Assembly: GCA_965368975.1 (NCBI GenBank)
Contig: CBDUPA010000011.1
Location: 96,001 to 160,000 of the forward strand
Direction: 5' to 3'
From: an uncultured bacterium
GTDB lineage: Bacteria; Acidobacteriota; Thermoanaerobaculia; Multivoradales; JAHZIX01
DNA: 64,000 nt
In this document: piece by piece, positions 1 to 64,000 of the stretch
How positions within the stretch are numbered: the first letter of the stretch is position 1
Layout: each line of letters opens with the position of its first letter
Notes under the pieces: generated by a model
What the model saw: only the letters and a program-made list of their open reading frames with translations
What the model was told of the DNA's origin: nothing
The model's database searches: none
Made by a program: the position numbers and the translations under genes

Positions 1-234
1 CGAGGGCGTTGGCCGGCGGGTGATTCATGCGCAGCAGGCGTACGGCGCCGTGATCGTGGACGTCAATCATGCTTGGGCTCCTCTCACGGGTCTGATCCTA
101 CCAGGGCTGAGCGCTGTCGCGGTCGTCGTCGCTCGTCGCTCGTCGCAGCTTTGTGGTTGCGGTTCTTTGACTTCGTGCCGCTTTTTGGACAAGATTCACC
201 CGGCTGATTCACCCCCAACCACGAGTGCAGGAGC

Positions 235-2331
235 TTGGCTCAGGACATCACCCGATTCGGTCGCTTCGAGGTCAGATCCGTGCTCGGGCGCGGTGCCATG
301 GGTTTGGTGTATCTGGCCGAGGACCCGGTGATCGGCCGCGAGGTGGCAATCAAGGCGATCCGCAACCCGACCGGCGCGGAAGCGGCCGAGGTGCAGGAAA
401 TGCGGGCCCGCTTCGAGGGCGAATTCCGCTCCGCTGGCACGCTGTCGCACCCCAACATCGTCACGGTTTACGACGTCGGGCAGGAGGGCGACTCGTCCTT
501 CATCGCCATGGAGTACGTCAAGGGCGAGACGCTCGAGTCCGTGATGCGCTCCGAGCGCAATCTGTCGCCGAACGAGATCGCCGATCTGGCGTTGCAGTTG
601 GGTAGCGCGCTGGACTACGCGCACAAGCGCGACATTGTCCACCGCGACATCAAGCCGGCCAACATCATGATCACCTGGGACGGCCGTCCCATGGTCACTG
701 ACTTCGGCGTCGCCAAGCTGGCGTCGAGCACGGTCACGCGCACCGGCACAATCATCGGCACGCCAGCCTACATGGCGCCGGAACAGGTCACCGGCGGTAC
801 CATCAGTGGTGCTTCGGACCAGTTCTCGCTCGGCGTCATCCTGTACCAGCTGCTCACCGGCGAGCGGCCATTCAGCGGCGAGAATCCCACCACGGTGCTG
901 TACAAGATCGTGCACCAGGAACCCCTGCCACCGCAGGAGCTGAACCGCGAGCTACCGGACGAAGTTGGCCGGGTGCTGCTGCGTTCGCTGAAAAAGGATC
1001 CGGCAGAGCGCTACGCCTCGTGTACCGAGATGGCGCGTGCGCTGCGGCAGGCGCTGCAACTGTTACCGCCCGAGGACTTGGCGGCCAGTGAAGACGCTGA
1101 GCCGACCCTGGTGAGCAGCCCGACGGACATCATCAGTCGCCGTCAGGTACAAGTAGTCGAAGGCCGGCGCCGGCGTCGCAAGCGGCTGATGCAGGGCTTT
1201 GTGGCTCTAGTGGTGCTCGCCGTGCTGGCCGGCTTCGGCTGGTGGCTGAGCCGCGGTGGCTCGCCGCTGAATCCGCGCTTGGTGCAGGTCCAGACAGACG
1301 TACCCGGTGCCGAGATCTGGATCGACGGTCGCGACAGCGGCCAGCGTACACCGGCGCAGCTGGAGGTCTACGGCTTGCCGGGTTCCAGCCGCCAGCTGGA
1401 GCTGCGGCGTGAAGGCCAGGTGACGGCGCGCGACGAGCTGGTGCTGGCACAGGATATGCCGGACATCTGGCAACCCCAGGAGTTCTGGACCCTCGAGCGC
1501 CAAGTGCAGGTCGAGACGACGATCCCGGGCGCGGAGATCTGGGTCGACGGTGCCGACACCGGCGAACGCACACCGGCGGAAGTGCGCCTGAGTGGCAATG
1601 CAGGAGTTCCCGCTGCGCTCGAGCTGCGGCGCGAAGACCAAGTGACGGCGCAAGAGCAGCTGGTCTTGACACCGGATCTGGAGCCGCGTTGGGCGCCGCA
1701 GGAGATGCTGCGGGTGCGCGTCGACTCGCAGCCGCCGGGTGCCCAGATTCGGCTCGATGGTGACCTGTTGGACACGACGCCAGCGGCGATCGAGCTGCGG
1801 CCCGGTGGCGGGCAGCAGCTGGAGCTGAGCCTCGACGGCTACGGTGGCTGGTCGAGCGAAGTCTCGGCATTGACCCCGCAGCTGCTCGAGAACGGCCTTC
1901 AGGTGACGCTGCGGCCGCTGGTCCGTCCAGGCTTCGTGGTCGTCGCGCCCGGCTATCCCGTACGCGTCTCGGTCGCCGGCCGCAGCTACGGGCCGCGCAG
2001 CGACCACCGCATCCCCGTGTCGCCCGGTGACTACGACGTTGCGATCAGCGCCGCCGAAGTCTTTCTCGACCTGCGCCGACAGGTGCGTGTCACCACCGGC
2101 AACGACACAGAAGTCTCGCTGCCGCCCTTGGTGCCCATCACCATCACCGCCAACCCGTCGAACTGCAAGATCAGCATCGACGGCCGCGAGGTCGACTTCA
2201 CCCCCATCCGGGGCCTGCCGGTGAGCGCCGGGGCGCACACGTTGACCTTCTTCTGGCCCGCTCTAGGCAAAACCAGCGAGCAGCGCGAGACCATCTCGGC
2301 CAGCAACGCGGTCTTCTTCGCGCGCCCCTGA
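235..2331 (+). CDS. Membrane-anchored Hanks-type Ser/Thr protein kinase with extracytoplasmic PEGA-like repeats
   Basis: GRGAMG, VAIK, HRDIKPAN, DFG, GTPAYMAPE motifs; Arg-rich stretch then TM helix; repeated 'T-x-PGAEIWxDG...TPA' units; GCAGGAG RBS before TTG. Confidence 0.92.
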   Translation: MAQDITRFGRFEVRSVLGRGAMGLVYLAEDPVIGREVAIKAIRNPTGAEAAEVQEMRARFEGEFRSAGTLSHPNIVTVYDVGQEGDSSFIAMEYVKGETLESVMRSERNLSPNEIADLALQLGSALDYAHKRDIVHRDIKPANIMITWDGRPMVTDFGVAKLASSTVTRTGTIIGTPAYMAPEQVTGGTISGASDQFSLGVILYQLLTGERPFSGENPTTVLYKIVHQEPLPPQELNRELPDEVGRVLLRSLKKDPAERYASCTEMARALRQALQLLPPEDLAASEDAEPTLVSSPTDIISRRQVQVVEGRRRRRKRLMQGFVALVVLAVLAGFGWWLSRGGSPLNPRLVQVQTDVPGAEIWIDGRDSGQRTPAQLEVYGLPGSSRQLELRREGQVTARDELVLAQDMPDIWQPQEFWTLERQVQVETTIPGAEIWVDGADTGERTPAEVRLSGNAGVPAALELRREDQVTAQEQLVLTPDLEPRWAPQEMLRVRVDSQPPGAQIRLDGDLLDTTPAAIELRPGGGQQLELSLDGYGGWSSEVSALTPQLLENGLQVTLRPLVRPGFVVVAPGYPVRVSVAGRSYGPRSDHRIPVSPGDYDVAISAAEVFLDLRRQVRVTTGNDTEVSLPPLVPITITANPSNCKISIDGREVDFTPIRGLPVSAGAHTLTFFWPALGKTSEQRETISASNAVFFARP

Positions 2332-2348
2332 AGTCGTACCGCACCGCT

Positions 2349-4010
2349 GTGTTTCTACGCAGTGAGTACGATAAGCTCGGCAGCGTGTGGCGTGAGAAAA
2401 GCAAGAATCGTGACCGAAACCTCCTAGCCCGGAGACAACTGGCCTGGCGCCAGTGGGTTCTCGCGGGCTGGATCCTTTGTAGTCTGCTGTTCGGGGCATC
2501 CTGGTGCCTGGCTCAGACGTCGGCGGCGACTCCGGAAGAGGCCCAAGCCGAACTAGCCGCGCAGCGCCTGTTGTTCGAGGCGCGGCGCTTGGCGCAGGAC
2601 GGCGACCTGGCCGCGGCCGTGCGCGAGTACGGCTTGCTGGCCCAGCGCTTCGCCGGTCGCCTCGAGGCACGGCAGGCGCTGCTGGAACGTGCGCAGCTAC
2701 AGCTGCGCCTGGGCAATCCCCAGGACGGCCGTGACACCGCGCAGCAGCTGATCGACGCCTATCCGTCGTCGTCGGAAGCCGCTGGTGCCTTCGTCATCCT
2801 CGGTCGTAGCCGCAGCGACCAGCCGTCCACCCCGGCCGACCTGGAAGAGGCGCGCTCCAACTTCCGACGCGTGCCGCTGCTCTTCGGCCGCGATGCCTTC
2901 CCGGAGCTGGACTGGCGCGGTGAAGCGCGGGTGCGTTCCGGCGACATTGGACTGCGCCTGGGTGAGACCGAGGCCGCGGCCGCCGCATTCGTGCGTGCGA
3001 TCGAAGACGAAGCGCCGTCGCGCTGGACCGCGCGCGCCCGCCTGGGCCTGGCGGAAGTCCTGCTACGCCAGGGCGAGTGGACCGCGGCCGCCGACGTGCT
3101 GCAGCGGTTGATCCGTACTTCGGAGCTGGGCCTACCGGAAGGAGACGTCGAGCTCGCCGTCATGGCGCGCCGCCAGCTGACACTGATTCACCGGCTGCGC
3201 ATCCGGCCACAAGCCGGGCAGCCGCGCTGGCAGACCGCCCGCCAAGTTGCCGTCGGTCTGGCACTGGACAAGCCGGTGGGCATCGCGGTGCATGAAGATG
3301 GCCGCCTGGCCATCGCCGACGACGGAGCCTCGACCGCATTCGTGAGCGTGGGTCCAGAGGGTGCGGGCTCGACGGGTGCCGGCTTCACGGTGGTCTCGCG
3401 TATGCCGGCCGACGACCCGGGCAAGCCCTGGTGGAGCGGTGATCAAGCCTACCTGCCCACCAAGTCACGAGTGCAGAGCTTGCTCGACCGCGCGGCGCAG
3501 AGTTTCATCGTGATGAAGGGAAGCGATCGAAAGCCGGCCGAAGAACTGACCGCCGGCAGCCGTGGCCTGTTCGGCCAGTGGTACCTGGTCGAGAGCGATG
3601 TCGAACGTTTGCTCGGCTACCCACCGGTCGGTGGCCGGCCGGGCACGTTGGCTTCGGGCGACCCGATCGATGTAGCCACGGATCGCCGCGGCCGCGTCTA
3701 CCTGCTGGACGGCGATGCCGGTACCGTAACTCGTTTCGACGTGCAGGGTACTTCTGAAGGCGTCGTGGTGCGCGGCAACTGGCGTCGCCCACAAGCGCTG
3801 GAGGTCGACTTCCTGGGCAATATCTATGTCCTCGACCGTGGCGAGTCGCAAATTCACCTCTACAGTCCAGACGGAGAGCGTCTGCAGACCCTTGGTCCTC
3901 AGCTGCCGGGGGGTATCGAGCTGCGCACTCCAATGGACTTGAGCGTCGACGGTAGCGGTCGCTTGTGGCTGGTGGATTCGCGCCTGGCGGCAGTGGTGGT
4001 CCTGGAGTGA
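2349..4010 (+). CDS. Exported TPR (BamD/YfiO-like) + NHL-type beta-propeller protein
   Basis: Signal-like hydrophobic segment ending CLA-Q; TPR-like helices (LIDAYPSSSEAAGA); NHL-like repeats (PVGIAVHEDG, PIDVATDRRG, PQALEVDFLG, PMDLSVDGSG); start uncertain. Confidence 0.75.
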   Translation: MFLRSEYDKLGSVWREKSKNRDRNLLARRQLAWRQWVLAGWILCSLLFGASWCLAQTSAATPEEAQAELAAQRLLFEARRLAQDGDLAAAVREYGLLAQRFAGRLEARQALLERAQLQLRLGNPQDGRDTAQQLIDAYPSSSEAAGAFVILGRSRSDQPSTPADLEEARSNFRRVPLLFGRDAFPELDWRGEARVRSGDIGLRLGETEAAAAAFVRAIEDEAPSRWTARARLGLAEVLLRQGEWTAAADVLQRLIRTSELGLPEGDVELAVMARRQLTLIHRLRIRPQAGQPRWQTARQVAVGLALDKPVGIAVHEDGRLAIADDGASTAFVSVGPEGAGSTGAGFTVVSRMPADDPGKPWWSGDQAYLPTKSRVQSLLDRAAQSFIVMKGSDRKPAEELTAGSRGLFGQWYLVESDVERLLGYPPVGGRPGTLASGDPIDVATDRRGRVYLLDGDAGTVTRFDVQGTSEGVVVRGNWRRPQALEVDFLGNIYVLDRGESQIHLYSPDGERLQTLGPQLPGGIELRTPMDLSVDGSGRLWLVDSRLAAVVVLE

Positions 4011-4018
4011 GCGAAAGC

Positions 4019-6355
4019 ATGCGTATCCTGAGCAAGTTCTGTTTCCAGCTGGCCGCGTGGTTGTTCGCTCCGGCGTTGCTACTGCTGGCACTCGTACTGC
4101 CGGCCCTACTCCTGCCGGCTCTACCGGCGAACGCTCAGATCGAAGAAGAAGACCTGCCGCCGGACACCTTCACTCGCCTGACCTACGAGCGGCTCAGCCT
4201 CGAAGAGCTGGAGCAGCGCTTCCGTGCCGCCGAAGAAGCTTTCCGCGCCGCCGAGGATCTGGCGTCGCCCCTGCCTGCCTTCGACGACTTGATCCGCATC
4301 CTGGAGGAACGCCTGGCGGCCGGTAGCCTGCCGGCGGTGGAGCGCGTGCTCTTGGCCGACAGTCTCAGCTACCGAATTCGCATCAATTTCAACCTCGGGG
4401 CCAACGATGCTGTAGGGCAGGATCTGGAACATTTGCTAGCAGTGCAGCCCGAGCACCAGCTGGATCCCGATCTCGTGTCCCCCAAGCTGATCGATCTGCT
4501 GGAGCGCAAGCGCCGCCAACTGGTGGGACACGCGGACGTCCTGATTACGCCGGCTGATGCCGAGGTACGCATCGACGGCCGGCTCGTCGAGACCGGTGGT
4601 GAGCCGGTGTCGGTGCTCGCCGGTAGCTGGACGCTCAGCGCAGCACGCCTGGGCTATGCACCGATCGAGATGGAGGTCGAGATCCCGGCCGGCGAGCGGA
4701 CGCCGATCGAGGTGCAGCTGGAGCGCACCAGCGCTGTCCTGGTGGTGGTTACCCAACCGGCCGGTGCCCGCGTCACGATCGAGGGACAAGACATGGGCAC
4801 GACCCCGGTCGCCGAGGGCCCTGTCTCCGAGGGTGCTGCCTCCGAGCGCCCGGCCTCCGAGGGCCCAGCGTCCGGGGACCCGGCATCCACGACGGCGGAG
4901 TCCGAGCCTTTGCGGCTCGAAGGTCTACAGACCGGTGCCTATCGCCTGGAAGTCACCAAGGAGGGGTACCGTCCCTACCGTGCACGCATCCAGCTGCCCG
5001 AACTGCGCGACTACGCCACCGGAACGCTGGCGCTGGAACGCACCGAAGCTGAAGTGCTGCTGCAAGGCCTGGGCCCTCAAGCCCGCGTGCAAGTCGATGG
5101 ACGCGAGGTCCGGGTCGAACGCCTCGGTCGAGATGCCGGTCGCTTACGCTTGGCTCCGGGCGACTTCCGTCTCAACGTCACCGATGGAACCCGCGGCGTC
5201 TTCGAGGCGGGCCTGCAGCTGGCAGACCGGCAGACGCTGGAAGTTACCGTCCGGCTGCAGCCGGGCTTGGTCTTTCTGGGCGTCCAGGGCGGCGACCGCG
5301 TGGCGGCGGAGGAATTGACCCAGATAGTCCTCACCGTCGGCCGTGCGCTCGACGGCTGGGCGCTGCTGGACCGCAGTGAGGCCGGGCTGGACCTGTTGCA
5401 TCGGCTCGGCGTCGACACTGCCAACCTGCGCCGCGCCGCCGACCCGGCAGTACCGAACCGTACGGGCGCCGACTGGGGCCGGTTGCAGGCTGCGGCCGAC
5501 CAGGCAATGCCCGGTGCCGTCTACCTGATGGCGGTTCTCTCGGACGATCTCATGGCGTCGCACGCCGACCTTTGGTTCTGGCCCGCGGCCCCAGGTCCGG
5601 CGCGCCCCGACCATACTCGCGTCGCCCTGCGTGGTGCCAGCGGAAGTGACAGTGGAGATGACGGCGACGCCCTGGCGCGTGTCATCCGCGCCGCGGGTCA
5701 ACCGGTACAGCTGGTGCGCCCCTGGTTCGGCGCGCTGCTGATCGACTCGGATGCCGCCAACGGGCCGGTGATCGCCGAAGTTGTTGCCGACAGCCCGGCC
5801 GCCGCCGCGGGCGTCCGCCTGGGGGAGCGTGTCGTGGCGGTGTTCAACCGTAACGTTACCTCGGCACTCGAGGTCGAACAGCAACTGGACCTGGCACCCG
5901 GCGCCTCGGTGAGTATCACGCTGGAGAATTCGAGCGGCCGCCGGGTCGTCGACTTCCAGCTCGGCACCAGTCCGGCGGTCGTCCCGCTGGACGACCCCGA
6001 CCAGATCTACGCCACCGTCTCCGCGGCGCTGTCGCGTGCACGTCTGGAAGGGCAAGACGTCCCTGGTTGGCTGCTGGATCTGAACCAGGCCGCCGTGTTC
6101 CTGCAGGGGTCGGCCTGGGAAGAAGCCGTGCGCGTGCTGCGCGGTGTGCAGGCGCCGCGGGGTGCCGGACTCGGTCAGGCTGCGGTCGACTACTGGTTGG
6201 CGATCGCGCTGCGCGCCGCCAGTCCCGCCTACCAGGACCAAGCCCGGCAAGCCCTCGAACGGGCCGCCGCCTCCCCGGGCGGACGCCTCTTCCACAACGA
6301 CGGCCCGCTGGTCGCACCGCGGGCCCGTGCCCGCCTGCTCGAACTCGGCGAGTAG
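4019..6355 (+). CDS. Exported PEGA + PDZ + TPR-like protein
   Basis: ATG 4019 followed by signal peptide (ANA-Q); PEGA motifs (TPADAEVRIDG, TQPAGARVTIEG); PDZ signature VVADSPAAAAGVRLGERVVAV. Confidence 0.72.
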   Translation: MRILSKFCFQLAAWLFAPALLLLALVLPALLLPALPANAQIEEEDLPPDTFTRLTYERLSLEELEQRFRAAEEAFRAAEDLASPLPAFDDLIRILEERLAAGSLPAVERVLLADSLSYRIRINFNLGANDAVGQDLEHLLAVQPEHQLDPDLVSPKLIDLLERKRRQLVGHADVLITPADAEVRIDGRLVETGGEPVSVLAGSWTLSAARLGYAPIEMEVEIPAGERTPIEVQLERTSAVLVVVTQPAGARVTIEGQDMGTTPVAEGPVSEGAASERPASEGPASGDPASTTAESEPLRLEGLQTGAYRLEVTKEGYRPYRARIQLPELRDYATGTLALERTEAEVLLQGLGPQARVQVDGREVRVERLGRDAGRLRLAPGDFRLNVTDGTRGVFEAGLQLADRQTLEVTVRLQPGLVFLGVQGGDRVAAEELTQIVLTVGRALDGWALLDRSEAGLDLLHRLGVDTANLRRAADPAVPNRTGADWGRLQAAADQAMPGAVYLMAVLSDDLMASHADLWFWPAAPGPARPDHTRVALRGASGSDSGDDGDALARVIRAAGQPVQLVRPWFGALLIDSDAANGPVIAEVVADSPAAAAGVRLGERVVAVFNRNVTSALEVEQQLDLAPGASVSITLENSSGRRVVDFQLGTSPAVVPLDDPDQIYATVSAALSRARLEGQDVPGWLLDLNQAAVFLQGSAWEEAVRVLRGVQAPRGAGLGQAAVDYWLAIALRAASPAYQDQARQALERAAASPGGRLFHNDGPLVAPRARARLLELGE

Positions 6356-6437
6356 TCACGGCTGAGCCGACGGGCGACCTGCCTCCATGCGGCTGGCGAG
6401 ATCCGGCCCACCTACAGCAACCAGGAACACTTCCGAC

Positions 6438-8252
6438 ATGACGACCACGCTAGAGACTGCCAAGGCGCAGATCGCAGACCTACTGCAGCCAGTGTGCGGC
6501 GACCAGCTCGAGATCAAGCATGCGCCGCCAAACGTCGATGCCCAGCTGGCGGTGCCCTTGTTCCGTGCCGCCAAAGAACAGCGCACTAATCCCAAACAGC
6601 TGGCCCAGGACGTTGCCGACAGCCTAGCACCCAAGCTCGCGGACACACTCTTCGCCGACGTCTCGGTGGCCGGTGGCTTCCTCAATTTCCGCTTCGACGC
6701 CGCGCGCTATCGCCGCAGTGTCGTCGATGACTTCCGCCGCCTGGGTGACGGTTACGGCGGCTCGGACATCGGTCACGGCAAGACGGTGGTCATCGACTAT
6801 TCGTCGCCCAACATCGCCAAGCCGTTCTCCGTCGGCCATCTGCGCTCGACGGTCATCGGCCAGTCGATCAAGAACATCCTCACCTGCCTCGGCTACACCG
6901 TCATCGGTGACAACCACATCGGCGATTGGGGCACCCAATTCGGCAAGTTGCTGCGTGCCTTCGAGCTGTGGGGCGATCGCGGCGAGGTCGAGAAGGACCC
7001 GATCCGCCAGCTGCTGGCGCTGTATGTGCGTTTCCACGACGAGGCTGAGCAGAACCCCGTGCTCGAGGAAGAGGCGCGCACGTGGTTCCGTCGTCTCGAA
7101 GACGGTGACGCGGAAGCAGTCGCGCTGTGGAAGTGGGTGGCGGAGGTCAGCTGGCAGGATTTCCAGCGTATTTACAGCCTGCTCGGTGTCGAATTCGAAG
7201 AAGTGCTGGGCGAGAGCTTCTACAACGACCGCCTGCAGCCAATCGTCGACGAACTGTTCGAGCGCGGGCTGGCCGAATGGAGTGTGCCACCCCAGAAGGA
7301 CAACGCCGAGAAGGGCCACGCTCAGGGCGAGATCGAGACGAAAGAAGACCCCGCTGCTGCGGACAAGGTGGCGCTGGTGCACCTCGAGGAGCACGGTATC
7401 GACACGCCGTTGCTGATCCAGAAGAGCGACGGTACGTCTCTCTATGCCACCCGCGACCTGGCGACGATTCGCTACCGCTGCGAGCGGTGGCAGCCGGTCG
7501 AGGTGCTCTACGTTGTCGGTGCTGAGCAGAAGCTCTACTTCCAGCAACTCTTCCTGGTCGCCGGCATGCTCGGTTGTGATACCCAGTGCGTGCACGTGCC
7601 GTTCGGTCTGATCCGTCTCGCCGAGGGCAAGATGTCCACCCGCAAGGGGCGGGTGATCTTCCTCGAAGACGTGCTGGCGGAAGCCGTGCGCCGGGCCGAG
7701 GAGGTGATCGAGGACCGCGACCTGAGCGCCGAAGAGAAACGCGATATCGCGCGCAAGGTGGGCCTCGGCGCCGTCAAATTCGCGGACCTTTCGCAGACCC
7801 GCACCAAAGACGTGCTCTTCGACTGGGACAAGATGCTCAGCTTGCAGGGCGATACCTCGCCCTACCTGCAATACGCGCACGCACGCATCCGTTCGATGCT
7901 GCGCAGCGCCGCCGAGCAGGGTCGCGAAGAGCAGGGTCACGCCGAGGAGATCTCGGCGGCTCAGATCGACGCCGATCTGCTCACCACGCCGGAAGAGACC
8001 GCCTTGCTCGAAGCGCTGGCCCGCTTTCCGGAGGCGATCCAGCAGGCCGCAGTCGGCTACCTGCCGCACCTGATCGCCAACTACTTGTTGGCCCTGGCCA
8101 AAGACTTCAGCGCTTTCTACCGCGAGGTGCCCGTGCTGCGAGCTGAAGGGGAGGCCTTGCGTCTCAGCCGGCTCGGCCTGTGTGCCGTCACTGCGCAGGT
8201 GCTGCAGCGTGGCCTGGGACTGTTGGGCATCGAATGTCCGGAGAAGATGTAG
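6438..8252 (+). CDS. argS: Arginine--tRNA ligase
   Basis: DYSSPNIAKPFSVGHLRS (HIGH-like), GDWGTQFG, KSDGTSLYATRDLA, KMSTRKG, YLQYAHARI; ATG 6438 chosen as start. Confidence 0.97.
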   Translation: MTTTLETAKAQIADLLQPVCGDQLEIKHAPPNVDAQLAVPLFRAAKEQRTNPKQLAQDVADSLAPKLADTLFADVSVAGGFLNFRFDAARYRRSVVDDFRRLGDGYGGSDIGHGKTVVIDYSSPNIAKPFSVGHLRSTVIGQSIKNILTCLGYTVIGDNHIGDWGTQFGKLLRAFELWGDRGEVEKDPIRQLLALYVRFHDEAEQNPVLEEEARTWFRRLEDGDAEAVALWKWVAEVSWQDFQRIYSLLGVEFEEVLGESFYNDRLQPIVDELFERGLAEWSVPPQKDNAEKGHAQGEIETKEDPAAADKVALVHLEEHGIDTPLLIQKSDGTSLYATRDLATIRYRCERWQPVEVLYVVGAEQKLYFQQLFLVAGMLGCDTQCVHVPFGLIRLAEGKMSTRKGRVIFLEDVLAEAVRRAEEVIEDRDLSAEEKRDIARKVGLGAVKFADLSQTRTKDVLFDWDKMLSLQGDTSPYLQYAHARIRSMLRSAAEQGREEQGHAEEISAAQIDADLLTTPEETALLEALARFPEAIQQAAVGYLPHLIANYLLALAKDFSAFYREVPVLRAEGEALRLSRLGLCAVTAQVLQRGLGLLGIECPEKM

Positions 8253-8371
8253 AAACCGAGCGAGGCCAACGCTCAGCTCGGCGTCCCGTAGCGCCCGCGC
8301 ACTGTTGTCGTGTCGCTCGACCCGACCGTTCCGCTCACCGATTCGTCCCCCTGGACCCAAGGAGGCTTCCG

Positions 8372-11041
8372 ATGCACCGATCTCTATGCCGGCACGCCCC
8401 GCTGTGGCCGCGTGTCGTCCTGGCTCTCGCCCTGGTTGTCGGCAGTGCTGGATTTGCGCCCCGGCTCGCCGCCCAGTCTGTACCCACCTTCGCCGAGGTT
8501 TCGGGCCACGCGTTCGGTGAGCGCATCACTGTGCACGCCGAGATGGTGCGCTATCTGGAGCGGCTGGCCGAGGTATCGGACCGCGTACAAATGATCGACC
8601 AGGGTGCCTCCTGGGAAGGTCGCGCCTTGCTGGTGGCCGTGGTGACGTCGCGGGAGAACCATGCCCGACTGGACGAGATCCGCGCCAACGCACAAGCCCT
8701 GGCAGATCCTCGCGCCTTGGATGCCGAGAGTGCGGCGCAGATCATCGAGAGCCAGCCGGCCATCGTCTGGCTGGGCGGTTCGATCCACGGCTTCGAGCTG
8801 AGCGGCAGTGAGGGGCTGCTCAAGTTGCTCGAACGCCTGAGCACGGCTGACGACGAGGCGACCCTGAAGGCGCTCGACCAAACCGTGGTGCTGATCGATC
8901 CGATGCTCAACCCTGACGGCCGCGATGCCTTCGCCCATTTCAACCACGCGCGTCTCGGCGGCGATCCAAATCCGCATCCGAACGATTGGTCCAATGACTT
9001 CACCTCCTGGGAAGCGCTGGGGTTCCGCACCGGTCACTACTTCTTCGATACCAACCGTGACTGGTTCGCTCAGACGCAGCTGGAGACTCGGCGGCGGGCT
9101 CCGACGTGGTTGCAATGGCGCCCGCAAGTCATCGTTGACGCACACGAGATGGGTGCCGACATGGAGTTCTTCTTCGATCCGCCCACCGAGCCGGTGAGCC
9201 CTCTCTACCCGGCTTTCTCCAGCCGCTGGCACGAGATCTTCGGCGCCGCCTATGCCGAAGCGTTCGACACCGCCGGCTTCGAATACACCACGCGCGATCT
9301 GTTCAACTACTTCTATCCCGGCTACAGCACCGCCTGGGGTAGTTACCAGGGAGCCGTCGGTCTGCTATTCGAGCAAGGCTCCAGCCGCGGCCTGGCGCTG
9401 ACCCGTGGTGACGGCACCACGCGCACGCTGCTGAATGCTACCGAGCAGCAGTACGAGGCGTCCTGGACCACCGTCCGCACGGCCGCCGAGCGTCGCCAGG
9501 AGCTGCTACAGGAGTACTACCAGAGCCATCGTGAAGCCCTTGCAGATGGCGCCCAGGGCGTACGTCGCTATCTGCTGAGCGGGGACTCCGACCCCTACTT
9601 GCTGGCCGAGGCGGTCGGCTTGTTGAAGCGCAATGGCATCGAGGTCCATCGCCTGACCGAGGACGTGCGCCTGAGCGGCGTGCGCGACCGCATCGGTGGT
9701 GAGACGGGGGAGCACACCTTCGCCGCCGGTACCTTCGTGATCGAGGCCGCGCAGCCACGCAGCCGCCTAGTCCGCAACCTGCTCGAACCGTCCGTCGAGA
9801 CACCGGCCGAGTTTCTGGCCGCCGCCCGCGAGCGGATCGACCGCGGTGAAGGCGCCCGCTTCTACGACATGACTGCCTGGTCGCTGCCGCTGCTGTTCAA
9901 TCTCGACGGCTACAGCTCCACCGACGGTCGCACCCTGCCGGCCGAGCACGTCGACACCGGCTCGCGCGTCGTCCAGGACATGCCGACGCCGCGCTACGCG
10001 TACGTGCTGCCCGGCGATCAGACCGCGTCGATCGCCGCCGCCTGGCATCTGCGCCGTCAGGGCTACCGCGTCATGGTCACGGGTCCCACCGCGACCCGCG
10101 TTGCCGGCCAAGATATCCCTGGAGGCAGCGTCGTGGTCCGTGTGCGTCAGGAGGCCGAACCGCAAACCGCTGCCCTGCCGGCCGCCATTCGAGATCTCAG
10201 CCGCCGCTATCGCCTGCGCGTCCTCGGCCTCGACACCGGGCGTCCGGACGGCCCAAGTCATCTGGCGCTCGGCTCGCGCGAAACGGTGCGCCTGCGGCCC
10301 GGCCAGGTCGGCCTCCTGGCGGAAGAGCCGTTCAGCGGCTATTCCTTTGGCTGGGCCTGGTACACCCTGGAGCGTCAGTACGGCATCCCCACCCTGGTTC
10401 TACGCTCCCGCTCGCTGGCGGAGCGTTCACTGGAAGACATCGAAGTCCTGGTGATCCCGGACACCTTCGGGTCACCGGCACGTGTCCTGGGTGAGGGGGG
10501 CATGGACCGCCTACGCCGCTGGGTGCGCGACGGTGGAACCTTGATTGCTCTCGGCGGTGCCGTCGAATTCGTGCGCAATGATCTCGAGCTGATCCAGCTG
10601 CGCTCCTGGTACCCGGACCCTTCGGGAGACTCCGGGCCTGATGGCGAGGACGCTGAACAGCCCCGGCGCTTCACGGTTCCGGGCGCCTTCCTCAACGGCC
10701 AGCTCGACACCTCCTCCTGGCTCACCGCCGGCTATCAGGACGAGCAGCTACCGTTCCTGGTGTTTTCCAGCCGTATCTACCAGGCGCCCAGCGGTCCGCC
10801 GAATGGGGGTCGTCGCGCCGTGGTCACCTTCCCCCAGGCGGACGAGGGCGAGCTGGTGCTCGCCGGCCACACCTGGGACGAGAGTGACGAACGTCTACCG
10901 GGCGCCGTCGGTGTCTACGTCGAGTCCGTCGGTGCCGGTCGCGTCGTGGCCTTCGCAGAGGACCCAAACTTCCGAGGTTACTGGCGCGGTGCCGACCGCC
11001 TGTTCCTGAATGCAGTGGTGCTGGGGCCGAGTGGTCCCTGA
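8372..11041 (+). CDS. Exported M14-family zinc carboxypeptidase with C-terminal class I glutamine-amidotransferase-like domain
   Basis: GGAGG RBS before ATG 8372; signal peptide; SIHGFE (HxxE), NPDGR, DTNRD, DAHEMG; 'WVRDGGTLIALG' C-terminal domain. Confidence 0.85.
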   Translation: MHRSLCRHAPLWPRVVLALALVVGSAGFAPRLAAQSVPTFAEVSGHAFGERITVHAEMVRYLERLAEVSDRVQMIDQGASWEGRALLVAVVTSRENHARLDEIRANAQALADPRALDAESAAQIIESQPAIVWLGGSIHGFELSGSEGLLKLLERLSTADDEATLKALDQTVVLIDPMLNPDGRDAFAHFNHARLGGDPNPHPNDWSNDFTSWEALGFRTGHYFFDTNRDWFAQTQLETRRRAPTWLQWRPQVIVDAHEMGADMEFFFDPPTEPVSPLYPAFSSRWHEIFGAAYAEAFDTAGFEYTTRDLFNYFYPGYSTAWGSYQGAVGLLFEQGSSRGLALTRGDGTTRTLLNATEQQYEASWTTVRTAAERRQELLQEYYQSHREALADGAQGVRRYLLSGDSDPYLLAEAVGLLKRNGIEVHRLTEDVRLSGVRDRIGGETGEHTFAAGTFVIEAAQPRSRLVRNLLEPSVETPAEFLAAARERIDRGEGARFYDMTAWSLPLLFNLDGYSSTDGRTLPAEHVDTGSRVVQDMPTPRYAYVLPGDQTASIAAAWHLRRQGYRVMVTGPTATRVAGQDIPGGSVVVRVRQEAEPQTAALPAAIRDLSRRYRLRVLGLDTGRPDGPSHLALGSRETVRLRPGQVGLLAEEPFSGYSFGWAWYTLERQYGIPTLVLRSRSLAERSLEDIEVLVIPDTFGSPARVLGEGGMDRLRRWVRDGGTLIALGGAVEFVRNDLELIQLRSWYPDPSGDSGPDGEDAEQPRRFTVPGAFLNGQLDTSSWLTAGYQDEQLPFLVFSSRIYQAPSGPPNGGRRAVVTFPQADEGELVLAGHTWDESDERLPGAVGVYVESVGAGRVVAFAEDPNFRGYWRGADRLFLNAVVLGPSGP

Positions 11042-11044
11042 GCG

Positions 11045-11734
11045 TCAACCGGGTGCGGCTCCGGTCACGATGCGGCGCACGATCATGTAGACGATGCCAC
11101 CGATCAGGCCGCCGACGTTGAACGCCACGTGCACCACGACGGCTGGCAGCAAACTACCACTGACTTCCCGGAAGTACGCCGCGGCGAAGCCGAGCGCCGT
11201 CGTGGCGACGACCAGGATCACGCAGGTCCAGACATCGGCGCCGATGAAGAAGAGCGACAGGTGCATGGCACCGAAGACCAGAGCACTGGTCGGAACAGCT
11301 GTCCCCAGGCGGCTTCCATCGCTCGCGGACCGAACCCAGCTCTGGATCAGGCCGCGGGTGAAGATCTCTTCGGTAAAGCTGGACCAGAGCCAGACCCACA
11401 AGACCAGTTGGGGTAGCGTGAAGCCCTGCAGCATGGGATGACCTTGGGCGGGTGTGGCCAGGATCGCGACGGTGGTCAAGGCTCCCAGCAGCAGGCCGAT
11501 CCCGGTGATCTTGCGCCAGGCCGTGCCCGGGGCGGCGCGAAAGCCGAACTCGGCAAAGCTGCGCTTGTCGACCGCCATCAGCAGCAGACTGACGACCAGC
11601 ATTGCGGCCTTGAGCAGAGCGTGCTGATCGATGGTATCGAGGTCGCGGCCGAGCGAGCCGAGTCCCCAGCTGAGCCCACCGAAGAGCATGAGAGCCAGTA
11701 CGAAAGCGGTGACCGGATGCAGCGAAGGTCTCAT
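11045..11734 (-). CDS. CPBP/Abi (CAAX-protease-like) intramembrane glutamic endopeptidase
   Basis: EEIFTRG, FGAMH and HVAFN motifs in a multi-TM protein; 4-nt overlap with upstream regulator. Confidence 0.9.
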   Translation of the reverse strand: MRPSLHPVTAFVLALMLFGGLSWGLGSLGRDLDTIDQHALLKAAMLVVSLLLMAVDKRSFAEFGFRAAPGTAWRKITGIGLLLGALTTVAILATPAQGHPMLQGFTLPQLVLWVWLWSSFTEEIFTRGLIQSWVRSASDGSRLGTAVPTSALVFGAMHLSLFFIGADVWTCVILVVATTALGFAAAYFREVSGSLLPAVVVHVAFNVGGLIGGIVYMIVRRIVTGAAPG

Positions 11735-12594
11735 GACCGGGTCCTTTCTGGAGCCATGCCCAGGCGTCGGAAAAGCTGTCGTTGGCCGGGTAGCTCGGTG
11801 TTGTGAAAGAAGCGCTGCCGTTCGAGCAACTCAGCGAACGGCGGAGGCAAGGGGTGCTGATCGTGCAACTCGGCGATGGCGTGGTACGTCTGCTCCATGC
11901 CCAGGCCGGCATGGAGCAAGCAGGCGAGATACAGGCTGTCCGTCCAGAGAGCTTGATGGACCTCGCTCAGGTCCTCGTGCAACAGGGCTAGCAAAGCCTC
12001 TCTGGCATCCACCGCGACGTTGAGCTGTTGACTTCGCCAGAAGCTGCGCACGCGCTCGTGCTGCCAGGTCAGTGTCACCTGACAGCCAGCAAGATCGACG
12101 GGATCGTAGGCCTGTACGTAGACTTCGACCCCACGTGCCGCGGTTTCCTGGAGCTGTTGACGAAGACCCTCAAGGGTCTCGGGGAACGCATCGACGACCG
12201 CCATCTTGCTCGCCCGCTGGAGCATCGCACTGGCCCGCTCCAGCACCGCCGGCACGGTCCGTAGTTGGTAGATGCGTTCCTGTGCGGCAGCTGGTTGGAG
12301 GTCCCGGAGCTCCTCGGCCGCCCGCTGCTTCTGCTCTCGGAACTGACGCTCCAGCTGACCGAGGAACTCGTCCACCGGCGCGGCGCGGCAGCGACGTGGT
12401 TCGCCCTGTTCGAGGGTGACCGCACCTTTGAGCGCCAGAGCTTCGATCGCCTTGTAGACGTTGGCCGTCGCCTTCCCGAGCGCCTTGCCGACGCGGTAGG
12501 CCGTCTCGGGTTCCGCCTGGGATAGAAGGTGCGTGTAGACCTCGGCTTCCAACTGATTGAGGCCGAGTTCACGGAGTGTCTCGAGGGTAGCCAT
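11731..12594 (-). CDS. TrmB-family transcriptional regulator
   Basis: N-terminal 'LRELGLNQLEAEVYTHLL...VYKAIEALALKG' winged HTH typical of TrmB, followed by effector-binding-like domain. Confidence 0.85.
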   Translation of the reverse strand: MATLETLRELGLNQLEAEVYTHLLSQAEPETAYRVGKALGKATANVYKAIEALALKGAVTLEQGEPRRCRAAPVDEFLGQLERQFREQKQRAAEELRDLQPAAAQERIYQLRTVPAVLERASAMLQRASKMAVVDAFPETLEGLRQQLQETAARGVEVYVQAYDPVDLAGCQVTLTWQHERVRSFWRSQQLNVAVDAREALLALLHEDLSEVHQALWTDSLYLACLLHAGLGMEQTYHAIAELHDQHPLPPPFAELLERQRFFHNTELPGQRQLFRRLGMAPERTRS

Positions 12595-12598
12595 GTCA

Positions 12599-12629
12599 GT
12601 AGCATAAATTTATGCTACCCTGATGTCAA
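12599..12629 (-). promoter_or_regulatory. Sigma70 promoter (TTGACA-17-TATGCT) with overlapping perfect 20-bp palindromic operator
   Basis: Minus strand -35 TTGACA 12629-12624, -10 TATGCT 12606-12601; palindrome GTAGCATAAATTTATGCTAC 12599-12618. Confidence 0.8.
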
Positions 12630-12716
12630 GGAAGGGAATCTACCAAGACAAGGAGACTTCCAACTCGTGGGGAGGGCACAGTCCCGCGGTTCTCGAGGGA
12701 TGTCTTCTGTGCCGGG

Positions 12717-13979
12717 TCAGCTCGTCAGTACGATCCGGCCTGCCTTGACCACCGTTCGCACAGGGTTGACACCGAAGTGATACCCGAGATGGTCGAGGTT
12801 GGGGGCGTCGAGCAGCACGAGATCGGCACGCTTACCGGCCTCGATCGTGCCGATCTCTGCACCCTTGCCAAGCACACAGGCTGGGTTCAGCGTCACGGCC
12901 ACCAGGGCTTCCTCGATCGACAGTTTCAGTTTGAAGACGCCTAGCCAGAGAATGAACAGCAGGGACTCGGTGTGGGAGGAACCCGGGTTGCAGTCGGTCG
13001 CCAGAGTCAACGGGACGCCGGCCTCGATCAAGCGGCGGGCGGGAGCGTAGTCGTCTTTCATCAAGAAGAAGCTGACGCCCGGCAGCATCCCCGCGGCGAC
13101 GCCAGCTTCGGCCATGGCGGCGATGCCGGCATCCGAGACGGCGACGAGGTGATCCGCGGTGGCGGCGCCGAGTTCGGCGGCCAGGGTCGCGGCGCCCGAA
13201 TCGACGAACTCGTCGGCGTGCAGGCGAGGCACCATGCCATGGCGGCGGCCGGCTTCGAGCACGCGCCGGCTCTGCTCGACGGTATAGACGCCCTGTTCGC
13301 AGAAGACATCGCAGAAGTGGGCCAGGCCCTGTTCGGCGGCGGCGGGGGTGATCTCCTCACACACGATGTCCACGTAGCGGTCGCGGTCGTCGCGGTACTC
13401 GGGAGGGAACTCGTGCGCCGCCAGCAACGTGGGTATGACGTCGATGACGTGCTCGGCAGCGGCGCTGCGGGTCGCGCGAAGCTGTTTGAGTTCGTCGTCC
13501 AGGCTCAAGCCATAGCCGCTCTTGACCTCGGCGGTCGTCGTGCCCCCGCGCAACATGTGGTCGAGGCGGGTGCGGGTCAGGGCGGCGAGTTCGGGCTCTG
13601 AGGCCTCGCGCGTCGAGCGCACGGTCGACAGGATGCCGCCGCCAGCCGCGGCGATCTCCAAGTAGGTCTTGCCGGCGAGTCGTTGCCCGAACTCCGTCTC
13701 GCGGCTGCCGCCCCAAGGCAGGTGTGTATGGCTGTCGACAAGACCGGGCACCAGTGTACCGCCCTGACCATCCAGTCGTGCCGTGCCGTCGAGGTCACCG
13801 AACTGCTGCCCGCGCTCGTCGGGAGTTCCGACGAAGATGATGCGGTCCTCCCTGCACAGCACCTCGACACCTTGGCGGCGCCGCACGCGTGCCTGGTCAG
13901 CACCGCTCAGCAAGCTCGTTCCTTCGGCACTCGCCACCTCACCCAGGTTCTCGATCAACAGCTGCCGTGTGGTGTCCAT
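12717..13979 (-). CDS. hutI: Imidazolonepropionase
   Basis: PGLVDSHTH, GGGILSTVRSTR, EVKSGYGL, DVFCEQG, LHADE, ADHL, ATDCNPGSS. Confidence 0.95.
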   Translation of the reverse strand: MDTTRQLLIENLGEVASAEGTSLLSGADQARVRRRQGVEVLCREDRIIFVGTPDERGQQFGDLDGTARLDGQGGTLVPGLVDSHTHLPWGGSRETEFGQRLAGKTYLEIAAAGGGILSTVRSTREASEPELAALTRTRLDHMLRGGTTTAEVKSGYGLSLDDELKQLRATRSAAAEHVIDVIPTLLAAHEFPPEYRDDRDRYVDIVCEEITPAAAEQGLAHFCDVFCEQGVYTVEQSRRVLEAGRRHGMVPRLHADEFVDSGAATLAAELGAATADHLVAVSDAGIAAMAEAGVAAGMLPGVSFFLMKDDYAPARRLIEAGVPLTLATDCNPGSSHTESLLFILWLGVFKLKLSIEEALVAVTLNPACVLGKGAEIGTIEAGKRADLVLLDAPNLDHLGYHFGVNPVRTVVKAGRIVLTS

Positions 13980-13983
13980 TCGC

Positions 13984-14727
13984 TTAATCCTCCGCTGTAT
14001 CGAGGCCGACCTTCTGCCGGCCCAGGTCGTGAATCTGCGTGTCGAGCCAGCTCTCGACCTGCGTCCAGCTCAAGGTGCCCACTTCGGCCACCCGTGCAGC
14101 GGACAGCCGAGGCATGGGCTCGCCGCCGATCAGCGAGCGGTCCGCCAGCCCCTTGAGCGCTTGTAGCGGGAAGTCGCGTACGTGCCCGAACTTGTCTTCG
14201 GAGCGCTGCAGAAGTTCGGCCAGCGGTAGCAAGTGGCACAGAAGGTAGAGGTCGACGAAATCGCGCCGTGTGCCGCGGCTGATGATGGCGCCCAGCTTCA
14301 TCAGGCCGAGGTCGACCAGCGAGGCGACCTGCAGGCCATCGAAGAACTCCTCCGGGTCGACCAGCGGGTACGGATAGTAGAAGAAGCGTAGCGCGATGCC
14401 GGCGCCGGTGCGCACGTAGAGGAAGCCGTCGCGCGCGGTCTCGACCCTGAGGTCGGGGTCGAGCTCCAGCAGGTCAAAGAGCAGATCGCGTCGGTCTGGA
14501 CTTGCCAGGCGATTGAACTGCGACATCAGGTCGAGGCTGTGAGCTTCGCGGTGCCCGATGTGCAGTGTCAGCGCGCTGGAACCGGCGAGGTAGAAATCCT
14601 CTGCCCAGGGACGCGTGGCGAGGCGCTCTATCCAGGCGCGCAGGTCGGTGGGGATCTGCTGTTCATGCTGCAAGGGGTCGGCTCCAGGCGGTTCTTCAGG
14701 AGGTAGCGACAAGGGGGGCAGAGTCAC
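13984..14727 (-). CDS. AbiEii/AbiGii-like nucleotidyltransferase (type IV TA toxin family), possibly degenerate
   Basis: FYLAGSSALTLHIGHRE..LD and MKLGAIISRGTRRDFVDLYLL resemble the family consensus FYLAGGTAL..GHR.S.DLD / MK..AI..RG..KDF.DLY. Confidence 0.8.
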   Translation of the reverse strand: MTLPPLSLPPEEPPGADPLQHEQQIPTDLRAWIERLATRPWAEDFYLAGSSALTLHIGHREAHSLDLMSQFNRLASPDRRDLLFDLLELDPDLRVETARDGFLYVRTGAGIALRFFYYPYPLVDPEEFFDGLQVASLVDLGLMKLGAIISRGTRRDFVDLYLLCHLLPLAELLQRSEDKFGHVRDFPLQALKGLADRSLIGGEPMPRLSAARVAEVGTLSWTQVESWLDTQIHDLGRQKVGLDTAED

Positions 14728-15053
14728 AGGGGCCAGAGAGCGTCACGGGTCGAAGCGTCGTGGTCCGAAGCCGTCGGGTTGGAAGCTGTCGAGTCCGAGA
14801 ACGACGGTGGCAGGTCGAGCAAGCGTTGCCAGAAGAGGTAACTGCGCCGGGACAGTTGTCGCTTGCCGCGTTGCTCCAGCCACTCTCCGAGCCGGGCTTC
14901 GGAGACGCGCTGCGTCAGCCAGCGTAGATCGGCCTCTTCACCCTCTTCTAGTACGCGGCCGATGACGAAGTCGGAGACGGGTTCCGCGGGCCCTGGCAGT
15001 ACGCCTACGCTGTGCAGGGGGAAGAGGCGGGGCGTCTGTGCGGGGTAGGGCAC
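14724..15053 (-). CDS. Small DUF6922-like protein (putative antitoxin partner)
   Basis: FVIGRVLEEG...LRWL...LSRRSYLFW motif; 4-nt overlap with the AbiEii-like gene. Confidence 0.65.
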   Translation of the reverse strand: MPYPAQTPRLFPLHSVGVLPGPAEPVSDFVIGRVLEEGEEADLRWLTQRVSEARLGEWLEQRGKRQLSRRSYLFWQRLLDLPPSFSDSTASNPTASDHDASTRDALWPL

Positions 15054-15069
15054 TGTCCAGCCGCCAGGG

Positions 15070-15810
15070 TCAAGCCATCGGGGGCCGGCGCCGTCCGAAA
15101 ATGGCCGTGCCGACGCGTACGTGTGTTGCGCCCTCTTCGATGGCGACCTCGAAGTCGTTGCTCATGCCCATCGAGAGAAGTCCCGGAAAACCGCGCCATG
15201 CCGGATGCGCCGCGAGGTCATCGCGCAGCTGGCGCAGCTGCACGAACCAGGGACGGCTCGCCTCGGGGTTGTCGCTGAACGGCGGGATCGCCATCAGGCC
15301 GACGAAGTCGAGGTGTTCGAGGTCTGTCAGTGGTGCGACGCGGTCGAGCAACCCGTGCGCGGGGAAGCCGTGCTTGCTATCCTCGCCCCCGAGGTTGACC
15401 TCGAGGAAACAGCGGAGCCGGCGGTTCTGTGCCGCCGCCTCGCGGTCGAGAAGCCGGGCGATCTTGACTCGGTCGACGGCGTGGATGGTGTCAAAGAGCG
15501 CGGCAGCACGCCTGGCCTTGTTGCTCTGCAACGGCCCGATCAAGTGCCACTCGACATCTACCGGCATGGCCGGCACCTTGTCCTCGGCCTCCTGGACCCG
15601 ATTCTCGCCGAACACGCGCAGCCCAGAGGTATACGCGTGCTGGAGTTTCTCCAGCGGCTGTGCCTTGCTGACGCCGACCAGCGTCACCTGCGATATGTCG
15701 CGGCCCGCGCGCTCGCAAGCCTCACCGATCCGCCCCTGGATTGCTGCCAGCCGCTCGGCCAGGCCGCCATCCGCCGTCGTGAAGCCGGGCGTGGAAGCGT
15801 CCGAGGTCAC
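15070..15810 (-). CDS. yggS: YggS-family PLP homeostasis protein
   Basis: VGVSK, FGENRVQE, WHLIGPLQSNK, GLMAIPP, LSMGMSNDFEVAIEEGATHVRVGTAIFG. Confidence 0.96.
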   Translation of the reverse strand: MTSDASTPGFTTADGGLAERLAAIQGRIGEACERAGRDISQVTLVGVSKAQPLEKLQHAYTSGLRVFGENRVQEAEDKVPAMPVDVEWHLIGPLQSNKARRAAALFDTIHAVDRVKIARLLDREAAAQNRRLRCFLEVNLGGEDSKHGFPAHGLLDRVAPLTDLEHLDFVGLMAIPPFSDNPEASRPWFVQLRQLRDDLAAHPAWRGFPGLLSMGMSNDFEVAIEEGATHVRVGTAIFGRRRPPMA

Positions 15811-16571
15811 GCGTCGACGTCCCCTTCGTTGTCTTCCGCAGGCACGAAGAGAATCCGCTTGCAGCTCTCACACAGGTTGATGCCGCCAGCACCGTTGATC
15901 TCGACCACCGTCTGCGGCCGTACGCGGTAGTTGCAGGCGCCGCAGTGGTAGATGTCGGGACCCTTGCCGCCGGTGCGCTGCAAGCGCAGGACAGCCGCAG
16001 TGGCCTGACCGTTCTGGCGCTCCAGGATACGCTCGAACTGGCGCAGCGTGCCACGTGGTAGCTCGCCCCGCAGGGATTTGACCAGCTTGTGCAGCTTGTT
16101 CGCTTCCTTGGTGACCTTGGGTTTCTCGGCTTCCCATTTGGCGTACTCGGTCTGGTAGCGGTTCTCCAGCTCTACGAAGGTCTCGCGCTTCTCCTCCAGG
16201 GCCGACTCCGCTGTCTCTTTGCGCTCCAGGGAGTCCTTGCTGGTCTCTCTGAGGGCATCGAGACTCGTCTTGGTGGTGTCGATCTCCTGCAGCAGGGCAC
16301 CGTACTCGCGCTGCGTCGAGACGTCGTTCATCTGCTGCTGATAGTGCTTCAACCGCTCATCCAGCTCCTGCATCTGCAGCTCAGCCTGACGCCGCTCGCT
16401 GGCAGCCTCTTCGGCGGCTTGCTCCAACTGGTCAATCTCAGCCTTCTGCTCGCTGTACTCTTCGTGCAGCTCGAGCATCCAGTCCGGCACGTTTTCGAGG
16501 CGGCGCTCGGTATCGCGGAGCAGATCGAGGGATTTTTGAAGTTCGACGACTAGCGGAAGAAGCTGACTCAT
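15807..16571 (-). CDS. Coiled-coil + C4 zinc-ribbon protein (CT398/DUF164-like)
   Basis: Long coiled coil with REYGALLQEI; C-terminal CGAC...CESCKRILF. Confidence 0.88.
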   Translation of the reverse strand: MSQLLPLVVELQKSLDLLRDTERRLENVPDWMLELHEEYSEQKAEIDQLEQAAEEAASERRQAELQMQELDERLKHYQQQMNDVSTQREYGALLQEIDTTKTSLDALRETSKDSLERKETAESALEEKRETFVELENRYQTEYAKWEAEKPKVTKEANKLHKLVKSLRGELPRGTLRQFERILERQNGQATAAVLRLQRTGGKGPDIYHCGACNYRVRPQTVVEINGAGGINLCESCKRILFVPAEDNEGDVDA

Positions 16572-16610
16572 CTTGCAGGCTCCGAGAGACAGAGAAGGGC
16601 TGTGGAGAAC

Positions 16611-16685
16611 GGCACTCTGGGCTTCGAGATCGGCGGTTTCGAGGCTCTGGGTTTCGAGATTGAGAGATTCGAGACGCTGGGGCTC
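16611..16685. repeat. Degenerate 15-bp tandem repeat (5 units) in intergenic DNA
   Basis: ggcactctgggcttc / gagatcggcggtttc / gaggctctgggtttc / gagattgagagattc / gagacgctggggctc. Confidence 0.6.
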
Positions 16686-16816
16686 GGTGTAGTAGGGATC
16701 GGGAGGTTCGGATGGGGGCCCAGGACTCGCGTCGAGGTCCGAGCGAAAGGCGAGCAGGTGCTGGTTGCAGAAGACAACTGGCTGAATCCCAAGATCTGTA
16801 GAGTTCCCGCTATCAG

Positions 16817-16892
16817 TGGTGGGTCCACCAGGATTTGAACCTGGGACCAGCCGGTTATGAGCCGGATGCTCTGACCGCTGAGCTATGGACCC
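16817..16892 (-). tRNA. tRNA with CAT anticodon, probably tRNA-Ile2 (lysidine-modified); elongator Met not excluded
   Basis: Acceptor stem GGGTCCA/TGGACCC + ACCA; anticodon arm CCGGCT-CAT-AACCGG; T-loop GTTCAAATC; lacks the initiator C1:A72 mismatch and GGG/CCC anticodon stem. Confidence 0.9.
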
Positions 16893-16940
16893 AAGATGTC
16901 GGGGTGGGAGAGCGTAGCCTCCCTGATGTCCGGACTTTCC

Positions 16941-16949
16941 AGTATACCA
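16941..16949 (-). promoter_or_regulatory. Probable extended -10 promoter of the tRNA / zinc-ribbon / yggS unit
   Basis: TGGTATACT on the minus strand about 50 nt upstream of the tRNA. Confidence 0.5.
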
Positions 16950-16982
16950 TCGCGACCGGCGGATCTGGGGACCCAGTGGCGA

Positions 16983-18470
16983 TTAGCGCCAGTGGGCGGC
17001 CTCGTGCGCGGGCGTACGCTCCCGGTCGAGGAAGGCGTGCCATCCGGAGGAGAGTTGAGCGTCGAGTTGCTGTAGCTTGTTGGCGTCGGTGACCGGCGTC
17101 GCAGGCCGGGAGCGGTCGCGGGACCAGCGTAGCAACTCTAGCCGCACGGGATCGCCGTTGCCCGTGAACGGTGGCGTCCGTTGAAAAGCCCGATCCAGCC
17201 GCCGGGTGGTCCGGCGTGCCTCTCTCAGTTGTGCGGAGTTTCTGCGACTTCGCTGCCCGTCCAAGCGTATCCGTATCCGGGCCGCATGGTAGTTGGGTTC
17301 CGGGGAGCTGAAGGGCACGCGGCGAAGCAGCTGAAAGCCATCGGCGTCGACCCAGGAGAAGAGGTTGAAGCCATTGGTCAGATACAACTCGGACAGGGCC
17401 CCGCCGGGTGCTTGTGTGAACAGGCTGGGCGCAACCGACGGAGGTACGCTGCCACCGGCACTCTCCACCAGAGTGGCCCACAGGCGGATCAGCGACACGG
17501 GCTCTTCGGTCGGCACGACCACTTCGTGAGCCACCTGGTCCTGCGGCAGCTGGATCAGCAAGGGCACCTGGATCGAGTCGCGATCAAGGTTGTGGCCATG
17601 GCCGAACTGCGCTCCTGCCAGCTGGGTTTCGCCGTGCTGGGGGTCCTCGTGCTGGGCCGCTCTGCCGAGGGCTTCCCCGTGCAGCGAAGTGACGACAATG
17701 ATGAAGCGATCGAGTTGCCCGCTGTCACCCAGCGCGTCGAGGAAGCGACCGATGCGGTGGTCCGTCCAGCTCACCGCCTGCCGGTAGAAGGCCTTCAACT
17801 CGGCAGCACGCACATCGGACATCGTCGCGGCCGGGTCCCAGTATGGCACCAGTTGGGCCTCGTTCAACTGCTTGGGAAGATCTCGAAGTTGCTCTAGCGT
17901 CGTGCCGGCTGCGAAGGCCGGTCGCTTGACGAAAGGAGGTTGCGGCTGGTCCAGGTGAAGCCAAAGAAACGTGGGGTCATCGCCGACTTCGGCCAGGTGC
18001 TGCAAGAGTCGCTGGTCGCGGTGCAGCCGATTGTAGTCGTCGAAGCCCTGGTGCGCACCGCGCCGCAGCTGCATCCAATAGCCCTCGACCCAGGCTTCGG
18101 TGTGGTAGCCCTCGGCCCCCAGGGCTTCCGCCAGGGTGACCAACCGTGGATCCAGGCGGGTACTGCCGCCAAACAGCACTTGATGCTGCCACGGCGATAG
18201 GCCGGTGAGCAGGGACACCAGAGACGGCACCGTAGCGCTCGAGGCGGCGACCGCAGTGCCCGACCATGCCGGGCTGTTGGCGAGTGCATCGAGCCGCGGG
18301 GTCAGACGCGGGCCGAGGGCGTCCGCGCGCAAGCCCGTCGTCGAGATCAGCAGAATATGCGGTGGCCTTGCAGCTGCCGGTGGCGACGAAGTGCAGCTAC
18401 TCAGGCTGGCAGCCAGGCAGCACAGCCAGCCAGCCAGCCATGCAGCCCGTCGGCGCCTCAGTCCCGGCAA
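16983..18470 (-). CDS. Sulfatase/alkaline-phosphatase-superfamily lipoprotein with degenerate active site
   Basis: Lipobox-like LSSC; HILLISTTGLRADALG, TPRLDALA, ATVPSLVSLLTG, FLWLHL, SLHGE, VPLLI. Confidence 0.75.
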   Translation of the reverse strand: MPGLRRRRAAWLAGWLCCLAASLSSCTSSPPAAARPPHILLISTTGLRADALGPRLTPRLDALANSPAWSGTAVAASSATVPSLVSLLTGLSPWQHQVLFGGSTRLDPRLVTLAEALGAEGYHTEAWVEGYWMQLRRGAHQGFDDYNRLHRDQRLLQHLAEVGDDPTFLWLHLDQPQPPFVKRPAFAAGTTLEQLRDLPKQLNEAQLVPYWDPAATMSDVRAAELKAFYRQAVSWTDHRIGRFLDALGDSGQLDRFIIVVTSLHGEALGRAAQHEDPQHGETQLAGAQFGHGHNLDRDSIQVPLLIQLPQDQVAHEVVVPTEEPVSLIRLWATLVESAGGSVPPSVAPSLFTQAPGGALSELYLTNGFNLFSWVDADGFQLLRRVPFSSPEPNYHAARIRIRLDGQRSRRNSAQLREARRTTRRLDRAFQRTPPFTGNGDPVRLELLRWSRDRSRPATPVTDANKLQQLDAQLSSGWHAFLDRERTPAHEAAHWR

Positions 18471-18490
18471 GGCATTCCTCGGCGAGGCGT

Positions 18491-20389
18491 TCAGATGCCC
18501 AGTACGGCAGCGTCACCGCCAGCGAGCATCCGGACCAGTTCCTCGTGGAAGAAGTCGGTGCTGTCGCGGATCTGCTCATCGACGCGCTCTACGTACATCT
18601 GCCGCGACCGGTCGATGTCTTCCTTCAGGGCGGCGTAGATATTGCCCTGGCTCCGCCCGGCTTCTACCTGCTCCTCGTTGTAGAGCTTGATCTCGCTCAC
18701 CAGGAGTCGAGCCAGACGGCGTGCGCGCTCTTTCTTCGCTTCCAACTCGCTGTCCTCCACGGAGCCAGCGGCAAAGGCGCGGCCCGGACCGTCGATGTCC
18801 TCCGGAGGTGCGACCAGGGCCCGAGCTCCGTCTCCACTCGCGGAACTCTCGGCCGCTGCAGGGACTGGCTTTTCAGGTGCGAGTTCTGGAGGGGCAGGAA
18901 CTTCGGCGGCGGCATCTACTCCGGCGGCTTCAACTGCGGCGGCTTCTGCGGCAGCGGTGGAGCCGGGGTGGGTCTCGTCGCCTTCATCGGTACTGGGAGG
19001 TGCCGGAGGCTGGGTGACGGTGCTGGTCTCCAGAGCGGCTGGCTCCGTAGCGGCTGGTTCCGTGATGGCGGGTTCTGCCACCGCGGGCTCTTCGGTTCCT
19101 CCGCCTGCAAGCTTGTCACGCTCTGCTTTCAGCTGCTCCTGCAGCTGAGCCTGATCCCAGCGCATCGTTGCCAGCGAGTCGTCCGGAGGCGGTGCAACGC
19201 TGCTCTCCTGCTGCGGCGGCGCGGGCGCGGTTGGAGCCGCGTCGGCCGAGGGCTCCAGCACTACCGGAGAGCTACCCTCGCCGCCTTCCGTCGGAACGAC
19301 TGCCTGTGCCGCAACTTCTGGTACCTCCGCGGTCGGTAGCGACGAGGCTTCCAGTTCGGTCGTCGGCTGGTCTTCCGGGCTCAGCAGTCCAGTCGGTTCC
19401 TCGGAGACGACATCAGCCGGTGTCGCAGCGGGTGGTTCCTCGACGATCGCTTCCGCCGTCACGACCTCCGCGGCGGCCGGCTTCTTGGCGCCGGCATCGT
19501 CGCGCTCGGAGACGGCCACGGTCGGCGCCTGCAGCGTGCAAGTCTGCTCGCGCTTGCGTAGCGGCAGTGATTCGATCGCCAGTGCCGAGATGTGCACCAG
19601 CAGTTGCAGCGCGGCGACGTCGAGAACTCCACCTTCGGCACGGTCGGCGTACACGACGCCGGCGACCTTGTCGCGCAGCACAAGCGGAATCAAGACACCG
19701 GCGACACCGGCGTCGACGTCCAGCAGAGTGGCGAAGCGGCCGCAACCCTCTCCGGTCAGACCAACGCAGGCGTCCCCTCTCAGGATTTCGCCGAGCGCCG
19801 GGTCACTGCCGGCAGCGATCGAGTGGTTGCGCAGCTTGGCGCCGTCGTCACTGAAGCCGCGGCTGTTCCAGCCCATGAAGCCATCGCCGCGCGCCAGGAA
19901 AACGGCAGCGCGACCCGAGAAATGGGCGCTCTCGTGGATCAGGGCGTCGAGGATCTGCTGCTGCCGCTTCTTGGCTTCCGTGGGCGCCCTGTCGATGGCG
20001 GCTACGGCGGCCAACAGTCGTGCCGAGGCTCGACCCTCGTCTGCATCACCACTGGCGCTACCGGCCCGGGCACTGTCTGCAAGCGCAGCCAGCTCTTCGC
20101 TGCCCTCTAGGTTCTCGGGAACCGTGGCCGAGGTCTGTGCCAGGTGTTCACGCAGTGCGTCGATGCCCTGCCGCAGGTGCTTGCCGACGTTCTGGCGCAG
20201 ATCTTCCACACTGTGCCGCAGGTGCTCGTCGACGGCTTGGTGGATCTCGTCCGTGCTGTGTTCCAGCTGATCGTTGAGCCGGCTCTGGAGGTCGCCGACA
20301 AGGCGACGCACCAGCCCGGCGATGCGCTGGTCCAGATCGTGAGATTGCTGCTCTTCGAGTTCCATCCTACCGCCTTGGTCCAGTGACAT
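18491..20389 (-). CDS. GAF-like domain protein with long Ala/Glu/Pro linker and conserved-looking C-terminal helical domain
   Basis: GAF-like 'LIPLVLRDKVAGVVYAD'; low-complexity linker; C-terminal ARRLARLLVSEIKLYN... Confidence 0.65.
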   Translation of the reverse strand: MSLDQGGRMELEEQQSHDLDQRIAGLVRRLVGDLQSRLNDQLEHSTDEIHQAVDEHLRHSVEDLRQNVGKHLRQGIDALREHLAQTSATVPENLEGSEELAALADSARAGSASGDADEGRASARLLAAVAAIDRAPTEAKKRQQQILDALIHESAHFSGRAAVFLARGDGFMGWNSRGFSDDGAKLRNHSIAAGSDPALGEILRGDACVGLTGEGCGRFATLLDVDAGVAGVLIPLVLRDKVAGVVYADRAEGGVLDVAALQLLVHISALAIESLPLRKREQTCTLQAPTVAVSERDDAGAKKPAAAEVVTAEAIVEEPPAATPADVVSEEPTGLLSPEDQPTTELEASSLPTAEVPEVAAQAVVPTEGGEGSSPVVLEPSADAAPTAPAPPQQESSVAPPPDDSLATMRWDQAQLQEQLKAERDKLAGGGTEEPAVAEPAITEPAATEPAALETSTVTQPPAPPSTDEGDETHPGSTAAAEAAAVEAAGVDAAAEVPAPPELAPEKPVPAAAESSASGDGARALVAPPEDIDGPGRAFAAGSVEDSELEAKKERARRLARLLVSEIKLYNEEQVEAGRSQGNIYAALKEDIDRSRQMYVERVDEQIRDSTDFFHEELVRMLAGGDAAVLGI

Positions 20390-20611
20390 TCAGTCTCCCT
20401 CGCAAAGAATGCGCGAAGACAAAGGATTATTTTGGAGCGGACGCCTCATGTCAAGGAGCCTACCACCCGGCCGACCTTGCCAAGTCTATGTGATTTCGTC
20501 TCTTGCGCACCACTCGTGCGGTGTCCCGGCGAAGGGTCGGCCACGCCTTGTCGCGTTCCCTGCGCCTATGGTACCTTGACAGCCTTGATTAGCGACAGGA
20601 GGCGAATCGAT

Positions 20612-21415
20612 ATGTACCGCGTTTTGAGCCGAATGAACGTCCTAGCCCCGGCCTCTCTCTGCCTGGTCCTGGCTTCTGTGTTGGCCTGCGGCCCCAGCGG
20701 GCCGACCGAGGAAGAGATTGCCGCCGCCCGCGACGCGGACGTGGTGGAAGCAGAACAGGCCAAGAAGGCCCTGGAGGACCTGCGTGCAGAGCAGGCCGAG
20801 CTGCGCACCAAGCTGGAAGGCGAAGTCGAAGAAGGTGCCGAAGAGGTCGAAGAGCTGACCGACGAGGCCCGCCAGGGATTGCAAGCGCAGATTGACGCTC
20901 TGGATCTCAAGATCGATGAAGCGGCCGAGCAGCTAGGGGCGCTGATCGCGGAGAAGGTCAACGCCAATCCGCCGATTCAGGGTGAGCCACTCGACCCGTA
21001 CCAGCAGCGTCTGATCGACATCAAGGTCGACGAGGATCTGATGACGGCGCAGGAGTGGATCGACAAGGGCGGTGACTACGCCAAGGCGATCAACATCTAC
21101 CAGTCCCTGCTGCCTCTCGATCCTGACAACGAGCGGGTCAATGCCGCGCTCGAGGCTGCCGAGGCGGACCGCTTCATGACGGAAGAGCGGTTCTCGCAGC
21201 TGAAGAAGGGGATGTCGGAAGACGAGGTCCGGGAAATCCTTGGACCGGTCAACCTGCGCAACATCCGTCCGTATACGGATCGCGGCGTCACCCTGTGGCT
21301 GTACCTACGCGAGGATGGGAATGCTGCCGGCGTCTACTTCCGCGAGAGGCGCGGCAAGCAGGCTGTCTATAGTTTCGACTTCGACGCCGTTGTGAAGGAC
21401 GAAGAGTCCGAGTAA
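20612..21415 (+). CDS. Lipoprotein with coiled coil, TPR-like segment and SmpA/OmlA(BamE)-like C-terminal motif
   Basis: AGGAGG RBS before ATG 20612; lipobox VLAC; FSQLKKGMSEDEVREILGP. Confidence 0.7.
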   Translation: MYRVLSRMNVLAPASLCLVLASVLACGPSGPTEEEIAAARDADVVEAEQAKKALEDLRAEQAELRTKLEGEVEEGAEEVEELTDEARQGLQAQIDALDLKIDEAAEQLGALIAEKVNANPPIQGEPLDPYQQRLIDIKVDEDLMTAQEWIDKGGDYAKAINIYQSLLPLDPDNERVNAALEAAEADRFMTEERFSQLKKGMSEDEVREILGPVNLRNIRPYTDRGVTLWLYLREDGNAAGVYFRERRGKQAVYSFDFDAVVKDEESE

Positions 21416-21441
21416 CGGCTACGGCGGTGGGGCCGGCGTCC

Positions 21442-21469
21442 TTGACTCCGAGTCGGTGCCGGCTATAAT
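21442..21469 (+). promoter_or_regulatory. Sigma70 promoter of the rpsU operon
   Basis: TTGACT (21442-21447), 16-bp spacer, TATAAT (21464-21469). Confidence 0.75.
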
Positions 21470-21586
21470 CGTCAGTCCTGCTCTCCACGTCTCCATGCGG
21501 AGGTCGTGAAGAGCGGCAAAGATCGAGCAGATTCAGCGAGAGCAGAGGCTGCGACGAAATCCAGCACAAAGAGAGGTGAATAGCCA

Positions 21587-21796
21587 GTGCCCGTAGTGCA
21601 AGTGCGCGATGAGGAAAGCTTCGAGAACGCTCTGCGCCGCTTCAAGCGCAAGGTCGAGAAGGCCGGTGTGCTGACCGAGCTTCGCAAGCGTCAACACTTC
21701 GAGAAGCCGTCCGTGAAGCGCAAGCGTAAGACCATGCAGGCGCGCAAGAAGATGTTGCGCAAACTCATGGAAGAACGAAGGGCGGGTCTAGCCTGA
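21587..21796 (+). CDS. rpsU: 30S ribosomal protein S21
   Basis: [39 protein letters not shown]; GAGGTG RBS. Confidence 0.98.
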
Positions 21797-21899
21797 GCTA
21801 TGTAGGCCCCTGAGGCCTACACGTACGAGCCGGGCGGAACCCGTCTTCAATGACGGTTCGCACCGGTACCGGTCGACGCAAGCGCGTCGCCGGGTCTGG

Positions 21900-21933
21900 G
21901 GGAGCCGGAAATTTCGGCTCCCTTTTCCTTTTT
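21900..21933 (+). terminator. Intrinsic terminator between rpsU and mutS2
   Basis: Stem GGGAGCCG/CGGCTCCC with 7-nt loop, followed by TTTTCCTTTTT. Confidence 0.8.
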
Positions 21934-21952
21934 CGCCCACAAGGTACCGCCC

Positions 21953-24433
21953 ATGCGCCCCGCCTCACCCAGCCCGATCTCCCCGAGCACCGAGACCGCG
22001 ACTCCGTCCTCGCCGGCCACACTCTCACCGGCAACACTGAACTCACTCGAGTTGCCCTCGTTGCTGGCGGTGCTGTCCACTTATGCTGCCACGGACCTCG
22101 GCCGCGAGCGCACCACGGGCCTGCTGCCAGCGGTCGACGAAGACGACCTGCACCGTCGGCGGCAGCGCTATGCCGAGGTGCAGCGCTTGCAGGCTGTGGA
22201 CGGCCGCCTGGTACCCTCCTCCGAGGACGTCTACCGCGACATCCTGGATGGTCTCGATGCTGGCCGTGGTCAGATCCTGGGTCTTCATCTCGTGCGTCTG
22301 GGCAACCTGCTGCAGACTACTCAGCGCGCCTGTCAGCGTATCCTGGACGCCGACCCCGCGTGCGAGGCGCTGGCGCAGTGGGCGCAGCCGTTGCCCGACC
22401 TCAGCGACCTGAGCCGGCGTCTGAACCGATCGCTGGATCGTCGTGGTGAGGTGCGTGACGATGCCAGTCCAGAGTTGGTGCGGCTGCGCGGCCAGATCCG
22501 CAAGGTGCGCGACGGTCTCTACCAGCAGCTGACGAGCTACGTCAGCGAGCACCGGGACCTGCTGAGCGAAGACACCATCCCGATGCGCGGCGGTCGCCTG
22601 GTGCTGACCCTGCAAGCCGGTTCCCGCGGTCGTCAGCCCGGGTTGACGCACGGTCGCTCTGGTACCGGCAAGAGCTTCTACTTCGAGCCGCTCTCCGTGG
22701 TCGAGCCCAACAATCAGCTGCAGCAAGCGGTGGAGGACGAAGCGGCCGAGCGCCAGCGCATCCTGGCGCAGTTGCTGCAGGACGTGCGGGCGGTCTTGCC
22801 GGACCTGCATCAGCATGCCGATTTCCTCGCTGAGCTCGATTTGCAGCAAGCCGCCGGCCGCTTCGCCGAGTTGTGCGATGGTCGCCAGGCAGATCTGGCC
22901 GGTCGCCACGAACTGTGCTTGCGCTCGGCGCGCCACCCCTTGCTCGATCCGGTCTTTGCCGCGGCGCGCGAGCAGGTTCTGGGAACCAGTGGACACACCG
23001 GTGCCGTGGTGCCGCTCGACTTCGAGATGACGCCGCGCTGTACGTCCCTGGTGGTCACCGGTCCCAATGCCGGCGGCAAGACGGTCGCGCTCAAGACCGT
23101 CGGTCTGCTGGCCGCCGCGACCTTGTGTGGTCTGCCGATTCCGGCCGCGACCGGCACTCGTGTTCCCTTTCTGCGCGCGCTGGTCGCGACCGTCGGTGAT
23201 GATCAAGACTTGCTGGCGGACCGCTCCACCTTCAGCGGACGCTTGCTGCGCCTGAAGGAGGCCTGGTCCGCGGCCGGCCCTGATGCCCTCCTGCTGCTCG
23301 ACGAACTGGGCTCCGGCACCGATCCTGCGGAAGGTGCGGCGCTCGGAACGTCGCTGCTCGAGGGTCTGCTCGAGCGCCAGGCGCTGACCCTCATCACCAC
23401 CCACCTGACACCGGTTGCCGCGGCAGCGATGGAACTCGACGGCGCCGGCTGTGCTGCCATGGAGATGAGTGCCGAGGGCGACCCGACCTTCCATCTCGTG
23501 CCTGGTCCCCCTGGCGGCAGCGAGGCGATCTCGCTGGCACGTCGCTTGGGATTGCCCACCGCCTGGCTCGATCGCGCGGAGGCCCGGCTGGGTGAAGAGC
23601 ACCGTGACCTGAGACGTTTGCTGGCCGAGCTCGAGGACCTGCGTCACCAGGTTGCCGAAGAGCGCGACCAACTACGCCAGGAACGCGAGGATGCAGACAA
23701 GTTACGTCGGCGCCTCGCCGAGCAAGAGTCCGAGTTGCGACGCGAGCGCAAGCGGGTCGGTCAACGTTTGCAGAGCGAGCTGGAAGATTTTCGTCAGCAC
23801 GTGCGCCAGCGCCTGGGCGACGAGGTCGAACAGCTGCGCGGCGAGCTGGAAGCCGGCCGCCGACGCGGGCTCGAGGCCAAAGCCGTCGAGCGACTGTTCG
23901 AGGAAGCACCCCAGCTGCACGAGCCGGAGCCGGAACCCGAAGGGCCGCTGGTTGTCGGTAGCCAAGTCCGGCATCGCCGCCTCGGCTGGCGCGGTCGCCT
24001 GGAGAGCGTGGATGGGGATCGCGCCGAAGTTGGCGTCCTGGGCAAGCGGCTCCGCTGCTCGGCTGGAGACCTGGTCCCGGTTGCTGCCAACGTGGAGAGC
24101 GCCAAAACGAAGGTCAGCGGTCGACCGAGCCAGAAGGTGAAGAAATCCAACTCTCGCCCCGGCCGCGACCTCGAGGCGATGGCCTCCGGGCCACCCGAAC
24201 TCAACCTGATCGGACAGCGTGTCGAGTCGGCACTGGAGCAACTGGATCGCTATCTCGACCAAGCCCTGCTCGGTGCCGCCGAGGAAATTCGCATCGTCCA
24301 TGGCCACGGCTCCGGCCGTCTACGCCGGGCGGTGCGCGAACACCTGCGCGGTCATCCAGCGGTTGCCACGTCGCGGCCGGGCAAGGGCAACGAAGGCGGC
24401 GATGGAGCCACCGTCGTGTCTCTGCGTGGCTGA
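21953..24433 (+). CDS. mutS2: MutS2 (Smr-domain ATPase; RqcU-like)
   Basis: ARHPLL, Walker A GPNAGGKT, STFSG, LLDELGSGTDP, coiled coil, KOW-like region, Smr domain HGHGSGRLR...GGDGATVV. Confidence 0.93.
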   Translation: MRPASPSPISPSTETATPSSPATLSPATLNSLELPSLLAVLSTYAATDLGRERTTGLLPAVDEDDLHRRRQRYAEVQRLQAVDGRLVPSSEDVYRDILDGLDAGRGQILGLHLVRLGNLLQTTQRACQRILDADPACEALAQWAQPLPDLSDLSRRLNRSLDRRGEVRDDASPELVRLRGQIRKVRDGLYQQLTSYVSEHRDLLSEDTIPMRGGRLVLTLQAGSRGRQPGLTHGRSGTGKSFYFEPLSVVEPNNQLQQAVEDEAAERQRILAQLLQDVRAVLPDLHQHADFLAELDLQQAAGRFAELCDGRQADLAGRHELCLRSARHPLLDPVFAAAREQVLGTSGHTGAVVPLDFEMTPRCTSLVVTGPNAGGKTVALKTVGLLAAATLCGLPIPAATGTRVPFLRALVATVGDDQDLLADRSTFSGRLLRLKEAWSAAGPDALLLLDELGSGTDPAEGAALGTSLLEGLLERQALTLITTHLTPVAAAAMELDGAGCAAMEMSAEGDPTFHLVPGPPGGSEAISLARRLGLPTAWLDRAEARLGEEHRDLRRLLAELEDLRHQVAEERDQLRQEREDADKLRRRLAEQESELRRERKRVGQRLQSELEDFRQHVRQRLGDEVEQLRGELEAGRRRGLEAKAVERLFEEAPQLHEPEPEPEGPLVVGSQVRHRRLGWRGRLESVDGDRAEVGVLGKRLRCSAGDLVPVAANVESAKTKVSGRPSQKVKKSNSRPGRDLEAMASGPPELNLIGQRVESALEQLDRYLDQALLGAAEEIRIVHGHGSGRLRRAVREHLRGHPAVATSRPGKGNEGGDGATVVSLRG

Positions 24434-24445
24434 GGGGACGAGATC

Positions 24446-26233
24446 GTGTCGCTGAGCAACGTCCACTTGACGCCGCAGCTGATCCAGGCGGTGCGCGACG
24501 TGGTCAGCATCGTGGACATTGCCGGTGACCACACCAAGCTCCGCAAAGCAGGGCGGCAGTATGAGGGCCTGTGCCCAATGCACAAGGAAAAGACGCCGTC
24601 CTTCAGCATCGATCCGGACAAGGGCGTCTACTACTGCTTCGGCTGCGGCAGCGGTGGGGACGCCATCGGCTTGCACATGCAAGTCACCGGCGACGACTTC
24701 CCGACCGCCATCGAGACGCTGGCTCGTCGCTACGGCATCCCACTGCCCAAGGCTCCGGCGCGGCGCCCGGGTGGTGCTCCTGAGGCTCCGGACCTGACCA
24801 CCGCGCTGGAGGCGGCCTGCGACTTCTACCGCGAGCAGTTGCAGCGTCAAGAGCTGCCACGTCGCTACCTGGCCGAGCGTCGCGTGCCAGCGGAACTGGT
24901 CGAGCAGTTCGCCCTCGGCTACGCACCGGACGGTTGGCGCAACCTGCTCCAAGCGCTGACGCCGCAGATCCCGGCCAAGCAGCTTCTGGCGGCTGGACTG
25001 GTGGCGACCTCCGAGCGCAGCCGCGATCCCTACGATCGCTTCCGCCACCGTCTGATCTTCCCCATCCGTGCCGCCTCGGGCCGCCTGGTCGGCTTCGGGG
25101 GGCGCACCCTGGGCGACGACAAGGCCAAGTACATCAACACCGCCGAAACCGACCAGTTCCACAAGAGTCGACTGCTCTACGGGCTTCACGAAGCGCGCAA
25201 GGAGCTGCGCGAGAGCCAGTGCGCGGTGCTGGTCGAGGGCTATTTTGACGTCATCAGCTGCGCTGCCGTCGGGCTGCCTGCCGTCGCCAGCATGGGCACG
25301 TCCCTGACAGAAGAGCAGACCCGCCTGCTCAGCCGCTACGTCGACGTCGTCGTGGTCGGCTATGATGGCGATCGCGCCGGCGAGACCGCACACCAGCGTG
25401 CACTGCCCCTGCTGTTGGGCGCGGGCTTCGAAGTTCGGCGCGCCCAGTTCGGGGATGGACACGATCCCGACTCGCTACGCCTGGAGGCCGGCGAGGCGGC
25501 GGTGGTCGATGCGATCGAGCAGGCGCGCGATTCCGTTGACTTGGAGGTGCGGCGTCTGGCGTCGGGGCAGGTGCGGCACGACCCGAACCAGCAAGCGCGC
25601 GCCGCCAACGAAGTCGTCGACCTGCTGCGCTCCATCCCCGATTCCATCAAGCGCAGCGGCTACGGCCGGCGTGCCGCTCATGAGCTGGACATTCCGGAAG
25701 CGCTTCTGACGCGCCGGCTGGGGACGACCGGCGGCCGAGACGAAGGTCCGCCTCCGCCATCTGCAAGATCTTCCGCCGGACCGCCGCGTCGCGAAACGCG
25801 TAGCCTGGAAGCGCAGATTCTCAGTCGACTGTTGAATGGTGATGCCGTCCCGGACCTGGAACGGTTGCCGCCGGCCGAAGCTTTCTTCGAACTCGCGAGC
25901 CGTGACCTCTACCGCGCCTTTCTGCAGTCCTACGCCACCACTGGCAAGCCGCCGACAGCACAGCAGCTACCCGCGCAGCTGCCGCCGGGTGGTACCGAGA
26001 TGCAGCATCTCTCGCGTATCCTGGTAGAGGGTCGAGAAACCGATGCATCCGGCGGGCTGACGCGCACGCTCGGAGAGCTACTGGAGACTCTACGTTCCCG
26101 TTGGGGGCGTCAGAGGCAGCGCGAGCTGGCGCGCGAAATTGAAAATGCCGACCAACGTGGTGACCGCGAAGCCCTGCAGCGGTTGATCGATGAAAAGCGT
26201 CAATTAACGCGAAAGCTACATTCACACGGGTGA
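24446..26233 (+). CDS. dnaG: DNA primase
   Basis: Zn ribbon CPMH...CFGC; GFGGR; KYINT; TOPRIM EGYFD, YDGDRAG, HDPD. Confidence 0.97.
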   Translation: MSLSNVHLTPQLIQAVRDVVSIVDIAGDHTKLRKAGRQYEGLCPMHKEKTPSFSIDPDKGVYYCFGCGSGGDAIGLHMQVTGDDFPTAIETLARRYGIPLPKAPARRPGGAPEAPDLTTALEAACDFYREQLQRQELPRRYLAERRVPAELVEQFALGYAPDGWRNLLQALTPQIPAKQLLAAGLVATSERSRDPYDRFRHRLIFPIRAASGRLVGFGGRTLGDDKAKYINTAETDQFHKSRLLYGLHEARKELRESQCAVLVEGYFDVISCAAVGLPAVASMGTSLTEEQTRLLSRYVDVVVVGYDGDRAGETAHQRALPLLLGAGFEVRRAQFGDGHDPDSLRLEAGEAAVVDAIEQARDSVDLEVRRLASGQVRHDPNQQARAANEVVDLLRSIPDSIKRSGYGRRAAHELDIPEALLTRRLGTTGGRDEGPPPPSARSSAGPPRRETRSLEAQILSRLLNGDAVPDLERLPPAEAFFELASRDLYRAFLQSYATTGKPPTAQQLPAQLPPGGTEMQHLSRILVEGRETDASGGLTRTLGELLETLRSRWGRQRQRELAREIENADQRGDREALQRLIDEKRQLTRKLHSHG

Positions 26234-26821
26234 TTCCACTGGCGGCAAGAGCTAGACGCTCGCGGATGGGACCAATTGCCGCCTCCCACGCATTTTTACC
26301 AGACAGGGAGGAGAAACCCTATCCACTATTCTGGCGATATCTGCAGCTTCGTTCTTGATCCAGAGGGCAGATCTATGTTAAGAAAGTCTTCTGGTTCGGG
26401 CGCAGTGTCTCCAATCCCCAAACAGGAACCTCGACGACATTGCGTACAGGACCAAATCTCATTCCATCGCGAGGCCCTGTCTTGATCCCAACAGAGGGCT
26501 TTGCCCCGAGTGAATACAGCGCGAGTTGACGGCCGAAACTGGAAACGCTGAATCGACGAAAGCCAGAGCTGAAAAACCAGCGAGTGCCGAGGCTACGGCC
26601 TGCCTCGGATTCGCAATGAACAGGCAGCTCCGAGCGCCAAGCTCCGTTCGACTGCGATCTGGGATTCTCAACGAACACGGCATCGAATGCCGAAACCGAT
26701 CAACCTTCCTTCGTGGAGGTTGCGGACCCCACACCCGAGAATCCTCGACACCGCTTCCCCTGAACGAGAGCCGCACCGGATACGGAGCGGAAGCCACTAG
26801 GCGAAACGTGGGGGAACCAAC

Positions 26822-28534
<1,713 letters not shown>

Positions 28535-28583
28535 GCCTATCGAAGCGTCTGCCCTAGAGCCGAGCCACAAAGGCACTTCGGCG

Positions 28584-28612
28584 TTGACAACCAGGGCGGG
28601 GATACGTACAAT
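28584..28612 (+). promoter_or_regulatory. Sigma70 promoter of tRNA-Asn
   Basis: TTGACA (28584-28589), 17 bp, TACAAT (28607-28612), GC-rich discriminator. Confidence 0.85.
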
Positions 28613-28631
28613 CTCCGCCCTGGATCTGTGA

Positions 28632-28706
28632 TCCCCGGTAGCTCAATGGTAGAGCATTCGGCTGTTAACCGACAGGTTGGGGGTTCAAGTCCCTCCCGGG
28701 GAGCCA
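28632..28706 (+). tRNA. tRNA-Asn(GTT)
   Basis: TCCCCGG/CCGGGGA acceptor stem + GCCA; anticodon arm TCGGCT-GTT-AACCGA; GTTCAAGTC T-loop. Confidence 0.96.
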
Positions 28707-28806
28707 TCTTCCGCAACGATCCGCCCGAGCCGGTACCCTAGTACGACACGGCACACGGCGATGACATACTCGAACACCGAGGTTCACCCTTGGGGTTCAG
28801 GCAAAC

Positions 28807-28835
28807 AAGGCCCTGAGGTTCCGCCTCGGGGCTTT
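28807..28835 (+). terminator. Probable terminator hairpin downstream of tRNA-Asn
   Basis: AAGGCCCTGAGG-TTCCG-CCTCGGGGCTTT. Confidence 0.55.
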
Positions 28836-28899
28836 CGTGTATCTGGCTCTCCTGGGTCGTTGCCGAGGAGCGCGCTTCACATGCAGAGGAGGATCGGTC

Positions 28900-30159
28900 A
28901 TGCCGCTTTCCGCCGTTCGTCGAGTCACTGCTATTGCCTGGGCAAGCTGCTTCGGAATGCTGCTCAGCCTTGCTCCTGCCCTTGCGGCGCCACCGGCTCC
29001 CGCCAAGGCGGTCGTCTGGACCTCGCAGGGCGCGCCGGCAGCCCTGCCCGGCGTTCTTGGTCTGCAAGTACAGCGTTGGCAGAGCGAGCGTCCCACCCAG
29101 GGTGCAACCGACCGCGTCCAGCTCAACCGTTACTGCCCCGCATCCCCCGACTGGCCCGGCGGCCCTGCGCTGCTCTACCTACCCGGCACCTTCATGAACG
29201 GCCAGGTCGCGCTGACCGACGAGGACTACAACCTCTGGCTGTTCCTAGCTCGCCGCGGCGTCGACGTCTACACCCTCGACTACCGCACCCACTTCCTGCC
29301 GCGCGGCGAAGCCCTCGACGATCCCAGCCAGCTGCGCGCGTGGACCTCCGAAGCCTTCGTCGCCGATGTCACCGCCGCCGCCGACCAGGTGCGCACGATC
29401 AGTGGTCAGAGCCAGATCTTCGTCGCCGGCTTCAGCCGCGGAGTTTTCTACGCCTACGCCTACGCGTCCAGCCACCCGGACCGCGTCGCCGGCGTCGTCG
29501 CGCTCGATGGCTTCTTCAAAGCCCATAAACAACCGCCCAGCCCGGAAGCCGCCGGCTTCCAGCGCGACGCGGTGCTAGCGCAGCTCGAAGCCAGTGGCAA
29601 CTATGCTCAGGATGTCGGTGGCTCGCGCGGCTGGGAAGTGCGCCAGAAGATTTTTCTGCGTGCCGCGGAGGATCCCTCCTTCGAGGCGGTCGAGGACGGC
29701 CGCGACACCGGCCAGGCCGAGAACGTCGGCGAGCAGGTCAAGCTGATGCTGTACCAGACCATGGGCGGTGGTGGTGCCCTCGCCAACGCGCTCGAAGGGT
29801 ACTCGTCGGTGCGCACTCTCTCCCGACTCCTGGCCGATTATGATCGCTACTTTCCGGCCATCCAGGATGTCGAGACCATGTCGCTCGTCCTGCAAGCTGA
29901 CGACCCCCTCACCACCCTGGACGATCACTGGGCGGGCTGCGACGTCCCCGTGCTCTTCGTCGGTTCCGGCAACTTCGGCGCGGATTTCCTGCTCAACGGT
30001 ATCCACTCCGCCGTCCACTGCGGCGGCAACGAGACCGAGATCCGCCTGCTCGAAGAGCAAGGCCACCTGGATGTGCTGGTCGGAGCGCGGGCTGTCGAGG
30101 AAGTCTATATCCCTGTCCTGGAGTGGTTGCGGGGACAAGCGGCGACCACCTCGGAGTAG
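28900..30159 (+). CDS. Exported alpha/beta-hydrolase
   Basis: GAGGAGG RBS; signal peptide; YLPG oxyanion region, GFSRG nucleophile elbow, C-terminal GHLDVL. Confidence 0.8.
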   Translation: MPLSAVRRVTAIAWASCFGMLLSLAPALAAPPAPAKAVVWTSQGAPAALPGVLGLQVQRWQSERPTQGATDRVQLNRYCPASPDWPGGPALLYLPGTFMNGQVALTDEDYNLWLFLARRGVDVYTLDYRTHFLPRGEALDDPSQLRAWTSEAFVADVTAAADQVRTISGQSQIFVAGFSRGVFYAYAYASSHPDRVAGVVALDGFFKAHKQPPSPEAAGFQRDAVLAQLEASGNYAQDVGGSRGWEVRQKIFLRAAEDPSFEAVEDGRDTGQAENVGEQVKLMLYQTMGGGGALANALEGYSSVRTLSRLLADYDRYFPAIQDVETMSLVLQADDPLTTLDDHWAGCDVPVLFVGSGNFGADFLLNGIHSAVHCGGNETEIRLLEEQGHLDVLVGARAVEEVYIPVLEWLRGQAATTSE

Positions 30160-30235
30160 CGTCTCCAGGGGACATCAACCGAGGTGACCTCGGAGGGTTG
30201 TTTGCAGCTGAAAAGGGGGGGTGTGAGAGGGGGAG

Positions 30236-30312
30236 TGGTGCAGCCAGGAGGAGTCGAACCCCCAACCTTCTGATCCGTAGTCAGATGCTCTATCCAGTTG
30301 AGCTATGGCTGC
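30236..30312 (-). tRNA. tRNA-Arg(ACG)
   Basis: GCAGCCA/TGGCTGC acceptor stem + ACCA; TCTGACT-ACG-GATCAGA anticodon arm; GTTCGACTC. Confidence 0.96.
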
Positions 30313-30376
30313 ATTCTCTGTCAAAGCGCCCGAAGGGATCGGGCTGTGGACGGTGTGAGCCGTCCGAGGAACGGAG

Positions 30377-30406
30377 ATTGTAGACGAAGGCGGGGATCGG
30401 GTGCAA
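30377..30406 (-). promoter_or_regulatory. Sigma70 promoter of tRNA-Arg
   Basis: Minus strand TTGCAC, 18 bp, TACAAT. Confidence 0.6.
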
Positions 30407-30427
30407 CCCCTGAGTTTGGAAAAGAAG

Positions 30428-31249
30428 CTACTCGATCAGCCCGCTGAGCGGCGAAGACGCCGACGCGTAGAGCTTCATCGGGATGCGGCCGGCGTGCGCG
30501 GCGAGCCAGCCGGCTTCGACGGCGAGCTTCATCGAATAGGCCATGCGTACCGGATTGTTGGCCAGCGCGATGGCGGTGTTCATCAAGACGCCGTCGGCTC
30601 CCAGTTCCATGGCGATGACAGCGTCGCTCGCGGTGCCGACGCCGGCGTCGACGATCACGGGCACGTTCGCCTGCTCGACAATGATGCGCATGTTGGCGCG
30701 ATTGCGGATACCCATGCCGGAGCCGATCGGGGCACCCAGGGGCATGACGGCGGCGGCGCCGGCTTCTTCCAGGCGCTTGCAGGTGATCGGGTCGTCGCTG
30801 GTGTAGGGCAGCACGACGAAGCCCTCCTTGACCAGGATCTCGGTCGCCTTGAGCAGTTCGAAGTTGTCCGGGAAGAGCGTCTTCTGGTCGCCGATCACTT
30901 CCAACTTGACCCAGTTCCAGCCGCCCAGCTCCCGGGCCAGGCGAGCGGTGCGTACCGCTTCGTCAGCGGTGTAGCAGCCGGCGGTGTTGGGCAGAAGTAG
31001 GTAACGGTCCGGGTCGATGGCCTCGATCATCGAACTCTTGCCACTGTCGTCGAAGCTGACCCGGCGCAACGCGACGGTGATCATCTCCGTGCCGGAGATG
31101 GCGTGCGCCGCTTGCATGACGTCGAGATCCGGGAACTTGCCAGTGCCCAGGATCAGGCGTGAGTGGAAGGTGCGGTCGCCGATGGTCAGTGGTTCGACCT
31201 GGTGTGCGAGTGCGGTTTCGGGGGGCAGCTGGGTATCGGCGGCGGTCAT
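30428..31249 (-). CDS. thiG: Thiazole synthase
   Basis: [54 protein letters not shown]. Confidence 0.97.
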
Positions 31250-31343
31250 GAGTCTTCCTAAGGGGTACTTGGTAGGTGGATGCGGACAGGGTGCGGCATA
31301 TCACCGGGGTGCTTCATCGAAGGGCTGGCCACGGAAGCACGTA

Positions 31344-32021
31344 TCAGCGAACCACATAGTACTGCGTGCCCTTGATCGGCCGAGACAGCTGTTGCAGCAG
31401 CTGCTCGAAGTCTTCCTCGCGGTCCGGGAAGTTGAGGCTGCGCGTGTCGACCACCAGGAGCGGCGATTGCTCGTAGTAATGGTAGTAGTGGTTGTAGGCG
31501 TCGATCAGCTCGCGCAGGTAGTCCTTGGACATGGCGCGCTCGGCGTCGCGGGCGCGGCGACGAATACGGTCCATACAGGTTTCGAGGTCGGCGACCAGGT
31601 AGAGCACCAAGTCGGGTACTGGTATCTGCGGCTGTAGCAGGTTGTACAGCTTGTCGAACAGCATCAGCTCGTCGTCGGTGAGATTCAGGTAGGCGAAGAT
31701 GCGGTTCTTCTGGAACGTGTAGTCGGTGACCATCAGGCGGTCGAACAGACTCATCTGCGCTGCAGCCTGCTGCTGCTTGTAGCGCGACAGCAGGAAGTAG
31801 AGTTCGGTCTGGAAGGCGGCGCCGGGGCGGTCCTTGTAGAAGCGCTCGAGAAAAGGATTGTCGACATCCTCGAGCACCTTTACGCCTTCATAGCGACGGG
31901 TCAGCATTTCTACCAGGGTCGTCTTGCCGACACCGATCGGTCCGTCGACCGCGATGTGCCGGTACGGCAGCGATGCGGACATTGTGCTCTCGGATGCAGG
32001 TGGCTTGCTGCTACCGCTCAA
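31344..32021 (-). CDS. Deoxynucleoside kinase (Dck/Dgk family)
   Basis: P-loop GPIGVGKTT, NPFLERFY, FLLSRYKQ, PDLVLYL, lid RIRRRAR; alternative ATG at 31982. Confidence 0.9.
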   Translation of the reverse strand: MSGSSKPPASESTMSASLPYRHIAVDGPIGVGKTTLVEMLTRRYEGVKVLEDVDNPFLERFYKDRPGAAFQTELYFLLSRYKQQQAAAQMSLFDRLMVTDYTFQKNRIFAYLNLTDDELMLFDKLYNLLQPQIPVPDLVLYLVADLETCMDRIRRRARDAERAMSKDYLRELIDAYNHYYHYYEQSPLLVVDTRSLNFPDREEDFEQLLQQLSRPIKGTQYYVVR

Positions 32022-32214
32022 GGGCGACTCCCGCGGCGCGCTCGGACCGCGCTGTGTTGGTGCATTGCGGTAGGTTGCCGGATCGAGTTTCCGGAGGTCG
32101 AAGCAGAGGTCTCGGCGGCCAGTGTCATCCCGGCGGCAGTATAGTGTGGATGCGGCTATAATTCATCCCGCATATCTAACTGGTCGAGTCGCTGCGCGGC
32201 AAGGAGGAATCGAA

Positions 32215-33609
32215 GTGAGCCCCTGGTGGAAACGCCCAACGTCGGACGGGAATGAGAGCGAGGTCGAGGAGTCGAGAGCGCCAGTAGCTCCGGCCAAGGT
32301 GTCCGAAGAAAGGGCGAAGGCGTCCGAGGACAAAGAATCGTCTCCGGCGCCGTCGCGCCGCGCGGACTCACTGCTGGTAGAAGCGCAGGAAATGACTCCG
32401 CCCAGGAGGTCGTCGCCAAAGTCTGCCGACAAGCAGCCTGCGGCGGAGAAGGTGAAGCCCGAACCTGGAAAGACTGCGCCAGCGCAGGCCAAGACCGTCT
32501 CGGCTGAGAGCAAGGCCACGACGCCGGAGGCCAAGCCGACGGTGGCGGAAGGCGGTGGCTCGCGCAGCAGGGAACGTCCGTCGCGCGCGGACGACGATGG
32601 CGGCCGCCCACGTCGCAGCCGCGGAGGTCGCCGCCGTGGCGCGGATCGCTCGGCTGACCCTGCGGAAGCCGAAGCACCGCCCGCCCCGGTGGCCGAAGCG
32701 CCACCGTCAGCGCCGCCGTCTTCAGCATCGCCGGCTTCATCGCTTCCAGTCCTAGCTCCGCTGGCCGGTGCTGCCACTGGCGGCTCGGGCGAACTCGAGT
32801 CGCTGCTGCGCGAAGTGCTGCAAGGGGCTCTAGGACCGGACCGCGAGCTGTCGATCAGCGCCGAGCGCAAGATCGCGCTGTTCTGTGACTTCGAGAATAT
32901 CGCGCTGGGCGTGCGCGACTCATCAGTCAGCAAGTTTGACATCGCGGTGATTCTCAAGCGGCTGGTGGAGAAGGGGAAGATCATCGTCAAGAAGGCGTAT
33001 GCCGACTGGGATCGCTACAGCGAGTACAAGCAGACGCTGCACGAGGCCGGTATCGAGCTGATCGACATCCCGCAGAAGCGCTATTCGGGCAAGAACAGCG
33101 CCGACATCAAGATGGTGGTCGATGCCATGGATCTGTGCTACTCGAAGGAGCACCTGGACACCTTCGTGGTGATGTCCGGCGACAGCGATTTCTCGCCGCT
33201 GGTCGGCAAGCTCAAGGAGAACAACAAGTACGTCATCGGCGTCGGCGTCCAGGACTCGTCGTCGGCTCTGCTGGTCGACAATTGCGACGAGTTCCTTTTC
33301 TATGAGGATCTCTGGCGCGACTCCCAGAAGGCCCCACGCATGGATGGCTTGACGCCGAAGGACCAGGAAGTCTTCGGCTTGATGAGCGACGCGATCCTGG
33401 CGCTGATCCGTGACAACAAGGATGTGCTGTGGGGATCGATGATCAAGCAGACCATGCAGCGCAAGATGCCCTCCTTCAACGAGGGCTACTACGGTTACAG
33501 CACCTTTTCCGAGCTGCTGGAGGATGCTGAACGCAAGAAGGTCATCCGACTGAAGAAGGATCAGCGGTCCGGAAGCTACATCGTCGCGGGCTTCGCCATG
33601 CGGCCTTGA
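32215..33609 (+). CDS. NYN (LabA-like PIN) domain + OST-HTH/LOTUS protein with long disordered N-terminus
   Basis: AAGGAGG RBS before GTG 32215; ALFCDFEN, KAYADW, GKNSADIKMVVDAMD, SGDSDFSPL, CDEF; C-terminal PSFNEGYYGYSTFSELL. Confidence 0.9.
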   Translation: MSPWWKRPTSDGNESEVEESRAPVAPAKVSEERAKASEDKESSPAPSRRADSLLVEAQEMTPPRRSSPKSADKQPAAEKVKPEPGKTAPAQAKTVSAESKATTPEAKPTVAEGGGSRSRERPSRADDDGGRPRRSRGGRRRGADRSADPAEAEAPPAPVAEAPPSAPPSSASPASSLPVLAPLAGAATGGSGELESLLREVLQGALGPDRELSISAERKIALFCDFENIALGVRDSSVSKFDIAVILKRLVEKGKIIVKKAYADWDRYSEYKQTLHEAGIELIDIPQKRYSGKNSADIKMVVDAMDLCYSKEHLDTFVVMSGDSDFSPLVGKLKENNKYVIGVGVQDSSSALLVDNCDEFLFYEDLWRDSQKAPRMDGLTPKDQEVFGLMSDAILALIRDNKDVLWGSMIKQTMQRKMPSFNEGYYGYSTFSELLEDAERKKVIRLKKDQRSGSYIVAGFAMRP

Positions 33610-33634
33610 GCTGCGAATTCTCGGTGCCCTTGTT

Positions 33635-35131
33635 GTGAGCACTCCCACTTCCAACCCATCCAGTCTCGGGCCGAATAGCCCCAAGCAACTGGGACGCTTC
33701 CAGATTCTGCGCGTTCTGGGCAGGGGGGCCATGGGGACTGTCTATCTGGCGCTCGATCGTCTCATCGAGCGCCAGGTGGCGATCAAGGAAATCAAGGTCG
33801 ACGAGGATCTCTCGGACGCCGAACGCAAGGAGCTACGGGGTCGTTTCGAGACCGAGTTCCGCACCGCCGGTAAACTGTCGCATCCCAACGTCGCCACGGT
33901 CTTCGACGTCGGTCAAGGCAGCGGCACGTACTTCATCGCCATGGAGTACGTACCGGGCACGAGCTTGGGCCAGCGGCTGCGTCAAGAGCCCGCGCTGACC
34001 ATGGCGGAGATCTTGCGCCTGACCGAGCAGATCGCTGACGGCCTCGATCATGCGCATGCGCACGGTATCGTGCATCGCGACGTCAAGCCGGCCAACGTGC
34101 TGTTGACTGGGGATGGTCGCGTCAAGGTGGTCGACTTCGGCATCGCCAAGGTGTCGACCTCCAACCTGACCGTCACCGGTACGGTCCTTGGCACGCCTGC
34201 TTACATGTCGCCGGAGCAGGTGGCCGGTAAGCAGGTGACCGGCAAGAGTGACCAATTCTCGCTCGCGGTCATGCTCTATCGCATGCTCACCGGTGAACAG
34301 CCGTTCCGTGGCGACAATCCCTCGAGCGTCTTGTATCAGATCGTCCACGACACGCCGGAACCGACGCACCAGCACAATCCGAACCTGCCCAAAGCGGTCA
34401 ACGCGGTTCTGCTGCGCGGCATGGCCAAGGCACCGAGCGACCGCTTCGACAATTGCCGAGCGCTGGTGGTGGCACTTGCCGATGCGCTCGGCTCACCCTT
34501 GGCGTCCAGGCCGGAAGCGGCGCAAGCCAAGGAGTACGACAACGAGCCGACCTCGCGCATGGACTTGCCGCTACGCCCGCGCCGCCGCGTGTGGGTGGGA
34601 ATCGCGGCGGTGCTGCTGCTGTTGCTGGCAGTGTGGGCCGGGCTAGCGTGGTTCGGCCCGCCGGGCGGCGATGCCCGCGAGAGCCGGGCGACCGCGACCG
34701 GAATCCGTGTTCAAGCCGAGTACGACGTGACCGTGCGGGCCGCGGGGAAGACCTTCGGTCCCGGTCGCAATCCGGTCGTCGAGCTGCCGCCCGGCGAGCA
34801 CAACATCCAGCTGGAGGCGAGCGATGTGTTCCTCAAGGAGACCTTCACGGTACGCGTTGGCGAAGGCCCCCTAGCCTTGTTCCCCGCGCCACCGCTGGTC
34901 GACATCCTGATCGAGACCGATCCCGCGGGCGCCCGAGTGGGCATTGAAGACAATAACCTGGGGCCGGCCCCTCTCAGCCTACGGGTGGTCGAAGGCGAGC
35001 ACTTCCTCAGCTTCTTCTGGTCGGAGTCGGAGACAACGGAGACCTACACATGGAAGGTTTCGAGTCAGTCCAGACATCTCTTGATGACGCCGGACGGTCC
35101 CTTGGGCGACGGCGGCTCCGGTCAGCCCTGA
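33635..35131 (+). CDS. Second membrane Ser/Thr protein kinase with PEGA-like domain (paralog of 235..2331)
   Basis: GRGAMG, HRDVKPAN, DFG, GTPAYMSPE; TM helix; TDPAGARVGIED. Confidence 0.92.
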   Translation: MSTPTSNPSSLGPNSPKQLGRFQILRVLGRGAMGTVYLALDRLIERQVAIKEIKVDEDLSDAERKELRGRFETEFRTAGKLSHPNVATVFDVGQGSGTYFIAMEYVPGTSLGQRLRQEPALTMAEILRLTEQIADGLDHAHAHGIVHRDVKPANVLLTGDGRVKVVDFGIAKVSTSNLTVTGTVLGTPAYMSPEQVAGKQVTGKSDQFSLAVMLYRMLTGEQPFRGDNPSSVLYQIVHDTPEPTHQHNPNLPKAVNAVLLRGMAKAPSDRFDNCRALVVALADALGSPLASRPEAAQAKEYDNEPTSRMDLPLRPRRRVWVGIAAVLLLLLAVWAGLAWFGPPGGDARESRATATGIRVQAEYDVTVRAAGKTFGPGRNPVVELPPGEHNIQLEASDVFLKETFTVRVGEGPLALFPAPPLVDILIETDPAGARVGIEDNNLGPAPLSLRVVEGEHFLSFFWSESETTETYTWKVSSQSRHLLMTPDGPLGDGGSGQP

Positions 35132-36357
35132 GGTTTCTGTTTGCCACCACACTGCTGAGCACCTGCGGACTGGCGCTACTCGCACAGCCGCTACTCGCAC
35201 AGCCGCCCGTGGTCGACGCTACGTCGTCCACCACGCCGCCGTTGGTCACAAACGGGGATTCCGCCTCGCTGCCGCGCAGTCCGTCCGTGGTGCGCGTGCG
35301 CAAGCTGATCCCTGGCGGGGGGCGGCTGGACTGGTCGGTGCAGGGCGACAGCATCGTCTATGACCGGCGCGGCGGAGACGGTTTCTATGATCTCTACCTG
35401 ACCGATCCAGACGGGGCCTCCGAGCGCTGCCTGACCTGCCCGTTGCTCGAATTCCGTAGCGCCCACGCCTACGCTCCCGCCTGGCATCCTTCCGGGGACT
35501 GGATCGCTTTCCTGGCACAGCCGCGTGCATCGCGCCTGGATCTGGACACGGTGCGCATGGCGTCGCCGGATCGCGGGTTGCACGCCGAGTTGTGGGTGAT
35601 CAGCCGCGACGGTAAGGGATTCTTTCAGCTCGGCCCCGGTCGTGAACGGGGTACCGCGGTGCTCGATGCTCATTTCTCGCACGAGGGAGGGCACCTGGCC
35701 TGGAGTGAGCGAGCGTCCAGTTCTCAAGGGGCCTGGAGCGACTGGGTGGTGCGCGTCGCGGAATTCCGCAATCGCAGCGTTCCCCGGCTGGTCGATGTCG
35801 AGACGCACGAACCGCCGCGCCGCACCTTCCTGCAGGTACTCGATTTCAGCTCCGATGATCGTGCTCTGCTGGTGGCCGGCGGTCTGGACGGGCAGTCGGC
35901 TGCCTTCGTCGACCTCTACTTGATGCCGCTGGCGGGTGATCGGCCCCAGTCGCGCCAGTCCCAGGCGCGCCAGCCCCAGGCGCTGACCCGGGCGACCGGC
36001 GAGGCCAACACGGCCGCCCGTATTTCACCACGCGGCGATGTGATCGCCTGGGCGTCGACACGCAACCAGCGCCGCGTCGGTGGCGCGGCCACGCGTGGCC
36101 TGCCGCTGCAGCCGCGGGATCTCTGGTTGCGCGCCCTGGACACCAGCGCCGCCGCGGGCACTCATTTCGCCAGTGCCGAGCGTCTCACGTACTTCAATGA
36201 TCCAGCGGCGCCCGAAGCCGTCGGCGGTGCCGCGGTGGCGGATGTCGCCTGGTCGCCAGACGGTCGGGTACTAGCGGTGCAGGTGGTCTCACAACTGCGG
36301 CGTGGGGGCCAGGAAGCGATTTATTTGGTGGAGCTTGCCCCCGAACTCGGCCGCTAG
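35050..36357 (+). CDS. Exported TolB-like (PD40/WD40) beta-propeller protein
   Basis: PAWHPSGDWIAF, FSHEG, FSSDD, ISPRG, AWSPDG repeats; start uncertain (overlaps kinase 3' end). Confidence 0.72.
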   Translation: MEGFESVQTSLDDAGRSLGRRRLRSALRFLFATTLLSTCGLALLAQPLLAQPPVVDATSSTTPPLVTNGDSASLPRSPSVVRVRKLIPGGGRLDWSVQGDSIVYDRRGGDGFYDLYLTDPDGASERCLTCPLLEFRSAHAYAPAWHPSGDWIAFLAQPRASRLDLDTVRMASPDRGLHAELWVISRDGKGFFQLGPGRERGTAVLDAHFSHEGGHLAWSERASSSQGAWSDWVVRVAEFRNRSVPRLVDVETHEPPRRTFLQVLDFSSDDRALLVAGGLDGQSAAFVDLYLMPLAGDRPQSRQSQARQPQALTRATGEANTAARISPRGDVIAWASTRNQRRVGGAATRGLPLQPRDLWLRALDTSAAAGTHFASAERLTYFNDPAAPEAVGGAAVADVAWSPDGRVLAVQVVSQLRRGGQEAIYLVELAPELGR

Positions 36358-36416
36358 CGTGGAGACCATCCGCCCGAGGCTTGCGACGCCAGCAGCGAAG
36401 CGAGTATCCTCATGCC

Positions 36417-37268
36417 GTGTTGGACTTACTCGCGTCGCCCGAAGCCTGGATCAGTCTGATCACACTCGCTGCCCTGGAAATCGTTCTGGGCATCGACAAC
36501 ATCGTCTTCATTACGATCCTTGCGGCCAAACTACCGCAAGAACAGCAGCTGAAGGCTCGGCGCATCGGATTGCTGGTTGCCCTGGTCTCGAGGCTGGCAC
36601 TGCTCGCTTCTTTGAACTGGGTCATCGGCTTGACGGCGCCGCTGTTCAACGTTCTCGGACACGAGATCTCGGGCCGCGATCTGATCTTGCTCAGTGGCGG
36701 CTTGTTCCTGATCGCCAAAGCCACCTACGAGATCTACGACAAGGTCGAGGCAGCACATCCCGGTGTCGGCGACGCGGGTGCGATCGCTGGCAAGGCTGTT
36801 TCGATGGGGTCGATCCTGTTTCAGATCATGCTGCTAGACCTGGTCTTCTCGCTCGACTCGGTCATTACTGCGGTCGGCATGGCGCAGCACCTTTCGATCA
36901 TGGCAACCGCCGTCATTCTGGCGGTCATCGTGATGTTGATCTTTGCGGGACCGATCGGCGATTTCGTCGAGCGCCATCCGAGCATCAAGATCCTGGCCCT
37001 GTCCTTCCTGGTGATGATCGGTGTCCTGTTGGTCGCCGAGGGTACCGGGCAACATCTCAGCAAGGGCTACGTCTACTTCGGTATGGCCTTCTCTCTGTTC
37101 ATCGAGTTGCTCAACATGCGCTATCGGGCACGGCAACAGCGTCTGCAAGCGGCCAAGTCCGCCGTCAGCCGCCAGACCCAGAACGATTCACAACCAAGAG
37201 ATTCACACAATCTGGATTCGAAGCAGGGCTCTCCGGCCACCGAGGCCGGAGCAGGAGAGTCGAGGTGA
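36417..37268 (+). CDS. TerC-family integral membrane protein
   Basis: LEIVLGIDNIVFI, GGLFLIAKAT.EI, DLVFSLDSVITAVGM, KGYVYFGMAFS. Confidence 0.93.
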   Translation: MLDLLASPEAWISLITLAALEIVLGIDNIVFITILAAKLPQEQQLKARRIGLLVALVSRLALLASLNWVIGLTAPLFNVLGHEISGRDLILLSGGLFLIAKATYEIYDKVEAAHPGVGDAGAIAGKAVSMGSILFQIMLLDLVFSLDSVITAVGMAQHLSIMATAVILAVIVMLIFAGPIGDFVERHPSIKILALSFLVMIGVLLVAEGTGQHLSKGYVYFGMAFSLFIELLNMRYRARQQRLQAAKSAVSRQTQNDSQPRDSHNLDSKQGSPATEAGAGESR

Positions 37269-37474
37269 GGCACGGCGCTCGCGCGTCCAGCCCTCAGCCC
37301 TCCTCTTCGTCCCTGTCCCTGACAAGCTTCCCTCACCCTAGTACCACTCAGCCTGCATCCGACACCTCTTTCCGGTGGCCGCTATGCGTACCACTGGGCT
37401 CGGTGACCGGACCAGCCCGCGTGTACTAGGAAGTGAAGCGACAAACGCTTCCGACTTAGACAAGGAAACCAACC

Positions 37475-40294
37475 TTGAGCCGAAAAATGCTGATCAACGC
37501 GCAGCATCCCGAGCAGCTGCGCGTCGCCGTCGTGGATGGAACTGCCCTCGACGCCTACGAGATCGAGGTCGCCGAGTCCGGTGTCAGCCGCGGCAACATC
37601 TACCGCGGTGTCATCGCCTCCATTGAACCCAGCCTCAACGCTGCCTTCATCGAGTACGGAGCTGAGCGTCACGGCTTCCTCTCGGGCGACGACCTGGTGC
37701 CCGACGCCTACCACCGCAAGCCGCCCAAGGACGAGCGTCGGCCGCGCGTCGAGCAGGTGCTGGAGCGGGGCAAGCCGGTGCTGATTCAGGTGGTCAAGGA
37801 CGCCCTGGGCCGCAAGGGCGCGGCCATGACCACCAGCCTGACCCTGGCCGGCCGCTACCTGGTGCTGACGCCCTTCGACCCGACCATCGGCGTGTCGCGC
37901 AAGGTCGACGACGAGGCGTCGCGCAAACAGCTGCGCGAGCGTCTCGACGGTCTCACCCTGCCCGACGGCTGCGGCGTCATCGCGCGCACCAATGCGCTGC
38001 AGCAGACCAAGGCGACTCTCAACCGCGACCTCAATGCCCTGCTGCGGCTATGGAAGCGGGTCAGCGGAGAAGCCTCGTCCGGCCGCGGTCCACGGTTGCT
38101 CTACAGCGATCAGGACCTGGTGGTGCAGGCACTGCGCGACCACCTGGACAACACGATCGACGAACTGGTGGTCGATAGCGACGATGTCCTCAAGAAGGCT
38201 GAGCGCTATATCAAGGCCTTCCTGCCGCGCACCAAGATCAAGGTGACGCGCTACGAAGAGCGCATTCCGCTGTTTGCCCGCTATCACCTGGAATCCGAGG
38301 TCGACAAGATCTACGCGCGCGAGGTGTCTCTGTCGTGCGGTGGTGCCATCGTCATCGACCGCACCGAAGCGCTGACCGCGATCGACGTCAACTCCGGCAA
38401 GTCGAGCAAGGGCGGAGGGCACGAGGAGACCGTGCTGCGCGCCAACCTGGAGGCCGCGGAAGAAATCGCTCGCCATCTGCGGCTGCGTGACATCGGTGGC
38501 CTGGTCATCGTCGACTTCATCGACATGCGCTTCCGCAAGAACCAGCGCAAGGTCGAGCAGGTCATGCGTCAGGCGGTCAAGCCGGACCGCGCGCGCATCA
38601 AGCTCGAACGGTTGTCCCCCAACGGCTTGATGGAGATCAACCGGCAGCGCATGAAGCAGCAGCTACAGCTGCAGACGCACCGCGCCTGCCCTACCTGCGG
38701 TGGTGCCGGTGTCATCGCCAGCCGGGATTTCGTCAGTCTCAGCGTGCTACGTCGGATCGAAGCGCGTGCCGCCGCGGGTGGGCTCAAGGCAGTGCGCATC
38801 GCGCTGCACCCCGAGCTGGCCGACTCCCTGCAGAACGGCAGGCGTGGCGAGCTGGCGGCGCTGGAGCAAGAGTTCGGCATCCGCATCGAGATCATTTCGG
38901 GTGCCGGCCTACATCGCTCGGAGGAGCAAGTCGAGTGGCTACGCCGCGAGCCAGGTAAAGACGCCCCCAAGCCCAGCCGGCCGGTACGCCCGGCGATCAC
39001 CGCGTCCGACCTGGTTAGCGACGACGACGAAAGTTCGGACTCGAACGAGGCTGGGGGCGAGCGCAAGAAGTCGCGTCGCCGCCGCCGTCGTCGTCGTCGG
39101 CGGGGCGGGGATCAGGACGAGGCAACGGGCCAGCAGGCCGAGACTGGTGCCGCGTCGACCGCCGACGATGTCGAGTCGCGCGCGCCCGAGCCGGACCACG
39201 ACGGTGACAAAGCCAGTGACAAGGACGGTGACGAGCAGGATGCTGCCAAGAGTGGTCGCCGGCGCCGCAGTCGCTCGCGTCGCGGACGTTCGCGTCGCTC
39301 GCCGGGAGACGGCCAGACCACGGACGGAGAAGCCGGCGACGCTCCCACCGAGGATACCGAGGACAGGCGGTCCCGCCGCGGTGGTCGCTCACGCGAGTCC
39401 GACAGGTCCCCCGATGACAGGTCCGCCAGTGATAGGTCCCCCAGTGATAGGCCCACCAGTGACGGGCCCACCGATGACGGGCCTACCCGGGACAGGCCCA
39501 CTCGGGACAGGCCTACGCGGGACAGGCCTACGCGGGACAGGCCCACCAGGGATAGGCCTACCAGGGACAGATCGAGCCGCGACACGCCGTCCCGTGGCGA
39601 CCAGCCCGAAGACGGCCGCGACAGGCCAAAGGAAAAGGCAGACGATGGCGATTCTCCGTCCACGGCCGAGGAGCGCAAGCCTCGCCGCCGCAGCCGCGCG
39701 CGCCGCCGCCCTACAGAGGCGGACAACGGAGCCGGAACGGAAGGCTCGCACGACTCCGAAAGTTCCTCCACGTCAGAGCGCGCACCGCAGTCAGAGCGTG
39801 AACCTCAGTCGGAGCGCGCACCCCAGTCGGAGCGCGCACGGTCAGGGCGCGCCCGCAGATCCGAGCGAGCACCTAGGTCAGACCGAGCACCCAGGTCAGA
39901 AGAAAACTCGTCCAGGTCCGAGTCCGTGTCCGCGGACGCTCCTGCCGCTGGCGAGTCCGCGGTGAGGCTGTTTGCACCAAAGCCGGCAGCCCAAGACGCG
40001 CCCGAAGCCCGAGAGCCGCAAGAAGATGGCGGTACGAGCAGCGAGGGTCGTCTGCGTCCACCGCGTCGCCGCCCCGTGCGCCGTCGCCCCAAGAGCGAAA
40101 CGGCGTCAGATGCCTCGACCTCGGCGGCCGAGCCTTCGAAGGGACAGTCGAAGGAGTCCTCGACAGGGACTGCCGCTGCCGGTGGTGGTGACGAAGCGCC
40201 TGCTGACAAGCCCGTGCGCCGTCGTCGCACCGCGGCACCGCCGCGGCGTCGAACCCGCAAACCACCCGAGGGCCAGGACGGGCAAGACGACTGA
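37475..40294 (+). CDS. rne: Ribonuclease E (Rne/Rng family) with long disordered C-terminus
   Basis: GNIYRG..IEPSLNAAFIEYG, AIDVNSG, LRDIGGLVIVDFIDM, Zn-link CPTC; about 450 aa Arg/Asp/Ser-rich tail. Confidence 0.93.
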   Translation: MSRKMLINAQHPEQLRVAVVDGTALDAYEIEVAESGVSRGNIYRGVIASIEPSLNAAFIEYGAERHGFLSGDDLVPDAYHRKPPKDERRPRVEQVLERGKPVLIQVVKDALGRKGAAMTTSLTLAGRYLVLTPFDPTIGVSRKVDDEASRKQLRERLDGLTLPDGCGVIARTNALQQTKATLNRDLNALLRLWKRVSGEASSGRGPRLLYSDQDLVVQALRDHLDNTIDELVVDSDDVLKKAERYIKAFLPRTKIKVTRYEERIPLFARYHLESEVDKIYAREVSLSCGGAIVIDRTEALTAIDVNSGKSSKGGGHEETVLRANLEAAEEIARHLRLRDIGGLVIVDFIDMRFRKNQRKVEQVMRQAVKPDRARIKLERLSPNGLMEINRQRMKQQLQLQTHRACPTCGGAGVIASRDFVSLSVLRRIEARAAAGGLKAVRIALHPELADSLQNGRRGELAALEQEFGIRIEIISGAGLHRSEEQVEWLRREPGKDAPKPSRPVRPAITASDLVSDDDESSDSNEAGGERKKSRRRRRRRRRRGGDQDEATGQQAETGAASTADDVESRAPEPDHDGDKASDKDGDEQDAAKSGRRRRSRSRRGRSRRSPGDGQTTDGEAGDAPTEDTEDRRSRRGGRSRESDRSPDDRSASDRSPSDRPTSDGPTDDGPTRDRPTRDRPTRDRPTRDRPTRDRPTRDRSSRDTPSRGDQPEDGRDRPKEKADDGDSPSTAEERKPRRRSRARRRPTEADNGAGTEGSHDSESSSTSERAPQSEREPQSERAPQSERARSGRARRSERAPRSDRAPRSEENSSRSESVSADAPAAGESAVRLFAPKPAAQDAPEAREPQEDGGTSSEGRLRPPRRRPVRRRPKSETASDASTSAAEPSKGQSKESSTGTAAAGGGDEAPADKPVRRRRTAAPPRRRTRKPPEGQDGQDD
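39401..39580 (+). repeat. 15-bp tandem repeat, about 12 units, encoding (DRPTR)-like pentapeptides
   Basis: gacaggcctacgcgg-like units from gacaggtcccccgat (39401) to gacagatcgagccgc. Confidence 0.9.
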
Positions 40295-40519
40295 GCCTGG
40301 GCCTTGGCCGGCTGTCGGACGGCAGGGACCGAAAGGCCCCGCGTGGTATATTGATCGATCCACCAGGCGTGCCGCCGAGCTTGCCTGCTACTTGGAGTGC
40401 GCCCGGGTACGCAGCCCGTGGGCACCAGCTTGCAGCCACCGGCAACTCGACATCCTCCGCGCGCCGTAACAGCCACCCCCCACTCCGTCACGAGCACGAT
40501 CAGGAAGGACGATCCCGCA

Positions 40520-41071
40520 ATGAGTGCCCGACGCTTGATGAACAACATCTACTACTTCACGATCGAAGACGAAGGAATTCTCTCCGAGGCCTTCAACCGC
40601 ATCGAGAGCGACGTCTTCGCCATTACCTACAAGGTCAAGGGCACCGAGGACGTCTTCGTCGCCACCAGCGACACCAAGGATGCCATGGACCGCAACGACA
40701 TCCCGTACAACTTACTGGCCAAGGAAGATGGCTCGCGCATCGCGCTCTACCACACGGCGCTGTCGCGCGAAGAGCTGGAGAATTTCGAGGACTCCTTGAA
40801 GACCCTGGTCCTGGCACACCGTGGCATCGGCATGGCGTGTGTCGGTGTCAACGGTGAGAGTAACCTCGGCTTCGACCTGAGCAAGAAGGGCGCCAAGCAG
40901 TACACCTACTTCACCGCGCCCGCCGGCCATACCTTCATCTGGCGGGTCTTCCACGAGAAGGAAGAGGCGCGCGCATTCATGACCAAGCTGTTCATGGGCG
41001 ACCACCAGGCGATGGAGTGGGTCGAAGGCATGCAGCTGAACTCGTCGACCGAGCTGGCTTCTTTCCACTGA
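40520..41071 (+). CDS. Hypothetical cytoplasmic protein (183 aa), unknown family
   Basis: GGAAGGA RBS-like sequence, strong GC3 codon bias, globular composition; followed by hairpin. Confidence 0.75.
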   Translation: MSARRLMNNIYYFTIEDEGILSEAFNRIESDVFAITYKVKGTEDVFVATSDTKDAMDRNDIPYNLLAKEDGSRIALYHTALSREELENFEDSLKTLVLAHRGIGMACVGVNGESNLGFDLSKKGAKQYTYFTAPAGHTFIWRVFHEKEEARAFMTKLFMGDHQAMEWVEGMQLNSSTELASFH

Positions 41072-41079
41072 TGTGCTGT

Positions 41080-41100
41080 CCATGGGCGCGTCGCCCATGG
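41080..41100. terminator. Hairpin after hypothetical gene (terminator-like, short U tract)
   Basis: CCATGGGCG-CGT-CGCCCATGG. Confidence 0.45.
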
Positions 41101-41157
41101 TTACGCGATCCGTTGCCGCCGTCCGGGGGTTGCTCCCTCGGTAGAGGGTGCTGAGTT

Positions 41158-42627
41158 TTGCACGGGGCCAATCACCAGGAGCCGACGTACACCGTCTCGC
41201 AGCTGTGCGGTGACATCCAGAGCTTCGTCAATGAAGCGTTCTACTCCGTCTGGATCACGGGTGAGCTGCAGCGCGTGCGCGCCAGTGCCCGGGGCCATCT
41301 CTACTTCGAGCTGGTCGAGAAGGGCCAGGGAGATCAGATCGTCGGCAAGCTCGACGGGGTCATCTGGCGCACCGACTATCAGCGCGTCCAGCGGTTGTTG
41401 CGCCAGGCTGGTCAACGTCTCACCGATGGCCTGGAGATTCGCTGCCGCGGCAATCTCGATTTCTGGGCTCCCGCCGGCCGGCTGCAGCTGGTCGTACGAG
41501 AAGTGGACGCCACCTTTACTCTCGGTCTGCTCGAGCAGCGCCGTCGCCAGACGCTCGAAACCCTGCAGCAAGCCGGGTTGCTGCAGCGCAACCGCCAGCT
41601 GGTGTTGCCACCGGTCCCGTTGTGTATCGGCCTGGTGACCTCCGAAGGTAGCGCCGCCTACCACGACTTCCTGAGTGGCCTCGAGGCCAGTGGCTACGGC
41701 TTCCGCGTGCTCTTTGCCCATGCAGCGGTGCAGGGACCGGGAGCCGAGCGGCAGCTGGTGAAGGCGCTGCAGCGTCTGGCTCGGGTCGAGATCGACAGCT
41801 CCGAGAGCGGACGCCTGGACGCCGTCGTGGTGATCCGCGGCGGCGGAGCGCGCTCGGACTTGGCCGTCTTCGACAGCCGTGCGGTCGCTGAAGCGGTGGC
41901 TCGTGCACCGTTCCCTGTGGTCAGCGGTCTCGGTCACGAGATCGACCGCTCGATCACCGACGTGGTGGCCCACAGCGCGGTCAAGACGCCGACGCAGGCC
42001 GCTGAATTCCTGATCGAGCAAGTCGCCAGCGTCGAGGCCGTAGTCGACGACCTGCGGCGGCGCCTGCGGCGCGAGGCGGCCGAACCACTGCGCGCGGCGC
42101 GCCAGCGCATCACTGCTGCTGAGCAGGGTCTGCGCCGAGCCGGTGTGCGCGTCCGTGCGGCGGCGCATCGGCTGTCCGAACTGGCTCGCTTGCTCGACCG
42201 TCTCGGTCGCCGTAACCTGCGCGACGCCGAGCGAGCCTGCGACCGTCTACGCCAGCGGCTGCGCACCGAAACTCCCCGCTATCTGGGCCGCCAGCGCCAG
42301 CGGCCGCGCCAGGCTGCCGAGCGCATCGCCGCGCTCGGCCGGGCGCACGTACGGCGCGCTCAGATCACCGTCGACGGCCTGACGCGGCTGACGGAAGGTC
42401 TCTCTCCTCAGCGAACCCTGGAGCGTGGCTTCTCGATCACCCGCGCCGCCGATGGCACCCTGCTCCGGTCAGCCGACCAGGTACAGCCGGGAGCCACCCT
42501 GAGAACCCGCCTGGCGCACGGCGAACTGCGCAGTCAGTTGCTGGATTGGCAGTTGCTAGATCGGCAGTTACAAGATCAGCAGCTGGAAGCCACTGAGACG
42601 ACACCGCCAGTAACGACGGAAGAGTGA
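41158..42627 (+). CDS. xseA: Exodeoxyribonuclease VII large subunit
   Basis: TVSQL, GHLYFEL, IGLVTSEGSAAYHDF, AVQG, RGGG, SGLGHEID, TPTQAA, LSPQRTLERGFSI. Confidence 0.94.
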   Translation: MHGANHQEPTYTVSQLCGDIQSFVNEAFYSVWITGELQRVRASARGHLYFELVEKGQGDQIVGKLDGVIWRTDYQRVQRLLRQAGQRLTDGLEIRCRGNLDFWAPAGRLQLVVREVDATFTLGLLEQRRRQTLETLQQAGLLQRNRQLVLPPVPLCIGLVTSEGSAAYHDFLSGLEASGYGFRVLFAHAAVQGPGAERQLVKALQRLARVEIDSSESGRLDAVVVIRGGGARSDLAVFDSRAVAEAVARAPFPVVSGLGHEIDRSITDVVAHSAVKTPTQAAEFLIEQVASVEAVVDDLRRRLRREAAEPLRAARQRITAAEQGLRRAGVRVRAAAHRLSELARLLDRLGRRNLRDAERACDRLRQRLRTETPRYLGRQRQRPRQAAERIAALGRAHVRRAQITVDGLTRLTEGLSPQRTLERGFSITRAADGTLLRSADQVQPGATLRTRLAHGELRSQLLDWQLLDRQLQDQQLEATETTPPVTTEE

Positions 42628-42650
42628 CCGTGAAGAGTGACGGAGGAATC

Positions 42651-42896
42651 ATGAGCCAAGACAATACGGACGGCCCCAGCTTCAACGAAGCGCTGGAAGA
42701 ACTCGAAGGCATCCTCGAGCGCATCGAAGGTGAGGAAATCGACATTGACAGCCTTGCTACAGAGCTTGGCCGCGGCTCCGAATTGCTGGATCTTTGCAGG
42801 TCCAAGATCCGAAAAGCAGAACTCGAAGTGCTGCAGATCGTAGAAAGACTAGAAGATCCCGTTTCGGAAGCGGATCCCAGCGACCCTGAAACCTAA
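42651..42896 (+). CDS. xseB: Exodeoxyribonuclease VII small subunit
   Basis: SFNEALEELEGILERIEGEEIDIDSL...C..KIRKAE; GGAGG RBS before ATG 42651. Confidence 0.93.
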   Translation: MSQDNTDGPSFNEALEELEGILERIEGEEIDIDSLATELGRGSELLDLCRSKIRKAELEVLQIVERLEDPVSEADPSDPET

Positions 42897-42997
42897 CTCC
42901 AACAGCCAATACTCCTAGCTGTGGTAGGCTTCCGACCCCCACATACGAATACCGGCTTGGGTACTGTGCCGGTCTGAAAATAGCCGAGGTCCGAATC

Positions 42998-43768
42998 ATG
43001 CGCGAGTTCCTCGACGCCCTGCTTGCCTATCCAACCGTGATCTATACCTCGTTGATGGGGTTGAGCTTGCTCTACTGGTTCACGGTCATCCTGGGTTTTC
43101 TCGACCTCGATCTATTCGATCTCGACGCTGATCTCGACGTCGGCCTCGACGGAGCGGTGGATGGCGCGCTCGATGGTGCCATCGACGGTGTCGCCGAGGG
43201 GGCCGCCGAGGGAGCCCTGGAAGTCGCGGAAGGGGCGGGTGCCGATGCGCTGCAGGAGCCGGATCTGGACCTCGACGCCGACAGTCCGGGCGGCATCGCA
43301 GGCATCCTGTACGCACTGGGCCTGGCCGGCGTGCCGTTGACCATCTCGCTGAGTCTGGTCGTGTTGGTCGGCTGGGTGGTCAGCTACTACGGCATGGTGC
43401 TGGTCGGTGGCTTGCTACCGGCGACAGCCGAGGGCGGTATTCTCGAAATCATCCTGGGTAGCGGGGTCGGTCTGGTGGCCTTGGTGGCCGGCCTGACCGT
43501 AACTCGCTTTGCAGTTGTCCCTCTGAAACCCGTATTCGTTACCCAACAGGCGTCTCGGCGCCGAGACTTCGTAGGCAAGTTGTGCACGGTCACCACCTCC
43601 CGGGTCAGTAGTGACTTCGGTCAGGGCGAGATCGCCGATGGCGGTTCCGTCCTGCTGGTACAGATCCGAGTCCGGGACGAGGCTGAGCTGCATCGGGGCG
43701 ACAATGCCCTGGTCTACGAGTACGACGCCGAAGATGAGGTGTACTACGTGATTCCGGCCGACTCCTGA
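42998..43768 (+). CDS. YqiJ/NfeD-like membrane protein (TM helices, acidic loop, C-terminal OB fold)
   Basis: YPTVIYT..L.YW, GVPLTI, GKLCTVTTSRVSSDFGQGEI..GG; sits directly upstream of flotillin. Confidence 0.8.
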   Translation: MREFLDALLAYPTVIYTSLMGLSLLYWFTVILGFLDLDLFDLDADLDVGLDGAVDGALDGAIDGVAEGAAEGALEVAEGAGADALQEPDLDLDADSPGGIAGILYALGLAGVPLTISLSLVVLVGWVVSYYGMVLVGGLLPATAEGGILEIILGSGVGLVALVAGLTVTRFAVVPLKPVFVTQQASRRRDFVGKLCTVTTSRVSSDFGQGEIADGGSVLLVQIRVRDEAELHRGDNALVYEYDAEDEVYYVIPADS

Positions 43769-43809
43769 GGCGCGAAGGCGCCCAGTCAGCCGAGAAAGGA
43801 TAGCAATCG

Positions 43810-45930
43810 ATGGAAATGGCGTTCCTGAGCGGATTCGTACTGCTGATCGTCGTGGTCGGCATTCTCGTCATGGTGGCGCGGTTCTACCGCAAGGTCGACC
43901 AGGGCAAGGCGCTGATCATCAACAAGATGGGCAAGGAGCCGGTGGTCACCTTCACTGGTGGTGTGGTGCTACCCATCATCCACAAGGCCGAGGTGATGGA
44001 CATTTCGGTCAAGACGATCGAAATCGACCGTCGTGGCTATGAAGGCCTGATCTGCCAGGACAACATCCGGGCCGACATCAAGGTGACCTTCTTCGTGCGC
44101 GTCAACAAGACGCAGGATGACGTGATCAAAGTCGCGCAGGCCATCGGTTGTGCCCGCGCCTCGGACCAGTCGACGCTCGAAGAGCTGTTCAGCGCCAAGT
44201 TCTCCGAGGCGCTCAAGACCGTCGGTAAGCAGCTCGAGTTCGAGGGGCTCTACACCAAGCGTGACGACTTCCGTGACCAGATCATCGCGGTCATCGGCCG
44301 CGACCTCAACGGCTACGTGCTCGAAGACGCCGCCATCGACTTCCTGGAGCAGACGCCGCTCGACAAGCTCGACCCCAAGAACATCCTGGACGCCCAGGGT
44401 ATCCGCAAGATCACCGAGCTGACCGCCGGTGAGAACGTGCGCACCAACGCCTACCGCAACGACGAGAAAAAGCTGATCAAGAAGCAAGACGTCGAGGCGC
44501 GCGAGGCGATCTTGGAATTGGAACGGCAGGAAGCCGACGCCGAGGCCAAGCAGCAGCGTGAGATCAACAGCGTCAAGGCTCGCGAGACCGCCGAGACGCA
44601 GAAGATCCAGGCTGAGGAGACGCTGAAGTCCGAGAATGCTCGGATCAAGGCTGAAGAAGAGATCGCGGTCAACGAAGAAAACAAGAAGCGCCAGGTGGAA
44701 GTGGCGGTCAAGAACCGCGAGCGGGTGGTCGCTGTCGAAACCGAGCGGGTCGAGAAGGATCGCGCACTGGAGGCGATTGTCCGTGAGCGTGAGGTTGAGC
44801 TGCAGCGCATCGCCAAGGAAAAAGAACTCGAGAAAGAAAAGCGCGAGATCGCGGACGTGATCCGCGAGCGCATCGCCGTCGATCGCACCGTGGCCGAGGA
44901 AGAGGAACGCATCAAGGCGTTGCGCGTGGTCGAAGAGGCTGAGCGCAACAAGCAGGCGGCGGTGATCACCGCCACCGCGGAGGCCGAAGAGCTGCTGGTA
45001 CGCGACATCAAGGCGGCGGAGGCCTCCGAGATCGCGTCGCAGCACAAAGCCAAGGAACGCTTGATCCTGGCTGAAGCCGAGCTGGAAGCAGCAGACAAGC
45101 ACGCGCGGGCCAAGATCCGGCTGGCCGAGGGCGATCAGGCCGAGGCGGCAGCTGCCGGTCTGGCCGAGGTCAAGGTCAAGGAAGCCGACGCCGTGGCCGT
45201 CGAGAAGCTGGGCATGGCGCAAAAGCGCGTCCGCGAAGCCGACGCCGAAGCCGCCGAGAAGGTCGGCCGCGCCGAAGCCACCGTGCTGCGCGAGAAGGCC
45301 ACCGCCGAGGCGCAGGGCATCGAAGAAAAGGGCCTGGCCGGTATCAAGGTCAAGGAAGCCGACGCAGCCGCAATCGAGAAAACCGGCCAGGCGGAGGCTA
45401 CGGCCAAGCGTGCCTACCTGGAAGCCGAGGCCGCCGGTCTCACCGAAAAGGCGCAGGCCATGCGCCAGCTCGACGACGCCAGCCGCCAGCACGAGGAGTA
45501 TCGTCTGCGGCTGGAAATCGACCGCGACGTGGCGCTCAGCGAGATCAACGCCCGCCGCGAGGTCGCCGAAGCACAGGCGCGTATCCTCGGCGAGGCGCTC
45601 GAGCAGGCCAACATCGACATCGTCGGTGGCGACAGCATCTTCGTGGATCGCCTCGTACAGTCGATCGCCTGGGGCAAGTCGGTCGACAGCTTCGTCGACC
45701 GCAGCGAGAACGCGCAGGCGGTGCTAGGCGACTACCTGAGTGGCAAGGCGAGCTTGCCAGCGGATCTCAAGCAAGCGCTGGGCGGGATCTCCACCAGCGA
45801 CGTCTCCAACCTCACCGTCGCGGCCTTCATCGCCCGCCTGATGTCCGGAACGTCGGGCGAGCAGCGCGACAAGCTGGAGCAACTGCTCGGCCAGGCTCGG
45901 GCGCTGGGCATCGACAAGACGCGCAGCTGA
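43810..45930 (+). CDS. SPFH/flotillin-family protein (YqiK-like)
   Basis: N-terminal TM; FYRKVDQGKALI, GLICQDNIRADIKVTFFVRVN; long AEA-rich coiled coil; IDIVGGD. Confidence 0.9.
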   Translation: MEMAFLSGFVLLIVVVGILVMVARFYRKVDQGKALIINKMGKEPVVTFTGGVVLPIIHKAEVMDISVKTIEIDRRGYEGLICQDNIRADIKVTFFVRVNKTQDDVIKVAQAIGCARASDQSTLEELFSAKFSEALKTVGKQLEFEGLYTKRDDFRDQIIAVIGRDLNGYVLEDAAIDFLEQTPLDKLDPKNILDAQGIRKITELTAGENVRTNAYRNDEKKLIKKQDVEAREAILELERQEADAEAKQQREINSVKARETAETQKIQAEETLKSENARIKAEEEIAVNEENKKRQVEVAVKNRERVVAVETERVEKDRALEAIVREREVELQRIAKEKELEKEKREIADVIRERIAVDRTVAEEEERIKALRVVEEAERNKQAAVITATAEAEELLVRDIKAAEASEIASQHKAKERLILAEAELEAADKHARAKIRLAEGDQAEAAAAGLAEVKVKEADAVAVEKLGMAQKRVREADAEAAEKVGRAEATVLREKATAEAQGIEEKGLAGIKVKEADAAAIEKTGQAEATAKRAYLEAEAAGLTEKAQAMRQLDDASRQHEEYRLRLEIDRDVALSEINARREVAEAQARILGEALEQANIDIVGGDSIFVDRLVQSIAWGKSVDSFVDRSENAQAVLGDYLSGKASLPADLKQALGGISTSDVSNLTVAAFIARLMSGTSGEQRDKLEQLLGQARALGIDKTRS

Positions 45931-45937
45931 GTCCGTG

Positions 45938-46004
45938 CACGGCCACGCTCCAGCTCACCCCGAGGCCCCGTGAGGCCTCAGGGTGAGCCGTGAGCGTCGC
46001 CGTG
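45938..46004 (+). other. Long intergenic stem-loop between flotillin and ATPase genes
   Basis: Nested pairings CACGGC/GCCGTG, ACGCTC/GAGCGT, GCTCACCC/GGGTGAGC, GAGGCC/GGCCTC. Confidence 0.75.
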
Positions 46005-46033
46005 GGCATCACCGCGACTAACTAGGCATAGCC

Positions 46034-49000
46034 ATGAGTACCGAGCAAGAGCACACTTCTGAGAGTGCCAGCGAGGCCGCGAGCGCGGATCTCGAACGGG
46101 GCACCTACGAAATCATCCGCGATCGCCTCCTCGACCAAGGAGGTCAGCTACGGCAGCAAGCCGAGAAGCTCAACCAGGAGCGCCTGGAACTGTTCGGCGG
46201 TACCGAGCTGACGGTCGTCGGCAACGAGCGCATCCGCACCGAGAACAACTGCCTGCCGCGCGACATCGTCAGCGTCGGCGGGTTGCTGCTGTTCGGCTAC
46301 AACGTCTTCCTCGGTCTGCGCAGCGAGATCGAGGTCGAGGATGTCTTCAGTCTGCATCGCTTTGCCGAAACCGAAGACGGCTTCACCTTCAAGGCTCTGC
46401 CTAAGGGCGCGTCCAAGGGCGCGCCAGAACGGGCCTTCCTGGAGGATCCACGCTTCGTCGCCGAATTCAAAGAACTCTACAAGTTCTACAAGAGCACGCG
46501 CCTGCTGCAGCTGCGCCGCCCGGAGGGCAAGTTGCTGGCGGTCTTCCAGACCGGCCCGACGCTGGCCGACCTGAAGGTTTTCCGCTGGCTGGTCGATGCC
46601 GATGGCGAGGTCGAGTACCTGGACAACCGTGGCGAACGCGACCACGTCTTCGCTCCCTCGCACGACTTCGAGTGGACGATCACCGGCCGCGAGCACCACG
46701 TTTCGGGCCGCCACCCCCACGTCAATATCCTGGACGAAGTGTTCGTCGAGACGGTGGGTGGTGACCTGACGGTCAAGGTGGAGGACAACACCGAAGACGG
46801 TCTGGGCATCTACCGCGAACCGGTGGACGATGCCAACCAGAGTCTCGACGACGCTGAGGTCCACTACGCCAAGGTCGGCATTCTGATCTTGATGAAGGTG
46901 CTGCCGTACCGAGAGGAGACCTGGCGCTACCTGGTGTTCAACACGCGCACCCAACAGGTCGACCGCCTCGACGCCATCGGCCAGGCGTGTGTGCAGCTGC
47001 CGGAAGACCACGGCCTGATCTTTCCGGGCGGCTACTACCTCCAGAGCGGTGCCACCAAGACGTTCCCAGCAGACATCGACCAACTGGAGTTCGTGCGCTC
47101 CATTCGCTCGCCCAATGGAGAGGACGTGTTCTACGTCTTCCACCACCGTGCACAAGGGCGCACCATCCTGCTGCCGTACAACTTGATCCGCAAAGAGGTG
47201 CAGAACCCCATCGAGTGCAACGGCTACAGCTTGTTCGCCGATGGCCGCATGGTGATCTTCCGCAGCCAGAGCGAAGAGCCGACACGCGTGCATCCCATGC
47301 AGGTGTGGCAGACGCCTTTCGTCAGCGACGAGCATGCCGCCGCGGCGCCGACGACCGGCTCGTACCTGGAGAAGATCGGCAACGCTGACCTGGTGCGCGG
47401 TATCTCCGACCTACTCAGCCTGGCGCGTCGCATCGACGAGCAGACCGGCCGCGAAGCCGGCGGTCGTCGCGCCTACGAAGATCTGATCCTCGCTGCCGGC
47501 CGAGTGCTCGACAGCTACTACTGGCTGGACCACAAGTCGGTGCGCGAGCTGTCGGGTCCGCTGGCCGGTACAGTGCAAGAGATCCGCGAGACCGGCGAGC
47601 TGATCATCGACGAGTACGAGAAAGTCGAGAGCATTCGTGCTCAGGCCGTCGAGTCGGTGCAGGCCGCCGAAAAGGACCTGCGCCAGCTGATCTTGAGTCT
47701 GCGGCCCGACAGCTGGACCCGCGTCGATGCCTTTGTCGAAGCGTTGGGCAAGCTGCGCCGCCAGCGCGGCCGCCTGGTGACCCTGCGCGAGCTACGCTAC
47801 GTCGATCTCGGACGTCTCGACGAGCTGGAAGCCCAGACCGTCGAGCACTTTGATCGTCTCACCGAACGCACCGTCGGCTTCCTCGACGGCGACGAGGCAC
47901 TGGCTCCGTACCATCAGCGCATCGACGAACTGGATGAGAAGATCGAAGCGGTCGAAAAGGTCACGGAGAGCGAGCCTCTGCGCCAGGCTATCGACGCGCT
48001 GAGCGACGACCTCGACTTGCTCGCCGACGTGGTCAGCGGTCTGGCGATCGACGATGCGACGGTGCGCACGCGCATCCTCGAAGGCATCTCCGAAGTCCTC
48101 GGCCGCCTCAACCGCACCCGCGCGGTGCTCGAAGCGCGTCGCCGCGAGCTGCTGCAGCATGAAGGCGTCGCCGAGTTCGGCGCCCAGTTCAAGCTCTTCG
48201 GTCAGAGCGTCACCAGTGCACTCAACCGGGTCGACTCGCCCGAGCGTTGCGACGACGAGCTGAGTCAGCTGATGCTACAGCTCGAAGACCTGGAGAGTCG
48301 CTTCAGCGAGTTCGACGACTTCCTCGAGCAGCTGGCGACCAAGCGCGAGGACGTCTACGAGGCGTTCAACACCAAGAAACAGCAGCTACTCGACGCCCGC
48401 AAGCGCCGTGCTGACCACCTGATGCAGGCCGCCGAGCGCATCCTGCAGGGTGTTGGTCGCCGCACAGCCGCCTTCAAGGACGTCGACGACCTCAACACCT
48501 ACTTCGCCTCCGACCCGATGGTGACGCGTCTGCGCGACCTGGTGACACGCCTGCGCGAGGCGCACGACAACGTGCGTGCCGATGAGCTCGAATCACGGCT
48601 CAAGGCGTCGAAGCAGGATGCCGCGCGCTCTCTGCGCGACCGCCAGGAGATCTTCGAAGAGGGTGCCGACGTCATCAAGCTGGGCCGGCACCGCTTCAGC
48701 GTCAACACGCAGCTTCTGGACTTGACGCTACTGGTGCGCGACGACGAGATGAACGTCCATCTCACCGGCACCGATTTCTACGAGCCGCTGCGCGACGACG
48801 ACTTCGCCGCCACGCAGCCCTACTGGCAACAGCACCTGGTGTCCGAGACCGACAGCGTGTACCGCGGTGAGTACCTGGCCGCGTGCATGCTGGCGTCAGC
48901 CGAGGAAGAGCAGGACGGCCTGTCCGTCGAGACGCTGACCCAGGCCACACTGGAAGATGGCAAGCTACTGGAGCTGGTGCGCGAGTTCGCTTCCGAGCGC

Positions 49001-51706
49001 TACGACGAAGGCTACGAACGCGGCCTGCACGACCACGACACAGCCCGCATCCTAGAGCGACTTCTCACCCTCTACAACAGCGCCGGCCTGCTGCGCTTCG
49101 CGCCCAAACCGCGCGCCGCGGCGGTGCTGTTCTGGGTCTACTTCCCGGACCAGACACGCCGTGCCCTCTGGCAGCGTCGCGCCCGTAGCCTGGCACGCTT
49201 GCGAGCCACCTTCGCCCACAGTCCGGCGATCTTCCGCTTCACCAACGAGCTGGCGGAGCAGATCGCCGCCTTCTACGCCGGCCTCGATCTCGATCTCGAC
49301 CTCGAAGACGCCCGCGCTGCCGGCAGCTACCTGTTCGAAGAACTCGGCCAGGATCCGCTGCGCTTCGTGGTCAGTGCCGAGGCGGTACAGCTGCGCGACG
49401 CTTTCCTGGACTTCCTGGAGGCCGCTGGCTCGCGGCGCGATTTCGACCAGGATCTACGGGAGCTGGCCGACGACTTGGGCAACCGCACGCGTCTGGCGCA
49501 AGCGTGGCTCGCCGCCTTCTGCGATCAGCACGCACGCGACCCCAAGGCCGGTGCGAACCCGAACGCGGATGCCGAAAAGATCGCTCAGCTCCGACCGGCA
49601 CTCGAAGGCGCCGTTGCCCTGCTGCTGACCGAAGACCGTCTGGATCGCGATGTCTCGAGTGCGCTCGGCACCGCAGTGGTCGAAGAACTGCTCGGCCGGC
49701 ACGGTCGCATCGAGAACCGCCGGATGCAGCTGCGTCTGGACGAATTCCTCGCCCGTCTCGGAGCCTTCCGCCACCGCCGCGTGCCCGGGTACCGACGCTA
49801 CCAGGAGCTGCGCCACGAGGTGCTGGAGCGCGAACGGGATCGCCTGCGCCTGGACGAGTTCCGGCCGCGGGTGATGAGCGCCTTCGTCCGCAACCAGCTG
49901 CTCGACCAGGTCTACCTGCCGCTGATCGGCGACAACCTGGCCAAGCAGATCGGCGCCTTGGGCGAGGGCAAGCGCACCGACCAGATGGGCCTGCTGCTGC
50001 TCATCTCACCGCCCGGCTACGGCAAGACGACGCTGATGGAGTACGTGGCACACCGCCTCGGCCTGGTCTTCCTCAAGGTCAACGGTCCGTCGCTCGGCCA
50101 CCGTGTCACCAGCCTGGACCCCGCCGAAGCGCCCAACGCCACCGCGCGCCAGGAAGTCGAAAAGATCAACCTGGCCTTCGAAATGGCCAACAACGTGCTG
50201 CTCTACCTGGACGACATCCAGCACACCGACTCCGAATTGCTGCAGAAGTTCATCTCTCTGTGCGACGCCCAGCGCCGCGTCGAAGGTGTGTGGAACGGCC
50301 GCACGCGCACCTACGATCTGCGCGGCAAGCGCTTCGCGGTGTGCATGGCCGGCAATCCCTACACCGAGTCCGGCGAGACCTTCCGCATCCCGGACATGCT
50401 GGCCAACCGCGCCGACGTCTACAACCTGGGCGACATCCTCGAAGGCAAGGGCAACCTCTTCGCCCTCAGCTACATCGAGAACGCTCTCACCTCCAACCCG
50501 GTACTGGCACCGCTGACCACGCGCGATGCCGGCGATGTCGACAAATTGGTGCGCATGGCGCGCGGCGAGGCGTTGCAGGCCGACCAGCTGGGGCACGGCT
50601 ATTCGGCGGCGGAACTCAACGAGATCCTGTCTGTCCTGCGCAAGCTGATCACCGTCCAAGAGGTGCTGCTCCAAGTCAACCAGCAGTACATCCACTCCGC
50701 CGCTCAAGACGACGCCTTCCGCACCGAGCCGCGCTTCCAGCTGCAAGGCAGCTACCGCAACATGAATCGCCTGGCCGAAAAGGTCGTGCCGGTGATGAAC
50801 GACGCCGAACTGCAGGCTCTGATCGACGACCACTACGTCGGTGAAGCACAGACTCTGACCACCGGTGCCGAGCACAACCTGCTCAAGCTCGCCGAGCTGC
50901 GCGGCCGCATGAGCGACGAGCAGAAGAAACGCTGGCAGGAGATCAAGCGCAGCTACGCCCGCGTCCAGGCCATGGGTGGCGATGACGAGGACCCGGTGGC
51001 GCGCGTTGTCGGTCAGCTCGGCCTGATGGCTGACCGTCTCGGCGACTTGGGTGCCGGCATCCGCGATGCCGCAGCGTCGAGCCTGGCCGCCGCGACCGCC
51101 ACGGACGGCGATGCCGCCAGCTTGACCAGCGCACTCAAGCCCTATCTGGAAGGCCTGCAGAGCGCCCTCAGCACCCTCGCCCAAGCTCGCTCTAGCGCCC
51201 AAGAGAGTCCCACCGCCACGGCCGCGAGTGAGCCTGCCGCACAGCAGATCACTCAGCACGTCAGCCAACTGGCCGGCCGTCTGGAGCAGATCGGCGAAGC
51301 CATCGCCCGCGCTGCCGAAGCGGTCGTCACGCGGCCGGTCCCCGCCGCGTCCGCCGAAGCTGCCGGTCGAGCAGCAGCAGCCATTCCAGCCGCCGCTGGG
51401 CCGGATCTCACCCCCTATCTCGATCGTCTCGGTGAAGCCCTCTCGACGCTCGCCGAGTCGCCGAAAGCCCGCCACATCGTGCAGACTTTGCCTGCCGGCG
51501 TCCATGGCCTCATGGAGCAGATGGTCGACTCGATCGAAGAGACCTTCTTGCCCGCCGTGCGCGCGCTCGATCGCCAGCGTAGGGAGCTGGGGGAGAGTGA
51601 TGCTGGCAAGCAGCTGGGGCATTACCTCGACCGCACGCTCAAGAGTCTCGATCAGCTCAAGGATCTGGTGACGGCGCTGACCAAGATCGAGGTAGCGGTA
51701 CAGTAG
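46034..51706 (+). CDS. Giant AAA+ ATPase (DUF3686 / so-called 'DNA repair ATPase' family)
   Basis: GTYEIIRDRL...RIRTENNCLPRDIV N-terminus; beta-rich region; coiled coils; Walker A ISPPGYGKTT, Walker B LYLDDIQH, AGNPYTESG, PDMLANRAD. Confidence 0.88.
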   Translation: MSTEQEHTSESASEAASADLERGTYEIIRDRLLDQGGQLRQQAEKLNQERLELFGGTELTVVGNERIRTENNCLPRDIVSVGGLLLFGYNVFLGLRSEIEVEDVFSLHRFAETEDGFTFKALPKGASKGAPERAFLEDPRFVAEFKELYKFYKSTRLLQLRRPEGKLLAVFQTGPTLADLKVFRWLVDADGEVEYLDNRGERDHVFAPSHDFEWTITGREHHVSGRHPHVNILDEVFVETVGGDLTVKVEDNTEDGLGIYREPVDDANQSLDDAEVHYAKVGILILMKVLPYREETWRYLVFNTRTQQVDRLDAIGQACVQLPEDHGLIFPGGYYLQSGATKTFPADIDQLEFVRSIRSPNGEDVFYVFHHRAQGRTILLPYNLIRKEVQNPIECNGYSLFADGRMVIFRSQSEEPTRVHPMQVWQTPFVSDEHAAAAPTTGSYLEKIGNADLVRGISDLLSLARRIDEQTGREAGGRRAYEDLILAAGRVLDSYYWLDHKSVRELSGPLAGTVQEIRETGELIIDEYEKVESIRAQAVESVQAAEKDLRQLILSLRPDSWTRVDAFVEALGKLRRQRGRLVTLRELRYVDLGRLDELEAQTVEHFDRLTERTVGFLDGDEALAPYHQRIDELDEKIEAVEKVTESEPLRQAIDALSDDLDLLADVVSGLAIDDATVRTRILEGISEVLGRLNRTRAVLEARRRELLQHEGVAEFGAQFKLFGQSVTSALNRVDSPERCDDELSQLMLQLEDLESRFSEFDDFLEQLATKREDVYEAFNTKKQQLLDARKRRADHLMQAAERILQGVGRRTAAFKDVDDLNTYFASDPMVTRLRDLVTRLREAHDNVRADELESRLKASKQDAARSLRDRQEIFEEGADVIKLGRHRFSVNTQLLDLTLLVRDDEMNVHLTGTDFYEPLRDDDFAATQPYWQQHLVSETDSVYRGEYLAACMLASAEEEQDGLSVETLTQATLEDGKLLELVREFASERYDEGYERGLHDHDTARILERLLTLYNSAGLLRFAPKPRAAAVLFWVYFPDQTRRALWQRRARSLARLRATFAHSPAIFRFTNELAEQIAAFYAGLDLDLDLEDARAAGSYLFEELGQDPLRFVVSAEAVQLRDAFLDFLEAAGSRRDFDQDLRELADDLGNRTRLAQAWLAAFCDQHARDPKAGANPNADAEKIAQLRPALEGAVALLLTEDRLDRDVSSALGTAVVEELLGRHGRIENRRMQLRLDEFLARLGAFRHRRVPGYRRYQELRHEVLERERDRLRLDEFRPRVMSAFVRNQLLDQVYLPLIGDNLAKQIGALGEGKRTDQMGLLLLISPPGYGKTTLMEYVAHRLGLVFLKVNGPSLGHRVTSLDPAEAPNATARQEVEKINLAFEMANNVLLYLDDIQHTDSELLQKFISLCDAQRRVEGVWNGRTRTYDLRGKRFAVCMAGNPYTESGETFRIPDMLANRADVYNLGDILEGKGNLFALSYIENALTSNPVLAPLTTRDAGDVDKLVRMARGEALQADQLGHGYSAAELNEILSVLRKLITVQEVLLQVNQQYIHSAAQDDAFRTEPRFQLQGSYRNMNRLAEKVVPVMNDAELQALIDDHYVGEAQTLTTGAEHNLLKLAELRGRMSDEQKKRWQEIKRSYARVQAMGGDDEDPVARVVGQLGLMADRLGDLGAGIRDAAASSLAAATATDGDAASLTSALKPYLEGLQSALSTLAQARSSAQESPTATAASEPAAQQITQHVSQLAGRLEQIGEAIARAAEAVVTRPVPAASAEAAGRAAAAIPAAAGPDLTPYLDRLGEALSTLAESPKARHIVQTLPAGVHGLMEQMVDSIEETFLPAVRALDRQRRELGESDAGKQLGHYLDRTLKSLDQLKDLVTALTKIEVAVQ

Positions 51707-51714
51707 GAAGTGTT

Positions 51715-51879
51715 ATGGCGATGACCAAGAGCGCGATCGACCGGGTTACTGAGTGGCTGGAGCAGCACCCCCTGAACCAGCCGGGAGCAGACAAGACGCA
51801 TGTCGAGGCTGCAATGGTGGAGTTCCAGCAGCACTATCGACGGATCAGTGGTAAGCGTTTGCCGGCTGGCGGTGAGTGA
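51715..51879 (+). CDS. 54-aa small protein (not in ORF track), putative antitoxin partner
   Basis: MAMTKSAIDRVTEWLEQHPLNQPGADKTHVEAAMVEFQQHYRRISGKRLPAGGE*; AGGAAG upstream; TGA overlaps GTG of next gene (GTGA). Confidence 0.55.
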   Translation: MAMTKSAIDRVTEWLEQHPLNQPGADKTHVEAAMVEFQQHYRRISGKRLPAGGE

Positions 51880-52400
51880 TCATGTCTTTCTCCGCTCTCT
51901 TGCGCGGCTTGAATCAGGAGCGAGTGCGCTTCGTACTCATCGGAGCTGCTGGAGCGAACTACTATGCGGCAGCTACCGGAAGTCCGATCTTTGCAACGCA
52001 AGACCGAGATCTTCTACTCCCTCTCGATTCTGAGAATACCTTGAAGACTTGGCAGGTTTGTCAGTCCTGCGGTCTCGATCTATTGAGCCTTGGTGAGCCT
52101 TTGGGTGAACCCTTGGACTCGTGGTTGGCTGACCGCGTAGTTCAGCATCGAGCAACCGTGCAAGCTCGAGGTTCTGAGCTTTGGATCGACCTGTCGTATG
52201 AGATGTCAGGCTTCGAGTTCGACGAGATTTGGCAGCGTAGGCGTCTCTTCGAGGTAGATGAAGTAGAGGTTCCCGTCGCCCGGCTGGTCGACATTGTCGA
52301 CTCGAAACGAGTAGCGAATCGAGACAAGGATCGCTTGTTCTTGTCTACGTATGAGGATCTCCTGGAGAAGTTGCTCACGATGGACTTGGATCCGAAATAG
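51876..52400 (+). CDS. Minimal nucleotidyltransferase (Pol-beta superfamily; AbiEii/DUF6036-like)
   Basis: RFVLIGAAG...ATQDRDLLL (G + TxDxD), IDL, C-terminal SKRVANRDKD; lower GC than flanks. Confidence 0.75.
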   Translation: MIMSFSALLRGLNQERVRFVLIGAAGANYYAAATGSPIFATQDRDLLLPLDSENTLKTWQVCQSCGLDLLSLGEPLGEPLDSWLADRVVQHRATVQARGSELWIDLSYEMSGFEFDEIWQRRRLFEVDEVEVPVARLVDIVDSKRVANRDKDRLFLSTYEDLLEKLLTMDLDPK

Positions 52401-52405
52401 GTCGT

Positions 52406-54481
52406 TCAGGAACCCTGTAACAAGTTGAACGCCGCCTGCACCGCATTCCCTTGACCCAACCTCTCCAGCGCCTCCTCCAGTTCCAGATCCTGCCCCTGAG
52501 CCAGGAAGGCTTGTAGCCGTTCCCTCAGGTCTCTCGGCAAGGATGAACCGGCTGCGATGCTACCCAAATCGAGGCCCGATCCCGACTCTGAGATGGTGTT
52601 CGGAATCGGCTTATCGGTTGGCGCGGGTTTCTCCGGCTCTGCCACGACCTCCACCTCCACCCGCCGAAACTCGGCCTCCACCACCTCCAGCCGCGCCGGT
52701 ACGGCGATCCCTCCACGCCGCAGACGATCCCGCCGCCATGCCCGGACTGTCTCTACCGGCTGAGCATTCAAGACGTGCTGCGGCTCCAGCCAGGCGCGCC
52801 GCGCGTTGGCCAGGCCGTACTCGCGCCGAGCCAGATGCGCAGGGGAATGGGCATCGGTGTCGATCGTCAGCATCACGCCCATCTCGCGCGCTTGACGGCA
52901 GGCGAGGTCCGGCAGGTCCATCCGTGCCGGGCTGCCGTTGATCTCCATCGCGACGCCCATTCGCCGCGCGACACTGAACACGCGTTCAAAGTCGAGGTCG
53001 GCGCCGTCGCGGCGGCCGAGTTTGCGGCCGGTGGGGTGGCCGATACAGTCGACCAGGCCGCTTTCCATGGCCTTGACCAGGCGGGCAGTCATCACCTCGC
53101 GTGGTTGGTCGAGATGGTCGTGGACGCTGGCGACCACCCAGTCGAGGCGTTGCAGAGCCGCTGGCGGCAGGTCGAGGTCGCCGTCGGGCAGGATGTCGAC
53201 CTCGATGCCAGCCAGCAGGTGCAGGCCGCCGAGCTGTTGCTCCAGCCGCCGGAGCTGTTCGCCCTGACGTGCCAGTCGCTCCGCGTCGAGACCGCCCGCG
53301 ACGCTCAGGCCCGCCGAGTGGTCGGTGATCGCCAGGTACTCGTAGCCCAGCTCGATCGCTGCCCGCGCCATATCCTGCGCGCTGCCGCTGCCGTCGCTGT
53401 CGTGTGTGTGCAGGTGCAGGTCGCCGCGCAGATCCTCGGCGGTGATCAGGCGGGGCAGGCGTCCCTGCTCGGCCAGCTCCATCTCGCCCAGGTTCTGGCG
53501 CAGCTCAGGGACGATGAACGGCAGGCCGACGGCGGCGAAGATCTCTTCTTCGTGCCGGCCCGTGGTCAGCCGCACGTCATCGCTGCGCCGGCTCACCCCG
53601 TGCTCGCTGATGTGCAGGCCCATGCGACCCGCGCGCGTGCGCAGTGCTACCACGTGTTGCTGCGAGCCGGAGAAGGTGTGGAGGCCGGCGCCCCAACTCT
53701 CGGGCGGGAACACCCACAGATCGGCCTGGACACCGTTGACTAGCCGCACGCTGGCGCTTTCCTCTCCCGCGCTCAGAACTTCGGCTGCCTCGGCCAGGTT
53801 GGCGAAGCGTTCGACCAGGGGACCTGGATGCTCGGCGCAGGCGAGCATGTCGAGGTCGCCGATCAGAGCTTTGCGCCGCCGGCAGCTACCGCCCGCGACG
53901 ACGTCGAGGGTCGCTCCCGTCTCGCGTAGCTGCTCGGCAATGGCGCCGGTGATGCGCAGGGCCTCGACCAGCGGTGTCTTGCTCCGGCGGCGACGGAAGT
54001 GCTCGATTTCTTGCAACACGCTGTGCGCCGCGTCGACACTGAAGCGCGGCAGCTGCAGCAGGCGTCCGGTCCGCGCGGCCATCTCGAGCTGTTCGATGCT
54101 GGCGATTCCGAGGTGCTGGTAGAACATGCGTACCTTGCGCGGGCCCAGCCCCTTGAGTTGCATCAGGTCGCGCAGTCCCGCCGGTAGCCGTGCACGCAAG
54201 CGTTCGAGGTCGTCCGTGGTGCCGGTGCGCAGAATTTGCTTGACGCGGTGCAGCGTGCCGTCACCGATCCCCTGTACCTTCTGCAGGTCGCCCAGGTGCA
54301 GCATCCGCTCAGCTGGCTGCGGCAGGTACTCGATCGCCTTGGCCGCCTGGCGAAAGGCGCGCACGCGGTGCGGCTCGCCGCCCTGGATCGCCAGCAACTC
54401 CGCCATCTCGGCGAACACGGCGCCGATCTCGCGGTTGCTGAGCGGAGTGCGCGACGGGTTGAGTTGCACAGAAGGGGGCAT
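52406..54481 (-). CDS. polX: DNA polymerase X / PHP 3'-5' exonuclease
   Basis: NREIG.VF.EMAELL, HhH GIG/GLGP, GSCRRRK..IGDLD, QADL, PHP motifs DLHLHT, TDHS, GHPTGR, DTDAH; ATG 54481 (ORF open to 54544). Confidence 0.93.
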   Translation of the reverse strand: MPPSVQLNPSRTPLSNREIGAVFAEMAELLAIQGGEPHRVRAFRQAAKAIEYLPQPAERMLHLGDLQKVQGIGDGTLHRVKQILRTGTTDDLERLRARLPAGLRDLMQLKGLGPRKVRMFYQHLGIASIEQLEMAARTGRLLQLPRFSVDAAHSVLQEIEHFRRRRSKTPLVEALRITGAIAEQLRETGATLDVVAGGSCRRRKALIGDLDMLACAEHPGPLVERFANLAEAAEVLSAGEESASVRLVNGVQADLWVFPPESWGAGLHTFSGSQQHVVALRTRAGRMGLHISEHGVSRRSDDVRLTTGRHEEEIFAAVGLPFIVPELRQNLGEMELAEQGRLPRLITAEDLRGDLHLHTHDSDGSGSAQDMARAAIELGYEYLAITDHSAGLSVAGGLDAERLARQGEQLRRLEQQLGGLHLLAGIEVDILPDGDLDLPPAALQRLDWVVASVHDHLDQPREVMTARLVKAMESGLVDCIGHPTGRKLGRRDGADLDFERVFSVARRMGVAMEINGSPARMDLPDLACRQAREMGVMLTIDTDAHSPAHLARREYGLANARRAWLEPQHVLNAQPVETVRAWRRDRLRRGGIAVPARLEVVEAEFRRVEVEVVAEPEKPAPTDKPIPNTISESGSGLDLGSIAAGSSLPRDLRERLQAFLAQGQDLELEEALERLGQGNAVQAAFNLLQGS

Positions 54482-54622
54482 TTGCACAAAGCTACCGCCC
54501 GTGAGGTCAATTGGGAAGGCTTCGCAGCGATGAACGCCCACCACTTCGGCAAGATCTACCGGATGGTCTTGTCATAGGGTCGCTCGTCTCGTCCACTCTT
54601 CCATCCGACCGTGAGGTGAATC

Positions 54623-57600
54623 GTGCTCCGTTCTCTGACTACTGCCTGTGTCGCGTCGCTGGTTCTGCTCTTGTCTTCCTGGTGCTCGGTTCCTCTGGAT
54701 GCGGCTGAGGAGCGCGCCAAGAAGGAAGACTGGGACGTCAATGCCGCGCACGGCTCCACGCGCACGGTCACCTTCACCACCGACGAAGGCACCTGGATGC
54801 CGCTCGACGTGCATCCCGACGGCCGCCACCTGGTCTTCGCCCTGCTCGGCGATCTCTACCTGCTGCCGATCGAGGGCGGCGAGGCGGTGCGGCTCACCGA
54901 GGGACCGGCGTTCGACACGCAGCCGCGCTTCAGCCCGGATGGTCGTCAACTGGCTTTTGCCAGTGACGGTGAGGGTTCCGAGAACCTGTGGCTGGCCGAC
55001 TTCGTGCGCGGCGAGGACGGCACCTACAGCTTGCACCAGCCGCGCCAGCTGAGCGACGAAGACGAGGTCACCGGTCCTGAGTGGACGCCGGACGGTGACT
55101 ACCTGATCGGGCGCAAACGCACTACCGGCCAGTCGAGCATCGGTGTCGTCGAGCTGCGGCTGTGGCACGTGCGCGGTGGCGAGGGTGTGGTCCTCACCGA
55201 TACCTCAAAGCTGCGCGATGCCGCTGCGCCGCAGGTGTCGCCGGACGGCCGCTTCGTCTACTTCGCCGGGCGCGCCGGCGGCTTCCGGTACGACCGTAAC
55301 GTCTACGACGGTATCTGGCAGCTTGCCCGGCTCGACCGGCGGAACGGCGAGGTGCAGCCGCTGACCGACGTCTTCGGCGGAGCCGCCGCGCCGCGCCTGA
55401 GCCCGGATGGCCGGCAAGTCGCTTTCGTGCGCCGCGTCGACGCCGCCACAGAACTGCAGCTGCTGGACCTGCAGCGCGGCACCGTACGGCAGCTAGCGCG
55501 TGGTGTCACGCGCGATCAAATGCAGGGCTTCGCCGTTCATGGCAACTTCCCGGGCTATGCCTGGATGCCGGATGGAGCCTCGATCGTAGCTACCGCGGAG
55601 GGCAAGATCTGGCGCTTTGACGTTGCGACAGGCCTTCGTACGGCGATTCCCTTCCAGGCACGGGTGGAGCAGGAAGTGCACGACGCCCTGCGCTGGCCGC
55701 GCCGCCTGCAAGGTCCCGGAACGGACGAGGTGCGTGCGCGTCTGTTGCGCTGGCCGGTCGAGGTGGCGGCCGGCGACGGCAAGCTGCTGCTTTTCTCCGC
55801 GGTCGGTCACCTCTATGGCCAGCGTCTGGACGCTACGGGCCAGGTGCAGGGCGAGCCCTTCCGGCTCACGGACGCCGAGCAGCTGGAGTACGCACCAGCC
55901 CTGTCCCCGGACGGACGCCGTCTTGCCTACACGAGCTGGGACGACTCGATGGCGGGTGGCCACCTCTGGCTCGTCGATCTCGATGCCGCCACAGGCCAGC
56001 TCGGCGAGCCGCGGCGTCTGACCCAGTACCCGGGCCAGTATGCCAATCCGTCCTTCTCGCCGGACGGCCGAAGGCTGGTGTACCTGGCGGGCAGCGGCAG
56101 TCCGCAGCGCGGCCGCAGCCTGGAAGCGGAGCTGTGGCATCGATTGCTTTGGATCGATGTCGAATCCGATGGTGCCGACTCGGGCGCCGGCTTCAGTGAG
56201 CCTCACTTCATCGTCGACACCTCCAACCGGGGCAGCAACCGAGCCATGACGCGTCCCGTGTTCTCGCCCGATGGCGAGCGCGTCTTCTTCGTCGACAGCG
56301 CCGAGGGCGGTTTCAGCCGCCGCGAACTACCGCCGACCCAGCTGGTGTCCGTGCGCCTGGACGGCAGCGACCGCCGCGAGCATCTACAGTGGCCCAAGGC
56401 AGAAGAAGCGATCCCGTCGCCGGACGGCCGCTGGGTGCTCTATCGCGAGTTGCAGGATGCCTACCTGGTGCCCTTGCCGCTGGCCGGTAGCGAGCCGGTC
56501 GAGGTCAAGGCCAAGGGCGGTCCTTTGCCGGTCGTCCAGCTCACCGATGGCGAAGGAGCCCTGTGGCTGAACTGGGCGGAGGCCGGCAGCACACTGACCT
56601 GGATCCACGGTCCGATGTACTCGCGCGTGCCGCTGGCGAGAGCTCTTGCGCAGCCCGATGAGAACCGGGCCGATGAGAACCGGGCCGATGAGAACCGGGC
56701 CGACGAGCCCCGGCCGGAAGAGACCGCGCCCGAGCTGGAAGGCGAAGCGGAGAAGGAGGAGACGCACAAGCCGGCTCTGCAGGTCGACCAAACCGAGATC
56801 ACGCTCCGCCTTCCGCGGCATCTCGGTCGTGGCGTCGTCGCCTACCGCGGCGCTCGCGTCGTACCGATGACCGCCAGCTCGGACGACCCCGCCACGACGC
56901 CGATCATCGAAGACGCCGTTCTGCTGGTTGACGGCCACCGCTTGAGGGCTGTCGGTCCCGCCAGCGAGGTCGAGATTCCCGCGGACGCCGAAATCGTCGA
57001 CCTGACGGGCAAGACTGTCATTCCCGGCTTCGTCGACATCCACGGTCACCCGCACTACGCCACGCTCGACATCCTGCCGCGCCGTCCCTGGCAGTACCAC
57101 GCCAACCTCGCCTACGGCGTCACCACCATCCACGATCCGTCGGCACCCAACCACGAGGTCTTCACCCTCGCCGAGATGGTCGAGGCGGGCGAAGTCGCCG
57201 GCCCGCGCATGTTCTCCACCGGCTATGTCATCTACGGCGCCACCGACGCCCACAACATCCGCATCAAGAGCCTGGACGACGCTCGCAAGCAGGTGCGCCG
57301 GTTGCAGCAGCTGGGTGCGATCAGCGTCAAGTCCTACGAACAGCCGCAGCGTCAGCAGCGTCAATGGTTGATCCAGGCCGGCCGCGAAGCCGGCATGATG
57401 GTGATGCCCGAGGGCGGCGGCAACCTGGAAGCCAATATCACCATGATCCACGATGGTCACACCACCATCGAGCACGCTGTCAGCGTTGCGCCGCTGTACC
57501 AGGACGTGCGCACGCTCTTCGCCGAGAGCGGCACCGCATACACGCCGACACTGGAAGTCGTCTATGGGGGCTTGTCCGGTTTCAACTGGTTCTTCCAACA

Positions 57601-58057
57601 CTACGACGTCTTCCGCGATGCCAATCTCGCCCGCTTCGTGCCTCAAGACGTGCTGCAGCGTGAAACGCGGATCCGCGACGTCATGGCGCCGGACGAAGAC
57701 TGGCAACACCTCGTCCTGTCCGCGCGCGACACGCGCGACATTCTGCGCGCCGGCGGCCGCGTGTGCCTGGGAAGCCACGGTGAGATGCAGGGCCTGGGCG
57801 CGCACTGGGAGATCTGGAGCTTCGTCCAGGGCGGTATGACCCCCGCCGAAGCTCTCGCCGCCGCCACCCGCCTACCCGCCGAAGTCCTCGGCCTGGACGG
57901 TGACATCGGCACCCTCGAGGCCGGCAAGCTGGCGGACTTCGTGGTGCTCGGCGCCGACCCGCTGGAGAAGATCGAGAACACCGACTCCGTCGAGCTGGTG
58001 GTCAAGGGAGGTGTGCGCTACACCCCGGATGAGTTGGCGATTTTTCCGGTGCCCTGA
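54623..58057 (+). CDS. Exported PD40/TolB-like propeller + amidohydrolase fusion
   Basis: Signal peptide; TDEGTWMPLDVHPDG; many SPDG repeats; IPGFVDIHGH, TIEHA, GSHGEMQGLGAHWE, GKLADFVVL. Confidence 0.87.
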   Translation: MLRSLTTACVASLVLLLSSWCSVPLDAAEERAKKEDWDVNAAHGSTRTVTFTTDEGTWMPLDVHPDGRHLVFALLGDLYLLPIEGGEAVRLTEGPAFDTQPRFSPDGRQLAFASDGEGSENLWLADFVRGEDGTYSLHQPRQLSDEDEVTGPEWTPDGDYLIGRKRTTGQSSIGVVELRLWHVRGGEGVVLTDTSKLRDAAAPQVSPDGRFVYFAGRAGGFRYDRNVYDGIWQLARLDRRNGEVQPLTDVFGGAAAPRLSPDGRQVAFVRRVDAATELQLLDLQRGTVRQLARGVTRDQMQGFAVHGNFPGYAWMPDGASIVATAEGKIWRFDVATGLRTAIPFQARVEQEVHDALRWPRRLQGPGTDEVRARLLRWPVEVAAGDGKLLLFSAVGHLYGQRLDATGQVQGEPFRLTDAEQLEYAPALSPDGRRLAYTSWDDSMAGGHLWLVDLDAATGQLGEPRRLTQYPGQYANPSFSPDGRRLVYLAGSGSPQRGRSLEAELWHRLLWIDVESDGADSGAGFSEPHFIVDTSNRGSNRAMTRPVFSPDGERVFFVDSAEGGFSRRELPPTQLVSVRLDGSDRREHLQWPKAEEAIPSPDGRWVLYRELQDAYLVPLPLAGSEPVEVKAKGGPLPVVQLTDGEGALWLNWAEAGSTLTWIHGPMYSRVPLARALAQPDENRADENRADENRADEPRPEETAPELEGEAEKEETHKPALQVDQTEITLRLPRHLGRGVVAYRGARVVPMTASSDDPATTPIIEDAVLLVDGHRLRAVGPASEVEIPADAEIVDLTGKTVIPGFVDIHGHPHYATLDILPRRPWQYHANLAYGVTTIHDPSAPNHEVFTLAEMVEAGEVAGPRMFSTGYVIYGATDAHNIRIKSLDDARKQVRRLQQLGAISVKSYEQPQRQQRQWLIQAGREAGMMVMPEGGGNLEANITMIHDGHTTIEHAVSVAPLYQDVRTLFAESGTAYTPTLEVVYGGLSGFNWFFQHYDVFRDANLARFVPQDVLQRETRIRDVMAPDEDWQHLVLSARDTRDILRAGGRVCLGSHGEMQGLGAHWEIWSFVQGGMTPAEALAAATRLPAEVLGLDGDIGTLEAGKLADFVVLGADPLEKIENTDSVELVVKGGVRYTPDELAIFPVP
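56657..56701 (+). repeat. Three exact 15-bp tandem copies (DENRA)3
   Basis: gatgagaaccgggcc x3, then a degenerate fourth unit. Confidence 0.95.
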
Positions 58058-58102
58058 ATCGGGCGCGCAAGTGTGCTCATCAATGCGCTCATCCGGGCCT
58101 AT

Positions 58103-59419
58103 CTATCCCACCGGTACAGCGGGCACCGAGTGGGGGTCGAGGCGGCGCAGGAAAGCGTAGCCGATACCGGCCAGGCCGAACTGGAGCCCGGGGGTCTCGG
58201 CACCGTCCGGGACGCCGCAGGGCCAGGGCTGGTCGTCGTGGAGGTGTTGGTCGAGGGCCTGTGCCGCCGCGTCCACCCATGGCATCTGGTCTGGGGTCTC
58301 TTGGTCTGGGGTGTCTGGGTTTGGGGTCTCTGGGTTTGGGGCCTGCCTTTGCGTCGCCGGCCGAGCGGGGGGACGAGAGGTTGTCTGCAGGTCGTGTCGG
58401 CCGCGCTCGATCCAGGGTTCGTGGTCGAGAATCTGGCCCAGGCGCAACAGGCTCCAGGCGATGCCCGCGCCAGGGTCGTCGTCCTTGAGGCTGGGTTCGT
58501 CGCGATCGAGGGAGCTGCGGTGGTCGAGGCTGTGGAGGGCCTGCTGGATCGCACCTTCGGCGGTGGTGCGCAGCTGCGGCTCGCCCGTGAGGCGCCACAA
58601 CTCGGCCAGGAAGATGGCGATGCCGGCGGTGCCGTTGGCGAGGTCGGGGCCCAAGGCGCCGTAGGTGGGCCCTGAGCCCTTGGGCTGCGGTAGCCAGCCC
58701 AGCCAGTTGCAGCGCCCCTGGTGCCAGATCGCGTCGCGGCACAGGCGCCGGCCGAGGTGGCTGACGGCCTGCAAGTAGGGGGCGTTCTCCGACTCCTCCG
58801 TCAGGCCGTTCCTCCCGGGCAGCAGTGCCTCCGTGAGCGGCGGTACCTCGGGCACGAGTGCCCGCCGCAGTTGGTCGGACAGGTGCAGCTGTAGTAGGTG
58901 GACGGTGGTCGTGAAGAAGCGGCGACTGACGCAGAGCACCGCGGCGTCGGGGCGGCCGTAGCGGTCCGGATCCGCAAGGCACTCGAGGCGGAAGGGAACC
59001 AGGGCCTGGTTCAAGGTGTCGGTCACCGAGGCCACCAGCTCGGCGGCGTGCGTCGCGGGCACGTGGAAGGAGAAGTGCACGGTCAGGGCGTCTTCGAGCC
59101 CGTCCCCGAGCCGTTCGCCGTAGGCGACGTAGCGGCTGTTGGGCTCGTCGACCTCCTCGTACCCCGCCCGCAGGTAGATCTCGTCGCCCACCTGTGGCGG
59201 CCGCCCATCAATGGGGTTGAGGAACTCACCGGCAAGCGGGACGCGCTGGCGGTCGCCCTTGGTCACGGAGAGGCGGTCGTTGTATTCGTCGATGCTCTCG
59301 ATCCGCCATCCCTTGTCCCAGCGTTCACGGCTGCGGTTGGCCTGCGACAGGGTTTGCAGGAAGGCCGCTCCCCGCGCGGAGGTCTGTCTGGGAGGTACCG
59401 GGGAGAGTGGAAGGCTCAT
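58103..59419 (-). CDS. Compact fusion of a HopA1-like (LanY-type lyase) domain and a partial LanC-like domain; degenerate
   Basis: LSQAN..RWDKGW, LNQALVPFRL, YGRPDAAVL (HopA1-like); DLANGTAGIAIFLAEL, GAGIAWSLL, PGLQFGLAGIGYAFLR (LanC-like); AGGAG RBS. Confidence 0.72.
   Translation of the reverse strand: MSLPLSPVPPRQTSARGAAFLQTLSQANRSRERWDKGWRIESIDEYNDRLSVTKGDRQRVPLAGEFLNPIDGRPPQVGDEIYLRAGYEEVDEPNSRYVAYGERLGDGLEDALTVHFSFHVPATHAAELVASVTDTLNQALVPFRLECLADPDRYGRPDAAVLCVSRRFFTTTVHLLQLHLSDQLRRALVPEVPPLTEALLPGRNGLTEESENAPYLQAVSHLGRRLCRDAIWHQGRCNWLGWLPQPKGSGPTYGALGPDLANGTAGIAIFLAELWRLTGEPQLRTTAEGAIQQALHSLDHRSSLDRDEPSLKDDDPGAGIAWSLLRLGQILDHEPWIERGRHDLQTTSRPPARPATQRQAPNPETPNPDTPDQETPDQMPWVDAAAQALDQHLHDDQPWPCGVPDGAETPGLQFGLAGIGYAFLRRLDPHSVPAVPVG
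58285..58344. repeat. Four degenerate 15-bp G-rich tandem units
   Basis: tctggtctggggtct / cttggtctggggtgt / ctgggtttggggtct / ctgggtttggggcct. Confidence 0.8.
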
Positions 59420-59437
59420 GGGGGTCTCCTGGAGCGT

Positions 59438-60571
59438 TCAGAGAGCGAGTAGCTCGGCTGCGCTCTGATCGGGGTCGTGCAGCATGTCGGCCGCCGTTTG
59501 CAGCATGACGATGCCCTGCCCGGTCATCTCCGGCACTTGCATCAGGTGCTCGTAGGCGCTCTGCAGCAGGCGTGCACCGGCATGGCGGAAGGTGCGTTGC
59601 AGCTGCGGCCGTGCGTCCGCGACGTTCCAGCCACGGCCCTGGCAGTAGGCGTGCCACAACGCCAGGGCCGACGGCTGGAGCTGGCGCAACGGAACCTGGG
59701 CGTATTCCGGAAGCTGGTCGGGGTTGGTCCCGGTCGGAGCCTTCATCGACAGGATCCAGGACAGCAGGAAGGCCTGTAGCAGGGACCCGACATCCCAGGC
59801 AGCATCGCTGATGTCGGCCAGCTCCCAGTCGACGAAGTACAGCCGCGGCTCGGCGTCACCCTGCTGGGCGGCGTCACCCTGCGGGGCCGTGTCCTCCTGG
59901 GTTGGCAGGATGATGCAGTTGTCCCACTTCATGTCGCCGTGGATCAGGCTGTCGAAGCGCCAACTGGCGTTCAGCTGCTCGATCTGGGCGGTGAGCTCGG
60001 GCCGGGAGCGCAGGAAGTCCACCATCGCGATCGTGCCGCCGGTGGTGACGGGACCGGCGTTGTCGGCTTGGTGCAGGCGCAAGATCCACGGCGTCTTGCG
60101 CGGAAAGATCGGACTCTCCGGAGGCTCGACCTGCTGGGCGAGTTCGAAGACGCTGACCGCGTGGTAGGTCGCGAGCCCTTCGCCCAGGAGTCGGGACAGG
60201 TCGGGCGGGCAGGTGTCGAGCTGCTCCAGGAACTCGGTCAGCGAAGAGCCAGGTAGTAGCTCGATAACCAGGCAAGGACGGGCGATGTCGTAGTCCAGCC
60301 AGCGTGGTAACAGGCGGGCCAAGGTGGGTGCGGATCCGCTGTGTGCCAGCTGGTAGCAGGCCGCCTCGCGGTGCAGGTAGGCGGCTTCGAAGTCGTCGAG
60401 GATTGGTGGCTGCTTGATGAACAGGCTGCCACCACTTCCGCGGTGCACCCGGAAGTTGCGGTTGCGGCCACCGACGCTAATGACGCGGAAGGTACCGTCG
60501 ATGATCGATGCGGCGTCCAGGTGGCCTCAGCCCATCAGGTAGTGAGCAAGATTGGTCGTAGTGAGGAACAT
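59438..60571 (-). pseudogene. APH-family (LanK-like) phosphotransferase interrupted by in-frame TGA at codon 15 (pseudogene or recoded)
   Basis: GGAGAG RBS + ATG 60571: MFLTTTNLAHYLMG*GHLDAASIIDGTFRVISVGGRNRNFRVHRG.. in frame with ORF 59438..60448; intact LFIKQ, LIHGDMKWDN, FVDWELA. Confidence 0.75.
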
Positions 60572-60654
60572 GTGCGGCTCTCCGATCCAGCCTGGAACTC
60601 GGACAATCCTGTCATAGCACTGTCACCGTGCAAGCCTTGGTACACTTCAAGGTC

Positions 60655-61812
60655 ATGCGGAATTCGTTCACCACCTCGAAGGCCCAGCGATGGGCGGCCG
60701 TGACGCCGTCTCAGGGGGCACGGTTTCTCAGGCTGCTGGGCCTGCTGCTCGCGTCGTACCTGCTGCTCCCGGCCACCGCGGAGTCGCCTGCGCCGGAGGC
60801 GCGCCGTTCTATCGACGAGGCCGCTACAGGCACGGCCGCGCTGCCCTTTCTGCGCGGCATGACGGTCACCTGCCCGCGCAGTGGACAGATCTGGGGCAGC
60901 GGACACATGCGCGAGGCGCTGCGCGAACTCAAGAGTCTGGGCGTCGAGTGGGTAGCGATTCATCCCTACGCCGGCATCCGTCGCGATGGCTCCATCCGCT
61001 CGACGCCGGCCGGGCGCACCGGCTACCTGGATCGGGCTATCGACATCGCACGTGAGGAAGGCGTCAACCTGTTCTGGAAGCCGCACCTGGCCTATTGGGG
61101 GCAATTCGACTGGCGAGGGGCCATCACCTTTGGTGATGACCAGGCCGCCTGGAACCGCTTTTTCGCGGACTATCGAGAGTTCCTACTCGATCACGCCCGT
61201 TTCGCCCAGCGCGCCGGGATTCCGCTGCTGGCTGTCGGGGTCGAGCTGGAAAGGACCACTTTCTATGACGCGCAGTGGCGTCAGCTGATTGCCGACGTCC
61301 GCCAGGTGTACCAGGGGCGTATTGTCTACGCTGCCAACTGGGATCGACTTGCGCTCGTGCCCTTCTGGGATGCTGTTGACTACATCGGTGTGCAGGCGTA
61401 CTTTCCGCTCAGCCGTGACCCGGATCCGGACCAGCGAGCGCTGGAATTCGGCTGGCGCCAGCACCTCGCTCAGCTACGTTCGCTGTCACGGCGCTACGGC
61501 GACAAGCCGGTGTTGTTCACCGAGATCGGCTACAACCGTTCCGACACCGCGGCGCTCGAACCGTGGGCTTACGAGGTCCGCGATTCGACCCGCAATCGAG
61601 CGCTGCGGCAGCGCTTGATGGACGTTGCCTTTGATCTGGCCGAGCAGGAACCGATGGTTCGAGGTTTGTTCTGGTGGAAATGGATGCCCGGATCCGTGGC
61701 ATACTCGAACTTCTCGATGCGCGACCCCGAAGCCATCGAATCCCTACGCCGTGCCTGGGCGCCCACGAAAAGCATTGAGCTAGAGACTCGGGTACTCCAT
61801 ACACCCGAGTGA
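60655..61812 (+). CDS. Glycoside hydrolase family 113-like (TIM barrel), exported
   Basis: FWKPHL, WRGAI, GVELE, YAANWD, IGVQAYFPL, LFTEIGY, GLFWWKW. Confidence 0.8.
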   Translation: MRNSFTTSKAQRWAAVTPSQGARFLRLLGLLLASYLLLPATAESPAPEARRSIDEAATGTAALPFLRGMTVTCPRSGQIWGSGHMREALRELKSLGVEWVAIHPYAGIRRDGSIRSTPAGRTGYLDRAIDIAREEGVNLFWKPHLAYWGQFDWRGAITFGDDQAAWNRFFADYREFLLDHARFAQRAGIPLLAVGVELERTTFYDAQWRQLIADVRQVYQGRIVYAANWDRLALVPFWDAVDYIGVQAYFPLSRDPDPDQRALEFGWRQHLAQLRSLSRRYGDKPVLFTEIGYNRSDTAALEPWAYEVRDSTRNRALRQRLMDVAFDLAEQEPMVRGLFWWKWMPGSVAYSNFSMRDPEAIESLRRAWAPTKSIELETRVLHTPE

Positions 61813-61825
61813 AGGAGAGCAGAGT

Positions 61826-62401
61826 ATGGGACTGGAAGCCGCATTTCCCGGTCACCGCGAGATGGTGACGATGTTGGACCACGCTGTGCAACAGCCGTCA
61901 CCGGAAGACATCACCGCCAACCTCACGGATGGCATGAGCCGGCTGATTGCCGACGGCACAGTACGCCTTCCGGAGGCACTGCGTCAGCCGTGCGGCGATC
62001 ACTACGCCCGGCGCCTGCTCTACCGCAGTGACGACCTGGGCTATGTCGTGGTCGCCATGATCTGGGGGCCGAAGCAGGGTACCGCCCTGCACGACCACGA
62101 CGGTACGTGGTGTGTCGAGGGCGTGCTGGAAGGTCAAATCGAGGTCATCCAGTACGACATGCTGGAGAACCAGGGCGACCGCTGCCGGTTCCGCTGTATG
62201 GGATCCTCGCGCACGGGTGTCGGTACGGCTGGTAGCTTGATTCCGCCCTACGAGTACCACACCATCGCCAACGCTCAGTCGGAGGTCCCGGCCATCACGC
62301 TGCACGTCTACGGTCGTGAGATGAGCGAATGCCGGGTCTTCGAGCCGGTGGAAGCGGACTGGTATCAGCGTAGTGTACGCGCCCTGGCCTACGACAACTG
62401 A
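61826..62401 (+). CDS. Cysteine dioxygenase-family (thiol dioxygenase) cupin
   Basis: HYARRLL, W.P.QGT.LHDH, EYHTI.N, TLHVYG; AAGGAG RBS. Confidence 0.87.
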   Translation: MGLEAAFPGHREMVTMLDHAVQQPSPEDITANLTDGMSRLIADGTVRLPEALRQPCGDHYARRLLYRSDDLGYVVVAMIWGPKQGTALHDHDGTWCVEGVLEGQIEVIQYDMLENQGDRCRFRCMGSSRTGVGTAGSLIPPYEYHTIANAQSEVPAITLHVYGREMSECRVFEPVEADWYQRSVRALAYDN

Positions 62402-62431
62402 CCTGGAACCTCTGAGGTAGTAAGGCACCAA

Positions 62432-62848
62432 GTGACGCGTTTCGTCGTGCTGGCGGTTCCGCTGCTCGTGTTGGTCATGGCGGTGTTCAATTTCACTGCC
62501 GAGCAGCTCGGCTATGCCACGTCCGAGAACCTACCGGGCAGGACGCTGGTCAGCGTCTGGATCCTCGAAAGTCTGGGGCTGACGGCGCTCTTCTTGCTGG
62601 TGCAGGGGAGAGCCGGTAACCGCTGGCTCAGCGGTCTGGCCAGTGGCTGGATCGCCTGGGTGTTCCGGGGCCCGCTGCTGGTGATCACTGTCGCCGGCAT
62701 TCTGCCCAACTTGCGCCGCGACTGGTGGTCCATTTCGGTTGGGTGGCTGGTGCTCTACACGCTGTGCGGTCTGGCGCTGGCGTTCCTCGATCGTCCCGCT
62801 TCCATTACCGAAGAGACCACCGTCGAAGAACCCACTGCTCCGGCGTGA
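62432..62848 (+). CDS. Small four-TM membrane protein, unknown function
   Basis: Four hydrophobic segments; fits the gap between the dioxygenase and PKS genes. Confidence 0.6.
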   Translation: MTRFVVLAVPLLVLVMAVFNFTAEQLGYATSENLPGRTLVSVWILESLGLTALFLLVQGRAGNRWLSGLASGWIAWVFRGPLLVITVAGILPNLRRDWWSISVGWLVLYTLCGLALAFLDRPASITEETTVEEPTAPA

Positions 62849-62858
62849 GAACTTGGGC

Positions 62859-63932
62859 ATGAGGATTGCGGCGGTCGGCAAGGCGCTGCCGAGGCACTAC
62901 TACGACCAGCAGCAGTTGCTCGATGCCTTGCGCGAGCTGTGGACACAGCGGCACTACAATCCCGAGCGCCTGGAACGCCTGCACCGCAACGTACTGGTCG
63001 GTGGTCGGCACCTGGCCTTGCCGCTCGAGGACTACTCAGCCCTGGCCACCTGGGGGGAAGCCAATGACGCCTGGATCGAGGTCGCCCAGGACGTCGGCGA
63101 ACGAGCGGTTCGTGATGCTCTGCAGCGTGCCGGCCTACAGCCGCACGATGTCGATGTACTGATCTTCGTGACGGTCACCGGCATCGCGACGCCATCGATC
63201 GACGCCCGACTGGTCAACCGCCTGGGCCTCAAGCCGCAGGTCAAGCGCCTGCCGATCTTCGGCCTCGGCTGCGTTGCCGGCACCGCGGGAGTTGCTCGTG
63301 CCGCCGACTATGTACGCGCCTTTCCGCGCCAAGTCGCAGTGTTGCTGTCCGTCGAGCTGTGCTCGCTGACGCTGCAGCGGGAGGACTTGTCGATTCCCAA
63401 CCTGATTGCCTCCGGCCTCTTCGGTGACGGCGCCGCGGCCGTCGTAGTGGTCGGCGCCGAGCATCCGCGGGCGTCCAGCGCTCAGCCGATGATTGTCGAC
63501 AGCCGTTCCGTCTTCTACCCGGACACCGAGGATGTCATGGGCTGGAACATCTCGGAGCGCGGCTTCCAGATCGTGCTCTCCGCGGACGTGCCCAAGGTGA
63601 CGCGGGACTTCCTGCGCCGGGACGTCGATGCCTTCCTCTCCGAGCACGGTCTGGCGCGTGACGACATCGGTTGCTGGGTCTGTCATCCGGGCGGCCCCAA
63701 GGTGCTCGAGGCGATGCAGTTGGCCTTGGAGTTGCCGGCTGGCGCGCTTGACGTCACCTGGCGCCAGTTGCGCGAAGTCGGCAACTTGAGTTCAACCTCC
63801 GTCTTGCTGGTGTTGCGCGAGTCCTTGCAGCGCCACCAATCCGGCGAGCAGCCGCTCGATCCGGGATCGTTTGGCTTGATGCTGGCCATGGGGCCCGGAT
63901 TCTGCTCGGAGCTGGTTTTGTTGCGCTTCTGA
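62859..63932 (+). CDS. Type III polyketide synthase (SrsA/BpsA-like)
   Basis: Catalytic triad contexts GLGCVAG, CHPGGPK, GNLSS; VELCSL, LFGDGAAA, AMGPGF; ATG 62859. Confidence 0.93.
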   Translation: MRIAAVGKALPRHYYDQQQLLDALRELWTQRHYNPERLERLHRNVLVGGRHLALPLEDYSALATWGEANDAWIEVAQDVGERAVRDALQRAGLQPHDVDVLIFVTVTGIATPSIDARLVNRLGLKPQVKRLPIFGLGCVAGTAGVARAADYVRAFPRQVAVLLSVELCSLTLQREDLSIPNLIASGLFGDGAAAVVVVGAEHPRASSAQPMIVDSRSVFYPDTEDVMGWNISERGFQIVLSADVPKVTRDFLRRDVDAFLSEHGLARDDIGCWVCHPGGPKVLEAMQLALELPAGALDVTWRQLREVGNLSSTSVLLVLRESLQRHQSGEQPLDPGSFGLMLAMGPGFCSELVLLRF

Positions 63933-64000
63933 TCGTCCTGCCGAGGGTGGGCTCCCCTCTACCAGGTTCCTGCCACTAGTTCCTGCGCTGCTAAGATAGA

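Follow-up and report, generated by a model that had tools for sequence, protein, structure and literature searches.

Within the window, by which the entire 64,000-nt stretch of DNA analysed is meant, two co-oriented reading frames lie on the minus strand between a PD40-amidohydrolase gene (54623-58057, plus strand) and a GH113 gene (60628-61812, plus strand), the setting given in the original prediction. The downstream frame (58103-59419, stop TAG at 58103-58105) encodes a short HopA1(LanY)-LanC fusion of 438 aa, and the upstream frame (59438-60571) comprises 377 codons of an APH/LanK-like kinase with a stop at codon 15, as established by translation and alignment of homologues. Each frame is preceded by a Shine-Dalgarno-like sequence (AGGAG at 59430-59426 before the fusion and GGAGAG at 60583-60578 before the kinase frame), matching the ribosome-binding sites that had been claimed. 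The intergenic gaps at the locus are 45, 18, and 56 nt, and because of these gaps a precursor gene does not fit, as had also been predicted for either side. A scan of the window for short Cys- or Ser/Thr-rich ORFs returned only out-of-frame ORFs overlapping real genes, an outcome expected at 67% G+C, and counts neither for nor against a precursor; long spurious ORFs are frequent in the window. A promoter and terminator scan of 57900-60900 returned 0 and 0 sites (0.3 and 0.8 in shuffles) and is uninformative for such an organism.

The families proposed for the two frames were borne out by Pfam profile searches, each above its cut-off. Both Pfam domains of the 438-aa frame lie on one ORF: HopA1 (PF17914) matches residues 95-212 (45.1 bits vs. 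a cut-off of 22.7, E 1.3e-11), and LANC_like (PF05147) matches at 37.5 bits vs. 23.2 (E 1.4e-09), with a best stretch at residues 256-303 (profile positions 3-48 of 350) and a second, C-terminal stretch; an NCBIfam LanM match falls in the cyclase region (541-668, E 2.5e-21). The upstream frame matches Pfam APH (PF01636) at 40 bits vs. 23.2 (E 4.8e-10) and scores 56.7 bits with NCBIfam NF038156 (LxmK) vs. a cut-off of 315, below the equivalog level. The AlphaFold2 model of the fusion (mean pLDDT 85.1, pTM 0.80) has the LxmY chains 9dk3_B, 9dk1_B, and 9dk2_B as its best PDB matches in Foldseek (E 8e-8 to 1.5e-7). A PDB profile search with alignment A3 also retrieved the LxmY lyase 9dk1_B (E 6.8e-23); the same search with the two short-form sequences alone, namely the window fusion and the sister sequence P0002, which are all that were found in total, returned only a weak LicM2 match (E 0.005).

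The HopA1/LanY-like part spans residues 1-212 (58784-59419, minus strand) as delimited in alignments A3 and A4, the latter consisting of 78 full-length HopA1-LanC proteins, each with both domains. Profile coverage is restricted to positions 9-122 of 170, and both alignments place the N-terminal ~70-80 aa of the family and the C-terminal third of the domain outside the fusion: the family LY..Y columns at the N-terminus are gaps, and the SFGxxR columns (G and R in 78/78 relatives) are gaps in both the window fusion and P0002, leaving an incomplete HopA1 domain. Within the segment that is present, the Arg, Lys, and Tyr of the lyase catalytic site are all replaced. Codon 115 (CAC, 59075-59077, A4 column 261) encodes His where all 78 full-length relatives have Arg, codon 146 (GAG, 58982-58984, column 292) encodes Glu in place of the catalytic Lys of 77/78 relatives, and codon 163 (TGC, 58931-58933, column 310) encodes Cys in place of the Tyr of 74/78, all on the minus strand. 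P0002 carries Asn, Gln, and Cys at the Arg, Lys, and Tyr sites, respectively, and the dead sites of the two sequences differ at two of three (H/N, E/Q). Mapping onto CaoY relied on motif and spacing and on a profile alignment to LxmY, with A3 aligning the FR(L/F)K motif with LxmY in 9dk1_B; codon 146 corresponds to CaoY Lys219 (motif FR(L/F)K) and codon 163 to Tyr236, and the match of codon 115 to Arg187 by motif and spacing is one residue off (31 vs. 32) and the least certain of the three. According to the available text of the CaoY study (PMC9486802), elimination is almost abolished in R187A and phosphorylated peptide is the sole product of K219A; with K219A and R187A elimination is lost and phosphorylation kept, and K219A still co-purifies with the kinase.

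The two parts of the fusion meet at residues 201-211 (58787-58819, minus strand), a segment with pLDDT <50. In alignment A6 the window fusion tracks the Y protein P0251 as far as '...AEDPGN'; from '...AFLETAA' onward it tracks the C protein P0030, and the junction is a probable scar of the deletion that fused both parts. The N-terminal LanC remnant (residues 213-347; 58379-58783, minus strand) comprises, in the alignments and the model, the pre-barrel beta segment and the first two GxxG helix hairpins, with AlphaFold2 helices predicted at 264-278, 281-304, 316-331, and 334-347. A Pro/Thr/Asp-rich linker (residues 348-379; 58283-58378, minus strand; pLDDT ~50) takes the place of the LanC core, and 19 linker residues of the window fusion are missing from P0002. 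The frame ends in the last LanC repeat (residues 380-438, PWPCGV...GLAGIGYAFLRRL; 58106-58282, minus strand), which is 40-62% identical to the C-terminal ends of full-length LanC. An internal LanC repeat was ruled out as the identity of this piece (colinear P0354, P0374, and P0316 matches; identity to the extreme LanC C-termini as given).

LanC proteins fold as a seven-hairpin alpha/alpha barrel, with zinc ligands supplied by the Cys of WCxG and the Cys-His of CHG and with an acid/base His. The deletion of the core extends over ~190-235 alignment columns that include the His, WCHG, and CHG, and the fusion has gaps at the columns of the His (72/78 relatives), the WCxG Cys (74/78), and CHG (73/78); the model contains two N-terminal hairpins and one C-terminal repeat in place of the barrel. 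Over the full alignment, 98 columns are conserved at 85% or more in the 78 full-length relatives, and the window fusion agrees with 44 of these, is gapped at 41, and carries another residue at 13. The original prediction had read this frame accurately: the fusion of HopA1 and LanC segments in 438 aa, the early end of the HopA1 part, the substitutions in FRLEC and DAAVLC, the absence of WCxG and CHG motifs, and the retention of the N-terminal and last GxxG helices of LanC were all recovered in sequence and alignment.

The same cannot be said of the kinase, which had been taken as an intact gene starting at 60571. Translation from the ATG at 60571 runs into an in-frame TGA at codon 15 (60527-60529, minus strand) that was overlooked, and the frame is not an uninterrupted CDS; the site is Arg in 7/7 aligned homologues, including the 82%-identical sister kinase P0122. 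TGA is an ordinary stop in this genome because it ends both the kinase gene and the neighbouring amidohydrolase gene, and recoding, as selenocysteine or otherwise, was ruled out by these two terminations and the conserved Arg. An assembly error may account for the TGA, and the kinase would then be intact in this genome. Beyond the stop, the kinase catalytic residues K53, HGD..N (211-218), and DWE (248-250, full-frame numbering) are present, and the catalytic columns (Lys, HGD..N, and the D of DWE) are invariant in 51 sequences including the window. The longest uninterrupted kinase ORF (59438-60448, minus strand) has a GTG start and encodes 336 aa; the first 41 residues, with the N-terminal strands and the conserved RNRNF loop, are gone, and no Shine-Dalgarno-like sequence was seen before the GTG at 60448. 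A complex prediction for this 336-aa ORF and the fusion, run without controls, gave a score of 0.01 with a mark of 0.32 and was counted neither way.

The sister fusion P0002 (416 aa) is ~85% identical to the window fusion and has the same short form; the fusion deletions are therefore older than the split of the two lineages. The sister kinase P0122 (372 aa, 82% identical) has an intact N-terminus, and the sister GH113 neighbour P0389 is identical at 269/286 positions to the window GH113 (94%). We infer indirectly, from an equal longest contig (6093 nt) and source, that the three sister proteins lie on one contig. The idea that relatives might share the short fusion holds for P0002 and fails among the 40 relatives searched, in which no short form was found and a match occurred in 14/40 (15/41 with this genome), the strongest at 35-39% identity. 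Searches for close sister DNA gave none in genome contigs (3 loci, best-segment identity 32-56% over short stretches) or in metagenome contigs (10 loci, 29-55%).

The window and sister sequences differ in length only by whole codons, with three such differences in the fusion and a single one in the kinase. Substitutions between the two are significantly depleted at columns conserved in the family, both for the kinase (p 0.0009) and for the LanC part (p 0.0018), and no such depletion was detected in the HopA1 part (p 0.6). The uniform substitution of the HopA1 part and the differing dead catalytic sites both point to drift. Divergence of the kinase and the fusion is about three times that of GH113 (82% and 85% vs. 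94%), and both could be close to neutral if the dN/dS of GH113 is ~0.3 or more. Neither lineage is significantly faster (13 v 7, 13 v 15, 18 v 10), which suggests that the kinase stop is recent.

Full-length relatives place the short form in a larger family. Among the best 150 cluster representatives, 115 have 701-850 aa and 12 have 601-700 aa, and fusion of Y and C is frequent in sequence databases because the 78 of these that were aligned in A4 all carry both domains. The closest full-length relatives of the window K, Y, and C are nevertheless the separate genes P0123, P0251, and P0030, which appear to share one contig as judged indirectly from their equal longest contig and source, and separate K, Y, and C genes also occur at loci L020, L021, L022, L027, L033, and L034. 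The statement that LanC is normally a separate gene thus stands for the closest relatives and does not extend to the family at large. At six loci (L034, L025, L029, L031, L022, and L020) a member of a conserved precursor family is found directly upstream of K; members of this family begin with a conserved domain of ~100 aa, end in a Cys/Thr/Pro-rich tail, and stand beside K-Y-C modules in several phyla. Separate full-length Y and C genes accompanied by a precursor, which the original prediction had associated with simple decay if dN/dS here were also near 1, were found in close relatives (e.g., L020, L022, and L034). The precursor family of the six loci has no match in the window, and a tblastn search of the whole genome, limited to that family, returned one match at E 0.47. 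The genome also encodes a paralogue on contig C1 (L007 9538-11820), a full-length HopA1-LanC fusion of 760 aa; it is only 25-42% identical to the window fusion, for which the nearest relatives encode Y and C in separate genes. In the literature searched, with subscription journals outside its scope, Y-C fusion proteins were not described.

Comparison with characterized systems locates the locus near the class V LanK/LanY pairs (CaoK-CaoY of cacaoidin; LxmK-LxmY of lexapeptide, PDB 9DK1-9DK3), in which an APH-fold kinase gene likewise adjoins a HopA1-like lyase gene. The FR(L/F)K...R.DA.VLY spacing agrees with R217, K219, R229, and Y236 of CaoY. Unlike CaoY and LxmY, the window protein has Glu, Cys, and His for Lys219, Tyr236, and Arg187 and is without the N-terminal and SFGxxR segments; further differences from the LanK/LanY systems are the fusion of the lyase to a LanC remnant, a stop-interrupted kinase far below the LxmK cut-off, and the missing precursor. 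The uncharacterised full-length HopA1-LanC fusions of ~700-850 aa from genomes and metagenomes share the domain order and a kinase gene directly upstream, but they are ~330 aa longer and keep R/K/Y, SFGxxR, His, WCHG, and CHG in 72-78 of 78 cases. Class III LanKC cyclase domains are metal-independent and resemble the window fusion in having a LanC-like fold without zinc ligands, as do two close full-length relatives of the window LanC part, P0003 and P0039, in being without WCHG and CHG. The LanKC cyclase domains keep the entire barrel and are active, whereas the barrel core is deleted in the window fusion. Class V pathways with a true LanC cyclase (SmoC/SpcC, Pei et al. 2022, as cited in the available text of PMC12328550) have the content of the presumed ancestral module, K, Y, and a zinc LanC, as in the full-length relatives; the window LanC keeps 3 of 7 helix hairpins, without the His or zinc ligands.

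Taken together, the results are best explained if the locus descends, in degenerate form, from a class V-type K-Y-C lanthipeptide module, probably persisted for a while as a pair of kinase and pseudo-enzyme, and is at present disappearing from this genome, a reading to which a probability of about 0.5 is given. The ancestor would have been a three-gene module of the APH-type kinase LanK, the HopA1-type phospho-Ser/Thr lyase LanY, and the zinc cyclase LanC, in which an in-frame deletion removed the lanY 3' end and the lanC 5' end and fused the genes. Later deletions would have taken LanC repeats 3 to 6 with the acid/base His and the Cys-Cys-His zinc site, and the lyase Arg, Lys, and Tyr would have been replaced. 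With the lyase residues replaced and the LanC core deleted, the product is capable of neither phosphate elimination nor thioether ring formation; judged from its residues, the window fusion cannot make lanthionine, and a precursor to act on was found neither in the locus nor, for the family of the six loci, in the genome. After the split from the sister, the frames would have stayed open with the kinase catalytic residues kept and conserved kinase and LanC columns spared, and for a while the pair would have persisted, under relaxed selection, as a kinase whose partner was catalytically dead; this stage is suggested by comparison of the proteins with one sister sequence only. The dead partner may have kept the kinase soluble, in analogy to CaoK/CaoY and LxmK/LxmY. 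The kinase has since acquired a nonsense codon at position 15, so that in this genome the locus has most likely lost its function and is disappearing. Since full-length Y-C fusions abound and the short form seems to have arisen by deletion within a K-Y-C operon, the case for a new architecture is weaker.

The choice between decay and repurposing had been left open in the original prediction. Decay gains the most from the lyase residues, the LanC core, the precursor, and the stop, but 'simple decay' is incomplete as an account given the open frames of the sister and the observed constraint. These latter observations, together with the whole-codon length differences and kinase catalytic residues intact in both lineages, are what make it quite improbable that the locus is a relic whose function was already lost when the two lineages parted, with frames still open because stops are rare at 67% G+C and the time was short. 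Such a relic would account for the loss of catalytic equipment in two of three enzymes, the missing precursor, the dead sites that differ between lineages, the substitution of the HopA1 part at conserved and variable columns alike, the threefold divergence relative to the neighbour gene, the frequency of long spurious ORFs in the window, and the nonsense mutation already present. Significantly fewer changes at conserved columns of the kinase and LanC remnant would not be expected of it, and by a rough estimate, with GH113 at 94%, neutral identity should fall well under 82-85% unless the dN/dS of GH113 is unusually high.

A working, repurposed system is also rather unlikely, though it draws on some of the same evidence: the kinase and a dead lyase-cyclase scaffold would phosphorylate Ser/Thr of a protein or distal peptide without elimination, and the TGA would be an assembly error, read through, or bypassed by re-initiation. 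The same short architecture with an intact kinase in the sister, the retained kinase catalytic residues, the confidently predicted fold of the fusion, the family-like constraint on the LanC remnant and kinase, and the Shine-Dalgarno-like sequences of two genes only 18 nt apart are all consistent with it. In the available text of PMC9486802 the Lys-to-Ala CaoY binds CaoK in a complex that still phosphorylates, and LxmK and LxmY are each described as unstable when expressed alone in the available text of a review (PMC12141560). The stop, however, costs the N-terminal strands and the nucleotide loop; the sole in-frame common start after it, GTG 60448, is without a ribosome-binding site; and a substrate gene is neither nearby nor recognisable in the genome. 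The HopA1 part, the expected kinase interface, shows no family-like constraint, the fusion has lost the N-terminal segment from which R55 of LxmY forms a salt bridge with the kinase (available text of PMC12141560), and only two short-form sequences were found. A related proposal, tentative but conceivable, is that the short fusion is a selectively maintained pseudo-enzyme, in which a dead lyase and a three-hairpin LanC stub do no more than stabilise an APH-type protein or peptide kinase and set its specificity; a lanthipeptide dehydratase-cyclase would then have become a phosphorylation-only system with its substrate encoded elsewhere, still working in the sister lineage and newly broken in this genome.

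Were the pair maintained by selection, nature would have repeated the CaoY K219A experiment, arresting a class V dehydratase at phosphorylation, and the pair would reveal which portions of LanY and LanC are required purely as a kinase partner. If it is only a relic, it would document the stepwise decay of a RiPP module, in which the precursor was lost, catalytic residues were replaced, and in-frame trimming was followed by a nonsense mutation, and it would warn genome-mining efforts not to score such loci as lanthipeptide clusters. The by-products of this analysis may be more useful than the locus itself, namely the ~700-850-aa Y-C fusions that dominate the relatives and the precursor family that stands beside K-Y-C modules.

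The locus is neither an active lanthipeptide synthetase nor a novel type of machine, but a catalytically dead, deletion-derived variant of the known module of LanK-type kinase (K), HopA1-type lyase LanY (Y) and LanC cyclase (C). Both genes that flank the pair lie on the plus strand: one is for a PD40/amidohydrolase that looks secreted (54623-58057), the other for a GH113 protein (60628-61812). The upstream ORF (59438-60571, -) encodes an APH-family phosphotransferase according to Pfam, with a weak NCBIfam match to LxmK (56.7 bits; cut-off 315), and the downstream ORF (58103-59419, -) encodes a 438-aa HopA1-LanC fusion. In the fusion, Pfam HopA1 covers residues 95-212 (E 1.3e-11, profile positions 9-122 of 170), LANC_like matches at profile positions 3-48 of 350 and over a second, C-terminal stretch (E 1.4e-09), and residues 207-334 match the cyclase part of LanM in NCBIfam. 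AGGAG and GGAGAG stand before the ATGs of the fusion and the kinase, respectively. The original prediction described a real pair of genes but overlooked a stop codon in the kinase; it was correct that a precursor gene has no room here, because the gaps between genes measure 45, 18 and 56 nt. Downstream of GH113, closely packed genes on the plus strand (61826-63932) encode a cupin resembling cysteine dioxygenase (CDO_I, E 2.9e-07), a membrane protein of 138 aa and a type III polyketide synthase, whose chalcone/stilbene synthase N and C domains score E 2e-20 and 1e-19; this small cluster bears no relation to the kinase-fusion finding.

Conserved columns were counted in an alignment of the window fusion, its sister sequence P0002 and 78 full-length HopA1-LanC proteins (630-842 aa). 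The lyase Arg column (78/78 relatives) holds His115 in the window protein and Asn in P0002, the Lys column (77/78) holds Glu146 and Gln, and the Tyr column (74/78) holds Cys163 and Cys. The spacing of the motif FR(L/F)K-x9-R-x6-Y agrees with Arg217, Lys219, Arg229 and Tyr236 of CaoY (cacaoidin), and the motif was aligned by the family profile to the LxmY chain of the lexapeptide dehydratase (PDB 9DK1, E 6.8e-23); CaoY residues were mapped by motif and profile, the Arg187 equivalent being the least certain, with spacing off by one residue. According to PMC9486802, CaoY K219A gives phosphorylated peptide as the only product and retains co-purification with the kinase, and R187A nearly abolishes elimination. 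Deleted altogether from the window fusion are the family N-terminal segment, the lyase SFGxxR segment (invariant in the family) and the LanC His, WCxG and CHG zinc motifs; of the 98 columns with at least 85% conservation, 44 agree with the family in the window fusion, 41 are gaps and 13 carry another residue. Judged from these alignments, the fusion is catalytically empty. The remainder is still predicted to fold well in silico: the AlphaFold2 model built with the same alignment has a mean pLDDT of 85.1 and a pTM of 0.80, low confidence being confined to the N-terminus, residues 201-211 at the Y/C junction and a Pro-rich linker (356-374), and in the PDB it matches LxmY chains best, with LanM and LanCL1 next.

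Read from ATG 60571, the kinase frame as assembled gives MFLTTTNLAHYLMG, then TGA at 60529-60527, then a typical kinase N-terminus in the same frame. The TGA column is Arg in 7/7 aligned homologues, and the sister kinase P0122 reads YLMARGHLD at this site. Recoding is unlikely because TGA is the ordinary terminator of the kinase gene itself and of the adjacent amidohydrolase gene. The next common start, GTG 60448, has no ribosome-binding site, and conservation over the 41 codons ahead of it equals that of the remaining gene. A product begun there would miss the RNRNF loop as well as the first strands; the equivalent loop in LxmK becomes ordered upon ATP binding according to the review PMC12141560. 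Both genes also carry short, imperfectly repeated codon runs that the sister sequences lack: the linker of the fusion has PNPETPNPDTPDQETPDQ (58283-58378, -) and the kinase has APQGDAAQQGDAE (59830-59900, -). These runs look like repeat expansions of this lineage in surface loops.

The HopA1-LanC fusion as such is not rare: out of 1.84 billion clusters, 115 of the best 150 representatives fall at 701-850 aa and 12 more at 601-700 aa, and P0002 is the sole short form besides the window fusion. The same genome encodes a full-length pair on contig C1 (376-aa kinase and 760-aa fusion, domains complete), just 25-42% identical to the window pair; no precursor was seen beside this full-length pair. 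The window pair's closest full-length relatives are encoded by separate genes, namely kinase P0123 (47%), 360-aa lyase P0251 (47%, R/K/Y present) and 456-aa cyclase P0030, all reporting the same 11776-nt longest contig. When aligned, the window fusion tracks the lyase to '...AEDPGN' and then the cyclase from '...AFLETAA'. Since the nearest relatives are separate genes and the alignment switches in this way, the simplest history would start with an in-frame deletion that took away the 3' end of the lyase gene together with the 5' end of the cyclase gene; the cyclase core would have been lost afterwards. K, Y and C also form operons of separate genes in two same-family genomes (L033, L034) and in MAGs from three further phyla (L020, L021, L022). 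Two closer full-length relatives of the LanC part, P0003 (750 aa; lyase Lys and Tyr retained) and P0039 (419 aa), are without WCHG and CHG despite whole barrel length, and some 4-5 fusions among the 78 full-length ones have no such ligands either; in this clade, the zinc ligands may have been lost before the deletions took place.

Among the related loci, six have immediately upstream of K a gene for a conserved ~100-aa N-terminal domain (invariant V..DP, G..G, RLY, E.P and G...W) followed by a Cys/Thr/Pro-rich, often repetitive tail, the proteins reaching 426 aa. Those of L034 (6597-7877, +) and L025 (676-1806, +) match at E 3e-25, and the domain recurs in L022 (5546-6289, +), in two copies in L020 (4827-5597 and 5727-6593, +) and, by tblastn, in L029 (3240-3566) and L031 (45-395), the sources being a same-family genome, JGI metagenomes, a Phaeodactylibacter MAG and a Solirubrobacteraceae MAG. 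The domain matched nothing in Pfam (two members scanned, L034 and L025) or NCBIfam (5/5 members scanned) and was unmatched in the window; tblastn of the whole genome gave a single match at E 0.47. It looks like a lanthipeptide precursor family with a large leader and multiple cores, and we take these loci to be real RiPP-type clusters because the precursor-like gene lies immediately upstream of K.

Hanks-type Ser/Thr kinases (STK) with TPR or PD40, sigma-54 activators and ECF sigma factors repeatedly adjoin full-length K-Y-C or K-YC (fused Y and C) modules of this family, a pattern drawn from four loci: L007 on contig C1 of this genome (726000-745999; two STK-TPR, two ECF sigma and one FHA-GAF-sigma54 activator gene), L033 of G003 (two STK-TPR genes and a sigma54 activator), L034 of G005 (one STK-TPR gene and a sigma54 activator) and L021 (an STK-PD40 gene). 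This genome also encodes a 1166-aa class II LanM-type synthetase (L008, contig C18, 296-3796, +; DUF4135 E 1.6e-122, LANC_like E 8.4e-71). Additionally, a same-order genome (L036, G006:C1:504000-523999) has three adjacent minus-strand genes, for a Cys-free 334-aa protein of ~25 Thr-rich, GPTTTAVGEE-like repeats (11510-12514), an ATP-grasp RiPP maturase (10590-11507; TIGR04187, E 8.8e-21) and a 712-aa HopA1-APH fusion without LanC (8455-10593). This group may be a hybrid, dehydrated and graspetide-like cluster; 2.5 kb away lies a PD40-amidohydrolase gene (2503-5907, -) 40% identical to the window's neighbour.

The sister proteins P0002 (416 aa), P0122 (372 aa) and GH113 fragment P0389 report one 6093-nt Logan contig, so the neighbourhood appears to be kept in the sister lineage, the shared contig being deduced from this equal report and the comparison covering one sister sequence. 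Over aligned columns the window fusion is 85% identical to its sister, with three whole-codon indels; the kinase is 82% identical, with one such indel, and GH113 94% (269/286, ungapped). As called, P0389 begins at the equivalent of Met94 of the GH113 ORF and stops close to residue 380. This leaves two options: an over-extended start in the window ORF, or a sister gene that is truncated or was called differently. The deletions and the loss of Lys and Tyr, being common to the window fusion and P0002, are older than the split, both frames having stayed open since.

Window-versus-sister substitutions were compared between the most conserved and most variable thirds of wider-family columns. Changes affected 12% against 24% of columns in the kinase (p 0.0009), 9% against 25% in the LanC remnant (p 0.0018) and 19% against 16% in the HopA1 part (p 0.6). 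As a rough estimate, with GH113 at 94%, full neutrality would be expected to leave far below 82-85%, barring an unusually high GH113 dN/dS. The pattern is read here as a relaxed yet genuine constraint acting on both kinase and LanC stub, a drifting dead lyase, and a kinase recently broken in this genome. In the relative-rate count, the window branch did not carry significantly more changes (13 v 7, 13 v 15, 18 v 10), which fits a recent nonsense mutation. A relic without function throughout, which the drifting lyase would suit and the constrained kinase and LanC stub would not, is the least favoured reading. A phosphorylation-only system that still works, for which the K219A behaviour of CaoY offers a parallel and which the stop codon in the kinase opposes, is unlikely too, if slightly less so. 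The favoured reading, to which we give a probability of about 0.5, is that the pair was for some time tolerated, or put to use, in the form of a kinase plus pseudo-enzyme partner and is now disappearing from this genome.
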